A DNA stretch of 62,865 nucleotides, counting the filler, from Aduncisulcus paluster (lineage: Eukaryota), in the NCBI GenBank assembly GCA_024181965.1. It is 8 parts of 8 records of this genome, joined end to end, with 100 filler letters (N's around TTAATTAATTAA, not from the genome) between each part and the next. Parts side by side here need not be neighbours in the genome. Positions count along the whole stretch, not along the records: positions 31,563 to 42,308 come from BQXS01010953.1; 7 more parts are not named here. One strand, 5' to 3'. Position numbers and translations under genes: made by a program. Within the stretch, counting starts at the first letter, position 1, and the number at the start of each line of letters is the position of its first letter. Below are positions 1 through 62,865 of the stretch, one piece after another. The notes under the pieces were generated by a model that was not told where the DNA came from, did not search any database, and was given only the letters and a program-made list of their open reading frames with translations.

Positions 1-3000
1 CCTGCATATCACATTGATACACAGTGTCCATCGCCACACTCATCACCGTGTCACTTCTCGTTGATATACTGAGTGTGCTTGAGGTTAGAGATATCAGCGA
101 GAAGGCGAGAGGAGGTTTCTTCTTCACAGCTCTCGACATGAGGCGTAATCTACGAGTTCTCTTCTTTTCTTTATCTCGCAATACCATCAATTTCTCCGTC
201 AACATAACCAAGAATGCATGTAATTGCTCCGAAGCTGCCAGATCTCCAATCGGATTACTTTTCCTGACAGAACTCAGAGGAGTACTTGACGCAGATTTTA
301 GTTCTTGGGAATCAAAACTATTTTCACGATTCACAGAGACATTGACAACATAGCCCCCATGCCTATCAAGGATTTCCTGCGGACTTCCACGTTCCACAAC
401 CTTCCCTTTTGAAAGCATAATAATGTGATCGCTCAAATGTGTAATCTCATTCATATCGTGAGAACACAGGACAACACTGCATCCACTGTTCCTCAAATCC
501 TCCACACCACTCCAGACCCTTCGTTTTACGTGAGGGTCAAGACCAGTGGAGGTTTCATCGAGAAACACAATTCGAGGATTTCCAACCACACTCATGGCCG
601 CACACAATCTTCGTTGCATCCCGCCACTCAAATCTGAAGCCTTTGAGTGACGTTTCCTTCCGAGAGCAAACTCCTTTAAAATGGCTCTCAACATCTTTCT
701 TCTGCTTTCCTTTGTTCTCTGCTGTGGCAAGAGTTGGTGATATCTGAGGTGCCAACACAGTGTGAGATGCTGATAGACAGTCAATTCCTCCCAGCAATAT
801 CTATTGTCCTGTGGAGCAATTCCAATGTATCTCCGTAACCACATCACAGAGAAAGAAGTCAAGGGAACGTTGAGAAGAGAAACAGATGAAGAAAGATCGT
901 CAGATTTCATTTCGCCGGTTGAAGCATTGATGACAGCGTTATCATTACTGTTTGCCATATATATGGCAGAACGAGAGCCTTTTAAATCCCTAGATTTTCC
1001 GTTATTTTTCTTCTTCATTTCAGATCGTTTCCTCCCTTCTCTTGCACTCATCTTGGAGATAGGGATCTCACCCGTGATAGTTTTTATCAAAGTACTCTTC
1101 CCAGCACCATTACCTCCAATGAGGCCGACCACATCACCCTGTCGAACACCCAAACTAACTCCCTGGACAGCATATGTGTGAGTTCTGTGGATAAAGTGTC
1201 GTACATTGCCAGTTTTAGATAGGAATCGAGTGGTGGAATAGGTTTTGAATAAATCATTACATATGACGTCATACTCAGCGAATTTATCTCTCTGGAATGG
1301 TGGAATAACAACATAATCCCTCTCCATGAGATCGTCTTGTTGAGATGAACTTACTTCATCCCCAAACTCATTTCCGAGCCGACGAGCAGAACCATCAGGA
1401 GAATCATTGAACTGGCGTATTCTTTCGAGAGGTGGAGTCTCAGAAGATGACGACGTACTCAAGGATTCCATTTGACTCGTTGTGATCATGTCAGATGGCG
1501 GAGAACCGATATCTTCGGCCACGGCCTGTCCAATAGAAAAGGTTTCGTGAGATATGAAAGGTGCCATCGAAGAGGTGGTTGTATTATGAATTTTGTCCCT
1601 TGACGAATGCATGGACAGCCCAAACCCAGTATTACTAAGAGAAGCGAGTGCAGCCTGACTTCCCATATGTCCAAGATGCAACGAAGAATTATTTCCACTG
1701 GAAATGCTCTTTTTAAGGCTTGAGCCACCCTTCATTGATGTAGATGTCAGTTTTGGGGTGTCTTCTTCTTCCAATTCATCAATTTCGATAAGATCTCGGG
1801 GTTTTCGCTTTGCCCTAAAACCTCCTTCAAAAGAAAGGGTGTCGATGTATTCAGAATGGAATTTACGCGCCATCAAAAGACTCTTAATAAATCGAGGATC
1901 AAACAAGAAGAAAGGGTGAACCCCAGGCTTAGCAGGGGCTGGCAAAACAGTCGATAAAAATGTGGACAAAACCACAAACATTCCAAATTGCGCACTCAAC
2001 TGAATAAGCACATTATAGAATGGCGGAATTGTAAACGTTATCATTTGAGACACATATTCGAAATAGTTTGTCCACTTCAATTTGTCAATCTCCTCAGGCT
2101 GTTTTGCTGCTCGCCGAAGATATGTTTGATAACCATTACAATTCTCCCAATAACAGTTAAAATCTAAATAAAAATTGTCAGGATCAAACGTGATTGAATC
2201 ATCATCCGACGTTAAAGAATCCAAGGCATCATCCTCGTTCTCTGCTTTCTTTAAGGACTCTATTAGAGATGTTGTTTGTGCCCAAGCCTCATAGGACGCA
2301 ACTCCATCCTCATTAGATAGTTCGTACGATTCACAGAACAACGGAAACCACGAAGAGAAGGGGTTCAACCATACAGTTATGCTTGAAGGGAGAATTCGGG
2401 ATGTCGAATCATATGGATTCGGAGGGTACATTTCAAACACAATTACAAATGAGGCAACAACGACAAGGCTCACAACAACAGTGACTAAGACTGCAAAATT
2501 CGTCCAAGGAGAGATGACAGCAATGAAATCCGAGAGAGCGATTAGACTGAGAATAAACAAAGTCATGTGAACAATTGAATATGAAAAATCGGCATTGTAA
2601 AACGGAGAAGTGTGGACAATCCACTTTCCAACGGAAATAATAATGAGATTCCCAACAAAGAATAACAAAAAAAGACAAAAAATCCAAGAAACATGATAAA
2701 GCCAGTCAGATACCCCAAATAGTCTCAGTGTAACCATTTTTTGAGAGTTTTTCTCGCTGACAATGAGGGCAGTTAATATAATAAAAATGACACAATATGT
2801 GATTAGTACAATAAGCGTAACAATCTGAGAGTTTCTCATAAATGTATTTTTAGTAACTTCAGGGAGTGCACTAAGAGTATAATCGATATCTACATTGCCA
2901 AAGGTTTTTAAAATAGCCCTTTCTACATGTCTCTGCAACTGAAGTGAAAGACCAGTGAAATAACTTGCATTTGGAACCTCTTCACGAATAGGATCATCGC

Positions 3001-3637
3001 CCACATCAAATTTGTAAGCCAAATCAACAAGAGTTCGATTATAAGTGACATAATATTGAATTTTTGAAGGGAATCCAATAGATTCTCCTTCAGAATCGTT
3101 ATAATAATGTTCATCTTCGAGATAAAACATCAATCCAAAGTCAATTGGAATGGAATTATCTTCGGTAACATTGGTTGTATATTCTTCGAGCCCGATATTA
3201 AGCAAATCAAAGGTGAAGGAAGAGAGAGAAATATCTCCCTCTGCGGCATATTCCGCACCTGTTCCTTGGTCAATGAGATCCTTCGGTGTGTCGAAAGCGA
3301 CGATGTCTTCTCCAAGAGTCCATCCGAGATCATCAGCAATATATGACATAACTTCTTCAAGAGCATCAACATCTGGTGGACTGTATCCAATAGAAATGCA
3401 GGGCTCTCCTGCCATTTCAATTCCATTTTCATCAAATACTTTACACTTGGAGAGATTAGGTACAACAAAAAGGTTGGATTCTGAATGGAGCACAGTTGCA
3501 TCCATTATTTTTTGAACAAAATAAGCAATGCAAAGCATTAGTGATGGAAATAGTATCAAAAAGGATGTCAATATCCATCGATTTAAGAAATAAATGAAAC
3601 GTTGATATAATAACCCTAAAAATATATGACTACCCAT
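1..3637 (-). CDS. ABC transporter, ABCA-like (TM domain + NBD), 3' end runs off window
   Basis: Missing from the ORF track because it has no stop in the window. Read manually from ATG 3637 (MGSHIFLGLLYQRF...). The same frame carries Walker A GLIGGNGAGKSTL (~1090-1126), signature LSGGMQRRL (~605-631), Walker B VFLDETSTGLDP and H-loop CSHDMNE; hydrophobic helices lie at ~1950-2850. Confidence 0.9.
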   Translation of the reverse strand, partial: MGSHIFLGLLYQRFIYFLNRWILTSFLILFPSLMLCIAYFVQKIMDATVLHSESNLFVVPNLSKCKVFDENGIEMAGEPCISIGYSPPDVDALEEVMSYIADDLGWTLGEDIVAFDTPKDLIDQGTGAEYAAEGDISLSSFTFDLLNIGLEEYTTNVTEDNSIPIDFGLMFYLEDEHYYNDSEGESIGFPSKIQYYVTYNRTLVDLAYKFDVGDDPIREEVPNASYFTGLSLQLQRHVERAILKTFGNVDIDYTLSALPEVTKNTFMRNSQIVTLIVLITYCVIFIILTALIVSEKNSQKMVTLRLFGVSDWLYHVSWIFCLFLLFFVGNLIIISVGKWIVHTSPFYNADFSYSIVHMTLFILSLIALSDFIAVISPWTNFAVLVTVVVSLVVVASFVIVFEMYPPNPYDSTSRILPSSITVWLNPFSSWFPLFCESYELSNEDGVASYEAWAQTTSLIESLKKAENEDDALDSLTSDDDSITFDPDNFYLDFNCYWENCNGYQTYLRRAAKQPEEIDKLKWTNYFEYVSQMITFTIPPFYNVLIQLSAQFGMFVVLSTFLSTVLPAPAKPGVHPFFLFDPRFIKSLLMARKFHSEYIDTLSFEGGFRAKRKPRDLIEIDELEEEDTPKLTSTSMKGGSSLKKSISSGNNSSLHLGHMGSQAALASLSNTGFGLSMHSSRDKIHNTTTSSMAPFISHETFSIGQAVAEDIGSPPSDMITTSQMESLSTSSSSETPPLERIRQFNDSPDGSARRLGNEFGDEVSSSQQDDLMERDYVVIPPFQRDKFAEYDVICNDLFKTYSTTRFLSKTGNVRHFIHRTHTYAVQGVSLGVRQGDVVGLIGGNGAGKSTLIKTITGEIPISKMSAREGRKRSEMKKKNNGKSRDLKGSRSAIYMANSNDNAVINASTGEMKSDDLSSSVSLLNVPLTSFSVMWLRRYIGIAPQDNRYCWEELTVYQHLTLCWHLRYHQLLPQQRTKESRRKMLRAILKEFALGRKRHSKASDLSGGMQRRLCAAMSVVGNPRIVFLDETSTGLDPHVKRRVWSGVEDLRNSGCSVVLCSHDMNEITHLSDHIIMLSKGKVVERGSPQEILDRHGGYVVNVSVNRENSFDSQELKSASSTPLSSVRKSNPIGDLAASEQLHAFLVMLTEKLMVLRDKEKKRTRRLRLMSRAVKKKPPLAFSLISLTSSTLSISTRSDTVMSVAMDTVYQCDMQ

Positions 3638-4626
3638 AATATACAAAAATAATACCGTGAATAGTAGAAATAAAATATTTTTGTGAATATAATTAAGTGA
3701 TTTAAAGTACAATACAACGGTTCTTTTTCCATCAAGACAAGGTTGAGAAATATCCCAATTTTCAACTTGAAAATTACAAAAATTGCTCTCAGGAATATTT
3801 CTTTATTTTTTTAAAACTATTAATTCTTCGTTCAATGAGAACCAGAGTCTGGATTCACCCTGGAAGGATCCCGGAAGGTTTACAAGTCATATATATATAC
3901 ATTATATCTGATAATCATTGCTTTAAAACATTATGGGCTTAAATATGAGGAAAATAAGTTATATCAAACTTCTGAGGCCTTAGGCGGATTCCGCCTGGCG
4001 GAATCTGAAAGGTTCGTGAACCAGAATCAATTCTTATTGATCGGCACCATAGATTCTTCGGAAAATCCCCCACTTAAAACCCCCCTCATCCTGATACTTC
4101 AGAAAACCAAGGGTATCCCTGCTCCATCAAGAATTAAAGGAAAAATATCATATTGAAGGCTCTTTTCATAAAATATTCGAGTCCTAAAAAGTAGGATCGA
4201 GCTTCTCACTGAAAATAATAACGATACAGTGGAGTGGAATAGTCCATTACAAATGAAAAAAGAAATGGACAATAACATGAGATATATATGTGTAGATGAA
4301 TCCAACAACAAAGAATGCTGTTTTAGGAGCCCTCAACATATTTGGAAAGACAGTTTCAAGTGCGGAAAAAGTTTCATCAACATTCCCTTGTTTTTGAAAG
4401 GTAAATAGACCTTGAAGCACAGAAAACCATTGATATTCTGAATCTACATTAATAATAATGATTTAATAGTTTCAGATAGTGGCAAAATAAGCCAATTTGG
4501 AATTTCCAAATTGGAAATACTGTATTCCGAATACATTTGAGTCAAAACTGGAAAGTTTCCAGAATGTGTCATTCTCATATTGTTTTATTATACATTGGTT
4601 TTCGTCAAAAAATGCATGAATCAGTT

Positions 4627-4835
4627 CCTGACTCAATTTACTAGCCATGTGCTATTTGGACAGGAAACGAATAAATCGCATATACTCTTCCCCTCGAAAA
4701 GAAGATACTGTCCAAAACAACACTGCTGTTCATAGATTGGCCTCAACTAGTGCTCATCCACAGATGATTTCGCCTGGGGACTCTAGGAGTGAGAGGAGCA
4801 GGAGGTGGAAAGAAAGACCTGACTCAATTTACTAG
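4627..4835. mobile_element. 173-bp insertion (4645-4817) flanked by an 18-bp direct repeat CCTGACTCAATTTACTAG; SINE-like/non-autonomous retroposon candidate
   Basis: Identical 18-mers at 4627-4644 and 4818-4835. Segment 4643-4747 matches the reverse complement of 50303-50408 with one 1-nt indel. Confidence 0.75.
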
Positions 4836-4839
4836 TTAT

Positions 4840-6104
4840 TTACTCAATAATTTCAACTCGAGCACCATCTCCCACTTTCCATTCTTTCACTTTCCCAATT
4901 TCCCATACGGATGATCCACGTTCTTTCATTAATTCTTTAAGTTCTCGTGCCGCATCGGGAGTACATGAAATTAACAATCCTCCACTTGTTTGGGCATCAC
5001 AGACAAGAGTGGTTGCATATGAATCAATCTTCATACCTGGTGCAATCATTGGCATCGCATCTTTCCCTCTTAACCATTCCATGTTATTCAAAGTTCCTCC
5101 AGGAATTGTAGATTTTCCAAAATCTTCGACAAGTTCAATCACGGGATCCAAAAATGGAAGAGAAGAGAAAGATAGAATAGCTCCAAGTTTCTTCTCACCA
5201 TGGTGCATCGTATCATCTATTTTCTTTCTCTCTTCAGTTTGCCCAGTGCATATCTCGATGATATTCTCCTTGCTGAGCATTTCATATAAATGACCCCCAA
5301 GCCCAAAACCAGTAACATCGGTGAGAGCAGTCACACTCGATGAACCAAGTCTCCTTTTCACCTCACTCACACATTCAGCCGCTTCTCTATTGAGTTTTCC
5401 CATGGTGGCAGCCATCTCCTTGACAACACTCTCATCATCAATATAACCATTCTTTAAGGCTGTAGATATGATACCAGTACCTATCTTCTTCGTCAAAAGA
5501 AGGATATTCCCAGGTTTAGGAGTGTTGTTACACAAATACTCATCCTTTCGACAAATACCGACAACACACAACCCAAACTTAACTTCAGGATCATCAATAG
5601 TGTGTCCACCAGCGATAGCAATCCCGGCTTCAGCACACTTTTCAGTGGCTCCATTCATGATAGCAGTTAGGACACTCTCCGGCAGACGTGCAGAAGGGAA
5701 AGCACACACAGCGAGTGCAAAGATAGGTTTGGCATTCATAGCATACACATCACTCAGAGCATTGGAAGCAGCAATGCGTCCAAAATCAACAGGATCATCA
5801 ACAACGGGAGTGAAGAAATCAACTGTACTGACTAGCACTCTACCATCACCGATATCATACACACAGGCGTCATCAGCATTGTTCGTACCAACAAGAAGAG
5901 CAGGATCATAAAATGGGGCAATTGAGCGAAGAGCACGTTCAAGGGCTTGTGGACGGAGTTTACAGGCGCATCCTTGACCACTTGTATAAGCAGTAAGTTG
6001 CACTGAAGCATATTCAGGGAATAATGGACATCCAGACATGGAGGCAGATTCAGTCTCTTGAACGGTTTTAGTCTGCACAGATAATACTTCTTCTTCTTCC
6101 TTTT
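4840..6104 (-). CDS. selD: Selenophosphate synthetase (selenide, water dikinase), bacterial-type, Cys form; frame open to contig end
   Basis: Motifs LTAYTSGQGCACKL, DDACVY, STVDFFTPVVDDPVDFGRIAASNALSDVYAM, AGGHTIDD, TDVTGFGLGGHL and DAQTSGGLL. Possible Met at 6039, but the frame stays open (KEEEEVLSVQ...) to 6104. Confidence 0.95.
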
Positions 6105-6204
6105 NNNNNNNNNNNNNNNNNNNNNNNNNNNNNNNNNNNNNNNNNNNNTTAATTAATTAANNNNNNNNNNNNNNNNNNNNNNNNNNNNNNNNNNNNNNNN
6201 NNNN
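6105..6204. other. Artificial contig linker (N44-TTAATTAATTAA-N44); identical linkers at 17696-17795, 24478-24577, 31463-31562, 42309-42408, 49816-49915, 55617-55716
   Basis: The same 100-nt pattern with a six-frame stop core occurs seven times, and genes are cut at these points. Confidence 0.98.
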
Positions 6205-6663
6205 GCTTCTTGTGGGTCTTCTTGCCATCAGAAATAGAGAAAGAAAAAAGACAAGGTGAACTTTCAACTTTGAAACCACAGATATAAGCACCTTTCATTG
6301 GGCTAAGTGAGATGGAAAAGGGACGGAAAGATGGGACAAACGCACAAATTCTCCTCGCTTTAACATCCTTATACTCTCCTAACTTCGAGGAACTACATAA
6401 ACATATATAGGAACTTGAAATCAAAGGAATGGATATTTGAATGAAACACATTCTACTCTCCTTTCATCATTGCTTTTGATTACACTCTATACATCATTTC
6501 TATCATATTCTGCCTCTACTCTTTGGCATTGACTAATTTAGCGGAAATTCTGGAATATTGAAAATGCTAGAAGTTCGAGGAATTGGACAATACCCCCATT
6601 TTCCTTATATAATATATAAACAATCTTAGGTTTCACAATTTGAACAGCTGAAGAGGAATTCAT
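6205..6663 (-). pseudogene. Degenerate copy of the expanded 'MKGAYIC/KKYEF' family (paralogue of 29756-30823)
   Basis: MNSSSAVQIVKP, then YCPIPRTS in a shifted frame, then FIQISIPL and SPMKGAYIC...FSISDGKKTHKK match the intact paralogue across frameshifts and stops. Confidence 0.7.
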
Positions 6664-7710
6664 ATCCCTCGATTTCAAACCCCAGAAGTTCCGATAGTTA
6701 ATTAGAAACAATAAGAATATATTCAAGATCAGATATAACAATATAATAAACAATATAATAAACATTTTTTTTTAAAAAATAAGTATTCACACAGTAAGCA
6801 TAAGAATAGTGACAGACGGACAATAGAGTAGGATAATTGACATACAACATAAAAATAGTGTTATATAGCACTTTAGACAAAAAATATGAACCAAATAGAA
6901 AATAGAATTAATAGATTTACAGCAAACTCGACTCGGTTGAACGATTAAACTTTAACCGAGCAAATTGGGTACCACCCTAGAGTCAATATTCGCATCTATA
7001 TAAGACGAATCGATTTATTGGAGTCAATATGTAAGACTAAGGCTCAATCCTGACAGAAAGAGTGGATGGATCTTCGAAGATTCTTCCTCTTTCTTGAAAT
7101 CACCCTCATAAGAATTATTTTTGATTTTTGAATCAATTCATTCACAATGCCCAAGCTTTTGACAAATAAAAAAAGAGCAAAATATTTCCAAGAAATGTAA
7201 ATTTAGAGCAGAAAAAAACAACGATCATAGAACAACGGTGGAATAAATATCGAGCAGTATGCGGGATTAAGGTAAGTGAGAAACAACATAAATAGAAATA
7301 TAAAAATAGATTTAAACATATAAAGGGCATCAACTCGATAAGTTCATCAACAATCACGGGGAAATAACAACAAAAAATATCTGGATATTTTGTAAACAGA
7401 AAAAAAAAAAAAATCTGACAATATAATTGTCAGTATATGCGAGGAAAAACAATAGAATAGGAGAAATACAATAAAATCAAAAGCCAAAGCAAGGGTTTGA
7501 TACTATATTATCTGAGTTCGGATATAATGAAATTAAAAAATATTCGATATACATTAATAATGATAGAAATATATATAAAATATATCAAATAAAGGAAGAA
7601 TTTAGCATAAAGATCAACAGATAGAGACGAATGACGGATCACAGACGCACCAGCAAACAAACAAACAAGAGAACAAAAAGAATGAAACAAATGCCACAAA
7701 GAAAAAATTA

Positions 7711-8664
7711 TCAAAAAGTCGAAGAAATCCTATAAATCTTTCTTTTTCTCTTCTTCTTCTTCTTTTTCCGCTCTTTCTTCTCCTCATCTTTCCCTTCGTC
7801 TTCCTCACTTAGTAGTTCAGAGTCTTCTCTCGCAATGTCACCGTCTATATCACGAAGGGGCATTGCTGGACTGCCTTTCAACTCATCAACGGCGAAGTCA
7901 GGAGGTTCTTCAAGTCCCTTCTGTGGCAATTTTCCACTCATGGAGCTTCCAGGAATAGAACGAGGGATTTTTGACACCAATGGTTTCTCCTTGGCTTGTT
8001 CATGTGAAGGAGATGTACGAACGACAAGGGTAGGCTTCTCTTTCTCCCCTTCTTCTTCTTCTTCTTCTGAACTCTCATCTTCAGACACCTCCACGACTTC
8101 AAGGAGACCCATTCGCACTCCAGCATCTCCTTTCACTTCTTCAATCTCTTCTTTCTCAAGCTCCATAATTGGACCACGTCGTGACGAAGAGATATTGAGA
8201 TTTCTGGAAAATAACAAGTCCTCACGGGCGATATCTGCCACCCGATTGGCACATCTGGTGTGTTCACGCCTTTGAAGAACAGACGGGGAAGAATCTGACA
8301 CAAGGAAAGTCCCTTCTCCTCCAAAGTCCCCAATAGAAAAGCTGGATATAAGCGGATGTGAGGGGATTGGGGTTGTAGTTTTGCAGAGTCCGCCTGAAAT
8401 ATCATGGGCCTTTTTGGTGGCCTGAAGTTCCTTTAAATCTTGCTTACTCTTCATTGAAGAACCAGAAAGAGACGATCCAAGCTCCCCTTCTCCTTCGGTT
8501 GAAGTAGAACCTTCCTCAGAAGATATTCCATCATCATCGCTTTCGGAAATATCCTGATATGTGAAACTGGCAGTGGCAAGACGAGAGGAAGTCGTTTGGG
8601 GTGGAAGAGTCGAAGACATCTTCTGAGAGGGCGAAAAACTAGGTGATGTTGGAATTCCATCCAT
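7711..8664 (-). CDS. Hypothetical Ser/Glu-rich low-complexity protein with basic C-terminus (317 aa)
   Basis: Long ATG ORF with coding-like GC between AT-rich flanks; no domain recognised. Confidence 0.7.
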   Translation of the reverse strand: MDGIPTSPSFSPSQKMSSTLPPQTTSSRLATASFTYQDISESDDDGISSEEGSTSTEGEGELGSSLSGSSMKSKQDLKELQATKKAHDISGGLCKTTTPIPSHPLISSFSIGDFGGEGTFLVSDSSPSVLQRREHTRCANRVADIAREDLLFSRNLNISSSRRGPIMELEKEEIEEVKGDAGVRMGLLEVVEVSEDESSEEEEEEGEKEKPTLVVRTSPSHEQAKEKPLVSKIPRSIPGSSMSGKLPQKGLEEPPDFAVDELKGSPAMPLRDIDGDIAREDSELLSEEDEGKDEEKKERKKKKKKRKRKIYRISSTF

Positions 8665-9399
8665 TTGTACAACTTAATATCAAATAACGAAAAAAGGTAT
8701 TAATGCAAGAAATATAAAAGCTTAATTTTAAATGTGATTTCTTTTGGTAACGAGTGGTTGCAATAATAATTTACAACGCAAAAATAGACAGAAAAAGAGC
8801 TAATTTGCCACCAAATTAAATAGTAATGCTAACACAAAGGAAGAATAGCAAATAACAAAAGTTAGTTAACTAATGTCGACCCAAAACAGCGAACGTGGGA
8901 ATCTGGACAATTCGGATTATTCGAGAAAAAAATAGATATCTTCAAACAGAACATTCCATATTTTGCACAATATGGAATTGTTATTTATTATTCAAACTTT
9001 ACTAAGTTTGTTTCTACCTTCAAAAAAGAGACACGGAGAAAAAAAATCACGTCTGAATCCGAAGTCCAAAATACCAAAATAAACGAAGAAATATTTTATT
9101 AATATGATAGTATGATCCATGCAATAAAGAAAAACAATACTTGCATGCCTGGTATATTGTCTTGTCATCACCAAAGAAAATTTCAAACAAAAAAAAAGCC
9201 GATAACAGACGAACAAAAAGTAAAAATTAATATGATATGAATCATGGTTCCAGTTTTATCGAAAAATTCGTTAAGCATGATAAATTCCACTGGAAAGTCC
9301 TGCGAAGCTGAGCTTGCCAAGCTGATAGCCTCAACTTGAGGCTATTCGCGGCTAAAAGAATAAATTCTTAAAATATTATAATCTAATCAGATTAAAAAT

Positions 9400-10302
9400 C
9401 TAGAATTTTGTCCCTACATTCACACAAATTCCCAATATAAAATTCGTAAATAGACCAGCCAAAACTCCCAGCCGGAACATTGTCGGAATACCCGAAGCAA
9501 AAGCAAGGAAAAACATCAAAGGTCCAGTAACAAAAGTGAAAAACATCCCAACAGCAATCCAAGCAAGCATTTTCCACACAGGCATGAATTGATCCATATC
9601 TTGTTGATCACCCATCAAACCCATCAAGCCATACATAGGATCCTGACCAGGAGCACGTTGTAACCCGGGGAGATTCAAATTTTCATCTCCATTTAACCAT
9701 CTATCCTCGAGTTCGATGATGGAATGATCAAGCGGGCGGCCAGATGGCGATAAATGTGGGAAATAAAGGATATCTTGGTGTCCACTATCCCCAAGAACTA
9801 CAGATGAATCTGTTCTCGAATGATCACACTCATCTCGATATAGCTGATGCAAGATAACGGCACAACTTTCAATGTCATCACCCAATCCAACATTGGTTGC
9901 AAAAATCCTTAAAGCTCGTGATGCATGATTTAATTCATTCGCGGATATTGAACAGGTGCGGAGAATAAGATTACATCGGTGGGTCAATACTTCCTCAGGT
10001 GGAATTCCGGCATCGAGCAATGCTTCAAGACCTCGAACTTCTTCTTCTTCAGATGATTCTTCACTATCATCATGAATATCTTGAGAAACACCGATTATTA
10101 AAACAGATCCATCGGAAACACCAGAGGATTGTAATGGAGTATGTCCACTTAAAATCTGTCCTTGAAAAATAATACGAATTAACCTATCCCTAATTCCAAA
10201 ATTTTCACTAATAAATTCTTGTAAATCCCGGGGCGCTGTATCATCAGCAACATCTACAACTTCATAATCGCCTCCTGTTGAAAATGAAAGCCTTAATTTC
10301 AT
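9400..10302 (-). CDS. Dsc3-like protein (N-terminal ubiquitin-like domain, DUF2407-C-like region, C-terminal TM pair)
   Basis: UBL segment IRIIFQGQIL...LQSSGVSDGSVL. RGLEALLDAGIPPEEV and ELEDRW resemble the Dsc3 RGFDRL..AGF and LEE.W motifs. Two terminal hydrophobic helices end LGVLAGLFTNF. Confidence 0.7.
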   Translation of the reverse strand: MKLRLSFSTGGDYEVVDVADDTAPRDLQEFISENFGIRDRLIRIIFQGQILSGHTPLQSSGVSDGSVLIIGVSQDIHDDSEESSEEEEVRGLEALLDAGIPPEEVLTHRCNLILRTCSISANELNHASRALRIFATNVGLGDDIESCAVILHQLYRDECDHSRTDSSVVLGDSGHQDILYFPHLSPSGRPLDHSIIELEDRWLNGDENLNLPGLQRAPGQDPMYGLMGLMGDQQDMDQFMPVWKMLAWIAVGMFFTFVTGPLMFFLAFASGIPTMFRLGVLAGLFTNFILGICVNVGTKF

Positions 10303-10657
10303 ATTAAATTATTATTCTTTGAAAGCCGTGAATATATAAAAAAATAAACGAAATATTTGGTGTATTAATATGTGTGAATGCCTCCAAACCCGCGATTTTT
10401 TTTAAAATCTTAAGATACATAGTTTTATGAGTGATCCTTCCTAAAATTAACGTTAACTAACTTCAATATAATAATTTATAACATTCAAAATGAAATGGAT
10501 CATTGTTTGCACGTGACTAGAATTATTATTAAGATTTTATTATTCAGTGAGGAAGCTGAAAAACTTCTAATTCCAAAACAAATGGTTATTTACCACAATT
10601 AAATTATCTTTTCTCCATAATCAAAAATGAATGACGACGGTTTGAATATTAGTATTT

Positions 10658-12497
10658 TCAGATTAATGGAGTATTTTCGCCTACTTTCTTACCTTTCCTA
10701 CTCTTCCCGTCATCTTCACCATCACTTACTTGGACCTGATATCTCTTAGATCCTTTCCCCTCATCCTTTTCTATGTCTTCTTCCGATTGGGACTGGCCTC
10801 CTCTCTGTTGCTTCTGAGTACACTTCTTCACGATAGCATACACAAGAAGCATCACAAGAACAGTGAGAACTATTGAGAGAATGACTGCAAATGCCATGGA
10901 ATGGAACCAAGGAACGACTGTTGAAGTGAAAGGGACGGGAACAGACCCGTCAGAAGGAATTGAAGCATCGACGGCATCGGCAGAACCAATTCTCCAAACA
11001 TTGAACAAATCGTCTTGCTCTGTCCATGGAAGGAGATCATTGTAATCAGAGTCAAGGATCTCATGTAAACGGGACGCAACGACAATGGCTGCCCCATTGT
11101 TAGCGAGAGAAGGGAAGGAAGGGAAGATGAAGTCATTAGCATCACAAAGCTCAGTGTGATCGTGCATAATGAAGCCAGAGAGTGGATACTTGGAGACTGT
11201 TGAATCAATAGTGATAGTATTCGTTGTGTATGTGTCCAGAGNNNNNNNNNNNNNNNNNNNNGGCAGAACCAATTCTCCAAACATTGAACAAATCGTCTTG
11301 CTCTGTCCATGGAAGGAGATCATTGTAATCAGAGTCAAGGATCTCATGTAAACGGGACGCAACGACAATGGCTGCCCCATTGTTAGCGAGAGAAGGGAAG
11401 GAAGGGAAGATGAAGTCATTAGCATCACAAAGCTCAGTGTGATCGTGCATAATGAAGCCAGAGAGTGGATACTTGGAGACTGTTGAATCAATAGTGATAG
11501 TATTCGTTGTGTATGTGTCCAGAGAGAAGGCAAGCAGGGCATTATGTTCGATAGCAGACACAAACAGACGATCGTCATTTGAGACAGCGATACCGAGACT
11601 GGCACTCCCCATTCCTGAGGGAATATTACCGTCAGCACCGGATCCATCAATGACAGTGCTCAAAGAAGAGTATATCACAGAGTCACGGGAATCGGAATCA
11701 TTCAGAAGGGAAGCAGCAACAGAGTACACCGCATGGGAAGTAAGAGGGGAGAAGAAAACAGAATCCAGAGAACGAGAGAAAGCAATAGAAGCAATTCCAA
11801 TATTTAATGGGGAATTGGGAAAGACATCTTGACCACAAATGTCAAATACAACACTCAAATCGGGGAGAACCTCAAATCTGTCTTCCAAACGTCTCCAAGA
11901 CAAACGAGCTTGTAAATCAGCAACAATAATTGCCGGATTATAAGACATTTTGGAATCAATGTCAATATTGGCATCTGCAACATAGACTATGGATTTCTCT
12001 TCATCGATAGCAAACGAAGTGAGATAGGAATTCAAAGAAATAGAGCTGTCAAGAGTAAAAAGATCCTTCCTTACTCCATCAGAAGAATAGCGAACGATCT
12101 TTGCACATTTTGAACACGGAGTACTATCAAGATCAGCTCTTCCAGAATCAAGAATCCAGACATCTCCATCAGTTCCAACATATATATCAGACACAGAAAT
12201 AAGAGATGTAGTCGTTGAAGAAGTGTGTGTGGTCCAATCGGGGAAAGGAGTAAGAAACCCATCAGCATCCTGATCGATCAAAGAGACGGTGGCGGGTACA
12301 TCAGAAAAAAATCTGGGAGTAACACCAAAATAACGGTCATTTGAATAATCGTACACCACCTTTGTAAGAGCAACGTGACGATATGTCTGATCATCCAAAT
12401 AGGCGTCCCCCTCTTCGGCTGAATCAAAGTTATAGTTTATATATGGGAAACTGAAGAGTTTCTGGTTCGTAAAGTCATGCTCATAGAAAGATTGCAT
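10658..12497 (-). CDS. Yellow/major royal jelly protein-like beta-propeller with C-terminal TM helix (~518 aa after removing the assembly duplication; true 5' end uncertain)
   Basis: Motifs LISVSDIYV..DGDVWILDSG, AIIVADLQARLSWRRL and GIASIAFS...VFFSPLTS are typical of MRJP/yellow. ORFs 11205-12497 and 10658-11650 join in frame once 283 nt (duplicate plus Ns) are removed. TM segment MAFAVILSIVLTVLVMLLVYAIV. Confidence 0.75.
10979..11524. other. Assembly artefact: 263-bp sequence duplicated either side of a 20-N gap
   Basis: 10979-11241 equals 11262-11524. Confidence 0.92.
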
Positions 12498-12815
12498 ACT
12501 TCTCTGTTACATTGCCGAAGAAAAAAGGAAAAATCGCTGTCTTTGGTCTTGAAGCCTTTCTCGTGAATATTGTAACCATTTGTATAAATGCAGATAAGGT
12601 AATATTTGACCTTCATTTTTTTCTCGAATTGATCCAACTTCAATTCCCAATCGATTTCTATCTTCCCAAAAACAAATAAAAGAGAAAATTGAAAGAAAGC
12701 GCTCACATATATGTCAGTAATTAGTTAAAAAATTAATATCAAATGTAATTTTTATTGCACTTAACAGTCTACCAGCATTATTTTGCGAGTTTGCTTCAAG
12801 GAAATATAAAATATA

Positions 12816-13208
12816 ATGAACAAAGAATTGATTGAAGAATTCCAGAAAGTTCAGAAGCGTTTGATGGTTGAGCGCCAACAAATCCAACAGATTACGCAGA
12901 CTATGAATTTCAAGAAAATCGAGGTTGCAAAGACTGAAAAAATGCTCGAAGAAATTTGTGCCAGCAAAGATTGTCCCAAATTTAACAATTTTGGAAAAGC
13001 ATACGTTGTCATTGATCATACAGAACTTGTTGATGATTTGAGAAAGAAAATGAAAAAGCTGCAGAATGAGGAAAGAATTCTTGGCGATTCATTGAAATAT
13101 GCACAAAAAAGAATCAAAGGAACCGAAGATAGATTTTCAGAAGTCCTAAAAACTATCCAAGCCGAAAATGAAAAACTTCAGAAACTTGAAGATGATAAGA
13201 AGAAATAA
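12816..13208 (+). CDS. Prefoldin beta-type subunit (PFDN1-like)
   Basis: 130 aa coiled-coil/hairpin/coiled-coil with central KFNNFGKAYVV, resembling prefoldin Y..VG.MF. Confidence 0.75.
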   Translation: MNKELIEEFQKVQKRLMVERQQIQQITQTMNFKKIEVAKTEKMLEEICASKDCPKFNNFGKAYVVIDHTELVDDLRKKMKKLQNEERILGDSLKYAQKRIKGTEDRFSEVLKTIQAENEKLQKLEDDKKK

Positions 13209-13351
13209 GACATAATTCAATGTCAAAAAAATAATATATCCTAACAATAAATGACTTTTTTTCCATCGATATCTTTATTAATTGGCTTTCAAGCCCTAAT
13301 AGGTTGATTGCGAAAAATAGAATGGTTTTGAGAGAGAATAGAAGAAGTTAT

Positions 13352-14116
13352 ATGGGTGATCGGTGGTCAAAAGTATATAGAAAAACTTCTCGTGCAGAAA
13401 GACAACAAAAATCTAGTCGTAGAAGACTTGGAATGCTTGAAAAACATGGTGATTATAAAAAACGGAGCAAACATATTCGAGAACAAAAAGAACGGATTAC
13501 AAGACTTCGTAGAATTGCTGAAGCTGCTAATCCTGATGAATATAATGAGAAATTAATGGCAAAAGGAACCACTATGAGTGGAAAGTTGGTGATTGATAAC
13601 AGAAAGAAGGAATATTCACCTGAGGAAATTGAACGGCTCAAAAAAGAAGATGCTCTTGCGTTCCGTTTAAAAGCCAGTAAGATTGGAAAAGAAGCGGAGC
13701 ACATTCAAAGTTATCTATCTAGGACGTCTCCCACTGGAAATCATTATTTATTTGTGAAAAAAGGAACCATAAAGAATTCACAAGATGCTATCCGAGTTGC
13801 ATGCGAGCATTTTGATGTTCCTGAAGAATTATTGGGATTAACTTGTGCCTCATACATTACTCGGGAAAAACTACGCCAAAAGGGGACAGCTTCCGCTAAA
13901 GATATCAAACATGCGGAGAAAAGAGCTAAACTAACCATTAGTAAGATTAAACAGGTTGCTTCTCTGAAAGACCAGGCCAATTATTTAGAAGCAATGGCCG
14001 ATATTGCTGATCAATCCAGTCGACTCTCGAAAGAAAAGGGGAGGAAAAGAAAGGTTATTGGAAAGAACTCTTATGGTAAAACCATGTTCCAATACACACC
14101 TGAACGAAGAAAATAA
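13352..14116 (+). CDS. UTP11: U3 snoRNP/SSU processome protein Utp11
   Basis: ERQQKSSRRRLGMLEKHGDYKKR, ANPDEY and C-terminal FQYTPERRK match Utp11 motifs. Alternative ATG at 13322. Confidence 0.9.
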   Translation: MGDRWSKVYRKTSRAERQQKSSRRRLGMLEKHGDYKKRSKHIREQKERITRLRRIAEAANPDEYNEKLMAKGTTMSGKLVIDNRKKEYSPEEIERLKKEDALAFRLKASKIGKEAEHIQSYLSRTSPTGNHYLFVKKGTIKNSQDAIRVACEHFDVPEELLGLTCASYITREKLRQKGTASAKDIKHAEKRAKLTISKIKQVASLKDQANYLEAMADIADQSSRLSKEKGRKRKVIGKNSYGKTMFQYTPERRK

Positions 14117-14614
14117 TCTCCTCTCCTAAAAATAATCCTGATCCAAAAACCATAATAATATATCCATTTGGCTGAGAGATGGATGATATGAGGTTTATTG
14201 AAACTCTTATTAACAATTTGTTCCACGAATTTTCGAAAGTTTCAATTTGAAACTCAAAGTTTGAAATTATTTTCAATCGGTTCCATTCTCATTTGATATA
14301 TTATTATCCAGCATACATATAATGAAACTATGTTTGAATTCTTCTATTGTTTTTACAATATTCAAGGTATATGGGAAGTATGTGATATTTCCAATTTCTC
14401 GTTCCAATCTACGATTATAATATATTATCCAAGGAAGATTATTGCGTTTAGAGTGCAGGTTTATAATAAAATAGATAATTCAAAAGGCCTAACAGATTCC
14501 ATTGGGAATATTTTCGAAAATTCTCCAATTTTTTTGACCTAACATATTTTTCAATAATCTGTTCTAATCCATTTACATATATTTACTTCATCACATTGTT
14601 TATAAACTAGTTCT

Positions 14615-15997
14615 ATGTCCCTATCATTTTTTGAACGAAGTTTGTTATATGAAAAAACAAAAAGGGAAATTCGTAGGCCGTCTTCTGGAGTTTCCCCAAG
14701 TTTAAAGCATCAACTATCTCCTCATATATCTTCTAATATCGACAGATTGTCTAATCGTAAGCTTAGTTCCGCTGTCAAGTCTCCAACATCTACTCCAATC
14801 CGAGCGTCTCATGCTGGCCTTGATCCAATTGTATCACCGCAATTAGCGAGAAGAATTTCCATTAGAGGTCATAATTCCCATGGTCCGCGCTCTCCAATCC
14901 GTTCTCCACATTCCCCTCATCCCTCTCAAGGAATTTCCCCTATATCATCCCCACATAGTGCTAAGAAGGTCAAAGTTTTGTTATTATCATCAAGACATAC
15001 CCCTGTTCGTCCATCTAGAACTGAGAAACGAAGTGCTAGTGCTATAGTTAATCGGCGACCATCAGTTCATACCCCTTCCTTTGATCGACAGTCAAGAGGT
15101 GGTAAACCCCGCAGTTCAAGTGTTTCTTCCTTAAAATGGAACCGTAATAGATCATCTACGAGTTCCATTGGATCCTTGCATGACCAATCACCCCCATATG
15201 GATATAAACAACGTATCATCAGTCCTTATTCCAGCAAAAGTACTCTCATTGATCGGGATAATGGCAATGATATCAAATCAATATCTCAGTCCCCGAAGAA
15301 ACCTGTTGTAAGAGGAGCTTCTGTGCGTCATTATATTCCTCGGAGAGTCAATGATCCTGATTCACACGTTATGAAACCCCCAGCCATTGAAATCGATGAT
15401 AGTCTTGTCAATCAGGCAGCTGATGATGCCTCAATAGCTTTATTATCGCTAGAATATGCCATCTTACATCCTCCAATCCCCTCCCAAAGCCCTCCTTTTC
15501 TCCGCACTGCTGTTCGTGCGCAAGAAAGGGCTAGGAGTGTGACTGAACGAAGAAAAAGACATGAAGAATGGGAACATACTCAACATCTTCTCAAAAAATC
15601 AACGGGATCCTCGTATTCGTTCGGGAAAAAACATTTAGAAGTATCTTATGACCCGCTTGACACCATGACATCAACAATGTTCTTCTCAATGCGACATGGA
15701 AGTGACATTCGTTTGTCAACAGGGGTTTCTCACGTTGGAAGTTCCTCATTCCAGTCACAAGGTAGGAATAGAGGTCGAGACGAGGTATACTCTGGTTCAA
15801 TTCACCAAACTATGCACCCAGCCCAAGGATTCCGGCAAAGAAGCCAGTCAGCTTCGACAAAGAGAGAGTCATATGCCAGAAGTTATAAACAAATACCTCG
15901 AGAACCTATACGCCAAGGATATTATACCCAAAAATTAAACTATGATGACGAAGATTTGTCCGATTCATTCGAGTCTTGTAAATCAGAGGAGATATAA
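14615..15997 (+). CDS. Hypothetical Ser/Arg/Pro-rich protein (460 aa)
   Basis: Long ATG ORF, low complexity, no recognised domain. Confidence 0.75.
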   Translation: MSLSFFERSLLYEKTKREIRRPSSGVSPSLKHQLSPHISSNIDRLSNRKLSSAVKSPTSTPIRASHAGLDPIVSPQLARRISIRGHNSHGPRSPIRSPHSPHPSQGISPISSPHSAKKVKVLLLSSRHTPVRPSRTEKRSASAIVNRRPSVHTPSFDRQSRGGKPRSSSVSSLKWNRNRSSTSSIGSLHDQSPPYGYKQRIISPYSSKSTLIDRDNGNDIKSISQSPKKPVVRGASVRHYIPRRVNDPDSHVMKPPAIEIDDSLVNQAADDASIALLSLEYAILHPPIPSQSPPFLRTAVRAQERARSVTERRKRHEEWEHTQHLLKKSTGSSYSFGKKHLEVSYDPLDTMTSTMFFSMRHGSDIRLSTGVSHVGSSSFQSQGRNRGRDEVYSGSIHQTMHPAQGFRQRSQSASTKRESYARSYKQIPREPIRQGYYTQKLNYDDEDLSDSFESCKSEEI

Positions 15998-16414
15998 TTA
16001 TTGTTGATTGTTTTCAGACTTATATATTGTTGTTTGATTGACCATTCACCCCTTTTTTAAGCTGGGGGTTTGCGTATTGTTTTTAATTTTTTGTTTCGGC
16101 CTCTCGGTCTTCGAAATTGCGTTTGGTGTAATCTTACGATACGAATTTAAAATAAAGTGAATTTATTAATAAATTATTAAGATTTTACTCGAATCTTCTC
16201 AAGTACTCACATAGAATCGAACAATAAGACGTCGTAGCTTATAAATGCTGTTTTGCCTGTGATAACAATAACCCAAGTAGGTATCTCCATTAATTATTCA
16301 TTGAAATTAATTTATGTGAATCTTATATATCTTTATTAACCTTTTTCAAATAGCCTCACCTCAAAAAGTCGTAGTCCACTTCCACAGACCATTTGTATTC
16401 TTTGTGTTTTTATA

Positions 16415-17695
16415 ATGTCAAAATATCTTGAAAAAACTCTTTTTCCCGTGATTCAGAAATCATTACTCTCACGAGGACCCTCAAAACCATGCTCATTCAT
16501 GTTTAGTGGGACTCAAGGCGTTGTGTTTAAAAAAATTAGTGACTCCTTTTTTTCTAAATATGAAAAGAATGTGGTAATGCCCGTGTGTCTTCCTCGGATA
16601 GCTGCCAATAGAATTCCCGTCATATTTTTCTTTCCCGGATTGCTTGAATTTTCAAATCTTAAGAAAGAAGAAAGTTTAATCATTTTATTACTTGGAAGTT
16701 CGAAAAAAGAACATGGTTCTGAACTGAGACCCTTTTTTTACCATTCTAAATATGTTTGTCCATATACAGTCGTTTGGATGCCATTTTCTGTTCCCAATGG
16801 GGAGTTAAATCCTGAACGGCACTTTCTGCTATGCAAATTCAAACAAGTTAATATGGTCCAAGTCTTTAATCCAGAGCAGCTCCAATGTGTCTGTTCGATG
16901 GGCGAATCTCCCACCTTTGGAGGAAATATAAACATATCGAAGTTTCCCTGGATATCCTATAAAAAAGGCTTTGTTGGTCATAAATTCCCAATTTCGAATT
17001 TCTTGGCTCTCTATTCGTCTCCTCCTGAAATTATGGGGAAAAAGTCTGGTAAGAAACCCAAAGTTACGTCAGTGTCGAAAATAGGCGATTCTTTTGCACT
17101 CAAGTTCCTTCAGCGTGTGTTTAAGCTTCATGATAACCCTACGAAATTGGTTCACAGCATTGTTCCAAATTTACGAAATACTTTTTCTGTGGGCACCTTT
17201 TTCCAACCTGATGTACCCAAATTTGATGCCAATTGGCCCGATGTTATCAAAAGAAACATCCACAAAGCCATGAAACTGTTTGAGAAGCGATCTCATACTC
17301 CTGTTCCAGTTCTTGTACAAGAGCCTGCACAAGCCTTTTCATTGGTTCAATCTCAAGAAAAAGAAGAAAAACAGAAGAAAGAAGAAGAAAAAAAGAAGAA
17401 AGAAGAGGAAAAAAAGAAGAAAGAAGAGGAAAAAAAGAAGAAAGAACCCCCCAAACAAACTTCCCCGAAGAAACAAAAGAATGCTCATCATTCCAATGAA
17501 ATAATTCTTGAAAAACGATTGAATTTGATTGGATTTTCAATGGGAAAAGATGGATCTTCTCCATTAGATACCATTGAAACAATCAAACCTCTTGGACCTT
17601 CGATTCCAAAGGATTTATCATTCATTCCCATCTCAATTGTCTTATCGTTTCCTTTCTTCCCCTCCGTTTCATCCTCTCTTCTGTCTTGCAATTCT
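16415..17695 (+). CDS. Hypothetical protein with KKKKEEE repeats, truncated by contig end
   Basis: ORF of more than 425 codons running into the linker; 21-nt tandem repeat at ~17375-17445. Confidence 0.7.
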
Positions 17696-17795
17696 NNNNN
17701 NNNNNNNNNNNNNNNNNNNNNNNNNNNNNNNNNNNNNNNTTAATTAATTAANNNNNNNNNNNNNNNNNNNNNNNNNNNNNNNNNNNNNNNNNNNN

Positions 17796-18190
17796 TCATC
17801 ATCTTGAACCTCTTCGTGAGCTTTCTTGAGCTCCTCAGCGAGATCTCCAGGGGGGAGGTTGAGGTCTTCCTTAGGTTCACCATCGGTGTCCATCAAAATA
17901 ACTTGGGCCTCATCGATGTCAACAAGCTCGTATTCTTTCTTATCAACGTGGGGAGCCTCCATGTTATGAGTGGTTCCACAAACATCTTCATACTTGACAC
18001 CAGTGAAAATATTGATTCCGACAATCCTAGCTTTAGCGTGACCGTGCTTTCCAGTCTTGGAGATGGAGATATCAGTGATCTTGCAAGGGTTCTGTTTCAA
18101 CATGGCGTAGTGTCCTTTACGGAACTGACCAGCAGCAACGGGGTAGGTCAAAGAAGCACCAGATCCAGCTTTTTCAAAGGTTTCGTCCAT
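17796..18190 (-). CDS. eIF5A: Translation factor eIF5A (C-terminus cut by contig end)
   Basis: Hypusination motif SKTGKHGHAK; GSGASLTYP; IFTGVKYED. Confidence 0.97.
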
Positions 18191-18687
18191 TTCAAGAAAA
18201 GATAGGCGTCAAAAGTACTGCCTTATTCCTATAAGGTGGAAAAATCCTAAAAATAGATTTGACTGAGATAATGTATGATCAAGGGTTTGAAATGAAATAT
18301 TATGTTTTAACAAATTATTCTTATTTACATTCGAAATAATATTTCGAAAACCTCTTCAAATTTGAAATTACGCTAACAACAAAATTCTGGACAATAATCC
18401 ACATTACCTTTATTTTTTTGTGTCTATGTTAATTTATCAATGTGCTTGATTGTAATATTGTTTAAATAGTTCATTTAATTTGATTCTACCCCATAATATT
18501 TGAATTTGAAAATTGCCAACGTTATGAGCTCTATTAAGATAAAAATATTTACCCTTTTTTAAAAATAACACTTGAAACTTAATAAAATCATTCTGCTATC
18601 AACATTTGATAAGGTGAAGCCCCTACTGTGAAATACTCACTTTGTTTTTTTCGAGCTAAGAGGCTTCATATTTCCAATAGATTGAAA

Positions 18688-19200
18688 ATGAGTTCATCTG
18701 AGCATTTATTGAAGCAACAATGGTCCTTATGGTTCCAGGATATGTCCAAAGATAAAGCCATCCATGCTGGATCTTATCAGGAGAGTTTGAAGAAGCTCTT
18801 GGATATTTCAACCGTTGAAGAATTTTGGGGTGTATATGAAAGTATTCCTGCCTGTGATAAGTTAGATACTTGCAATATTTGTTTGTTTGTGAAAGAAGTC
18901 GCTCCTGAGTGGGAAGATCCAATGAATTCTGGAGGTTATAATTTTACTTTGGATTTACCTTCCCAAAAAGAACAAGCCCAGGATATTTGGAAGAATCTTC
19001 TCATGGATCTTGTCGGACATAAATTCCCCTCCATTGATTACATTACTGGCATTGTCTTAAAGAAACGTACAAAGGATAATAAGGCCAGATTAACAGTCTG
19101 GACAACAAAGATTAAGGAAGAAATCAAGAGGGAGATCATGTCCTTCCTTGAAAGAGAGACCAAAGTAAGAAAGATTACAGCCAAAAAGGTAACACCCTAA
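18688..19200 (+). CDS. eIF4E: Cap-binding translation initiation factor eIF4E family
   Basis: HLLKQQWSLWF, STVEEFWGVY, PEWEDPMNSGG, ITGIVL and RLTVWT give the eIF4E Trp pattern. First ATG at 18688. Confidence 0.95.
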   Translation: MSSSEHLLKQQWSLWFQDMSKDKAIHAGSYQESLKKLLDISTVEEFWGVYESIPACDKLDTCNICLFVKEVAPEWEDPMNSGGYNFTLDLPSQKEQAQDIWKNLLMDLVGHKFPSIDYITGIVLKKRTKDNKARLTVWTTKIKEEIKREIMSFLERETKVRKITAKKVTP

Positions 19201-19527
19201 AGATTTCTAGATCACGATAGTCACGAGAAAAATAATCAATATAAAATTTCTTCAATCAGATATGCATGGAGTATCTATGGATTTAGTTGTTTGGATTGTT
19301 CAATTTCAGTTAAAAGACTCAAATAAATTATTCTTCAATTTATCAAAATATAACTGATATTTCTCTGTGGATGAGATGCTCGATCCGGTAATATACACTG
19401 TATATTACCATGATGGCATCATGTAAATATAACATGATGTTTTCCTTGCCATATTCGAATTTATTTCTCTGATCTCTCTTGACTTTTCATATAATTCCAT
19501 TATATTTACGTTGTACATCGAATCAAT

Positions 19528-19839
19528 ATGTTAAGTTCTTCGTTTTGTTCCCTCCTAAAATCATTTGCCAATCCTCCGAATGTACAAGCTTTTTTCGACC
19601 AAATTGAATATAAAATTAAAGAAAAATATCCCAAAGCTCTTATAAATATCATCGATGAGACTCCTCAAGTTGGAACTACCTCTTGTGTTGGAAAATGGAT
19701 TACTGTGGAAGTGGATGATCCCACCCTCTTGAAACCAATGGATAGAATCAAAGCAAATCGCGGAATTATGCAACTTTTGAGTGATGATGTTGAATCTGGT
19801 GTCCTTCATGCTTTATCAGTCCAGGTCAATAAGAAATAG
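19528..19839 (+). CDS. BolA family protein with putative mitochondrion-related-organelle presequence
   Basis: IIDET...SC, RIKANRGIMQLLSDDVESGVLHALSVQ matches the BolA R.R.V...L..E...G.HAL pattern. N-terminus MLSSSFCSLLKSFA. Confidence 0.8.
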   Translation: MLSSSFCSLLKSFANPPNVQAFFDQIEYKIKEKYPKALINIIDETPQVGTTSCVGKWITVEVDDPTLLKPMDRIKANRGIMQLLSDDVESGVLHALSVQVNKK

Positions 19840-20357
19840 ATTCAACTCTACCCTCTACAATTACTTTGAAAGCTGCTTAGGCAAGAAAGCAAGATATGTT
19901 GATAAATCATTATATTGGGTCTGCATATTCTGTTAAAACGAGACGGACAGTAGGCTACTGTCAGTAGCTCCAGCCTACTATTAATATTAAATTATCTTGA
20001 ATAGATCTGACTAGCTGTCGCCCGCCCATAGTATTCCAACGATTTAATTGATTTTATCATATTAATTTCTTCGATAATTTGACAGCTGCCGTTGAATCTG
20101 TACAATATCAAAATAATAAATATTCTATTTAACAATTATAAGCTCTTTTTAATCTTTATTTGTGCTTTATTCCCATTTTATTCATTGGATTTCATTCCGA
20201 ATTGAAAGAAGTCCTTCCTTGAACGTTACCAGGTTTTTTTTTTATCGCCGTAACGTCGACAAAGCGGTTATTATTCCCTTTAAACCGAAAAATATCTGGT
20301 TCGAAAAACTATTTCTACCGTAATTCCCTGAGTTTTTCTCTGCTTAGACTTATCTCA

Positions 20358-23300
20358 ATGATTATAGCAATAATTCATGTTATTTTTGGATTCATTCTTC
20401 TTTTTCGCTGTGTTATGGAATGTTCCACCCTTTTTAACGGGCTTTTTCTTTCCTTTTTAATTTTTGATTTTGCCTATGATCTCATTTTTACTTTTTTGAG
20501 TTGTTTTCCAAAGTTAATCTCTATTTGCACGTGGTTTAGTCCACCAATATGCTTTAACTTTTTGATTACTCTCTTTCTTGTATTTCCTGGATTTAGTCAC
20601 CCCTTTGATCCCAAAATACCCTTTAATTTGAATTTTGGATTGTTTTCTTCCTTGACGTCATCGTTCTATGCGATTAAAACTCTCTTTTATCTAATTCCAT
20701 CTACTATTTCATTCTTACACACGTTATCAAACTTCTTTTCTTTTTTAAAGGATATGAGTTATATTAACAGTATCCGCATAATTCAACATTTAGCTCATCA
20801 TCTATTCCATGTTGTGGATGATGTGAAAACTCGCATTTTGTTGAATTCACGTTCTTTCCCCCACAAAGAGTACCTTTCCATGTATTGTAAATATATTGGG
20901 TCCTTTTTGAGGAGTTTCCCCCGCTTTTTATCCCTTTTACTCATTTTTTCTGTTGTCATCACCTGTATTAACCCTTCTGTAACCCCCTTTATTACTGTGT
21001 CTTGCCAACCTGTCTCTGCTATCTCTCATGGCCAAGTTTATCATCAGGAAGTCCCAAAACTCTCTCCTGAATCACTTTCTTTTATCTTGGATAGCAGTTA
21101 CGACGAAGATCTTGCAATGATGGTGTTGTCTGATCTTCCATCACCTCTTTCTCATTATTCTATTAATAGAACAACTCCAACAACAACGATGGGTGTTATC
21201 TCTCATTCTGACGTTGAATTTCTCTTTGATGAACCTTCTCAAGACGATTCTAGTATCTCCTGCAGTGAGAATGATAATATTACCACCTTCTCGTTGTTCA
21301 ATTCCGCCAATCCCCTTGTGACCTCCATGTTTGACTCTAATGATGATTATTATTCCTCCTCTAATGTGGATTTGGTCACATTTAACGACGATGACTTCCA
21401 AAAATCCATCTGCGATCATCTACCAGGTGGCGGCAAGACCCTTTGCTCAGCTTCGGAGTATTATCTGGCCTTTGTATCGGATTATGTATGTGACGATAAC
21501 TATTTTAATGCTGCAGATATTACTGGTGTTGAATTCCTTGTCAATACTGGGACTGTTGTGTTGACAAACAATTCGATCACTTCTGTGGACCCCATCGCTT
21601 ATCTACCGCAAATATGTTACCTAACGCTCAATGATAATTTAGGAAATATGGATATCACTGATCTCGCCCCTCTTCATACTCTTTCAAGGTTGTTAGGATT
21701 CTATATTGATGGAAATCTCAATTTATATGATATTTCTCCTATATATAGAAATATCGGTTTGACAACGCTAAAATTAGCTAATTCCTCAGATACTTATTCC
21801 ACTGGTATCTGTCGTTCTGAAACGGATTCTGCCTTTTTACTGTATCTGACTAATATTTTCCCTCAAACAGCCTCTGTTGAAATGTCGTGGTTGGTTCCCA
21901 ATCTATGCTCCATTAACCCTACAAGTAGCAGTATTTATACTTGTCTTTCTGGCACAAATCCTACTCAATGTCCTTCTATGGTTTTGAACCAAGTTTATGA
22001 ACCCATTTCATCAAGTCTTGAGTGTTCAGCCATCGCCAAAAGTGGAGCAAATGGTGAATGCTACACTATTCACGATGATTTGATTCGAAACTATCTCAAA
22101 GATTCCTCAAATAGTTGCTTAAATACCTCTGATTTCGAGGCCAACGGTATCGTTAGTGTAGCTACTTTGAGGACTGCTTGGGGATGTTCCTCACTCGATT
22201 TAAACGATGTCATTTTTACACAGAGTGTTTTGGTTGCCTCTGTGAATGACATCACTACTCTTCAGGGTCTTGAGTACGCCCAGGGAGTTGATTCTGACAC
22301 TGGCACTCCTATTGGTCTGACATCTCTGACTCTTGATGGGTATGACTTGAGTGGAGACATCAATGACAATGCTGAGTATGATAAGTTGGTTGTTCAGATC
22401 CTAGCAAAGGCAGTAACATTTGGCAATATCGACTCTGGTCTCACGCATTTATCAGTGAGCGGGTGTGGCTTGAGTGCTATTACTGACGTGCTTGACTTAA
22501 CTCCAAGAGCAAACGGAGACTCAGTCACCCAGCCTTTCAAGCTCACATACCTTGATCTTTCGAACAACTCCATCTCTGATGTGTCAGTTCTGCTCACCTC
22601 TGATCTCTTCCCTGCTGATGCTCTCACAACCCTTGATATCAGCTCCAACAACATCTGTGACATTGACAATGTTGTCACTGATCTTCAATCCAAATTCACA
22701 AACCTCTCAACATTGATATATTCTGACCAAACATGTCATTGTTCTGCATCCGTGTCTTCTTCAGCTCATCAAGTGTGTCGTGNNNNNNNNNNNNNNNNNN
22801 NNGATCTTTCGAACAACTCCATCTCTGATGTGTCAGTTCTGCTCACCTCTGATCTCTTCCCTGCTGATGCTCTCACAACCCTTGATATCAGCTCCAACAA
22901 CATCTGTGACATTGACAATGTTGTCACTGATCTTCAATCCAAATTCACAAACCTCTCAACATTGATATATTCTGACCAAACATGTCATTGTTCTGCATCC
23001 GTGTCTTCTTCAGCTCATCAAGTGTGTCGTGAAGTGTACCCCGATCGCTGGGCTGTCGAGTGCTGGAATGGGTACTATCTTGACGAATCAACTGGAGAGT
23101 GTGTTGAAGCATGCGGCTCTCAAGGATATTCATCTGGTGCATGTGTCGGCACTCCAATTAGTGACGACATGATCCTCTCTGTATGTGCTAACCACCCAAC
23201 AATGATGCCCGTTCTGGCTGAAGGTGGTACAATTCTCACATGTGGATGTAGAGCTGCCTGGCGTGGTGATAACTGTGATGAGTTGTACAAAGTTTACATT

Positions 23301-24477
23301 CCTGACGAACAGTTCAGAAAAGATATATGTTACTTTGCCACATATGGTTCTGTTCTGTGTGATATTAGTGAGTATGAGCTTGCTTCCCTTCAAGGTGAAC
23401 CAATGTCTTATGGGTCCATTAACACTTCATACGAAGGAGCTGAATATCTTATCAATATCGATGGGTTTTACACACGAAATGAGTTAACGACAAGTATATT
23501 TCCAGTTGCCAAACTTGAACAATTGATAAAGTTGTATTTTTACAACGATAACAGTACCGTACCCTCGAATAGTATGGATATTCATGATTTTGACTCTTTA
23601 TACCCTCTTCACAGGTTGCAGCAGCTTGCCATCTATGGTAATGAGCGTATATACGATATTTCAGTATCATTTAGAAACATTTCTATGAATTTTTTGGAAA
23701 TTAGTGACACTTCATATTCTGTTTCAACATTAGCTTTGTGTAGATCAGAGAGCGATGAGGATTATTGGTCGATTATTACAACAATATTTCCAGTCCATGA
23801 TACCGATTCAGATGCCATGTCACAGTCATATTTGCCCAATAGCTGTCCCCTAAACGAAGAAAACACTTACTCTTGTGACCCTACCTCTTATCCTACACAG
23901 TGCCCTTCATTTGTTCTGAATGAAGTGTACGACAGCACTGCTGATACGCCCGTTAAGAAGTGTGCATCCATTGCCAAGACAAGTGGATCCGTGGAAACTG
24001 AGGATCTGACGTGTTATACAATCCATGATGATATGATTAGAAATTATCTGAAAGGTGTCTCTAGTGGATGTATTGCCAGCGAAGATGACATTGAATCGAA
24101 TGGTATCATTAGTGTTGCTACCCTGCGTAGTAAGCTGGAATGTGCGTCCCTTTCCTTGTCTGACGTTGTTAGCTATTCCTCTGTCTCTTCTGTGAATGAC
24201 ATCACTACTCTTCAGGGTCTTGAGTACGCCCAGGGAGTTGATTCTGACACTGACACTCCTATTGGTCTGACATCTCTGACTCTTGATGGGTATGACTTGA
24301 GTGGAGACATCAATGACAATGCTGAGTATGATAAGTTGGTTGTTCGGATATTATCCAAAGCCGTGACTGCTGGCGATATCGACTCTGGTCTCACGCATTT
24401 ATCAGTGAGTGGGTGTGGGTTGAATGCTGTCAGTGATGTGCTTGACTTGACTCCAATTAACTCATACGACACTTCCA
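20358..24477 (+). CDS. Large LRR- and Cys-rich surface protein with internal ~570-aa repeated module; truncated at contig end, start uncertain
   Basis: LRRs (LTYLDLSNNSISDVS, LTTLDISSNNICDI), EGF-like CGCRAAWRGDNCD, repeated ITTLQGLEYAQG module and hydrophobic N-terminal region. Confidence 0.85.
22554..23031. other. Assembly artefact: 229-bp sequence duplicated across a 20-N gap
   Basis: 22554-22782 equals 22803-23031. Confidence 0.9.
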
Positions 24478-24577
24478 NNNNNNNNNNNNNNNNNNNNNNN
24501 NNNNNNNNNNNNNNNNNNNNNTTAATTAATTAANNNNNNNNNNNNNNNNNNNNNNNNNNNNNNNNNNNNNNNNNNNN

Positions 24578-25135
24578 TTTCTTCCTCTTCAATCTGACGG
24601 CGCAGTTCTTCTTCTTCTCTCTCTCTGCGAATTCTTTCTTCCATCTCTCTTCTCTCTCTCTCTCTTCTTTCTCTTTCTCTCTTCTCTCTTTCTCTCCTCT
24701 CTCTTTCTTCTCTTTCTCTCCTCTCTCTCTCTTCTCTTTCTCTCCTTTCTCAGTCGACGCATCTCCTCTTCCTCTCTTCTCCTCCTCTCTTCTTCTTCAA
24801 GCTCTTTCCTTCTCCTTTCTCTTTCTTCCTCTTCAATCTGACGGCGCAGTTCTTCTTCTTCTCTCTCTCTGCGAATTCTTTCTTCCATCTCTCTTCTCTC
24901 TCTCTCTCTTCTTTCTCTTTCTCTCTTCTCTCTTTCTCTCCTCTCTCTTTCTTCTCTTTCTCTCCTCTCTCTCTCTTCTCTTTCTCTCCTTTCTCTCTCT
25001 TCACGTTCTCTTCTTTCTCTCTCTTCACGTTCTCTTCTTTCTCTCTCTTCACGTTCTCTTCTTTCTCTCTCTTCACGTTCTCTTCTTTCTCTCTCTTCTC
25101 TCTCTCTTCTTTCTCTCTCTTTCTTCTCCTCTTCA
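24578..25135 (-). repeat. Coding 24-nt tandem repeat (EERERRER)n / CT-rich low-complexity tract
   Basis: Repeated TCACGTTCTCTTCTTTCTCTCTCT units. The contig end 24578-24750 recopies parts of ~24820-24990. Confidence 0.9.
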
Positions 25136-26523
25136 GCAATCAAAAGCTCATATTCTTGAAGTCTTTTCTCATCTTTCCAAAGCGGCAAAGAGAGAGGAAT
25201 TCTTGGTTTCATCAAACGTAATTCTTGGTATACAATCCATAACTGGTAGAGCATGAAATCACTGTCACGAACAGCACTGCCACTGTGAGTACCTCCAATC
25301 ATACCCATAGATGAAGTCATACCCGAGGAAGAAGAGGAAGAGGAAGAGGAAGAGGAAGAGGAGGAGGAGGAGGAGGAGGAGGAGGAGGAGGAGCCAAGAC
25401 CAGACGAAGAGGATGTGGTCAAAGAAGCTGGTCTACGATTAGAAGGGGATAGTTGAGACGAACTACCCACCAAGGTAGAGGTACTCTTACCACCAAGGGT
25501 ATATAATCCACCGCCACTAACACTCCATTCTTGGACACTCCAAAATGCAGGAATTCCACAACTCATCATGGCACAGAAAACGACTCTAAGGTTGTATAAA
25601 TGTTCTTCTTGGGTCTCTGGAGCAAAGAAAATGGCACGGGTGTCGAGAGGGGTGTCGAGTGCGAGATCTCCAACAAATAGCATGTGTTGGAGCGAGTGAA
25701 TAACACAAAACAAGTGAGTGCCACTGATAAAGTCCCTCCAAAGATCAATGGGAGTTGGATCATTGGGATATACTGCGGAAGAAGGTGGATGGGACGCACT
25801 GTGGGATGGAGAAGCCGGATGGAGTTGGCTTGTTGTTGGAGAGAGAGAGTGAATCGGTGAGGAAATAGATGTAGTCATGGAATTGGTGAGAACTCTCTGT
25901 CTGGTCTCAAGAGTCTGGGATTCGGATGATTGACCCTCGGTAACACCGGTTCTATTATGAGAATATAAAAGAGATCGACCATAATGCTGTAAAATGGAAT
26001 CATACCACAGTAACATTTCTCTACAGCGCATTTTAACTTCTCTCATAATAAACGCATCAAAAATTTCATTAACAAGACGCAGGGCAGCATCAGAATTTGT
26101 TCCGGCAACAAGATCATTTGCGGTTGGCATGTTTCGAGCACTTACAGCCTCACGCCATACAGTGGAAATAGCCATCTCCAAATTTTTCATTCTAGAATGC
26201 CTACTCTTTGGTTTTTTTTCATATCCAAGAAAAGAATTACGGGGATTTATCTTTTGAAGGATTCTAATGAGATATAGACCATCTTTGAATTCTCGGGCAA
26301 TAGTTTCAGGAGTTACCCGAGGTCCGCAATCCAAAGCTTCAACCCAACGGCATAAATGTATAATTCTTTGTTTTGCTTCATTGAAAATATTTTAAGAAAG
26401 AGTGACAGGAAACGAAAAATGACGATTCAAGATTTAGAAATATATTAGAAAATTGGAATGATATACGTGCTTAAAAAATCGAAAAAACATACTTAATTTC
26501 TTACGACCTCTTCTAACAGGCAT
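24578..26523 (-). CDS. Calponin-homology (CH) domain protein with poly-Ser tract and E/R-rich charged helix; probable intron 26376-26492; 3' end unreliable
   Basis: LCRWVEAL...REFKDGLYLIRILQKI...RMKNLEMA is a CH-domain pattern. Exon 1 (ATG 26523, MPVRRGRKKL) with a GTATGT donor at 26492 splices in frame to the AG at 26376; that acceptor is less certain. Confidence 0.75.
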
Positions 26524-26697
26524 GGTGTCAAAAAATAACAGCAAATTTTTTAAAAACGTTTTCAAGAATAATACAATTTATTGGTGGATCAAAATAATAT
26601 TTTTTCAAATAATTTCATTCATATTTTAGATTGAATCGGTAATATAAATGATAACAGGGACGATCGGAGTTTTTGGTGCCATATCTCATCTGTACCC

Positions 26698-29214
26698 ATG
26701 AAACACAATTCATTTCGCCATCAACCCTCTTTAGCTCTTCGGAGAGCTAGAGATGGAGGAGTTAGAGATGATAAAATGACTGAACTTTCCCCTCTTATTA
26801 GTCCACTCTCTAGTATTTCCCATAGCTTACAAGTTTTAAAATCTAAAAAAGCGTCTTGGAAACAAATAATTGAATCTATGACAAATATGAGACGAGGGGC
26901 ATGTTTTTCACCTCACGTCGTTCTTGGCGTCGGATTAACCGAAATTATCCGTTCAATTCTAGTATATACAAAAGCCCCACAAAGTAGGCTAAGAAAATAC
27001 GCTTTATCGGTATTAAGCGAATTAATATTATATTTTTCAGGTCACATGGAAGGATTACTCCTTCGAGAAGTATTTCAGGAATTTCTTGGTCGATCTGCTG
27101 AAAAAATTCAATTCATTGTTACAGAAGCCAACAAAGGGCTATGTTGTGTTTCGCTTAGAGCCGGAGCTCATAAATTGCTCCCCTTATTAAATAGTTTCTT
27201 AGAATGCAGTGTCGTATCTTACCGAGCTCGTGCTGCTCAATGTATCTGCATTGTTCTTGAATACCGTGGAATACGGTGGCTTGCACATCAACAATTAAAC
27301 CCTCGTCGAAGACATTCGGCCGGTGCTGTCGGCAGGAAACGAAGAGGGGTCCGTTATCCAATATCTCTCCCATCTACTTCTCATTCTAATAATATCTTAC
27401 ATTCTCAAGACCTTCATCCAGAAATTTCAGAAAAATTTACGAAAATTCATCGGGCTGTCCAACCACCCAAGCCCGAGGTTCAATATTCATACAAAACAAT
27501 GCCATTTGCAACTAAAAAATCTGTTTCCATCGAACCAACTATTAGATATTCCACTGTAGACCATCCTAGGGAACATTTCCAAGAACCTCGAAAACCTCCT
27601 GCTAGCCTTCGAACATCAGCATATTCACCGACTCCTACGGTTTCTTCCTCAACTTCTGTCCTCAAATCTTCAACCAATCCTTCATTCTCATCGGCGGCGC
27701 CTGCATCGTTACCGAAAATATCTCTTCTTAGACGTGCCAGTGTTAGAGGCAGACGGCGTGTTGGAACTCATTCGTCAACTTCAATTGACTCGAGAGCAAG
27801 AGCAGATGGCAGTGGTCCTCTAGCACTCGGTGAAAGCATCTCTAGTATCATTCGTAGGGTCGGCCAACCGTTATTACCGGCTGGAACCGGCCAATCTCCC
27901 GGTCAGAGCTCTGTGTCTGATCACCGGGATTCTGGTGTTGGTTCCTTCCAAGCACCAAATAAGTCTAATCTTGAGAGAATCCAAGAAGAAAAACATAAAA
28001 TCACATCCATTCTCTCTCTTTCAAGCCGTAGAGATCCTCCTTCTCTTTCCAGTCTATGTTCCTCTTCTTCCTCTGCTTCAAGTCCTGGTTCTCTTCATTC
28101 TATTGGTGATTCTGTTGGTGAGTTTGTATCTCCACAACCCATAGTTTCTCAATCTCAGCCTCTATTTATATCTGCTTTAAATCACAGAAGAAAAGGAAGG
28201 AGTCGAAGTAGAGGGGTGATCAGAACATCTAAATTCACTGATTCACCAGAAACATCGTCTTTAACTGCACGTGAAGCTTACCCAAGAAAAGGCATTAGAA
28301 GAATGACTCTTTCTGGACAACCCTCATCTAAATATAGCCACAAACAACTTTCTCAACAAGAATCTTCTTCTTCCTTGTGTTCAACACCTGAGCTTGGACA
28401 GAATGGAGTTCTTTCATCTACTGATACTATTGGTACTACTACTACCACCACAGCAACCTCCAGGAGAGTGTCTGGTGTTTCTACGTTCCCTTTGAACCCT
28501 CTTCCCAAGAGAATATATCATAAGAATGTCATATCAACACCCTCCACAGATATTGATCATATTGATCATCATGATATTATTTCACACCCTTCTCCCTTAT
28601 CCTCAAGTGGATATGTTACCTCAAGTGGATATGTTACCTCAAGTGGAAGAAAGAATGATCAACAATCCCATCGAACATCTGTGACTCCGTCTCCATTGTT
28701 TTCTTCTTTATTACATGAATCATCGAGGGACCATGATTCTGATCTCATGATGAGAAGGAAAGACTCTGTGGATTCTCTTTCTTCTAGTTCTAAGGATTGG
28801 TATGCTACTTCCACTTCTTCCTCTTCTTCCACTAAAAGTATAGTTGCTGCTGACCATGGTGATCATGGTGATTATGGTGACCATGGTGATCATGGTGATT
28901 ATGGTGATGATTCAACTCTTCTTAATTCCTCATTACTCCCCCTTTTATCTTCTCTCTCCTCTCTTTGTGAAGACAAATCACCTCAGACTCGACTCTTTTG
29001 TAGGAGAGCATTGGCAGATATATGTGCTTCTGTTGGAATGGTCTCTCTTGAAAGAGTTGTGGGGAAAAAGACTCTGGAATATGTCAAGAGATATATTGAA
29101 GGTGGGTATCAATATGAGCTAAAGTCTAATCCTCTGCCTTCTTCAGATACAATTCCTATTGGAACATACATTCAATTGCCCTCTCTAGAAAGTCTTTTGG
29201 ATGGAGTAGAATGA
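26698..29214 (+). CDS. TOG/CLASP-N (Crescerin/FAM179-like) HEAT domain protein split by a long low-complexity insert
   Basis: SWKQIIESMTNMRR, SRLRKYALSVLSEL, FIVTEANKGL and YRARAAQC are HEAT-like. The final repeat LCEDKSPQTRLFCRRAL follows ~550 aa later. Confidence 0.7.
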   Translation: MKHNSFRHQPSLALRRARDGGVRDDKMTELSPLISPLSSISHSLQVLKSKKASWKQIIESMTNMRRGACFSPHVVLGVGLTEIIRSILVYTKAPQSRLRKYALSVLSELILYFSGHMEGLLLREVFQEFLGRSAEKIQFIVTEANKGLCCVSLRAGAHKLLPLLNSFLECSVVSYRARAAQCICIVLEYRGIRWLAHQQLNPRRRHSAGAVGRKRRGVRYPISLPSTSHSNNILHSQDLHPEISEKFTKIHRAVQPPKPEVQYSYKTMPFATKKSVSIEPTIRYSTVDHPREHFQEPRKPPASLRTSAYSPTPTVSSSTSVLKSSTNPSFSSAAPASLPKISLLRRASVRGRRRVGTHSSTSIDSRARADGSGPLALGESISSIIRRVGQPLLPAGTGQSPGQSSVSDHRDSGVGSFQAPNKSNLERIQEEKHKITSILSLSSRRDPPSLSSLCSSSSSASSPGSLHSIGDSVGEFVSPQPIVSQSQPLFISALNHRRKGRSRSRGVIRTSKFTDSPETSSLTAREAYPRKGIRRMTLSGQPSSKYSHKQLSQQESSSSLCSTPELGQNGVLSSTDTIGTTTTTTATSRRVSGVSTFPLNPLPKRIYHKNVISTPSTDIDHIDHHDIISHPSPLSSSGYVTSSGYVTSSGRKNDQQSHRTSVTPSPLFSSLLHESSRDHDSDLMMRRKDSVDSLSSSSKDWYATSTSSSSSTKSIVAADHGDHGDYGDHGDHGDYGDDSTLLNSSLLPLLSSLSSLCEDKSPQTRLFCRRALADICASVGMVSLERVVGKKTLEYVKRYIEGGYQYELKSNPLPSSDTIPIGTYIQLPSLESLLDGVE

Positions 29215-29755
29215 TTAGGATATAAAAATAGGATATTTGAGAAAGAATTAATTATTATTATTATTTTTATTAAATTAGATCTCTATTGTTCTTCACATTT
29301 TCAGACCAATGTAATCTATTTTTATAGAATATTCATTATTAAAGTTATTTTTAATTTAATAGAATATTGATTAAGGTGTTGTCTGGATCAAGAAGATTGT
29401 TTATTTTAGATTTTTTTTTTTTTTTTTTTAGATTTTTTTTTTTTTGTTTGTTTTTTCCTGTGATTGTGATTTGGATTATTTGACGATTGAGAAATTAACT
29501 TTCTTTCTTTCTCAAATATCCTATTTTTAGAACATTAGAATCTTTATATTATTATTATTATTAATTATTATTATGAAACAAAGAAACAAAATAATTATTT
29601 TGTTGTTATGCAATGCATGGTGCGTCTCGTTTCAAAAACCTTTCTGTTATATGTTTGTTAGATTTCAATTTATGCAGAAGGTTTTTTAAATTTTTTTTTT
29701 TTTTTTTTTTTTTTTTATTATTATTATTGTCCTTGGTAAAGTGTCATTTCTTGAA

Positions 29756-30823
29756 TTATTTCCATGGAAGAAAAGATAATCGTTCAGCTGCAATGGTTTC
29801 CTCGTTGATAGTAAATACAAGGGAGTATATCTCGAACCATCGATTATTCTTATTACCCCACGTTCCTTTCCCTTCAATCTCACATGATACAACATTATCC
29901 AAATCAATAGGAAGGAAGTGCCATTCATATTTATGTTTAGGTTCTGTGAATTCATACTTTTTGGATATCTTCTTACCATCACAATCAGTGAAAGTGAAGA
30001 GAAGAGAGGGTGAACAGTCACTCACACAGATATAAGCACCTTTCATAGGACTAGGTGATGGGAAAGGGATGGAAAGATGGGATAAGTAAACACCACATTC
30101 CCCTTTTAACATTTTTTGTGCATTTAAACTCTGATCATACTCCTTAGATCCCTTTATATACGAATCATCCTTGCACTTAACCATTGAGAATGAAGGATCT
30201 ACAAGCTTTGGATCATCTCGTGGAATGGGAATATATTTTATACCTCCAACCTTAACAAACTCTGGTTTCACAACTGGAGCTTCAGACCATAGTTTATCTT
30301 TGGCTTCACGAGATGTGATTTCTTCAGGGGTTTCTTTTCTAATGAAAACAAGGGAGGAGATTTTAAAATACTTGCTATATCTTCCTTTCCCTGTAATTTC
30401 ACACAGAACAACATCAGGGAGATCAACAGGAAGGAAATACCAATGCCAACCTTTAAATCCAGGAAACTCGTATTTCTTCAACGTTTTATCACCCTTTGAA
30501 GATGTGAGAGTGAAGATAATATGTGATGGAGATAAAGAGTCACCATATAGACAGATATAAGTACCTTTCATTGGGGAAGACGAAGAGAAAGGAATGGAGA
30601 TATGGGTAAAATGTCCATCATTACACTCTCCTTTCATCATCCTTTGTGCATAATAACTCTGATCGGACTTTTTATCACCTTCTTTCCAGGTTGCTTTGAT
30701 AGTTGGAAACTTTGGACTCTTAATACTGGGGGCATCTCCAGGAATTGGACAACAAGCCTCATCTCCTTCATGAACAAACAGAGGTTCCACAGTTTGAATA
30801 ACAGCATCTGTGGATGAACTCAT
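29756..30823 (-). CDS. Member of a lineage-expanded family with two tandem ~160-aa domains (PIP..., MKG[AT]YIC, KKYEF, W[YH]FLP[VI]DL..VV.CEI.GKG)
   Basis: The internal duplication is visible in the translation. Degenerate paralogues lie at 6205-6663 and 49203-49583. Confidence 0.85.
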   Translation of the reverse strand: MSSSTDAVIQTVEPLFVHEGDEACCPIPGDAPSIKSPKFPTIKATWKEGDKKSDQSYYAQRMMKGECNDGHFTHISIPFSSSSPMKGTYICLYGDSLSPSHIIFTLTSSKGDKTLKKYEFPGFKGWHWYFLPVDLPDVVLCEITGKGRYSKYFKISSLVFIRKETPEEITSREAKDKLWSEAPVVKPEFVKVGGIKYIPIPRDDPKLVDPSFSMVKCKDDSYIKGSKEYDQSLNAQKMLKGECGVYLSHLSIPFPSPSPMKGAYICVSDCSPSLLFTFTDCDGKKISKKYEFTEPKHKYEWHFLPIDLDNVVSCEIEGKGTWGNKNNRWFEIYSLVFTINEETIAAERLSFLPWK

Positions 30824-31900
30824 TTACCTAAAAAATAAAAACAAGCAGAACAATGAATGAATCCAATTAAAATATTTCTTAATATACATCTAATAAAAGA
30901 CGCAACATATAGTAAACATACAATTTGCTTGTTTGTCAAGAAATCGAAAAAATGGACTGAACAAGCAACTCTTCAATAGATAAGATTGGAAATTTAAAAA
31001 ACACATATAGACGAGTTAAATGCTGGTAAATGATAAAAACATGTTTTATTTTCATTTCCATGCCATGGTGTTTATTCTCGATATCTCAGGCTTTTGGAGA
31101 CCCCTCAGGACTGGATATACTTCCATTTCACGTGTTAAGAACATTTATGAACGATTTCAATGCTATTCAATAACATGGATATATTTCCATTTCATTTCTA
31201 TCCTTATCCTTGCCTTTCTGTTTCATTTTCACTTGCTTTTGCTTACAATCAAAAATATCAAGAACTCGGAATATGATGGTATACATATGTCTGTATACTG
31301 CTACGAATCTAATCCCCTGATGCTTCATGGAACATGACATTTCCCCGCAGTCAAATCCAACTCCAAATCCAAATCCAACTCCAACCCCAATGGCAGATCC
31401 TGATCATCTGATACATTTAATACTGAGCTTTGTGCTATTTCACCCCAGATTGACAATGTGACNNNNNNNNNNNNNNNNNNNNNNNNNNNNNNNNNNNNNN
31501 NNNNNNTTAATTAATTAANNNNNNNNNNNNNNNNNNNNNNNNNNNNNNNNNNNNNNNNNNNNTCTCAATGTTCAGTATCTCCCGTGCATTCATATCAGAC
31601 ATCTGAATCAAAAGACTATCCATGTTCTTCCTCATCCTCAAAGATACTCAATGAACATCCTTCACGAAATCAGAGCGATCATGATGGTCATGTCCATCGT
31701 TTGTTCTTGCTCTTCGCTCGGATGCTCTTCTTCATGGTTATATGTTCATCAATATGCATGGTCTGCAAATGTTTTATTTCTTTGCTTGTGTTGTAGACGT
31801 AAGCGAGAAGTTACATGTGTTCCCCATTGAGAAAATAGATAATAAATCTGCAATTTGAAATGACTTCATGGTAGTATTCCATACCTATCGTGGAATGGAA

Positions 31901-32037
31901 TTCAGTTGTAATTCACTATATTTTCAGTTGTAACAAATTATATTTTCAGTTGTAATATAGGTTCCACTTGTAATTCAGTTGTAACGAATTATATTTTCAG
32001 TTGTAATACAGGTTCTACTTGTAATTCAACTGAAAAA
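31901..32037. repeat. Minisatellite built on TTCAGTTGTAA with 51-bp period, ending in an inverted copy (CAACTGAAAA)
   Basis: Units start at 31923 and 31974; five TTCAGTTGTAA cores in total. Confidence 0.85.
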
Positions 32038-32057
32038 TTTTTATTTGTGTCGTTGTG

Positions 32058-32355
32058 TGATCATCGGATACATTTAATACTGAGCTTTGTGCTGAAAGTT
32101 TCTGAGCTTGACCCTATATCTGACGTAAAGGAGGGTATATCTGAGGGATAGGCAATAAGAGCGAATTATATGATCTATGAGGGTAAACCTGCTAAAGCTG
32201 TTGAATACCTCCAAAGTGCAGGATGCTCTTCGGCTGAATCGAAGCTGACCAGGCACGAAAGAAGGAATATTGCGCAAAAAATGTTCCCTAAAGTTGCCTT
32301 TTAATTTATTTTTATTTATATATTTTGTTGGTCCGTAAGGGATCACTTCTGAAGT
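32058..32355 (+). mobile_element. Probable decayed non-LTR retrotransposon ORF fragment (region just before/at start of RT)
   Basis: Translates DHRIHLILSFVL...*AIRANYMIYEGKPAKAVEYLQSAG...AQKMFP, then GP*GITSE in a shifted frame, resembling 'RA..L..EG..SKA...L.S.G...P' and 'GPDG'. The first 36 nt recur at 31401-31436 on a different contig. Confidence 0.45.
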
Positions 32356-32645
32356 CACGCTTCAACAAGTTGTTCACCTTGATTATCATAATCAAGACAT
32401 GATGTCTTCGGGTTTCACGGCTAATGGAAACTATCCAAACTTGAAGTTTTTATATTGGGTGTGATGCTTACTCTACCCATGGATCTATAAATAGAACCAG
32501 TGAGAATCATCATATAAACTTTTATGGACTTATCAGGTGAGATTCTCCATTGGAGTTGAAATGTTTCTCACACACAAAAACCTGTTTATTCGTTTGATCT
32601 ATTTTATTTCATTTTTGTCCTTGACTATCACTTCATTTTTCACAG

Positions 32646-32646
32646 T

Positions 32647-32701
<55 letters not shown>

Positions 32702-32703
32702 TT
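32646..32703. repeat. (ATTT)n microsatellite abutting the ZW10-like stop
   Basis: About 14 perfect TTTA/ATTT units. Confidence 0.95.
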
Positions 32704-35700
32704 CACTTCAGGGAAATGGTTTTCTGTTGTTTCTCACCGCACTTTCTAATTTTAGAAATGGCCGTATCTCTTTGCTGAGATTCATCAAAGAGTGATAAAC
32801 ACAAACTCTCAGTCCATTTATAAGGTAAAGCAAGAGGGGTCGTGGCTCTTTTCGTCATTTGTTCATTTTTCCCGTGTTTCCAATGGTCAAAGGCATCAGA
32901 AAAAGATAAAGTTAAGAACCAAATACATTGTTGCAACGCTGATATTTCTCTCCACATTGGGTTTTTCACCAACACATCAAGGCTGATCCATTGGTGTAAA
33001 TCCATTCGCCATTCTTTAAGCATTTTCTGCAATAAACTCCCCATATCTGATGCCACACTGTTGCTGATATCAGGAATTCCCAGAGAAAGCACCCGTGAGA
33101 GATTGTTTCTCATTGATTTGCAAAGGAGAGATGATATATCAGACCATAGCGACATCACAGAATGTCCACACAAATCATGCGTGCTAATATTTAACGTAGA
33201 AGAAGCAAAGAATGAGGAAGAAGCAGATGAAGATAAGATACTTGGTGGGAGACCACCATCTATAGCTATTTCAGGGGAAAGAGCCTTGTATATTGAGCTA
33301 ATTGAAAGGGCATCGTCATCCATCTTGCTAAGATCAGTCTTTCTCACTGCTCCAAAAATAGAACAATACATTGCTGTGACCACTCCGACAGCCTTGAGAA
33401 TATTCTCGGTATATTTTGAGAATTGACTCGATGCTAAAGTTGTCTTTTCTCGAAGTTGTCTAATCATTGGTTTTAAATATAGCGCATTGTAGGTTTCACT
33501 ATGATGTCCAAGGAAATCCCGCAAAGCAGCGAGGCATGAAGAAGAGGAAGAGGAAGAGAGGAGAGATAGAATAGTTGACACCGAATTGTGTCGGTGTTGG
33601 ATCATTGAACAAGAGAGAACATTATTCGATCTATCTTTAGAAGCTGAGAAAGAAGAAGAAGAGGAAGAGGATGGGAGGTCATAATTATTATGCCCATTTG
33701 GCAATATAATCTCCTTAATGATACTCGAGCTATGCAATAATTCCCTTGGCAATGTAGCTATAATGTTCTCTCTTATCATCATCATAGCAACTGAAACAAT
33801 ACATTCATGAACAAATTCATACAAATATTCAACGGAAAGCGTGTCTAAATGCCAAGTTTTATCATTAATTTTCTGCAAATGTCGTATTTTAACATCGATT
33901 GAGGGATTTTCAGTAGAAATGTCAACATCTTTAGTATCGGATGATGATTTGTTTGATGATCCAAATAACCATGAAAAGAACCCTCCTTTTCCTTTCTTCT
34001 CTTTCATTATATCGCTTCCTCTCTCACTTCCACTACTTCCACTAATAATAGTCTTTCCTCTGACAGAGCTATTTATAGATCCATGAGAAGAAGAGGAAGA
34101 GGAAGAGGAAGTAGCAGAAGCAGAAGCAGAAGCAGCAGAAGCACTGTGCCCATCAGAAGGAGAGCTAGATAATGAAGCAGAATACTTCCCCTTTTCAATA
34201 TGGGTACAACCACCACCGGGTAGTTCATGCAATTTGAGGATTATATATTTTAGGAACGATTGAGAAACATTGAAAAACGGCATTAAATGTGTCGATATAA
34301 GTTCTTTTGATTGCTCCAGCAATATATCTGTTGTTATATCATCTGAAACATATGGAAAGATCATTGGATGGATGTTGTTTGTTGTTGAACTGTTTGTTGA
34401 ACAAGAAATACCGTTCATTATTCCTTTCCCTTCAATCTCACATTCATCCTCTAGACTACTAGGCTTTAGACTATCAGGCTTTAGACTACTAGGCTTTAGA
34501 CTACTAGGCTTTAGACTATCAGGCTTTAGACTACTAGGCTTTAGACTATCAGGCTTTAGACTATCAGGCTTACTGTACTGACCCAAAGGATTCGTATCAT
34601 GAGTATCAACAATGTTGTCAGTTCCATCTCCTGCTCCTTCTTGTGCTCCTTCTCCTTCTTCTTCAGTTCCTTGAGATAGAGATACAGCATCGTCAGAATC
34701 TTCCCAACCTTCACCCTCACTCAACTCTTCTTCTCTTTCTTCTCCTTCTTCTCTTTCTTTGAGAACATTACTATTCTCTTTCATCTTCTTCTTGGATTCT
34801 TCTGATTGTATATCTTGGATGTTTCCTTTGCTCTGTGAAGTCTCATCTAGAATAGCTTTAGTACTAAAGCTTAAGGAAAGAGCAGGATCTACGATTCCAT
34901 AAATAATCTGACAACATTCATAGAGTTTCTCCTCCATTCTCAGGACATCCCAGATTATTCCACAGAGATTCCTACACTGATTACATATTTGGATCGCCCA
35001 CTGATGATTATTACCACCACCTCCAAGAGAAGCCGAGTGAAGAGAAGAAAGAAGAGGAGGGAGAGAACAAGAGGGGCTTGGTGGACAATATAATAGTGAA
35101 AAGGGAGATGCTGAAGACAACGGCTGAGGAGGTTCAGACTGAGGTTCAGGGTGAGGCTGAGATTGACCATGGATTTGATCATGATCATGGCCAGTACGAT
35201 AGGGTGATATACTTTCATCTTCTTCACCTGTCGTTATTGACTCTGGTTGTGAATCTATTTTTGGAATGATCGGTGTGCATATAGCGTTACTATTTTTAGA
35301 TATTGATCCAGAAGTGGGTGAGGAGAGATACATCCCTGAAGATTCTTCAGCAGTAGCAGTAGCACCTCCAAGCATCGTAAAGGCAGCAGAAGAATCATTT
35401 TCAGCATCCACGTCATCATCTTCTTTTTCAAGGCAGTCATCATGTTGGACACCAAGGATGGGACTCGGTGTCATTGCATGAGATTTTTTTCCAATTATGG
35501 GCTGGACAACTCCAATTATGGGCTGGACATCTCCGGCCGGTGGTGGAGTGACGGGCGCTATACTGCTATTTTTAGAATATCTATTTATAGAATGTTGAGC
35601 AGCTAAACGAGACATCGGTGTGGCATGAGATTGAGGAGTATGAGGAAGATTTGAGGCGTGCAAGGGTGTCAAAAGTTTGATATTTACCATTGTTTTTGCA

Positions 35701-38210
35701 GAAGAAGAAGAAGAAGAGGAAGAAGAAGAGGAAGAGGCCGAAAGATCTCCATCTCTTTTATGGATTATTTCTCCTGATCCTCTTTCTCGGAGTCCTGATA
35801 TTACCGTTTCAGATGGTTCAGATGTTTTAATTCCACCATTTGCAGCCGTTGATGCAGTAGGTATTTCTTGAGTCGATAGTTTAGAACTTCTTGACGGAAC
35901 TTCTACATAATCTCTATCAGCTCCAATATTCGATCTATTTTTAGAATGTTCTGAGATAGAAGAAGACGAGGAAGAAGAAGAGGAAGAAGAAGAAGAGGAT
36001 ATAATACTTTCCTGGACAAATTGTTCAATCTTAGTCGTTTCTCTTAATAAATCAATAATATTAATCGTGTTTTCGTCTTTTTCTCCTTTCATAACTGTTT
36101 TCATCAAGGAGACTCTAGAAACGCTAAGAGGAAATTGTTTTAACATTCGTAAATTCAACCTTTCAAGCGCACTAATTGCACCGCACATGACTATAATTAG
36201 ACACATGCTATAATTAGATGTCATTGACTTGATTAAGGCTTCATCAACACGAATAAAATAACGAGATACGATTGTTTTCATGACAGATACATCATATGAA
36301 TGATATACTGATATACTATCGGACGACTGTTTCTTCTTCTCTTTCTCTGCCTCATCTCTTGTTTCTCTTTCTTTTTTGTTACTATTAACATTTGTTTCAT
36401 TATTAGGTAAGGTGGATAATACAAAGACGGTATCAAATATATAGGGAGATAATACATCAGTTCGTCCAAGGAAATAATCTCTCACGTGGTCAATAGTCGT
36501 CTCTGAGAGCTGTGTACACACTCCACGAGTAACTGTGCTATTATTAGGACATATCTTAATCAATGAAGCCAGTGTCAATGTCAGAGTACTCAATGAAAGC
36601 GAAGAAGAAAAGGAAGAAGAGGAGGAAGAAGAAGAGGAAGAGGAGGAAGAGGAGGAAGGGTGTTCTGAATAATGTTTTTGGTGTGCATATAGACCTTGAG
36701 ATCCTCTCCTTTTCCTTTTCTTGTTCAGTATAGTACAATGTTGATGTGACCATTGTTTCATCGTAGAGCACATGGAAGTCACCAATTTCATGGATATTTG
36801 ACGTATAACTGTTGATATCTCTACTTTAACTTCATTAGAAAATGGGATTGAGATGAGAGAACATGCTTTGAGGAATTCAGGGATCAGAGTCACAGGCAAT
36901 AATTGTAAAGGGAACTGAAGAAGAGGAGGAGGAGGAGGAGGAGAAGGGATAGTGGGTTGTCCTGATGTGGAAGTGGAGGATCTAATTATAGACATTGAGA
37001 AAGAAGAAGAGAGAGCAGTATCTCCAATCAATTGAAAGAATGAACATAAATGGGACAATGACTTTTGGAATAGATNNNNNNNNNNNNNNNNNNNNATAGT
37101 ACAATGTTGATGTGACCATTGTTTCATCGTAGAGCACATGGAAGTCACCAATTTCATGGATATTTGACGTATAACTGTTGATATCTCTACTTTAACTTCA
37201 TTAGAAAATGGGATTGAGATGAGAGAACATGCTTTGAGGAATTCAGGGATCAGAGTCACAGGCAATAATTGTAAAGGGAACTGAAGAAGAGGAGGAGGAG
37301 GAGGAGAAGGGATAGTGGGTTGTCCTGATGTGGAAGTGGAGGATCTAATTATAGACATTGAGAAAGAAGAAGAGAGAGCAGTATCTCCAATCAATTGAAA
37401 GAATGAACATAAATGGGACAATGACTTTTGGAATAGATTCCTGACTTTCTCATCAAAATATTTTTGGGACGATATCTCAATATGACTCATGGACTGTAGT
37501 GTCATGTCAGAAGAACAAGAAGAACAAGAAGATGAAGAAGAAGAAGAAGAAGGGGAAGAAGAAGAAGGGGAAGGGGAAGAAGAAACTTTTGAAGGCGATT
37601 TGATAAGGAATTTATGTTTATCTTCTTCATATATTTCATGGATTCGGGCGTATGCTCGACCAATGGTGCTTCTCGCAGCAACAAAAGTACTAAATGCAGA
37701 AGAACACTCAACACAAAATTGAATGAGGGAAATAAGCTCATTTGAGGCCAAATATTCATTATGTTGAGTGGATGTAGATATCAAGGGAATTGTTAACAGA
37801 GTTTCTGACGGTTTCGAATCAAGCAGAGCAGATAATGCCTTTTCCGCCTGTAATACAGGGCTTAGCTTGACAAATAATCTTTCTAATTCTTCTTTTTTAT
37901 CTAGAGATACGATTTGTTCCACAATTTCATCATATAAATCTCCTATTTCCTGGGAAGAGGAGAAGGTATGTTTATCAGAATGTATATAAGAAGATTTCAA
38001 TATATCAAGCCGCTTACTCAGTTGTACCGCATACTTACTTGAATATTCATTGTCTATCACCTGAATTACAGATTCAAGAAGCTCAGAACGTTGTTTCTAA
38101 ATGACATGAAGAGTATAAATAATGAATCGATAAGGAAAACATATAAATTATCAACAAAAACATACTAATAAAAAATCCAATTCTTCGAATTGGATCTTAG
38201 AGTTCTCCAT
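32703..38210 (-). CDS. ZW10/Dsl1-like tethering protein, expanded by low-complexity inserts (~1690 aa corrected); intron 38097-38165
   Basis: The C-terminus VLSLGIPDISNSVASDM...PMWREISALQQCIWFLTLSFSDAFDHWKHGK...LCLSLFDESQQRDTAISKI resembles the ZW10 end (EDIS...SL.EI..RW..GK...LIRALF.....R..AL.KI). Exon 1 MENSKIQFEELDFLL (38210-38166) splices GTATGT...TTTAG in frame. Confidence 0.7.
34451..34571 (-). repeat. 15-nt coding tandem repeat, (KP[DS]SL)x8
   Basis: AGGCTTTAGACTATC and AGGCTTTAGACTACT units on the + strand. Confidence 0.95.
36730..37438. other. Assembly artefact: 346/343-bp duplicate across a 20-N gap, copies differ by one GGA
   Basis: 36730-37075 vs 37096-37438; the poly-Pro run is 6 vs 5 codons. 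Confidence 0.9.
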
Positions 38211-38924
38211 TGTTGTCAAAATGGCAATTGAATTCGAAAATTGATTGCTCCGTTCAATTCAATAGTATCGATATAAAAAACCAATGGTAACATTAAGCTC
38301 TTTATTTCATTAACATTTTCAACACACTATCTTTTGTTGTATCATATTTCTCACCTTTAGAAGGAATTTCAATCACCACGGGTAATGACTTACTTTTAAC
38401 GTGATTTTCGACAATTGTTCTGATTGATGATGCAATGGTTTGATTAATAATGATCATTGCATTCGTTTTATCTTCGATGAAGAGATTAAAATGCTTTGCT
38501 ACATCCTCGGGCTTGGTAGAATCTTTTACAACAAAATAATTCTTGTCTCCAACTCCAACCCCAGTTAAAAGGAAACCAGAAATTGTATCCTTTTATCAAT
38601 GACATTATAAAATAATTAAACAACAAGTGGGCAAATTAATATTTGAAATTGAAGGTAAGAAAAGCAATAAAATATTATCTAATTAGTAAATTCACATACT
38701 GTATCTCCAATCAAAGCAATTTTACCCGCATTCATCCTGTAAATGTTGTCAAATCCACTCGAAAATGGATTGAATTCAAAAAATGAAGAAAAAATTAAAT
38801 TAATGGTCAATATTCTTTATTGAAATCAACTATATTTTTTATATTAAATTTTAAATAATGGTATTATGAATGGGGTCAGCTCCAAGATAAGGAAAGAAGT
38901 TGTGAAGTTGAAAACCCATAATAT

Positions 38925-39365
38925 CTATTCTTTCATTTCTTCTTCATCCTCCTCTTCCTCCTCTTCTTCCATTTCGGTCTTCATTTCCTCTATTTTTTGC
39001 TGTACTCTTGGGTTGGCTTCCAACAACATATCAAAAAGGGCGCTAGCTTCTGAATCTGTCAATTTGTCCTCGATATGATCAATACAAGAATAAACTTCTG
39101 CAAGAGAAAGAGGAATATTGTTTAATAAATTCCTACAATCCAAATCAGTGAGTTTAGGAAACTGAGAGAGGGCTGACAAAGATGCTTCAAAGCTTTCGGC
39201 GGTAAAATGACCGACGCTTTGCTTTAAAACATATCTTACGAGCGCTTGAAATTTTTTATGTGGTTTAGATAAAGAGATAGGGCGTGGAACTAGAGCATCC
39301 ATTTCCTTCTTCCGCATAAGGCGTCTAAAAACTTCCAAATCTGTTAATATAATATCTGTATCCAT
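38925..39365 (-). CDS. RNA polymerase III subunit RPC9/C17 (Rpb4-like HRDC fold)
   Basis: IILTDLEVF...LTDLDCRNLLNNIPLSLAEVYSCIDHIEDKLTDSE resembles RPC9 LSNYEV...LT..E.LQLLN.RP....E...IVEE.EERLT.E. Confidence 0.75.
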   Translation of the reverse strand: MDTDIILTDLEVFRRLMRKKEMDALVPRPISLSKPHKKFQALVRYVLKQSVGHFTAESFEASLSALSQFPKLTDLDCRNLLNNIPLSLAEVYSCIDHIEDKLTDSEASALFDMLLEANPRVQQKIEEMKTEMEEEEEEEDEEEMKE

Positions 39366-39515
39366 TGTTATTTCTATTGATTTTTTGGCATTTATCTTGT
39401 GTAACGCAAAACAAGGAAATGAGTGTTTTGAGAAAGTCGTGACTTGTTGATTCTTTCATTCATTCGTTCTCCACCCACCAATTTAATATACAGGTCAAAT
39501 ATAAAAAAAGACTAA

Positions 39516-41073
39516 ATGTCAGGTAGTGAGCAGCTGGACTTTAGATTTTGCCAGGTATTTGGTGATACTTGTCCTGTAGAGGAAGCAAGTAATTGTGACA
39601 TCATCAGCGCCGTAAAGTTTGATAAAACTGGTCAATATTTGGCTGTTGGTGATAGGGGAGGAAGAGCAATCATATTTGAAAGGGCAGAATCTAAAAAGAA
39701 AAGCAAGTCACACTTTGTCGGTTATAAGTTCTTAATTGAATTTCAATCTCATGAACAAGAGTTTGATTACCTTCGTTCGTTAGAAGTTGATGAAAAGGTA
39801 TGTCTATTTTTTTTTATTAATTAACGTTTTGACCTCTTTTCTGTTGAGTTAGTCTCACTCATTGGTATTTCCCCATTTTGACAAATATCCACAAACACCT
39901 TTATTTTTAAAATATTATTAGATTAATGCAATTCATTGGTGGAATCCCCAAAACAAAGCTCAACTTCTTCTTTCTGCAAATGATAAAACCATCAAATTGT
40001 GGAAAATATTCCGCAGAAAAGTTGTAGAAGTCGGTAATTTAAACATTCCTAAGCCCGAAGGCCGAGTATTAGACATGGCTACTGCCAGACGCATTGCAAA
40101 TCCCGGTGATTTGCGTATCCCTCGTTTGCGGACGACTGAATTAATGCTTTCCGCCATTCGTAGACGTCAATATGCCAACATCCATTCTTATCACATCAAT
40201 TCCCTCTCTTTATCCGCTGATGGAGATGTATTCCTTTCTGCTGATGATTTGAGAATTTATATTTGGTCCTTGCATCATCACAAGGAAGTTTTCAACGTTT
40301 GTGACATTAAACCCGCCTGTATGGGTGATTTGAGTGAAGTTATCACCTGTGCCAAGTTCCACCCTCGTGACGGTGCTGTCATGTTCTATGGTTCTTCCAA
40401 AGGAGCCGTTAGAATGTGCGATATGAGATGCAGGGCCCTTTGTGACAAGCCAACGAAGGAGTATTATACTCCCCCCGTCGGTGGTGGCGTTAGTGAGATT
40501 GTTGCCAGCGTTGGAGATTTCCAAGTGAGTACGGATGGTCGTAACATTTATTCTCGTGATTATCTTGGTATTAAAATATGGGATGTTCGTAAGTCTGACC
40601 ACCCAGTCACCACTATTCCCATCTACAATGGTCTCCGAAGCAAACTTGATAGTCTGTATGAAAGCGAATTCTTGTTTGATCGATTCCATCTGGCGCTTGG
40701 TCCTCACAGTCGTTATCTTTTCACTGGATTCTATTCTGATCACTTCTTCTGTTATGACGGCCATGGAAAGTACGGATTCACTGCCCAAGCTTCAAGATCC
40801 GTCCTTGGAAGGAAAGTTCGTGAGAAAAAAGCCATTGAGTTGGCCAAGGCTGCTGCCAGCAACCCTCTTACTGGTGCCAGTATAAATGGAAAGCGTGTTC
40901 TTGATGGAGGCCAATACCTTGGGGATTTTGCCCCCGATCTATCTTACAAGAAAAAGATATCATTTCTGGACGTACATCCAACTGAAAATATTGTTGCACT
41001 AGCCACATTATGCAATTTGTATATATACACTGGTGTGAAGCCACAGGTTGGCTCGAGATCATCCAGAAAATGA
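39516..41073 (+). CDS. PP2A regulatory subunit B (B55/Cdc55), 477 aa; intron 39798-39921
   Basis: DIISAVKFDKTGQYLAVGDRGGR, EFQSHEQEFDYLRSLE.DEK|INAI, NDKTIKLWK, HSYHINSLS and SADDLRI. The 124-nt GTATGT...TTAG intron restores the frame. Confidence 0.97.
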
Positions 41074-41394
41074 AACTTTACAGTGACACTTATTTTCCCT
41101 TTTTGAAAAAGGCTTTTTCTATTATTTTTGGAATCCATCAGGTTTCAACATTTCAAACAGTAAAAATAATAATATTTACTATTTGTTTTATATGATAATT
41201 TATTACCAATTGTGTTGTCATCATGACAAGGGATATGATATCCCTGGGATCGAAATGGGCCATTTCTTGACACCACAGGTGAACAACTAATGTTTTTGAC
41301 CTTCACATAATTAAGTGCTCAATGGTGAACGTAATGGATATTTCTATTTTTGAATTACAATAAGATGTTGCATTTTTTTTGCAGATTAACTTCC

Positions 41395-41457
41395 GAAGTT
41401 CCAAATGCGGCCGGGGCGTCTTTATTACAAACAACAACAACAGAAGTTCCAAATGCG
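41395..41457 (+). mobile_element. Ultra-short insertion CGGCCGGGGCGTCT-TTATT-ACAA(ACA)n with 13-15 bp TSD GAAGTTCCAAATG(CG)
   Basis: Direct repeats at 41395-41409 and 41443-41457. A second family member lies at 54893-54953. Confidence 0.8.
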
Positions 41458-42408
41458 AGTCCCATCATGCGATCTATATGATATTGCAGCTGTAAAATGC
41501 AGCTCAATGAGCTGGAACTGGATTCATGGGAGCAATGGGTATGGGCGGTGGAATGATGGGCGGAATGGGATTCTAATCCAGAAGATTCAACTCTGTCTTA
41601 TTACACTTGGTTTCTAATGTGTCAATGTTTTAGCTTATGTATTCAATCCAATCAAAGCCTTTGATTCTTGTGTCCGTAATCATCGTGACGATAGTTCAAC
41701 ACAAAAATGGATTTTGAAGATCAAATATCTTAGGGGGGTTTGCCAGATCGACTCGATCTGATCGAGGTACGGAGAATATTTGAAATCCTTTTAATAACTA
41801 ATTTGAAAATGTATACAGTATTACTGTCTTTCATGTGTTATATAAATGCATGTGATAGATGATCTACTGACTATCAATGATATAATATCATCGTTTTGGT
41901 ACGCCATATACCTGGTTTAATAACCCAGTGGTTTGTAACGGAAGCAACAGTGTGTTTTTGATTTCTCTTCTCTCCAGCATTTCTCCCCTTTCTTTGTTTT
42001 GGAGATTTATTTATAGGACGACTTTGTACGCCAATTTTCTAATCGTTTTGAATGCTATAAATCCCAATTCGTGACATTCTTCTGTATTTTGGTTTTCATT
42101 GGATTCCATTTTAAATAAGTTAGATCCCAAGCACTGCCTGATTGCCGCCTCAGGCGCTGGCCAATCGATCATCCAGTTCCATTAATTACTATTGCTGTTA
42201 CGATAATTTTTTTTTGCTGTCAGTAATACTGGCCCAGTAACACCAGTGGTGATATATGATGATAGACGATGTACATTGAATGCACATTCCATGGATGCTG
42301 AGTTGTCANNNNNNNNNNNNNNNNNNNNNNNNNNNNNNNNNNNNNNNNNNNNTTAATTAATTAANNNNNNNNNNNNNNNNNNNNNNNNNNNNNNNNNNNN
42401 NNNNNNNN

Positions 42409-45400
42409 CGATTCCACCTCAGCTTCTCTACATTCTTTGCCGTCTGCTGCCGATGTTCCTTTCGGCTCATCTTCGGTGTCTTCATCGGTGTCGAGCATTG
42501 ATCATCACTCGCGTGCATCTATTGATGGCCGTGACCAAGAGTTTGGGGGCCCTCAGCTATCTTATGGACACTGTACCAAACAACATCACTCACAACCCTC
42601 TTTGATACCTAACTCCTCTTCCTCTTCCTCCTCGTCTTCTGTTCCCCAGCGTTTTGAACAGGCGAGTTTAGCTTCTGGTGGAGACTATCTCATGCGATCC
42701 TCACCCTCTTTCCGGTACTTTCCTCACTCCCAACACTCTTCTGCTTTCTACAACTCTTCTGCTTCCTCCCAAACAGGTGTCTACCTTGCCCGACACTCCT
42801 CGATGCCTCTTCGTGGAGAACATTCGATGTTCACGTCTGCCCCTGTTCTCATGTCTACTCATATGGAGCCCTCATTCTCTCCTTCTTCATCAGACCAGCA
42901 GCATCAACATCACCAGCAACATCCCAACTATTCCCAGCATGTCTCTACATCCTCACATGGATCCCAGCCCTCACAGCATCACTATCACCCCCCTGTCTCA
43001 TCATCTCACGTCCATCACTCGACCGTGCAGCATCAACACCTCATCCAAGGATCACGTTCTAATCCTCGACTTGCTTTCTATTCTTCTGATTCTGTATTGT
43101 ATCCAAGCTCTGCTCCTTTGCAACCTTCCCTGTATCCTCAGGGGTTCGTCCCATCAGGGTCTGCCGGACAGGGCTTCGGCTATCCACCGGCGGCAACCGG
43201 TCATCAACACCAGCCTCGGATTGGAAGAAGTCCTAGTGGTGGCAGTATTGGTAGTATGCATCATAGCTCCTCCCGATCGTCTCCTCACTCCTCAGGTCAT
43301 TCATCCACTCACTCCTCCGGTCATTCTTCCTTGGCTACCTCTCCACACCCTCTCTTTCGTCCTCAGTCCCAAGGGTACTACCCTGTTCCACTTGGACAGG
43401 AGCCATCGGTGTCAGGGTCACAGATCCAGACAACCGGTTCCTCTTCCTCTACCTCAGTAGTTAGTAGTGACGGTAATCAATTTGAGGCCCCTCGTGATGG
43501 TGGTGTTCCATTGAGTCCCAAGAACTCAGTCATGAGTCCCAAGAACTCAGTCATGAGTCCATCGTCGCATTCTCTTCCATCTAGTGCAACTGAAGGAGCA
43601 TCTTGGACCGCTTCATCCTCATCTTCTCTGTCTGGACATCGATGCGGTGCCAATTCTTACATGTGCTCTTCTGCTTCTGCTGCTGGCAATACATCGAGTG
43701 GACGTATGATCCATTCTCAGCATCAACAAGCATCCTCTTATCCCACGTGTTTCTCCGATGGATCTGTCCAAAGTCCTGTCGTTGGTAACATCAGTGATAG
43801 TCAACAACGACAACATCGTGTGAGAGGAAACAGTAGTAGAGAAGGTCTTCATGGATTGAGAGGAACGCAAGGACAGATGTCATCACAATACGCTCAGTCA
43901 CAGACAGAGACACAGACACAGACATCTGGTGGTTTATCTCAGAAAACATCTCTTGAGCTTCCTGAGCATCCTCTTCCACCATTCCTGACAAATATTATCT
44001 TTGAACTTGTATTTTCTCTTGCCCCCATGAAATTGCTTGACCATATCTGCTCTTCTCATCAGAACAAACATATCATTTCGTGTGTCCGTGTGTGTGTCGG
44101 TACAGAGTTGGGACTGATTACTTGGGATGGAATTACTGCACAACGATCTATTGGCACTTCATGTCGGCACCCTTCCTCTTCATCCTATTCTCATCAACGT
44201 CCTCCTTCTCTCCACTCTCATCGCCAGCACCAGTTACCAAGTGGTCCATCGATGTCAAGCATAGCCTCGGTGATCTCTAACTTCTCTGATGAAGAGTCAT
44301 ATTCTGACGATCATTCCCTGACTGAATCTGGTGTCACTCAGAGCGATCTTCTCCTTTTACAATCAAAAGAAGCTCTATTCCAAGAGTGGATGCGTCACCG
44401 TGAAAAGCAGAGAAAAGAAGAGAGAGAAAGGAACAAACACTTTTCTTCTGGCCTGTGTTCCATCTCCTCTTCTCTTCCTCCTTTACCTTTATCCAAACTG
44501 CCCCACTCTCTTGCCCTGTGTGATTATCTCTTGAAAATTCTCATTCAGGGCGTTGAGAGAGAAGAGAAGGACGCTGAGATTACAGAGGAACAAAGGAAAA
44601 GAGGGTTTCAACGAAGGAAATTACAGGAAACATCTGAAGATCCAAGGTGGTGGGCTCAAATTGTAACGAACGAATCTTCTTCCACGGCATTCAAGATGTA
44701 TTTTTCAAAGATATTCTCATCTTCCGCATCAAGTTTCTTTATCACTGAGATTGCTCCTTTCTCATCTTCTTCCGTGTGTACTCATTTTGTATGTTCTGCT
44801 TTTCGTATGTGTAATTCTTTCCTCAAGATTGCTCATTTGGCACATTCGATGCACAGTCTTCGTTCCCTCATCCAACAAATATCTGACCCTCAAGACATTG
44901 AGATTATCGCAGGGTGTGTTCAGCGTGTAGTTCTTTCTCTTGAGGAAGAGAGACTAGGGAAGTCTGGAAGTTCTTCTTCTTCTTCTTCTTCTTCTTGTTC
45001 TACTACTTCTTGTCCTGGTGGCATGTCAATCGATACAAAGGGAGGAAATGGGAGGAGGAGAAGGAAATCGGATGGAACTGGTGGAGCATTCGATATGTGT
45101 TGTCACCCAAGTAGTATTCTGTATAAGGGAGATCACGATACCGTTTCAAGTACTTCTCTTCTCTCTCCTTCCTCCTATGGCTCTTCTTCTTCCTTTGGCT
45201 CACCTGCATCTGCACCGACTTCTTCTTCTTCCGTTATGGCTGGCACTGATATTACTTTCACTTCCTATTCCTGCACTGATTCCTTTCTTCCGCCTTGTTC
45301 CTCAGAGTCTGTGTCTGATAGTCTCACATCTGCATCATCATTCCATCATTCCTGTCCAACCTCCTTTATGAGAAATGACAATATTTGTCGGACGTGTGGG

Positions 45401-46855
45401 TGTTCCATTTCCAGACTATTGGCTTCCCTTGAGCTTCCATTTAATCCACCGTCATCTGTTGATTTCCTGTGTGCTCTCTCATCTTCAACATCGGGGTATG
45501 TCTTTATTCACGCGATAACTGACATTATTCCTTATGAACGTTGGATGCGAGTTCTCGGTGTGTTTTGCATTAATAACATACGCCAGTCAAATACTCAGAT
45601 GTGCACAAACATTCTTCGAGAATGTGTAGGGGAAGAGATGAAACGGAGGTTACACTACCAAAGGTTGCACTACCTCAAGGAAAAAGACCATTCTGCGACT
45701 CCTTCTCAAGATAGTAGTTCTGCAGCAACAGGCAGCGGAACAACAACGGAAGCATCTTGTTCCTCAGGTGTCGACAAAGATCATGGGATTGTTGGCATGA
45801 AGTGTTCTCCTGCTTCGCATCATGAGTCATTGGAGGGTGCAGTAGGAGGTCAACAACAACAATTTGCTATAGAGCAGTGTCCATTGCCGACATTCTTTTT
45901 TGAAGCTCTATGTCATGCATTTTCAAGTGATATCGTGTTTCTTTGCAAAGGAAAGAAGAGTAACTATGTGGTTCAGAGTGTCATCAAAGAAGTTGGGAGT
46001 ATAATTATGGATATTCCTTGTAGAGTCGTTTCTGATTTTGTCTCAAACATGGCTATCAAAACAATTCCTTCCTCTTATTCTCTCGGGGGTGGTGGTGATC
46101 GTTCTTTCTATGGTTTTCAGCCAAGATTGCCTCTTCCTTACACAATACTTTTGTCTTTTTTCACCTACATCACTGGATGTGTCGATGAAACAGCCCATGT
46201 AGCTGTTTATAACAGTGTATTGGAGACATTTGGGTTTAATTATGAGAGTTTTACATCTATGATGGGTTCTATTCCTTCTAAATTCTGTTCATCTCAATGT
46301 AGCTCCAAACGTGGAAGAAAACCAGATGATCTTTATAGGGATTCTGAGGTCTTTCTTACGAAAACGATGCTTGATTCTTCAGCTTCTTCAGCTTCTCCAA
46401 GTTATTGTGAAGGCAAAAGTAATTGTATAAGTTGCCAAAAACATGAAAAGGTTGAGGCTCTGTGCTACCCGGCTGGTATATCGTGTTTGTTGAACTCATT
46501 TATTGATTCATTTGTTGAGTTGAGCTGTCATAGTACTTCTTCCCACGTGTGTGAATGTCTTGTTCAGAAATGTGGTCCAAGTGTCCAGACAGTAGTTGTT
46601 GGAGGTCTGACAAAACCATGTGCTCGTAACGTCTTACATCGGCATTTTTCTGGACGTTTCAGTCGCTTATTCGCAGTTGCATACAGTGAGTTTGGTAACT
46701 ATGTTATTAACAAACTCATTCAGATTGTTCCTATTGATTTGGTGAGACTCATGGCTGCTGTATTGTTCATTGATTGTATTGGGAAACCTTTATGTACTCA
46801 ATCCAGTATTGTATTCGTGGTGAATGCACTCGAAAGACGGTTTAAGAGGCATTAA
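42409..46855 (+). CDS. Pumilio/PUF-family RNA-binding protein with long Ser/His/Gln-rich N-terminus; 5' end cut by contig
   Basis: C-terminal Puf-like repeats LCKGKKSNYVVQSVI, LSCHSTSSHVCECLV and VAYSEFGNYVINKLI. The frame is open from the contig start. Confidence 0.75.
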
Positions 46856-47699
46856 ATAATATATAAATATATATTATTACATTCTATTTTTAGGTTTTAA
46901 TATTTAGTATATTCTTTTCTAAATATATATTCTTATTCATATTCCCTCATTCTCCCTATTCTCGTATATTTTTAATAATAGTTTCCTCAAAATCTCTAAT
47001 TTTATCAAATTGAATATTATATATTTTTTTTTCAAACAAAAACATTACGGACAGTTACCTTTCCTCTTCTTTCTTTCCTTCTTTTATTTAAACAATTTTG
47101 TTTTTTTTTTAATTTTCATTTTATTTATTATTGATTTAATAATACTTTTATTGCTATTTTTTATTGCCCTTTTTTTTAGTTATAAATTTTTCTTTTATAG
47201 TACAATATTCATCTCAAATTGATTTCCTATTTTTTTAATTATTAATAATTATTATTATTACTACGCAACAGACCCCACACGTCCATCAAACATAATAATC
47301 GTCTGATAATGGAGCTCTCTAATTCGTTAGGTTTATTTATTTTTTATTATTTTTTTTTTTATTTATTTTTTTTAGATCTCTCTCCCCTCCTCTTATCTCT
47401 CAGATGTTTCTCAACTTGACTATTTTTAGATTATGGACCCTTTTTTTATTATTCCTTTATTTCTCCGATATTATTATTATCTAATATCACATATCTCAGC
47501 TATAGTATCCATAGCTATAGCATAATTTTTCAACTGTTTTGTTTGTCTTGAAATTGTCAGAATTAGAAAATATAAATGTGATATCAGAAACAATAATTGT
47601 TTGGCCATCATTCAAAATAATATTTTGGAATAATGAATTATTACACAATCTATTTAGTTGAAAATTTTGTTTTTGTTTTTCGGAATTTCTTATCATTGA

Positions 47700-47734
<35 letters not shown>

Positions 47735-49202
47735 ATATATTTTTTTTGTCGAATTGGATCGGTGAATTTCTATTTTTAGAATCACATAGTTTGTTCTCAT
47801 AGTCCAGAACAGTATATTACGATAGTACCTTCCTTTAATTTTATATATCTTTTTTCTTTGTTTCTCTGCGTGTTGTCTTCTTCTTTTTTGAAATGAGATA
47901 TAAATTTATTTTATTTTGACCAAATTTCAATCGATTTCTGTTGTGGCTTTATAAAAAGTTATTATCGCTCATGAATGATAAATATTTCATTAATATCAAA
48001 TTCTTTGCTCTCAGATTTTCTCCCTACACCGTGAACGCAATATTTTCAGATGTCATCGTTATTGATCTCTCCTTTCTATTTTTAGAAAAACTATTTTTAG
48101 ACTCATTATTATTATTCTTCGGATATTCAATATTGTTTATCCCTATTTTTTTATTTTCCTTAATTCTATTATATTTTCTTCTTGGTGGTACGGTTACCCT
48201 CTGTCATTTATCCTAGAAACTTGTGTGGGTTAATCTATTTATTTATTTATTATTTATTCATATATTTATATTTATATTTATATATATATTTATTGCCCAA
48301 AATGTTTGTTTTTCTTTTCCTTTGGATATGTTGTCAAAAAGAAAAATATATACCACTATCCCCGAACGCTTTTTTCATGCGATTATTATTATTACTGTTA
48401 TTTGTTTCACTTCTCTTTTGATAAAAGATTTTTATTCTATTTTATGATCTATTTTTGGAATGGAACAACAAATTTGACCGAAATCAGCTAGTGTCATCAC
48501 CGACCTTTTTATTTTTCTCCTAAGTTAATTAATTTAATTATTTTTATTATATTTTTGACTCGGAGGGGTTTATTCAATTGTGATTAAAACACAATACACA
48601 ATTTATTATTATTTATATATTTTTTGTAGTTTTTTTTTTTTTTTTTGTCTTATTTTGGCATTATTGGCACTCTCTTCTCTCTTTATTTTATTTGTCGTAC
48701 ATGTTTTTAAAAGTTTAAATAATTAAATTTTTTATTATTTCTTGTTTTTTTTTTTTTTTTTTTTCCCGCTTGATCGTTCGCTCGGACCTCCAGCATAATA
48801 ATTCAACTCGAGCGTGGCAAAACACGGGTCATAATGTGATGGCTAATTTCTAAAGTATTTAAAATCTTCATTAAATATTTTACTTTTCTTCCAGGTTTTT
48901 CTGAGCCTTTAATATTTTATTTTTACTATTAATTGTATTGTAGAGTCGCTTTATAATCGTGCTCTAAATCACTGTAAAGTAGTATCATTTTGTATCCTTT
49001 TCTTGTTCTTTGAAATTAGTAAAGTCGAGTATCGTTAGATCTATATTTATCGATCTCATTCAGAACTCAGAAGAACCTCGACTAAATCATGAACAGCACT
49101 GATGTAACAGCAGGGAAAATAATAAGAACGATAAGAATTAGAACCAAAAAAAAAAAAAAAACATAGACAGTCTGTGATAGACTGATACGATTAATGAACA
49201 AG

Positions 49203-49583
49203 TCATAGAAAACAAGTGAGTGCAACATTATCAAGATCTATAGCGAACTCTTGCAAGAAAATCTGATTTGGAGGCATCTCTTCCATTTGATATTCTTTTG
49301 TTATCTTCTTTCCATCTGATGTTGTGAATGTGGCATCGAAATCTTTGATTCCAGAAGGGTGGCTATGATTACTTACAACAAACTTACTGAGATAATGAGA
49401 GTCTCCATCACCTCTTAATAATTCCAATAAATCAGAATGTTTATAATCACTGTGATAATCCCCATATGCTTTGGATTCGTCAATTTCAGATAGATCTGGA
49501 TGACCCACAGGGTAGGGGCCTTTGTACAGTTTGGTAGACTCACCAAATCCTAAATCTTCAACACATTTGCCAATAATTCTCAT
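49203..49583 (-). pseudogene. Truncated or divergent relative of the expanded family
   Basis: FTTSDGKKITKEY...QEFAIDLDNVAL resembles FTDCDGKKISKKYEF...FLPIDLDNVV, but it ends before the domain is complete. Confidence 0.55.
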
Positions 49584-50151
49584 CACAAACAATAACACAA
49601 CTATGGATTATCCAATATCAAATTAAATAAAATAATAAACACCAATAACCTTCCAATTGCAAGGAAAAACACATTTTTACAATTGTCTTGGAACAGAACA
49701 ATAATATCCAAAATCGATGTTTCTTATCATTATTAATATATAGACGTAATAATAAATCATTTATTTTGTAAACACATTTGTTCTCCAAATAAGGCGTACT
49801 CAGACATTATTGACANNNNNNNNNNNNNNNNNNNNNNNNNNNNNNNNNNNNNNNNNNNNTTAATTAATTAANNNNNNNNNNNNNNNNNNNNNNNNNNNNN
49901 NNNNNNNNNNNNNNNAGGGTTTTTCTTATTCTGATATGAATCTTTTCCCTTAAAGTGGAGGTTTTTCTTTTGTCTTCAAGACGGCAAGATTTCTTGCTAT
50001 CCTTTTTCTTGAAGAGAGAACTTTTCCTCCTTCCATTGGTAGGGTGTTTTTAATTTTTTTTTACATCCTCCCTTTTTTTTGGCTTTTTTTTTTTACGACC
50101 GCTTCCCCCGTCCGTTCCGGTAATTGGCTTTCTTTTTTTTTTTTTTTTTTT

Positions 50152-50408
50152 TGCTCAGCATGGAGCACTTCAATTACCTCCGTGCTGAGCAGGTCACGAT
50201 GCTCGGTCTCTCTCTGCCAGAGCCGTGCTCAGGTAGGGAGATGATGGAGAGATGTGTTCGTCGACATAGGGAGGCCCTGGATTCATTATTCCCTCGATTA
50301 ATGTTGAGGCCAATCTATGAACAGCAGTGTTGTTTTGGACAGTATCTTCTTTTCGAGGGGAAGAGTATATGCGATTTATTCGTTTCCTGTCCCAAATAGC
50401 ACATGGCT
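50152..50408 (+). mobile_element. End of a GC-richer repeat element sharing a 105-nt structured terminus with the SelD 3' insertion
   Basis: 50303-50408 is the reverse complement of 4643-4747. A 14-bp hairpin TGCTCAGCATGGAG/CTCCGTGCTGAGCA spans 50152-50191 after poly-T. A 79-aa ORF lies at 50160-50399. Confidence 0.55.
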
Positions 50409-50651
50409 GCAAATGAAGTAGTTGGATAAATAAAGATTATATTTTAATGTATTCGAATATTATTTTGCAGAATTACTATATTTACAGTATAATACCAAGT
50501 ATTATTAAAGCATCTACTTTGTTTTTTAAATATTGATTTCCGGAGTGGTATGATTCAAATTTGGGCATTTTTGAAAAGAAAATATCTTTAACAATATCCA
50601 TGAATAAAATATTTCAAAATTTCAAATCCATATTTTTTATCCAATTGAAAA

Positions 50652-51188
50652 ATGGACATATTTCCATATTTTGATCGAATGATGCCTTCTGAGCAAACTT
50701 CCTCGTCAGTGTTTGTTAGAAAACAAGCTCATGATATATTATTTGCCACAGCTCCCGATGGAAAAGCGAAATTAGGTGAAGTATGGGCGAAATATAAACA
50801 ATCCTTAAGAAAAGGATCTGATGTATCCGAACAACATGAAACTAGAGATTATAGAGAAGCCACATCAACTATTTCTGAAGAAGATGGATTAAGTATTCAA
50901 GATTTAACACAATCTTTTGGAACTCGTTCCCCTCGTATTGCTGCCAATGCTGTCCGAGCTACAGGATATGGAGCACCCAAAGTCGTCATTCGTGAACCTG
51001 AAGTTCGTGATGATATTCCCTCGGTGATTGCTAGAAAGTTTCCCGTATCTGAAAGGAAATTGGAGGCTTTTACTTCGTTTTTACACACAGCTAGTTGCAG
51101 TGAATTGTCAGCCATTCCTGATGAATATATCATACAGCTTTTAGGTCTTGCCCAAGCCATAAATTCACGATTTAAGATTCAAAAATGA
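50652..51188 (+). CDS. Hypothetical protein (178 aa)
   Basis: ATG ORF with coding-like composition between AT-rich flanks. Confidence 0.7.
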   Translation: MDIFPYFDRMMPSEQTSSSVFVRKQAHDILFATAPDGKAKLGEVWAKYKQSLRKGSDVSEQHETRDYREATSTISEEDGLSIQDLTQSFGTRSPRIAANAVRATGYGAPKVVIREPEVRDDIPSVIARKFPVSERKLEAFTSFLHTASCSELSAIPDEYIIQLLGLAQAINSRFKIQK

Positions 51189-51382
51189 ATTTATTTCTTG
51201 TACTTTAGTTTCAATATTTATCTTTGTTCCAAATAAAAATTCTTTTAGTTCAGAATTAGGGAATTGTATTTTATATATATTTTATATATTTTATGAAATC
51301 ACTGATTCGATGGCATCGATTTGGTCTATTTTGATTCTTGTGGAATCTTTTTTCCGTATATTCGTTTGTGATATGTTATTCA

Positions 51383-52951
51383 ATGGATTTTTCTGCCCCT
51401 TTATCAATTGTGCCCTCCCATTTTTGTGGATATGAAGCTTGGGAACATAAACTTGTTAAAATCGATTCAAATATTGAATTTGTTCAGTTTTTACAGGATT
51501 CCATGATAAACAAATCTATTGAGATGGTTTCTAGCGATATTATTGAATTTTTGTCGAAAAGGAGTGAGTTTGTTACATTAATCCTTCCAGCCCTTAAATA
51601 TTTTGTATCTCAAACTTCTTCCCTGTTTCCCGCACCAATATATCCATTTAAGCCGCATAAAATTGCTCTAAAGGAAGAATTTCGTGATGAAATCAAGTGT
51701 GTTCCTGAGTTTTTTCTCCCCGTCTTTGGTTCAGATATAGAAACCATCCTTTTAAAACAATGGTCATTCTCTAAACAACAAACAATATGCTTAGTATGCC
51801 ATATGTTCTGTTGTTCTTTCCCCTTTGTCTTTAACGTGGATGAGGTCTGTGGTTTCAACAGGTATTGGGAATGCATCAAATATCCAAGTGCCCAAGCCCA
51901 TCTAACAATGGCGATGGATTATATAAAGCTTTGTTTTTTGTCTCCTACTTATATTTCTGATCCCACCTCTATTCAAATCAATCGTGTTCTCCTGTGTGAT
52001 TCCCTATTTTCAACTTTTATTTCTTCTCTGAAAGATCATCGTTTCCATTTAAAACATTTCAACGTTCTCGATGAACTTATTTGTGGAGCATTTGATCGGC
52101 CGCTCTCTACCCTCATTTTTCATCACGATGGATATATTGGGTGTTACGAGTGTCCATCGGATGTTGAACTTGACTTTGCACATCGTTCAATTGGGTATGG
52201 GCCGTTTGCAACCCAAGAAGAGATTGTTTTTGGAACCATGCCAGAAGCGTGTATTGCTCCACTAGTCAATACGTCTATGAGCGACTCTGAAGCCTGTTGT
52301 ATTAGGGGGACAACTCACATTGGCCAAGGAATTGGGTATGCTAAATCATACAAGTATAAAGGTGTGCATGGTGATATTTCTCGTGAATGGATTGAACTTC
52401 AATCACATTCACCAGAACAGTTTGTCCTTCATTCTGTACCAACAGATTATATAGATAAGAAAACGTTGAGACATCCTTCCATTATGTGTGTCGATGCTAA
52501 ATGTTATGGTTATGAAGATTCTTTGAAATGTCAGGTTGGTGATATCCATCGAGATTTGCAGAAATATATGTGTGGCATTTTGGCATCCATGTTATCTGTA
52601 CAATTAAGTGAATGTCATGAGCACCCTCCCGAATTAAAATCAAAAACTCCCACATACGACGGAAAGCCTGTAGAATTTTCTCAGATTAATTCGTTGGGAA
52701 CTGGTCCTTGGGGTTGTGGTGTCTATGGGGGTGATAAACAACTTAAATTATGTATTCAAGTTCTTGGATCTTCGTATTTTAAGGTGAAATGTCTCCATTA
52801 TTTCACATTTGGGGAAAAGAAAATTCAAGATCAATGGGATATGTGGAGGGGAAAACATAACATCACTTCTGCTGGAAAACTCTTCGAAATATTGGAAAAT
52901 TACAAGAAATATGTTAAACATGGAGGTAAAAAACAAATATTTGAATTTTAA
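51383..52951 (+). CDS. PARG: Poly(ADP-ribose) glycohydrolase (PARG, eukaryote-type)
   Basis: ELDFAHRSIGYGPFATQEEIVF...PE and TGPWGCGVYGGDKQLK match PARG VDFAN..GGG...QEE and TGNWGCGAFGGD..LK. First ATG at 51383. Confidence 0.9.
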   Translation: MDFSAPLSIVPSHFCGYEAWEHKLVKIDSNIEFVQFLQDSMINKSIEMVSSDIIEFLSKRSEFVTLILPALKYFVSQTSSLFPAPIYPFKPHKIALKEEFRDEIKCVPEFFLPVFGSDIETILLKQWSFSKQQTICLVCHMFCCSFPFVFNVDEVCGFNRYWECIKYPSAQAHLTMAMDYIKLCFLSPTYISDPTSIQINRVLLCDSLFSTFISSLKDHRFHLKHFNVLDELICGAFDRPLSTLIFHHDGYIGCYECPSDVELDFAHRSIGYGPFATQEEIVFGTMPEACIAPLVNTSMSDSEACCIRGTTHIGQGIGYAKSYKYKGVHGDISREWIELQSHSPEQFVLHSVPTDYIDKKTLRHPSIMCVDAKCYGYEDSLKCQVGDIHRDLQKYMCGILASMLSVQLSECHEHPPELKSKTPTYDGKPVEFSQINSLGTGPWGCGVYGGDKQLKLCIQVLGSSYFKVKCLHYFTFGEKKIQDQWDMWRGKHNITSAGKLFEILENYKKYVKHGGKKQIFEF

Positions 52952-53345
52952 CGCAAATAATTATGGAAGATATTGATGAAATAATGAATCTCGGATTATC
53001 AGTTGCTATCTTGTGGCGAGATGCTCTATTTTGTCTGAGTTCATAGTCTTTTGATCAAGTGGACTGCAGAAATTAGTAAAATTGGATAAATCTCCCATGA
53101 TTCCTGGGATTGTTGTTTTGCAAAACTTTTGATCAAAAGTATGAGTGTTAATGGCTGCTTGGCACATTATTCACACTAATTATTTATTTTTATCAATAAA
53201 TCAACAAAAATTTGTGTTATTTGCTTATAGTGTCTCTTGACCCAAAATTCAATCATTTTCTTCTGTGGTTTTCTTAGTTGTTTTCTCTTGCCTTAAAGAG
53301 TTTGAATCAAACCAATTATATTAAAATTTTATACATTTCAACATC

Positions 53346-54620
53346 ATGCCCGAATCTGAATTGACAATCGCAGAACAATGCTTTATTCATCCTCCACCTC
53401 GCAAAGGGACATTCAATACTTTTAAGTGGGATCAGAGTCAAAAACTCCATGGAGATGATGTTTTACCAATGGGAGTTGCTGATACTGACTTCCCGCTGTG
53501 CCCTGTAGTTAAAGCACGCTTCGTAGAAATATTGGACTCTTATCCGTTTTGTGTTTATCAGTCGGCAGAATTGGATGATAGAGCATATGAAGCTGTTTCA
53601 AAGTGGTTTGGAAAACACCATGGCTTGAAATTTGAACGTTCTCGGATGCGTTTATTATGTTCCGTGTGCAATTGTTTTGTGGCAACAGTCTTGTCCTATA
53701 CTGAAGTGGGCGATTCTGTTGCCCTCTGCATGCCGACTTACTTTTGTTTTAAGCCACATGTAGAACGCCATGGTCGTGTTCCGCTTGAGATCCCACTCAT
53801 TCTCGATGAAGATGGTCGTTATTGCTTTGATTTCCCAACAATCGAGGAACTATTTGCCAAGGACTATGCATTAGGAGCTGAGAAAAAAATTAAACTCCTC
53901 GTTTTGTGTTCTCCAAACAATCCCACTGGAACTGTGTGGACTTGCGCTGAATTGAGAAAATTGGACGAATTATGTTTCAAATATGATGTCCATGTAATTG
54001 CCGATGAAGTCCATGCCCCTATCGTTCGCGAAGGCGTCGAATTCGTTCCTTTCCTTTCAATCTCTCCTAAATGTCGTCACACTTGGGTGAGTTCTCCTTC
54101 TAAAACGTGGAACATGTGTAGTGCGCAGAGTGCCGTTGTTCAGTGTGATACCGATGATTCAGTTCTGAAATTTGGGGAGACTTTGAAGTTGCTTGCAACA
54201 TGGGGAAGTAATATCCTTGGACGTATGATGCTCACTGCGGCGTATGAGGTTGGAGAGTCTTATCGTCAAGAATTAATCAAACACATATGGAAAAACATGG
54301 AAATCTTCTGCTCCAAAATGGAATCCATGGGCTTTGTGTGTCCTGTTCCTGATAGTACTTTTGTTGTGTGGTGTGATGGATCCGTTATTAATGAGATCAT
54401 TACAAAGAAAAGAAAGGAGTTGAAAGAAGGAGAAGAAGATACATTGCCTCCATTATTTGAGTTCCAAAGTGTTCTGGATCATGCTCGTATTCTTTCAACA
54501 TCAGGACCTTGCTTCTCCTGGAAAGACGACTGTGTTAGGTTCAACCTGGCAACCCCCATGTATAATATTCTTGAGGCAATCAAACGTATAGAGGCAGTTT
54601 GGGGTGATATTTTTTTATAG
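53346..54620 (+). CDS. PLP-dependent C-S lyase, PatB/MalY family (cystathionine beta-lyase-like)
   Basis: Motifs KWD, DDVLPMGVADTDF, LCSPNNPTGTVW, ADEVH, SPSKTWN (PLP Lys) and VRFNLATP. Confidence 0.9.
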   Translation: MPESELTIAEQCFIHPPPRKGTFNTFKWDQSQKLHGDDVLPMGVADTDFPLCPVVKARFVEILDSYPFCVYQSAELDDRAYEAVSKWFGKHHGLKFERSRMRLLCSVCNCFVATVLSYTEVGDSVALCMPTYFCFKPHVERHGRVPLEIPLILDEDGRYCFDFPTIEELFAKDYALGAEKKIKLLVLCSPNNPTGTVWTCAELRKLDELCFKYDVHVIADEVHAPIVREGVEFVPFLSISPKCRHTWVSSPSKTWNMCSAQSAVVQCDTDDSVLKFGETLKLLATWGSNILGRMMLTAAYEVGESYRQELIKHIWKNMEIFCSKMESMGFVCPVPDSTFVVWCDGSVINEIITKKRKELKEGEEDTLPPLFEFQSVLDHARILSTSGPCFSWKDDCVRFNLATPMYNILEAIKRIEAVWGDIFL

Positions 54621-54892
54621 ACTTCCTATTGTCAATCGCCGCCATGATCTAGTATATTATTGTAAAACTATGAAATAATTAATTTTGTTTTTCTCGTTTC
54701 CTGTTGAATTATGTTTTATTTTCTTTTTTTCTCATGATTATCCAGTGTCAAGTGGGATCCATAACATCATTTCATTCTACTGTATCTGTTATTCTATTTT
54801 CAAATCTGAATTTGGAATATCTTTTCTACCACATATATTCATGACCTCTTCATTGAATGAAGCTTCATTCGAATTATTTTCGGAATAAACTC

Positions 54893-54953
54893 AACGAATC
54901 AATATCTTGTTGTTTGTTGTTGTTAGACGCCCCGACCGAACGAATCAATATCT
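54893..54953 (-). mobile_element. Ultra-short insertion CGGTCGGGGCGTCT-A(ACA)n (31 nt) with 15-bp TSD AACGAATCAATATCT
   Basis: Direct repeats at 54893-54907 and 54939-54953 flank insert 54908-54938, which is homologous to 41408-41442. Confidence 0.8.
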
Positions 54954-56748
54954 ATTTCACTATTTTCCAATGTTTTGCATCATGCAAACTGCATGGGGTT
55001 CGATGACTCTCAATCCTTTTGAAATCATTCAAATATCTCGATAATATCTGAACATATTCTTTTATATTTGTCTTCAAAAATGGTTTGGAGATATTGATGG
55101 CGCTGCAAATGCTGATTCGAACTTCCGTTTGAAACCAACGTCGGTTGAAATGAAATAAATGGTATATTCTTGCCCAATAATCAGTTGAATTTAAAAATAT
55201 GATATTTATTAAAGTTGTATTATATGTGTTAATGATTAGCTCGAAACATCGATTTGTTCTATCCAGTAGTGAGGGTACGATGGAGTGGAAAGTCAAAAAT
55301 GATATGAAATAACTCTTCAGATTGAACCCAATGGTGCCCATACCATCCAATATGATCAATGATTACATCCAAGAAACAAACTCTGCCAGGACTGATCCAA
55401 TGGACCAGAACTCCCATAGTGCAGACTTTCTTCAAGTATATTGTCAAGATATATCGGATAATACCAAAATACACGTCATGATGATTATCACTACTAAACA
55501 GTATATATAAGATTGGTACAGAGAGATGATTTACAGATTCTTGATGGCATCAATCATTCCAATCAATTCTACGAGTTGTTTATATAGCTGCTCTCGTTGT
55601 GAAAGAAGTTTTTCTGNNNNNNNNNNNNNNNNNNNNNNNNNNNNNNNNNNNNNNNNNNNNTTAATTAATTAANNNNNNNNNNNNNNNNNNNNNNNNNNNN
55701 NNNNNNNNNNNNNNNNGACATAAATCTCCTGAAACTTCAAGAAAAATAGGATCCTTCCTTTGTTTAATCTGGATAAGAAATTGGACGAGTTAACACAATA
55801 TTATAAGTATTTTATGATATAATCCAACGTTATTATATCAATAAAAAGAAATGGTTGGAATTATCAATCCATCCACAAAGAATCCACAGAACCTGGTGAA
55901 CATACAGTTTTGGAGAATAAACCCATGATAATGCAAAATATTCAACTTTTTATCGGTATATATACTTATAATTCCAAATATTACGAAGAGTAATCACGGA
56001 GGCTAAGAAGAAATACTGTAATGTTAGCAAAATCGTGATGTGTTTTGTGTATCTTGATACTTGATGAGATGATGAAACATCCATGTCGTTAATAAAATAT
56101 ACACATTCAATTTATGACAGATCTAAATATTTCTCATTGCTCGATACTTCCAGAAGTTCTTTCTATTCATCTCTCGCTTCGTACACCTTTTTTGTCAACA
56201 TCACTTCCGTCTTATATGCGATGATCTGAGAGTTTATTGTATATTTATTCCGAGACAATGTTTACTTCGATGTTTGTCCTGTTGTTTCAGGGTCTAAAAC
56301 ATCAATTCATTCGTTCCGTCCATTCTGTCCATTCCGTCCATTTTATGGTATATTAATTGATGACACGCGTGTGAAGATCTGTGATATTTTTCAGTACTCA
56401 ACAAACACAACTCATCCAACACACTGCCATACTTGAAGGTGTTATCATCTCATCCAAGATAGATTGATATCTCTCTCTTCTTGTCGAATCTAATGATCTT
56501 ATTCCAATGGATCACTCATGAAGGTATTATTATGCACAACATATCGTGTATATCTATCGTTTCTAATCCCTATTTGAATAACTTTTTCAAGGATTGAATC
56601 CTTATTACTGGACTCGAGGTGCATATTCTGATAGATTGAAAATAAAAACTCCATTCCTTCCCCAAATTTATCAAGTCCCTTTCCATCATTTTTATTTCTC
56701 ACAATTATTTCTCCCTCAAAATGTATTTTACTTTTTTTGGTACAACTT

Positions 56749-58578
56749 ATGGGGTTTAGCCTTGATTACTTCCTCTCCCCGATTGCTATTATAGGATTTG
56801 TATCCATAGGTTTAATATTATCCCTCATTCTCGGCCATACTCTCCGCAATTGGTTTGGTATGCCTCCTTGGACTTGTAGGGTTTGTATTCATGTTTTAGT
56901 TGGATTATTTTCGACATTTTCTTCATTATTGGCAACAAAAAGAGCCGATTTTGTCATTGTTGGGGTTTCTTTTGCCCTTGTTAATTTGCTATCCATAAAA
57001 TACGATATTATCAAGGGAATGCAAACAAACACTTCACCATCTCTCGGAACTGTTTTTTTCCCTATCTCATTCTCCATATTAGGATATTTATTCTATAATA
57101 ATATGACGATTTTCGTTATCACTTTCCTTATCCTTACACTTTCTGATCCATTAGGATCTATTGTTGGTCGTTGGACTCAAAAAAAGTTACACAAAGATAA
57201 ATCAAAACCATATCGTTTTCGGTATGTTGTTTTCAAAGATGCAAAGACACTGTTTGGTAGCCTCACCGTATTCTTTTCCTCCATTGTTGTTGCTGTCTCT
57301 GCTATGACATTTATCCCATATTACATGCAAAAAATTGATATTATTCTAAGGATACCACCTGAAGATCTTGATTCTTTCTGGTGTAAACTTGGATCGCTTT
57401 TAAACTTGACTCTGACTCCCCTCCACAAATATATGGCTCTTCCGTTCCCTCACGCTCTTTTATTTGCCGTTCTCATTGCTCCAATGGCGATGTGTCTTGA
57501 ATCAATGTCCATATATGGCTCCGACAACCTCTCCCTTCCATTAGGTCTGTGTGTCTTCATCGAGATCACCTCAGCACTTGGACCGATTCCTGTGTTATTC
57601 TGGGAGGTTGTGACAGCTCTTGTGTGCATTGTTGCATACTTTAGCAAGGCAGTGACTATCGGTGGTGCCATGTGTGCCTTTGTCGTGGGAACTCTGATCT
57701 TTGCACCTCTCTCCACTCCTTCTTTCCTATTGGTTGCAATATTCCTAATCTCAGGCTCTCTCCTGACTCGGAGAAGAAAGTTAAAGGAATCTATGATGGT
57801 CAGATGTGATGATTCAACAAGCAATATCAAACGGGTCATCCAAATTTCGGACCAATCTCATTCAAACATAAAGAAACCCACGAATCATAGTAATAGGGCC
57901 CATAGAGATGACTCTAATCAATCAGAGAAGAGGAAAAGCAACAAGAAACAACAGAACAACAAGAAGAAAGGAAGGGACGCTTGGCAAGTCATATGTAATC
58001 TGTCAGCAGGTGGTTGTATATCCATTGGATTGTTCATATCTAACCATTCACTTCAATACTGTCTCTATCCGTTGATTACATGCATATCAGCGGCCACAGC
58101 CGACACTTGGGCTTCAGAGTTCGGCAGGATATTCGCTTTCATGCCACATTCACCATTCTCAATGAAAACAAAGCTTCCCGTCGGTAGAAGTGGCGGAATT
58201 AGTTTTATTGGGTCTATTTTTGGACTTCTTGGATCAACTTGTATTTCTATTATCGGAATTGTCTCTGGTCAATATACAGCCGTTTGTGGGTTGAAATATT
58301 CAGTCATTCTAGGTATTTCTGCCATAATTATCGGTTATTTGGGTTGTTTTATTGACAGTATTATCGGATGGTATTTACAAGCACTTTTTAAATGTGATCA
58401 GTGTGGGAAAGAATCCGAAAAGATCCACCAACTCTGCATAAAGTGCGGAACATCCAAAAAGAAATGTATTAAAGGATATTACTGGTTAAGTAATAATATG
58501 ACTAACTTTTTTTCAACAATATTTGCTTCGATTTGTGGATACGTCGTTTACTGGTCTTTATTTCATAATATAAAGTAA
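56749..58578 (+). CDS. Fusion of a phytol/dolichol kinase-like (CTP-dependent) membrane domain and a DUF92/TMEM19 domain
   Basis: N-half: RVCIHVLVG, SLGTVFFP, SDPLGSIVG, KTLFGS, GSDNLSLP. C-half: GRDAWQVICN, AATADTWASEFG, SGGISFIG, IDSIIG..LQA.FKC..CGK..E, WLSNNMTNF. Confidence 0.85.
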   Translation: MGFSLDYFLSPIAIIGFVSIGLILSLILGHTLRNWFGMPPWTCRVCIHVLVGLFSTFSSLLATKRADFVIVGVSFALVNLLSIKYDIIKGMQTNTSPSLGTVFFPISFSILGYLFYNNMTIFVITFLILTLSDPLGSIVGRWTQKKLHKDKSKPYRFRYVVFKDAKTLFGSLTVFFSSIVVAVSAMTFIPYYMQKIDIILRIPPEDLDSFWCKLGSLLNLTLTPLHKYMALPFPHALLFAVLIAPMAMCLESMSIYGSDNLSLPLGLCVFIEITSALGPIPVLFWEVVTALVCIVAYFSKAVTIGGAMCAFVVGTLIFAPLSTPSFLLVAIFLISGSLLTRRRKLKESMMVRCDDSTSNIKRVIQISDQSHSNIKKPTNHSNRAHRDDSNQSEKRKSNKKQQNNKKKGRDAWQVICNLSAGGCISIGLFISNHSLQYCLYPLITCISAATADTWASEFGRIFAFMPHSPFSMKTKLPVGRSGGISFIGSIFGLLGSTCISIIGIVSGQYTAVCGLKYSVILGISAIIIGYLGCFIDSIIGWYLQALFKCDQCGKESEKIHQLCIKCGTSKKKCIKGYYWLSNNMTNFFSTIFASICGYVVYWSLFHNIK

Positions 58579-58727
58579 AATTCAGAATAATCTTTTACTT
58601 ATTTATATTATTTTGATTATATTATTATTATTATCTAATGTTTTTTGCCTCTACCAAAAAATGAATCGGATTGACGAGCAATATAAAATTTTAAACCTAT
58701 TTTATTATATATTTCACAATTTATGCA

Positions 58728-61700
58728 ATGCGTCGAATCAAATTTATATTCTTTATTTTATTTATTTTAATGTTTTTTGTCTCTGCGGACCAAGAGTACT
58801 CTATCACTCTTTCTAATGATAATTATTTATGTACAGCCGATTCTTGTGACTTTCTATCGGCTTTTGCTATTGCTTGTAATACTTCTCTTTCCGAATCTGT
58901 AATTTTATCTGTTTATAATGACACTGACTATCCCCTGACCTTTTCAAATGTAGATGCTAATTTAGTATGTATCGGTGCTCAATATCGATTTGTTGTTGAG
59001 TTATTCACATCTGTTGAATTCTATAATGATGCAAAACTGTATAATTTCGAGCTTGCCGGAGATGGGGTAAATGATATTATTTTTTATGGAGAAACATCAT
59101 TTTTAGATTTAATTATACGCGATGCAAAGCTTAAAACTGCTAAAACATCTGAGCCAACTGTTTTTACAAATGTTACGATTTCCTCTTCATCTGTTCGCGT
59201 TTCATACCCCTCCTTGATTCCTTATAATGTTTCTCTCTTTGACGACACGTCTCTTGTTATTGTAGGTTCCCTATTGATGTCTGAAGGCACCCTTTTGTCA
59301 GCTGTTCCAGCTTCAAGCGATGGTGAACTTCAAAATATATCTATCCTTGTGAAAGGAGACGTTGAATTCCCAATGGAACTTGATATTGGTCCTCCAGGGC
59401 AGATTCTTATGAAGAATATTCTCAATTCTGGAGGAGAAGCTGTCTTATCAATCGACGGAGCCATGTGCCATTCAAATCCTGACTCTTACTATTCCTCAGA
59501 GTCCGTATATTTCTCAAATATTACTGTTCTTGGGTGGAAATCACCCCTGCACTTCACAGGAGCTATTCCATCGGCCTGTGACATTGATGGAGACATTCAG
59601 TTCGGTCTCAAAAAGGCATATTTCGAACAATGTAAGGCATACCGAGGCGGTGCTCTCCAAATAGAAGCCAATGTCGGCCTTGAACAAGAATTCTACTTCG
59701 ACGGTGTTGTTTTTGATCAGTGTCGAGCCATTGGCGGTGGATCCATATATTCTGCCACACCCATCTTTGTCAAAGGCTTTTCAACTGGATCTCCGCGTCC
59801 CGATCTCTATTCCTCTCTTGACGACATGACGAATGTGTCGTCGTATCCCTTAGTAATCTCCAGAAGCACTGCCACATCTGGCGGTGGGATTATTATTGAG
59901 GCCAGTCAAGCATATATACGTAATGTGAGCAGTGAACTTCTTCCTACCTCCAAGATTATGCGTGAATTCCTTGACATTGAGAGCTCTTCTCTTCCCGACG
60001 AAGACTTAGCATATAAATACTCACCTCTCTCTTCCTTCATCCTTAGTGATTGCACTGCTGACTATGGTGACGATATCAACACAGACCCTGTACACATGTG
60101 TTATTCAATCAATGAAATTACATATTGTCCCAGTGTGAGTTCTACATTCGTTGAGGCTGTTAGTTCGAAGGCATGGGATGCAGCGTTGAGCGTGACCGAT
60201 GAGTACGATCAAGATGAGTATTATTCCTCAACCGCAATGCTATTTATAGAACAGCTCCAAGAAGACACCGGTATCGATCTCGATGACATTGACGATGGCA
60301 CCACTCTCGAAGGAGACTGGCTTGAGTCTGCTCTTGAGGGTTCTGATGAAGCCACTGAGGTCTTTACCGATACCACAAATGAGGAGTGTTACTCCGATCC
60401 TTATGGAAATGCTGAAGAGTGTGCTTGTTCGATCGATTCATATATCGATACTGAACAGTGTGGGGTTGATTATAGCGATTTCGACAGTCTGAGTAACGTT
60501 GTTATCAAGGAAGCCGTTGAGAACCCCTGTGATACTGACGCTTTCTCAACCGAGTGTCTGTGTTACAATAATCCCTGGGCCTCTGAGTGTTCTGACGAAG
60601 AGGATGACACGTATCGCATTCAAACATTCTATTCCTGTTTCTACGAGTCTCTCAATATTGATTCTTGCTGTGAAGAAATGGACTATGCAGCCTCCCCGTG
60701 TTGCTACGTCATGGATGATGCCGCATCCGTTGACCTCTGTGTCACATTCTTCGCTTCCTCTGAGCCTGTATCCATTGGTTTCGCCGAGTGTATGGCCACA
60801 CCCGAGGAAGGTGGAATTGCCGAGACAACCGACGACAGTGAAGCCTTATCCAAGTGCTGTTTCCTATTTGGAGTGGAGAACGATGATCAGTGCTCCGATT
60901 CCTTTGCCGATGATGACTATATATCTATGTCTTTGCTCAATTTAATGTCCAGTCCTTCGTACGTGAATGGGTCAGTCACTATAGACGATCTCCTTGATGT
61001 CCTCTGCGGTGAGGACACACGTGGAGAGAACTCCTCGGTGTGTGGCGCATTGATAAGAGCTGAGAATCCATATCCTTCGCTTTATGAAATGTGTATATAC
61101 ACGATCGAAGATCCCAAGACATGCTGCTTCTTTTCGTATGGTACATCTGGAGAATTACCTGCCCCCGAGTGTGCGTTATACTCCCTTATGACAAGATATG
61201 AGAGTAATGGGACACTTTCTGGCAGTTCTCTCCGATCAGAGTGTTCTCTTGTAATGGATGACGTCACAATCACTGACACCGTGTGCGATATCCTCAATTC
61301 AGGCGAGGACAGTGCATTTGAGACCAGTACTGAGGTATGTCTCGACTCATACTCGACAGAATATTGTTGCTCTTCAAGCATTGCAATGGTAGATGTGCCT
61401 TTCAATGAGCTATCAGCCAAATGCAGATCATACCAGTTCTTTACACTTCAAATGGAGGCTGAAACGAATGGAGGTGTCTCCAAGAAGTTCTCGATATGTA
61501 CTGATATCCAAAAAACAGATACTCTCGCTGATCCCACCAATGTATCAGATTCTTACAGTGCATGTATGAGTGTGGAGACATCAAGGATCGAGTGTGTTTC
61601 CTGGGTTGCTACAGAATATATCAACCAATGTCCTGAATATTACTCTTCTGTGGCCGATTTAGCCTATAATTATGGCACAGGATCTGTCAGTTCAAAATCT

Positions 61701-62865
61701 ACGTCTTCGCTGCTCTTCTTCTTCTTCTTCTTCTTCTGCAATGTCACGGCATCGAGCTCTTTTTGGAAATCAGCCAAGACCAATATACACCCCTCCGATC
61801 AATCAGAAATCCTCAGATTCTGCTATTATTAGTACACAAAATGCCGGAATATCAGTCGACTCTTACTCGGCCTCAATGACCCTCTCCCTTTATTCATTCT
61901 TTGTGAAGCCCACGATCTCTCTCAAGGAAGATGGTAGTTTCATCACATTGGCCACTACCTCAAGTGATGATACATATACCAAAGCAGTCGTTACCCCGAC
62001 TTTCTTCCGGTTTGTCTCCTCTTTCTCATCCTCTTCTCACTCACAGACCCAAGAAGTTGTTATAGCTGGACCCAAAGAGAACACGCATGGATATGCATTC
62101 ATCAAGGAGTATGGGTCTGATGTGAATGCTTACAAACTCTCATTGACATTACCCACATGCCATTCAGACTATGCCCTCCAAGTCCCTGGTTCCAATGTAT
62201 TCCGAGGTATGTGTATCAAATGCAATGGTCCAAGTACATACAAGGCTGTGGAATCTAAAGGAGCCGTGTGTCTCACGTGCCCCGATGGAGCCACCTGTCA
62301 TGGTGGAGGTATCGTTGGAAGTGACGCTGGATATTGGATCATGTTAGAAGAAGACACAGGAGAGCTATCTGCCACCAATGATGGAAGTATGCTGATCCAT
62401 CAGTGCCCCATTGAAGAGACATGCTCTGGTACTGAGTCTGTCCTCGAGATGAATGGATACACGATGACTCCTGCACTTGTTGATGGAGGTTGTTTTGATG
62501 GACATAATGGAACTCTCTGTCTATCTTGTAACGACGGATGGATTAGGGGGCATGTCAATGATAAGTGTTCAAAATGTGGGAAAATTTCTTTGATTATTCT
62601 CACATTTGGAGGAATATTACTTGCTCAGATTCTATTTTTAGCATTTGGATGTACTCAAACTGCCAAAGAACAGAAACATAAAGAGATGTTGCTTGAATAT
62701 CAAGACCTTAACAGAGAGGTCCAAGCAACTATTCAAAGAAGAGTTCGTTCCGAAAGTGTGCACTCTGATCTTAGAGAAGAAGGAGAGGCAAGACAAGGGG
62801 AAGATTCTGTCCAAGTTCAGCTGGTTGATCAAGACAATGTCCTTCTCCATAACACAACAAGTTCC
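58728..62865 (+). CDS. Large secreted/membrane Cys- and Asp-rich protein with GGA[IL]-type repeats; +1 frameshift near 61710; runs off window
   Basis: Signal peptide MRRIKFIFFILFILMFFVSA and RGGAL/GGGSIY/SGGGII motifs. After the (TCT)n tract the +1 frame is open to 62865 with CPDGATCHGG..GYW..CP..C..GHNGTLCLSC and a TM helix. Confidence 0.8.

What the first reader, a model, noticed from the sequence alone, without database searches (positions are those of the whole stretch)
41215..42240. Dense field of perfect palindromes with a single central base, a pattern recurring in intergenic DNA on several contigs
Seen: TTGTCAT-c-ATGACAA (41215-29), AGGGATAT-g-ATATCCCT (41229-45), ATCCC-t-GGGAT (41240-50) and GAAATGG-g-CCATTTC (41252-66) form one chain. 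Also CAGCTCA-a-TGAGCTG (41500-14), AATCAAAG-c-CTTTGATT (41650-66), ATCGT-g-ACGAT (41682-92), CAGATCGA-c-TCGATCTG (41744-60), ACAGTA-t-TACTGT (41815-27), ATGATAT-a-ATATCAT (41878-92) and CAGTA-a-TACTG overlapping TACTGG-c-CCAGTA (42221-39). The arms (5-11 bp across the window) share no sequence, so this looks like a process rather than a repeat family. A 1-nt spacer does not suit an RNA hairpin loop, and the centre is often C/G despite AT-rich DNA. Established: hAT transposases and RAG leave hairpins on flanking DNA that open into palindromic P-nucleotide footprints, and hAT TSDs are 8 bp. Inference: these spacers record repeated hairpin-mediated excision/repair (or snap-back synthesis) at hot spots, so intergenic DNA may be built by an undescribed inverted-duplication mechanism.
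Basis: partly seen in the sequence, partly recalled or inferred. Interest (0 to 1): 0.8.

Follow-up and report, generated by a model that had tools for sequence, protein, structure and literature searches.

The report
Odd 15-bp palindromes fill noncoding DNA
The noncoding DNA of this free-living protist is peppered with unrelated, perfect 15-base palindromes built around one central base, most likely scars of a DNA polymerase that makes short U-turns during repair or replication.

Summary
The window is 8 joined contigs of Aduncisulcus paluster.

- **Excess:** in 16.8 kb of noncoding DNA, perfect inverted repeats with exactly one central base and arms of 7 or more occur 34 times. Shuffles give 3.1, with a maximum of 11 in 200.
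- **Specificity:** spacers 0, 2, 4 and 5 are at chance, spacer 3 is slightly raised, and 45 kb of coding DNA shows no excess.
- **Geometry:** arm length peaks at 7, and pairing drops to background at position 8.
- **Centre base:** G or C in 18 of 34, against a 30% background.
- **Chaining:** a neighbour's centre often falls on the last arm base of a palindrome, or 7 bases beyond it.
- **Not an artefact:** the library used no whole-genome amplification, and the arms share no sequence.

Best reading: mutational scars of iterated U-turn (snap-back or strand-switch) DNA synthesis in about 7-nt runs, in a lineage lacking classical end joining.

The transposon-footprint idea is poorly supported. No 8-bp duplication signal, no transposase and no even-axis palindromes were found. 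I found no prior description.

The parts
41098..41119 (.). Overlapping pair of 15-bp odd palindromes. Centres are at 41105 and 41112, 7 apart. They lie 25-45 nt after the stop codon of the PP2A B55 gene.
41215..41266 (.). Chain of four odd palindromes with centres at 41222 (arm 7), 41237 (arm 8), 41245 (arm 5) and 41259 (arm 7). The first two share one base. The third pivots on the last base of the second.
41500..41514 (.). Isolated 15-bp odd palindrome, arm 7, centre 41507
41650..41666 (.). Isolated odd palindrome, arm 8, centre 41658
41744..41766 (.). Overlapping pair, centres 41752 (arm 8) and 41759 (arm 7), 7 apart
41871..41891 (.). Pair with centres at 41877 (arm 5) and 41884 (arm 7), 7 apart.
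41388..41400 (.). Short odd palindrome (arm 6). Palindromes of this size are individually near chance level.
41815..41827 (.). Short odd palindrome (arm 6), individually near chance level
42221..42239 (.). Two overlapping short odd palindromes (arms 5 and 6), individually near chance level
3982..4005 (.). Overlapping pair on another contig, centres 3989 (arm 7) and 3996 (arm 9), 7 apart. The layout is forward, reverse, forward.
4492..4562 (.). Chain of odd palindromes with centres at 4503 (arm 11), 4510 (arm 8), 4521 (arm 5), 4528 (arm 7), 4541 (arm 5) and 4555 (arm 7). It lies about 300 nt downstream of the selenophosphate-synthetase-like gene.
3757..3775 (.). Odd palindrome, arm 9. It falls inside the crude ORF mask. 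By my reading of the sequence it lies upstream of the likely start codon of the ABC-transporter gene; this start was not verified.
9311..9345 (.). Two adjacent odd palindromes (arm 6 and arm 10), about 60-90 nt downstream of a gene end
14238..14254 (.). Odd palindrome, arm 8
18330..18348 (.). Odd palindrome, arm 9, between the divergent eIF5A and eIF4E genes
19387..19423 (.). Two odd palindromes (arms 11 and 7) that share exactly one base
19946..19968 (.). Overlapping pair, centres 19954 (arm 8) and 19961 (arm 7), 7 apart
32378..32408 (.). Two odd palindromes (arms 9 and 7) with centres 14 apart, about 300 nt downstream of a 1797-codon ORF
47588..47627 (.). Two odd palindromes (arm 7 each) in an A+T-rich intergenic stretch. 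Five A/T-only arm-7 palindromes, centred at 6612, 16173, 47250, 48533 and 49758, are the ones most likely to be chance.
54848..54870 (.). Odd palindrome (arm 7, centre 54855) followed directly by a third copy of the arm. This makes a spacer-0 palindrome of arm 8 at 54855-54870, the one clear reflection with an even axis.
56589..56603 (.). Odd palindrome, arm 7, just upstream of the DUF92 membrane-protein ORF

Best explanation
These are mutational scars, not functional elements or a repeat family.

Proposed mechanism: a DNA polymerase working at a break or a stalled 3' end stops and leaves one unpaired pivot base. It then turns round and copies about 7 nucleotides of the sequence it has just passed, in reverse complement. 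This is snap-back or strand-switch synthesis, and it creates a 7+1+7 palindrome. The polymerase can turn again on the last base it copied, which gives overlapping palindromes with centres 7 apart. It can also add a few new bases and turn again, which gives chains.

Such insertions of 7-8 nt, or multiples of that, would survive in noncoding DNA and be purged from coding DNA as frameshifts. They then decay by point mutation.

The most likely setting is polymerase-theta-like alternative end joining, or a related low-processivity template-switching polymerase, because metamonads lack Ku and DNA-PKcs.

Shown here: the excess, the restriction to a spacer of exactly 1, the 7-nt arm mode with a sharp edge, the G/C-rich centre, the pivot rule, the restriction to noncoding DNA, and decay by scattered mismatches.

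Inferred: that one arm is a copy inserted next to the other, the direction of synthesis, the setting (break repair or replication), and the enzyme.
For: 1. **Excess at spacer 1 only.** Noncoding DNA with strict spacer counting and arms of 7 or more gives the following:
   - spacer 1: 34 against 3.1 expected (maximum 11 in 200 shuffles)
   - spacer 0: 5 against 2.5
   - spacer 2: 2 against 2.4
   - spacer 3: 6 against 2.1
   - spacer 4: 3 against 2.1
   - spacer 5: 1 against 2.2

   A fixed one-base axis points to the geometry of a chemical or enzymatic step rather than to selection for a fold.
2. **No excess in coding DNA.** Across 45,289 coding bases, spacer 1 with arms of 7 or more gives 6 against 4.3. 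This fits frame-breaking insertions being purged.
3. **Sharp arm length.** Arm counts for lengths 5 to 11 are 41, 12, 22, 6, 3, 1 and 2. Shuffles give 24.5, 7.1, 2.1, 0.7, 0.2, 0.06 and 0.03. Among the 34 centres, pairing at positions 8 to 14 is 0.35, 0.41, 0.32, 0.32, 0.21, 0.21 and 0.26, against a background of 0.278. The counts at arms 8 to 11 are about what chance extension of a fixed 7-nt run would give.
4. **Pivot rule.** The centre of a neighbouring palindrome (arm 5 or more) falls exactly on the last arm base of an anchor (arm 7 or more) in 8 rows, which are 7 distinct pairs. It falls 7 bases beyond in 6 rows. It falls at offsets +1, +2 or +4 in none. Five pairs have centres exactly 7 apart, and 12 of 33 neighbour distances are 27 or less. 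Serial switching of this kind is what Pol theta does in vitro, oscillating between untemplated addition, snap-back and trans copying; 7- and 8-nt tracts are given as examples (PMC4912351, passages read).
5. **Centre base.** G or C in 18 of 34 against 30% background, p = 0.005, while the arms match background. This fits an untemplated or otherwise special pivot base.
6. **Decay.** Centres with 6 of 7 arm positions paired number 73 against 48.5 (sd 7.4). The mismatches are spread evenly over the seven positions: 12, 10, 11, 8, 10, 11, 11. That is the pattern expected from neutral point-mutation decay of once-perfect copies.
7. **Literature on the setting.**
   - Metamonads lack Ku70-Ku80 and DNA-PKcs, and alternative end joining is present in some free-living members (PMC8516963, section 8 read).
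   - Pol theta is poorly processive in A+T-rich, microhomology-poor DNA and leaves direct and inverted templated insertions of 3-30 bp (PMC7165422, passages read).
   - Yeast makes very short foldback inverted insertions at breaks, most about 5-34 bp (PMC11724301, abstract and section 15 read).
   - Template switching is known to create perfect inverted repeats in a single event (10.1101/038380 and 10.1101/2021.04.15.439925, search listing and abstracts only).
Against: - No ancestral or alternative allele was available. So it is not shown that any palindrome arose by insertion, which arm is the copy, or whether flanking bases were deleted.
- Known snap-back and foldback events use pre-existing inverted microhomologies and loops of variable size. 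One yeast case has a 41-nt loop, and the SD-MMEJ work uses primer repeats. None of the passages I read reports a fixed one-base axis or a fixed 7-nt stride, so the geometry here is unexplained by the closest known enzymes.
- Whether A. paluster encodes a Pol theta homologue was not tested. The organism is not mentioned in the main text of PMC8516963 (0 occurrences), and that paper's supplementary gene table could not be opened.
- Most palindromes lie 30-340 nt from a gene's 3' end. That could also fit a transcript-related function or a transcription-coupled process.
- The sample is small: 16.8 kb of noncoding DNA defined by a crude ORF mask. One of the 8 contigs has none.
- The excess at arm 5 (41 against 24.5) is larger than simple decay of 7-nt arms predicts. 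Run length is therefore not strictly fixed.
Confidence: 0.55

Rival explanations
1. Transposon excision footprints. Cut-and-paste transposases of the hAT, Mutator or Transib/RAG type leave covalently closed hairpins on the flanking DNA. Opening a hairpin away from its tip gives palindromic P nucleotides. Repeated insertion and excision at hot spots would then pile up palindromes.
For: - Flanking-DNA hairpins are established for Hermes (hAT), Transib, RAG1 and Muta1. They are thought to be opened by host enzymes such as Artemis and joined by NHEJ (PMC5499845, discussion passages read).
- Metamonads lack DNA-PKcs and Ku, so hairpins might be opened far from the tip and give long P tracts.
- From memory, not checked here: hAT transposase nicks one base into the flank, which would give a hairpin with one unpaired base and so an odd axis.
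- 7+1 equals the 8-bp hAT target duplication.
- A chemically fixed one-base offset would explain why only spacer 1 is enriched.
Against: - Direct repeats show no peak at offset 8 (16, 15 and 13 at offsets 7, 8 and 9, with similar values out to 20). Flanks of isolated palindromes show no shifted direct copy of the arm.
- RAG/Transib-type chemistry predicts an even axis, which is not enriched (5 against 2.5).
- 0 of 29 ORFs in the window carry a transposase domain, and no repeated element abuts the palindromes.
- A sharp 7-nt arm has no basis in hairpin opening.
- Pivoting of a second palindrome on the last base of the first, seen in 7 pairs, is not expected from two independent flank hairpins.
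- Arm positions next to the centre show no strong base preference, whereas a hAT target preference is recalled from memory.
- About 2 perfect copies per kb of noncoding DNA would need very heavy transposon traffic.
Confidence: 0.12
2. Selected structural elements. The palindromes would be kept because they form small hairpins in transcripts (3'-end formation, stability) or cruciforms or symmetric protein sites in DNA. The Mimivirus palindromes that mark polyadenylation sites without any sequence consensus, recalled from memory, would be the analogue.
For: - Most lie in regions that include a gene's 3' flank, typically 30-340 nt from the stop codon. The pair at 41098-41119 starts 25 nt after a stop codon.
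- As RNA each can fold into a stem of arm-minus-one base pairs with a 3-nt loop, with energies of -2.5 to -8.6 kcal/mol for single units.
- Only 1 of 34 lies in the roughly 1 kb of divergent-promoter spacers.
Against: - Selection for hairpins should accept loops of 3 to 5 nt and both parities. Strict spacers 3, 4 and 5 with arms of 6 or more give 13, 12 and 9 against about 7 expected, while spacer 1 gives 46 against 10.2.
- Many intergenic regions have none, and others have chains of 4 to 6.
- Folds of the clusters are only weakly better than shuffles; the four-palindrome chain has z = -0.57.
- One-mismatch copies are about as common as perfect ones, with mismatches spread evenly. That looks like neutral decay.
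- There is no sequence consensus for a protein site.
Confidence: 0.1
3. The same U-turn copying, but arising during normal replication rather than during double-strand-break repair. Examples are a strand switch onto a displaced flap or onto the opposite template at a fork.
For: - Replication template switching is an accepted source of reverse-complement copies and perfect stems (abstracts only).
- A switch between two separate strands needs no loop, so a one-base pivot is sterically easier than in an intramolecular snap-back (inference).
- The 7-nt stride is close to the unit length of eukaryotic primase products, which I recall as 7-10 nt. This is numerology only.
Against: - Described template-switch mutations jump tens of bases and have no fixed length.
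- Nothing in the window marks replication features.
- The data here cannot separate this from the break-repair version.
Confidence: 0.2
4. Technical artefact of amplification, library preparation or assembly.
For: - Whole-genome amplification and enzymatic fragmentation are known to create palindromic chimeras and errors at palindrome centres (PMC6941819, passages read; PMC6218980, abstract only).
- The assembly is a fragmented short-read draft with an N50 of 4.6 kb.
Against: - The DNA was extracted from culture, sheared by sonication, and prepared with the Kapa HyperPrep kit, with no whole-genome amplification step described (PMC9933649, main text read).
- The palindromes are only 15-23 bp, so they sit well inside single 150-base reads (read length) and need no assembly join. 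Their absence from coding DNA is my main reason for rejecting an assembly artefact.
- An artefact would not spare 45 kb of coding DNA on the same contigs.
- The read-level artefacts described are low-frequency variants, not consensus sequence.
Confidence: 0.03

Closest known systems
Polymerase-theta-mediated end joining scars: locally templated insertions, snap-back or SD-MMEJ synthesis
   Same: - Short reverse-complement copies of the immediately adjacent sequence.
- Several switches within one event.
- Favoured in A+T-rich, microhomology-poor DNA.
- Expected to dominate where classical NHEJ is missing.
   Different: - Known events have variable loops, use pre-existing primer repeats, and range from 3 to 30 bp.
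- Here the axis is always one base and the run is about 7 nt, with pivots on the last copied base.
- The density is about 2 perfect copies per kb of noncoding DNA.
- No enzyme has been identified in this organism.
Short template-switch mutations in replication (Loytynoja and Goldman model) and quasi-palindrome correction
   Same: A one-step origin of perfect inverted repeats by briefly copying the complementary or nascent strand (abstracts only).
   Different: - Those events jump to templates some distance away and replace sequence.
- No parity rule or fixed length has been reported for them.
- An outgroup is needed to call them, and none was available here.
Foldback inverted insertions at yeast double-strand breaks (limited by RPA and Rad27)
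   Same: Very short (most about 5-34 bp) inverted duplications of break-proximal sequence made by foldback priming.
   Different: - The yeast events use a natural 10-bp inverted microhomology with a 41-nt loop, and they need Pol delta plus NHEJ or alt-EJ.
- Here no loop is present, and NHEJ is reported absent from the lineage.
P-nucleotide footprints of hAT, Transib/RAG and Mutator excision
   Same: Palindromic copies of flanking bases produced from a hairpin intermediate.
   Different: - No target-site duplication remnants and no transposase.
- The arm is fixed at 7 rather than a few bases.
- Chained pivots and no even-axis class.
Palindromic 3'-end signals without sequence consensus (Mimivirus 'hairpin rule'; recalled, not looked up)
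   Same: Unrelated palindromes in intergenic DNA near gene 3' ends.
   Different: From memory, those have much longer arms, real loops, and about one copy per gene end. Here the palindromes are 15 bp with a one-base axis, and occur in clusters or not at all.

Membership tests
hAT / Transib-RAG / Mutator excision footprint | Remnants of the target-site duplication (8 bp for hAT) as direct repeats flanking the palindromic bases | tested here: not met
   Direct repeats of 7 nt or more show no peak at offset 8. Offsets 7, 8 and 9 give 16, 15 and 13, and offsets 7-20 are all raised about 3- to 5-fold. No shifted direct copy of the arm appears in the flanks.
hAT / Transib-RAG / Mutator excision footprint | Symmetry axis set by the hairpin chemistry. 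It lies between two bases for RAG/Transib. It lies on a base for hAT, if the first nick is one base into the flank (recalled). | tested here: inconclusive
   The even axis is not enriched (5 against 2.5), while the odd axis is enriched 11-fold. This excludes the RAG/Transib type. It is compatible with the recalled hAT geometry, which I could not confirm in the papers read.
hAT / Transib-RAG / Mutator excision footprint | Presence of the transposon family (transposase genes, MITEs) in the genome | tested here: inconclusive
   0 of 29 window ORFs carry a transposase domain, and there are no repeated elements next to the palindromes. Only 62 kb of a 29.4-Mb assembly was visible.
Pol-theta / alt-EJ templated insertion (snap-back) | The inserted tract is a reverse-complement copy of sequence within a few bases of the junction | tested here: met
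   Each right arm is the exact reverse complement of the 7 or more bases immediately to the left of a single central base. That one arm was inserted is an inference.
Pol-theta / alt-EJ templated insertion (snap-back) | Serial switching within one event (complex inserts) | tested here: met
   There are 7 distinct pairs with the second centre on the last base of the first arm, and 6 pairs at 7 beyond. Chains of 4 to 6 occur at 4492-4562 and 41215-41266.
Pol-theta / alt-EJ templated insertion (snap-back) | Priming from pre-existing inverted microhomology with a loop of variable size | tested here: not met
   Only a spacer of exactly 1 is enriched. Spacers 2 to 9 are at or near chance.
Pol-theta / alt-EJ templated insertion (snap-back) | A POLQ-type polymerase encoded by the organism, and microhomology or deletion at the far junction | not testable with these tools
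   No eukaryotic genome collection was available and no ancestral allele. The supplementary gene table of PMC8516963 was closed, and A. paluster is absent from its main text.
Replication template-switch mutation | A cluster of changes, relative to an outgroup, explained by one reverse-complement copy | not testable with these tools
   No related genome or second haplotype could be fetched.
Selected RNA hairpin or terminator element | Tolerance of loop size and parity, and compensatory or wobble changes in stems | tested here: not met
   Loops of 3 to 5 nt show little or no excess. One-mismatch copies have mismatches evenly spread over the arm. Wobble bias could not be scored because transcript strands are unknown.
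Amplification or library artefact | Whole-genome amplification or enzymatic fragmentation used, with artefacts blind to coding status | tested here: not met
   Sonication and Kapa HyperPrep were used, with no whole-genome amplification step described. No excess appears in 45 kb of coding DNA on the same contigs.

The most novel reading that the evidence does not exclude
Noncoding DNA of this lineage is continually extended by an undescribed polymerase activity. It makes U-turns with a fixed geometry: one unpaired pivot base, then a counted run of about 7 nucleotides, repeatable on the last copied base. This behaves like a counting primase-polymerase or an unusual end-joining polymerase. It would be a dominant source of insertions in a eukaryote that lacks classical end joining.

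A rough steady-state estimate, which is my inference, gives about one such event per 40 point substitutions per noncoding site.
Probability: 0.3. Interest if true: 0.8.

Novelty: new variant of a known kind. Interest (0 to 1): 0.68.

Why it matters
Most mutational signatures of break repair are known only from model organisms and cancer genomes. Here a natural genome carries a very clean, dense and geometrically strict signature: a one-base axis, 7-nt runs and chained pivots. It is readable directly from sequence.

If it reflects repair in the absence of Ku and DNA-PKcs, it offers three things:
- a handle on how early-branching anaerobic protists mend breaks;
- a candidate enzyme activity with a counting step;
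- a concrete example of noncoding DNA growing by templated inverted insertions, which create ready-made hairpins and symmetric sites that evolution could later use.

It also warns annotators that small palindromes near gene ends in such genomes need not be regulatory.

Tried and rejected
- **Repeat family or MITE.** Self-BLAST of the window found 11 noncoding repeat pairs, none involving the palindromes. Arm 6-mers are no more frequent nearby than control words (46 against 41 with sd 17).
- **Known RNAs.** There are 0 Rfam matches at gathering thresholds and 0 tRNAs in the window.
- **A hidden gene in the finding's block.** The longest stop-to-stop frames in 41074-42308 are 80 and 75 codons.
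- **Mirror-repeat control for low complexity.** Uninformative. Mirror repeats are inflated at every spacer (68, 95 and 52 against about 5), which I attribute to homopolymer and microsatellite runs without testing it. I relied on dinucleotide and local shuffles instead.
- **Target-site-duplication signal.** None found at offset 8.
- **Introns.** Only one intron could be placed, in the PP2A B55 gene at about 39822-39921. That is too little to say whether introns carry the palindromes.
- **Literature.**
  - Searches for odd or odd-length palindromes, Aduncisulcus with palindromes and Fornicata with palindromes found no description of this pattern.
  - The genome announcement does not mention palindromes.
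  - The Kipferlia paper has no occurrence of palindrome, inverted repeat or hairpin.
  - The Carpediemonas paper has no occurrence of palindrome or hairpin.
- **Related genomes.** Whether relatives or other A. paluster contigs show the pattern stayed unchecked.
Full report
**What the window is.** The 62,865-base window is eight contigs joined by N-runs and a 12-base spacer, with three internal 20-N scaffold gaps. The finding lies in the last 1.2 kb of the contig at 31563-42308. The ORF just upstream (39922-41073) is 100% identical to the PP2A regulatory subunit B of Aduncisulcus paluster, recorded on a contig of 10,746 bases, which is the length of this contig. A. paluster is a free-living fornicate (Metamonada). 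According to the genome announcement, whose main text I read:
- DNA was extracted from gradient-purified cultured cells, sonicated and prepared with the Kapa HyperPrep kit.
- It was sequenced as 150-base pairs on HiSeqX and assembled with MaSuRCA.
- No whole-genome amplification is described.
- The assembly is 29.4 Mb in 25,863 contigs, with an N50 of 4.6 kb and 39% G+C.

The window's ORFs are ordinary eukaryotic genes. Pfam hits 11 of 29 ORFs: ABC transporter, AIR-synthase-like, ubiquitin, MRJP, Utp11, eIF5A, eIF4E, CH domain, PARG, aminotransferase and DUF92. None is a transposase.

**Checking the observation.** 11 of the 12 listed palindromes are exact at the stated coordinates, and one is shifted by a base (true position 41877-41891). 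Within 41215-42240 there are 8 one-base-spacer palindromes with arms of 7 or more, against 0.11 in dinucleotide shuffles (maximum 2 of 1000). With arms of 5 or more there are 17 against 1.5.

**How specific the signal is.** I split the window with a crude mask: stop-to-stop ORFs of 120 codons or more, chosen greedily by length. This gave 45,289 coding and 16,816 noncoding bases. I then counted spacers strictly, so that a spacer-1 palindrome is not also counted at spacers 3, 5 and so on.

| Spacer | Observed in noncoding DNA, arms of 7 or more | Expected from 200 shuffles |
|---|---|---|
| 0 | 5 | 2.5 |
| 1 | 34 | 3.1 (maximum 11) |
| 2 | 2 | 2.4 |
| 3 | 6 | 2.1 |
| 4 | 3 | 2.1 |
| 5 | 1 | 2.2 |

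Spacers 6 to 9 are also at chance. My first, non-strict count had suggested that all odd spacers were enriched. That was nested counting, and the real signal is spacer 1. The small surplus at spacer 3 is what mutation of the innermost pair would give. Coding DNA shows nothing at any spacer; spacer 1 gives 6 against 4.3. Shuffling within 30- or 60-base chunks gives 2.9 and 2.5, so patchy base composition is not the cause. Five of the 34 have A/T-only arms and are the most likely chance members. Per contig the counts are 6, 4, 5, 0, 12, 5, 1 and 1, against 0.16-0.59 expected.

**Anatomy.**
- *Arm length.* There is a mode at 7. Counts for arms 5 to 11 are 41, 12, 22, 6, 3, 1 and 2, against shuffle means of 24.5, 7.1, 2.1, 0.7, 0.2, 0.06 and 0.03.
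- *Edge.* For the 34 centres, the paired fraction at positions 8 to 14 is 0.35, 0.41, 0.32, 0.32, 0.21, 0.21 and 0.26, against a background of 0.278. The edge is sharp, and the longer arms are about what chance extension of a 7-base run gives. The basic unit is therefore 7+1+7 = 15 bp.
- *Centre.* G 10, C 8, A 8, T 8. That is 18 of 34 G or C against 30.3% background (p = 0.005). The arms are 31% G+C.
- *Base preference.* No position in or beside the arms shows a strong preference.
- *Origin of the arms.* They are not copied from elsewhere nearby and form no family.
- *Decay.* Copies with 6 of 7 positions paired number 73 against 48.5 (sd 7.4). Their mismatches are spread evenly over positions 1-7. 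This is the picture of once-perfect copies decaying by point mutation, with about as many one-hit as perfect copies.
- *Coverage.* Perfect copies cover 502 of 16,816 noncoding bases (3.0%). Copies with arms of 5 or more cover 6.3%. In the finding's block the figures are 138 and 237 of 1,235 bases.

**Chaining.** The palindromes are not scattered. 12 of 33 distances between neighbouring centres are 27 or less, and five are exactly 7. I measured where a neighbour's centre falls relative to the end of an anchor's arm. There are two sharp peaks:
- Offset 0, where the neighbour pivots on the last base of the arm: 8 rows, 7 distinct pairs.
- Offset 7: 6 pairs.
- Offsets +1, +2 and +4: none.

In the pairs with centres 7 apart, the third segment continues through the complement of the first centre. 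It is therefore a second reflection, not a direct re-copy. One case, at 54848-54870, shows a reflection with no pivot base. In two adjacent pairs the second palindrome shares exactly one base with the end of the first (19387-19423; 41215-41245), and a third pair (32378-32408) overlaps by three bases.

**Where they lie.** The palindromes occur both upstream and downstream of genes, but mostly in spacers that include a 3' flank, 30-340 nt from the stop codon. The roughly 1 kb of divergent-promoter spacers has one. Several spacers of 500-800 bp have none. The finding's block has no frame longer than 80 codons, no Rfam match and no tRNA.

**Interpretation.** Three things point to a mechanical origin rather than selection for a fold or a protein site: a symmetry axis fixed on one base, a counted arm, and pivots on the last copied base.
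- As RNA, each unit could fold as a stem one pair shorter than the arm, with a 3-nt loop, at -2.5 to -8.6 kcal/mol. But selection for hairpins would accept 3- to 5-nt loops, and these show little or no excess.
- An artefact is very unlikely. No amplification was used, the units are far shorter than a read, and coding DNA on the same contigs is spared. The palindrome-centred errors reported for enzymatic fragmentation are low-frequency read variants from a different kit.

The best reading is a templated inverted insertion. A 3' end stops, one base is left unpaired, about 7 bases are copied back in reverse complement, and the process can repeat. This matches in kind the following:
- The inverted templated insertions of polymerase-theta end joining: 3-30 bp, favoured in A+T-rich, microhomology-poor DNA by aborted low-processivity synthesis.
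- Pol theta's in vitro oscillation between untemplated addition, snap-back and trans copying, where 7- and 8-nt tracts are among the examples given.
- SD-MMEJ snap-back in flies.
- Very short foldback inversions at yeast breaks.
- Replication template-switch mutations (abstracts only).

The lineage context fits as well. Metamonads are reported to lack Ku70-Ku80 and DNA-PKcs, with alternative end joining present in some free-living members.

It does not match any of these in detail. The fixed one-base axis and the 7-nt stride appear in none of the passages I read. The enzyme is unknown, and I could not test whether the organism has a POLQ homologue.

Hairpins on flanking DNA are real for hAT, Transib, RAG1 and a MULE. 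A hAT-type one-base offset, which I recall but could not confirm, would give an odd axis. Loss of the Artemis/DNA-PKcs route could lengthen P tracts. Against this:
- there is no 8-bp duplication signal;
- there is no transposase or repeated element in the window;
- there is no even-axis class;
- hairpin opening gives no reason for a 7-base arm;
- the pivot rule is not expected from two independent flank hairpins.

I rate this mechanism at about 0.12.

**Rough rate (inference).** Suppose perfect copies are at a steady state between birth and loss by any of 14 arm substitutions. Then about 31 excess perfect copies in 16.8 kb imply roughly 0.026 events per site per unit of substitution rate. That is about one event per 40 substitutions, which would be a sizeable share of all insertions.

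**Limits.**
- Only 16.8 kb of noncoding DNA was available, and the coding mask is crude.
- I had no second allele, no outgroup, no reads and no related eukaryotic genomes.
- The literature library is partial. My searches found no description of this pattern, which is not proof that none exists.

Noticed in passing
window 4643-4747 and 50303-50408: A 106-base noncoding segment is repeated at 99% identity, in opposite orientation, on two different contigs. It has no Rfam match. It could be a small RNA gene or a mobile fragment.
   Followed up: partly
window 4628-4644 and 4819-4835: An exact 17-base motif occurs twice (0 expected). One copy lies just after the stop codon of the selenophosphate-synthetase-like gene, on the other strand. 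The other abuts the 106-base repeat. It may be a 3'-end signal or part of a larger repeat unit.
   Followed up: partly
window 41395-41409 and 41443-41457: An exact 15-base direct repeat, with copies 48 bases apart, lies inside the finding's intergenic block (0 expected). It is unrelated to the palindromes.
   Followed up: partly
window 11242-11261, 22783-22802, 37076-37095: The 20-N scaffold gaps are flanked by duplicated sequence; the same peptide stretch reads on both sides in the ORF translations. This suggests overlapping contig ends were scaffolded rather than merged.
   Followed up: no
window 39516-39821 and 39922-41070: The PP2A B55 gene is split by one intron of about 100 bases. The annotated 477-residue protein aligns in two pieces, 93% identity over the first 102 residues and 100% over the rest.
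   Followed up: partly
window 32650-32703: A long tetranucleotide microsatellite lies directly beyond the end of the 1797-codon low-complexity ORF on the minus strand.
   Followed up: no
window 19528-19839: A 103-codon ATG-to-stop ORF with no Pfam match sits between eIF4E and the leucine-rich-repeat gene. It contains no palindromes, while both of its flanks do, which hints that it is a real gene.
   Followed up: partly
window 24592-26391, 32706-38096 and 42410-46852: Very long intron-free ORFs are rich in serine runs and in Glu/Arg repeats. Apart from a CH domain in the first, they have no Pfam domain. They are typical low-complexity proteins of this genome.
   Followed up: no

Follow-up and report, generated by a model that had tools for sequence, protein, structure and literature searches.

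[quoted passage not shown] L1, in which recognition of the RNA 3' end is relaxed, typically shows extreme 5' truncation together with microhomology at the 5' junction, while RTE elements, reportedly since the work of Malik and Eickbush in 1998, are almost without a 3' UTR and often severely 5'-truncated. SINEs are ~2-10 times longer than the 31-35-nt inserts considered below, the smallest being, to our knowledge, ~70-80 nt.

Tails and target sites are treated in PMC6007223, where LINE target-site duplications span 7-18 bp, with 13-15 bp commonest for L1 and RTE duplications mostly of 10-12 bp and rarely above 13-15 bp. In that source, (CAA)n 3' tails are listed (Table 2) for animal RTE LINEs and their SINEs, and the duplications of (CAA)n-tailed RTE elements often begin with A. 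Among green algae, L1 and RTEX LINEs are given (CAA)n or (CA)n tails in Table 3 of PMC3747384, and the accompanying text links repeat tails to template slippage. For A. paluster itself, the genome announcement contains no transposable-element analysis (PMC9933649), and our literature searches turned up no study of mobile elements in A. paluster or in free-living fornicates, and nothing relevant on fornicate non-LTR elements.

Two short insertions with perfect 15-bp duplications

The DNA analysed here, referred to as the window, is a stretch of 62,865 nt made of 8 A. paluster contigs with N44-TTAATTAATTAA-N44 linkers between them; neither distances nor neighbourhoods that span a join are real. 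Within it we found two closely similar structures of 61-63 nt each, with no N inside, located on separate contigs (copy 1 in 31563-42308, copy 2 in 49916-55616):

41395-41457, plus strand: copy 1, whole structure, a 15-bp exact direct repeat around a 33/35-nt insert
41395-41409, plus strand: copy 1 upstream target-site duplication, 15 bp exact, GAAGTTCCAAATGCG; its final CG can alternatively be read as bases 1-2 of the head
41408-41421, plus strand: copy 1 head, 14 nt, GC-rich, CGGCCGGGGCGTCT
41422-41426, plus strand: copy 1 TTATT, a 5-nt spacer between head and tail, missing in copy 2
41427-41442, plus strand: copy 1 CAA/ACA-type tail, 16 nt, ACAAACAACAACAACA, abutting the downstream duplication
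41443-41457, plus strand: copy 1 downstream target-site duplication, 15 bp exact, GAAGTTCCAAATGCG
54893-54953, element on minus strand: copy 2, whole structure, a 15-bp exact direct repeat around a 31-nt insert
54939-54953, minus strand: copy 2 upstream target-site duplication (in element orientation), 15 bp exact, AACGAATCAATATCT
54925-54938, minus strand: copy 2 head, 14 nt, CGGTCGGGGCGTCT, with one C/T difference from copy 1
54908-54924, minus strand: copy 2 tail, 17 nt, AACAACAACAAACAACA
54893-54907, minus strand: copy 2 downstream target-site duplication (in element orientation), 15 bp exact, AACGAATCAATATCT
6105-6204, 17696-17795, 24478-24577, 31463-31562, 42309-42408, 49816-49915 and 55617-55716: linkers, N44-TTAATTAATTAA-N44

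With the CG counted in the duplication, the copy 1 insert is 33 nt long (41410-41442) and reads GCCGGGGCGTCTTTATTACAAACAACAACAACA; if the CG is given to the insert instead, the duplication shrinks to 13 bp and the insert becomes 35 nt (41408-41442), starting CGGCCGGGGCGTCT. The initial annotation had assigned copy 1 a 13-bp duplication, and the duplication stands while that length does not, since the exact repeat is 15 bp and reaches only 13 bp when the CG goes to the head. Overlaps of this kind are seen at microhomology-mediated 5' junctions, and copy 2 has none between target and head. The copy 2 insert (54908-54938, 31 nt) reads CGGTCGGGGCGTCTAACAACAACAAACAACA on the minus strand.

The heads are identical at 13/14 positions and, at ~86-93% G+C, stand out from a genome of ~37-39%. 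The inserts differ by one C/T change, by the TTATT found in copy 1 only, and by tail lengths of 16 vs 17 nt; both tails finish in the same register, …CAACA, right at the duplication junction, and a simple repeat is present at one end only. Both copies begin at the same base, CGG (n = 2), while the two duplications are perfect, mutually unrelated in sequence and different in their first base (G in copy 1, A in copy 2). These results bear out two statements made from a first inspection of the sequence, namely that the same head (with one mismatch) and an ACA tail recur at 54908-54938 on another contig beside an unrelated duplication, for which we find the 15-bp AACGAATCAATATCT, and that both copies share their starting base, which random 5' truncation would not predict. 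Copy 2 also contains an in-frame TAA exactly at the head/tail junction; an ORF running almost to the tail, as this TAA would fit, is an RTE-like trait, and it carries no weight here since copy 1 is without the TAA.

Both copies are confirmed as real and non-random observations. We ran 40 first-order Markov simulations over the window's 62,105 non-N bases, counting exact direct repeats within 100 nt: those of at least 15 bp had 0 occurrences in the 40 simulations, and those of at least 13 bp a mean of 0.15. Once tandem and low-complexity arrays were removed, the only close repeats of at least 15/16 bp in the non-coding DNA of the window were copy 1, copy 2 and a longer insertion at 4627-4835. 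The head CGGYCGGGGCGTCT has exactly 2 occurrences in the window, even at up to 3 mismatches, and blastn-short with both inserts returned no third copy there.

Comparison with LINEs and SINEs

As in the RTE LINEs and RTE-tailed SINEs listed in Table 2 of PMC6007223 (RTE-1_EC, RTE1_LA, AFROSINE-2, SINE2-1_EC), each copy has a (CAA)n 3' end abutting a duplication of variable sequence, and one of the two duplications here starts with A, as that source reports for (CAA)n-tailed RTE members. Unlike RTE, no RTE ORF was seen in the window, and the duplications measure 15 bp where those of RTE are mostly 10-12 bp and rarely above 13-15 bp. Unlike the listed RTE elements, moreover, the copies reside in a metamonad protist and consist of just 31-35 nt with one shared start.

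As in L1, the duplications at 15 bp fall in the modal 13-15-bp length given in PMC6007223, the tail is of the (CAA)n type tabulated for green-algal L1/RTEX in PMC3747384, and copy 1 has its 2-nt CG overlap at the 5' junction. Unlike L1, the copies have no poly(A), no L1 ORF was seen in the window, and the shared 5' end is unexpected. With SINEs and internally deleted LINE derivatives (for example R2 SIDEs, PMC3414825) they share a short non-coding body and a defined 5' end, and they would depend on a LINE enzyme through the 3' end; unlike SINEs, they have no Pol III promoter-like part and no recognisable 5' part of a parent LINE.

A possible origin by target-primed reverse transcription

Retroposition is well supported as a reading of both loci, by their anatomy and by precedent. 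Target-primed reverse transcription by a LINE-type enzyme has as its usual signature the combination seen here, of unrelated perfect ~15-bp duplications with a repeat tail that lies at one end and abuts the duplication, and with shared non-repeat sequence beside that tail. The first inspection had drawn the same conclusion from the duplications and simple-repeat tails, and the anatomy described above fits it. Its head-to-tail orientation also agrees with our own, which we infer, at n = 2, because simple-repeat tails sit at the 3' end; in the alternative orientation the GC block would be the fixed end and the TTG repeat the variable end, and two copies cannot prove either. The absence of terminal inverted repeats together with a 15-bp duplication likewise counts for retroposition, as against DNA transposons, and the pairing of perfect duplications with slightly differing inserts points to recent insertions whose templates were not quite identical.

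In the sequence of events that we propose, the bottom strand would be nicked at the left edge of the future duplication, and the freed 3' end would prime reverse transcription on an RNA ending ...CGGYCGGGGCGUCU, followed by 0-5 nt more and then (CAA)n. Copying would stop after just ~31-35 nt, and a second nick 15 bp away with fill-in would produce the 15-bp duplication. The template would most likely be the extreme 3' end of an uncharacterised A. paluster non-LTR retrotransposon, or an RNA carrying that end, and the shared start would be put down to a site where the enzyme preferentially stops or jumps, without any dedicated tiny gene.

We give a probability of roughly 0.5 to the main reading, in which both loci are independent retroposition events produced by a LINE-type endonuclease and reverse transcriptase of A. 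paluster, and we see an even chance that the copies are extreme 5'-truncated LINE tails (or come from an RNA with a LINE 3' end) that break off where the enzyme preferentially stops or jumps, 14-19 nt upstream of the tail. Several observations count against the LINE-tail reading. Both copies share their start, unlike the outcome of random 5' truncation; the 62 kb of gene-dense contigs examined contain no reverse transcriptase, endonuclease, longer copy or parent; and an initial A, as reported for the duplications of (CAA)n-tailed RTE elements, is seen in copy 2 only, with 15 bp at the upper edge of the RTE range. We nevertheless favour, at n = 2, truncated LINE tails over a discrete ~33-nt retroposon. 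The copies look like very short leftovers of a LINE-type copy-and-paste element, probably insertion products of a known and ordinary kind in a protist with undescribed mobile elements, with an identical start as their one odd feature. If they are truncated LINE tails, they would still help to locate the parent element and to date insertions in A. paluster.

Searches for a source element or RNA

Pfam searches for reverse transcriptase, endonuclease and transposase domains found none in the 256 ORFs of the window (0/30 of at least 130 aa and 0/226 of 60-129 aa), and no longer copy reaching 5' of the head is present within the window. ARAGORN identified 0 tRNA genes in the window, and Rfam families were matched neither at gathering score across the whole window nor at E<=5 around copy 1 (0 in both cases). 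The inserts show no tRNA, 5S or 7SL similarity, and the 14-19 nt ahead of the tail leave no room for an internal Pol III promoter. A retrocopy of a known small cellular RNA finds no support, as Rfam gave no match and the head recurs nowhere else in the window, although at 14 nt it is too short for this to be a sensitive test.

RNA folding gave z = +1.35 and +1.55 vs shuffles for the inserts alone, and z from +1.35 to +2.52 for the inserts alone or with flanks, corresponding to less structure than in shuffled sequence. A self-contained recognition hairpin in the insert was rejected on the basis of these positive z values. The same result bears on the preferred-stop account, against which it counts, since a hairpin-type stop is expected before the 3' arm of the stem and not after it, and the insert is without a fold. 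Tail-only recognition as in L1 would explain a structureless insert.

Two sets of possible relatives were considered and set aside. A scan of a prokaryote genome collection yielded 13 loci matching head and tail, all in GC-rich bacterial coding DNA without duplications and 10 of them carrying the same 24-nt string class, which encodes a conserved …GRGVSDN… motif; they are coincidences of sequence, unrelated to the element, and irrelevant here. Within the window, CGGNCGGGG has 3 occurrences vs 0.19 expected, the third of them in CGGACGGGG within 50084-50150, a position that could be taken for a diverged third relative. Beyond 9 nt, its similarity to the head is not significant, 36/3,508 windows scoring equally well, and we retain it as a lead only. 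The region 50084-50150, just upstream of the ATG of a 79-aa ORF, holds a 37-nt GC-rich island with long T runs on either side and a 12-nt low-complexity direct repeat flanking it.

Surroundings of the two copies

Neither insert disrupts recognisable coding sequence, and both lie in non-coding DNA. Copy 1 is 335 nt downstream of a PP2A-B stop codon, in ~1.2 kb without a convincing reading frame, on a contig (31563-42308) whose 383-aa ORF at 39922-41073 has 100% identity to a database protein. Copy 2 lies between the end of an aminotransferase gene (54617), whose ORF has 100% identity to a 424-aa database protein, and the end of a convergent minus-strand ORF (54955-55362); the latter matches no Pfam family, lacks database relatives in the range 74-238 aa, and is therefore not a confirmed gene. 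An insertion preference for poly(A) sites just after stop codons was dropped, with the ORF beside copy 2 unconfirmed as a gene and no Giardia-like signal enriched after the 20 usable stops. An intron or introner was also rejected, because direct reading of both copies reveals no GT…AG boundaries that would allow precise removal of the insert.

Two further features of these contigs may be mentioned in their own right. At the threshold used, the class I/II aminotransferase at 53346-54617 matched, beyond itself, only bacterial proteins of the MalY/PatB-like type (35% and 28% identity), and is a candidate for a laterally acquired gene. Near copy 1, a short frame at 41508-41576 has a Gly/Met-rich end (…GAMGMGGGMMGGMGF, followed by a stop) that resembles chaperonin-60 C-termini; no chaperonin coding sequence was found upstream of it on contig 31563-42308.

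Alternative explanations for the two copies

The strongest alternative, which we regard as unlikely without discounting it, is that each copy is complete. A dedicated RNA of ~20-35 nt, or a fixed-boundary template within a larger RNA (as in telomerase), would be fully copied by a LINE enzyme acting in trans, and all copies would be predicted to share the same 5' base and to vary in tail length only. The common CGG start and the common tail register speak for such a template, a head of ~86-93% G+C in a genome of ~37-39% G+C suggests a specific functional RNA segment, and finding 2 copies in 62 kb of gene-dense sequence would translate, by naive extrapolation to 29.4 Mb, into ~950 (roughly 1,000) copies, with a very wide Poisson range of ~100-3,400 for a count of 2. 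Weighing against a complete element are the sample of two, a length too short for any known internal promoter, the lack of tRNA, 5S or 7SL similarity and of intrinsic RNA structure that an enzyme might recognise, and the TTATT difference, which indicates that the template was not uniform; a non-exhaustive literature search, which included the shortest SINEs and strong stops, found no precedent.

A complete mobile element of ~33 nt, which would be the shortest known retroposon and would have entered a metamonad genome at hundreds to thousands of sites with 15-bp duplications each time, seems to us doubtful. The further proposals of the first inspection, a defined tiny RNA as template and a high copy number, are not supported by the 2 copies, on 2 of 8 contigs, in the window. 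Were a discrete ~33-nt element to be real, the lower size limit of retroposons would move down, and the amount of RNA that a LINE enzyme must recognise would prove to be very small.

A DNA-level event is improbable. Filler or templated DNA might have been captured where a double-strand break was staggered, or the copies might be a footprint or internally deleted remnant of a non-TIR DNA element, whose two termini would then be the GC head and the CAA repeat. Fixed head and tail ends around a variable middle (TTATT vs nothing) do form the pattern of a two-terminus remnant. DNA transposon duplications are, however, fixed and short, at 2-11 bp, as against 15 bp in both copies, and we know of no DNA transposon superfamily with 15-bp duplications. 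Direct reading shows the copies to lack terminal inverted repeats, as the head has nothing in common with the reverse-complemented tail; no transposase domain occurs in the window; and two independent breaks that caught the same 14 nt and the same repeat type would need an abundant donor.

The longer insertion at 4627-4835 also bears on this explanation, combining as it does a long duplication with no simple-repeat tail and a patch copied from another locus. Here an exact 18-bp repeat, CCTGACTCAATTTACTAG, surrounds an insert of 173 nt. A stretch of 103 nt in it shows 99% identity, in inverted orientation, to positions 50303-50406 of another contig; the match covers the last ~30 codons and the stop of the 79-aa ORF (50160-50399), and the remaining 70 nt match nothing in the window. 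The insertion starts 4 nt past the TAA that ends an AIR-synthase-like gene. Lacking a (CAA)n tail, it may have arisen by a process different from that behind copies 1 and 2, and a chimeric retrocopy and a patch insertion are both conceivable. Its 18-bp duplication, which we also count in favour of the LINE-type reading of copies 1 and 2, implies that a process making 15-18-bp staggered duplications acted repeatedly in this genome. Together with copies 1 and 2, it indicates recently active machinery with 15-18-bp target duplications in a free-living relative of Giardia, and this machinery is probably that of a LINE.

Chance resemblance or a sequencing or assembly artefact is highly improbable, since, even though the source assembly is a fragmented Illumina-only MaSuRCA draft with artefactual 211-263-bp duplications around 20-N gaps, 15-bp exact repeats at such spacing are absent from the simulations, the head shared at 13/14 positions occurs nowhere else in the window, and each structure lies within the length of a single read without any N. 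A structure of 61-63 nt fits in one 150-nt Illumina read, so that no assembly join would be needed to produce it, and we take the head to differ from the Illumina adapter.

Assembly features and other repeats

The A. paluster genome is available as a 29.4-Mb Illumina-only MaSuRCA draft of 25,863 contigs, with an N50 of 4.6 kb and 39% G+C (PMC9933649). In three contigs of the window, 20-N scaffold gaps (within 10979-11524, 22554-23031 and 36730-37438) are flanked by exact 211-263-bp duplications of the same sequence, and the third gap has a second duplicated pair of 150-156 bp. These duplications are probably unclosed scaffolding overlaps, which give false repeats inside ORFs.

We excluded from the insertions a one-mismatch 19-nt repeat at 31112/31176, which lies inside an open DHHC-like frame and whose 64-nt spacing is not divisible by three. 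A 36-nt sequence, with one mismatch, is common to the end of one contig (31402-31436) and the start region of the next (32059-32093), the latter occurrence adjoining a 22/51-nt tandem array (TTCAGTTGTAA…) at 31899-32024. Repeats within ORFs were also observed, namely a 268-nt segment repeated at 92% identity within leucine-rich-repeat ORFs (22239-22506 and 24189-24456), and a 15-nt tandem coding repeat at 34444-34586 in a serine-rich ORF of 1,456 aa that matches no Pfam family.
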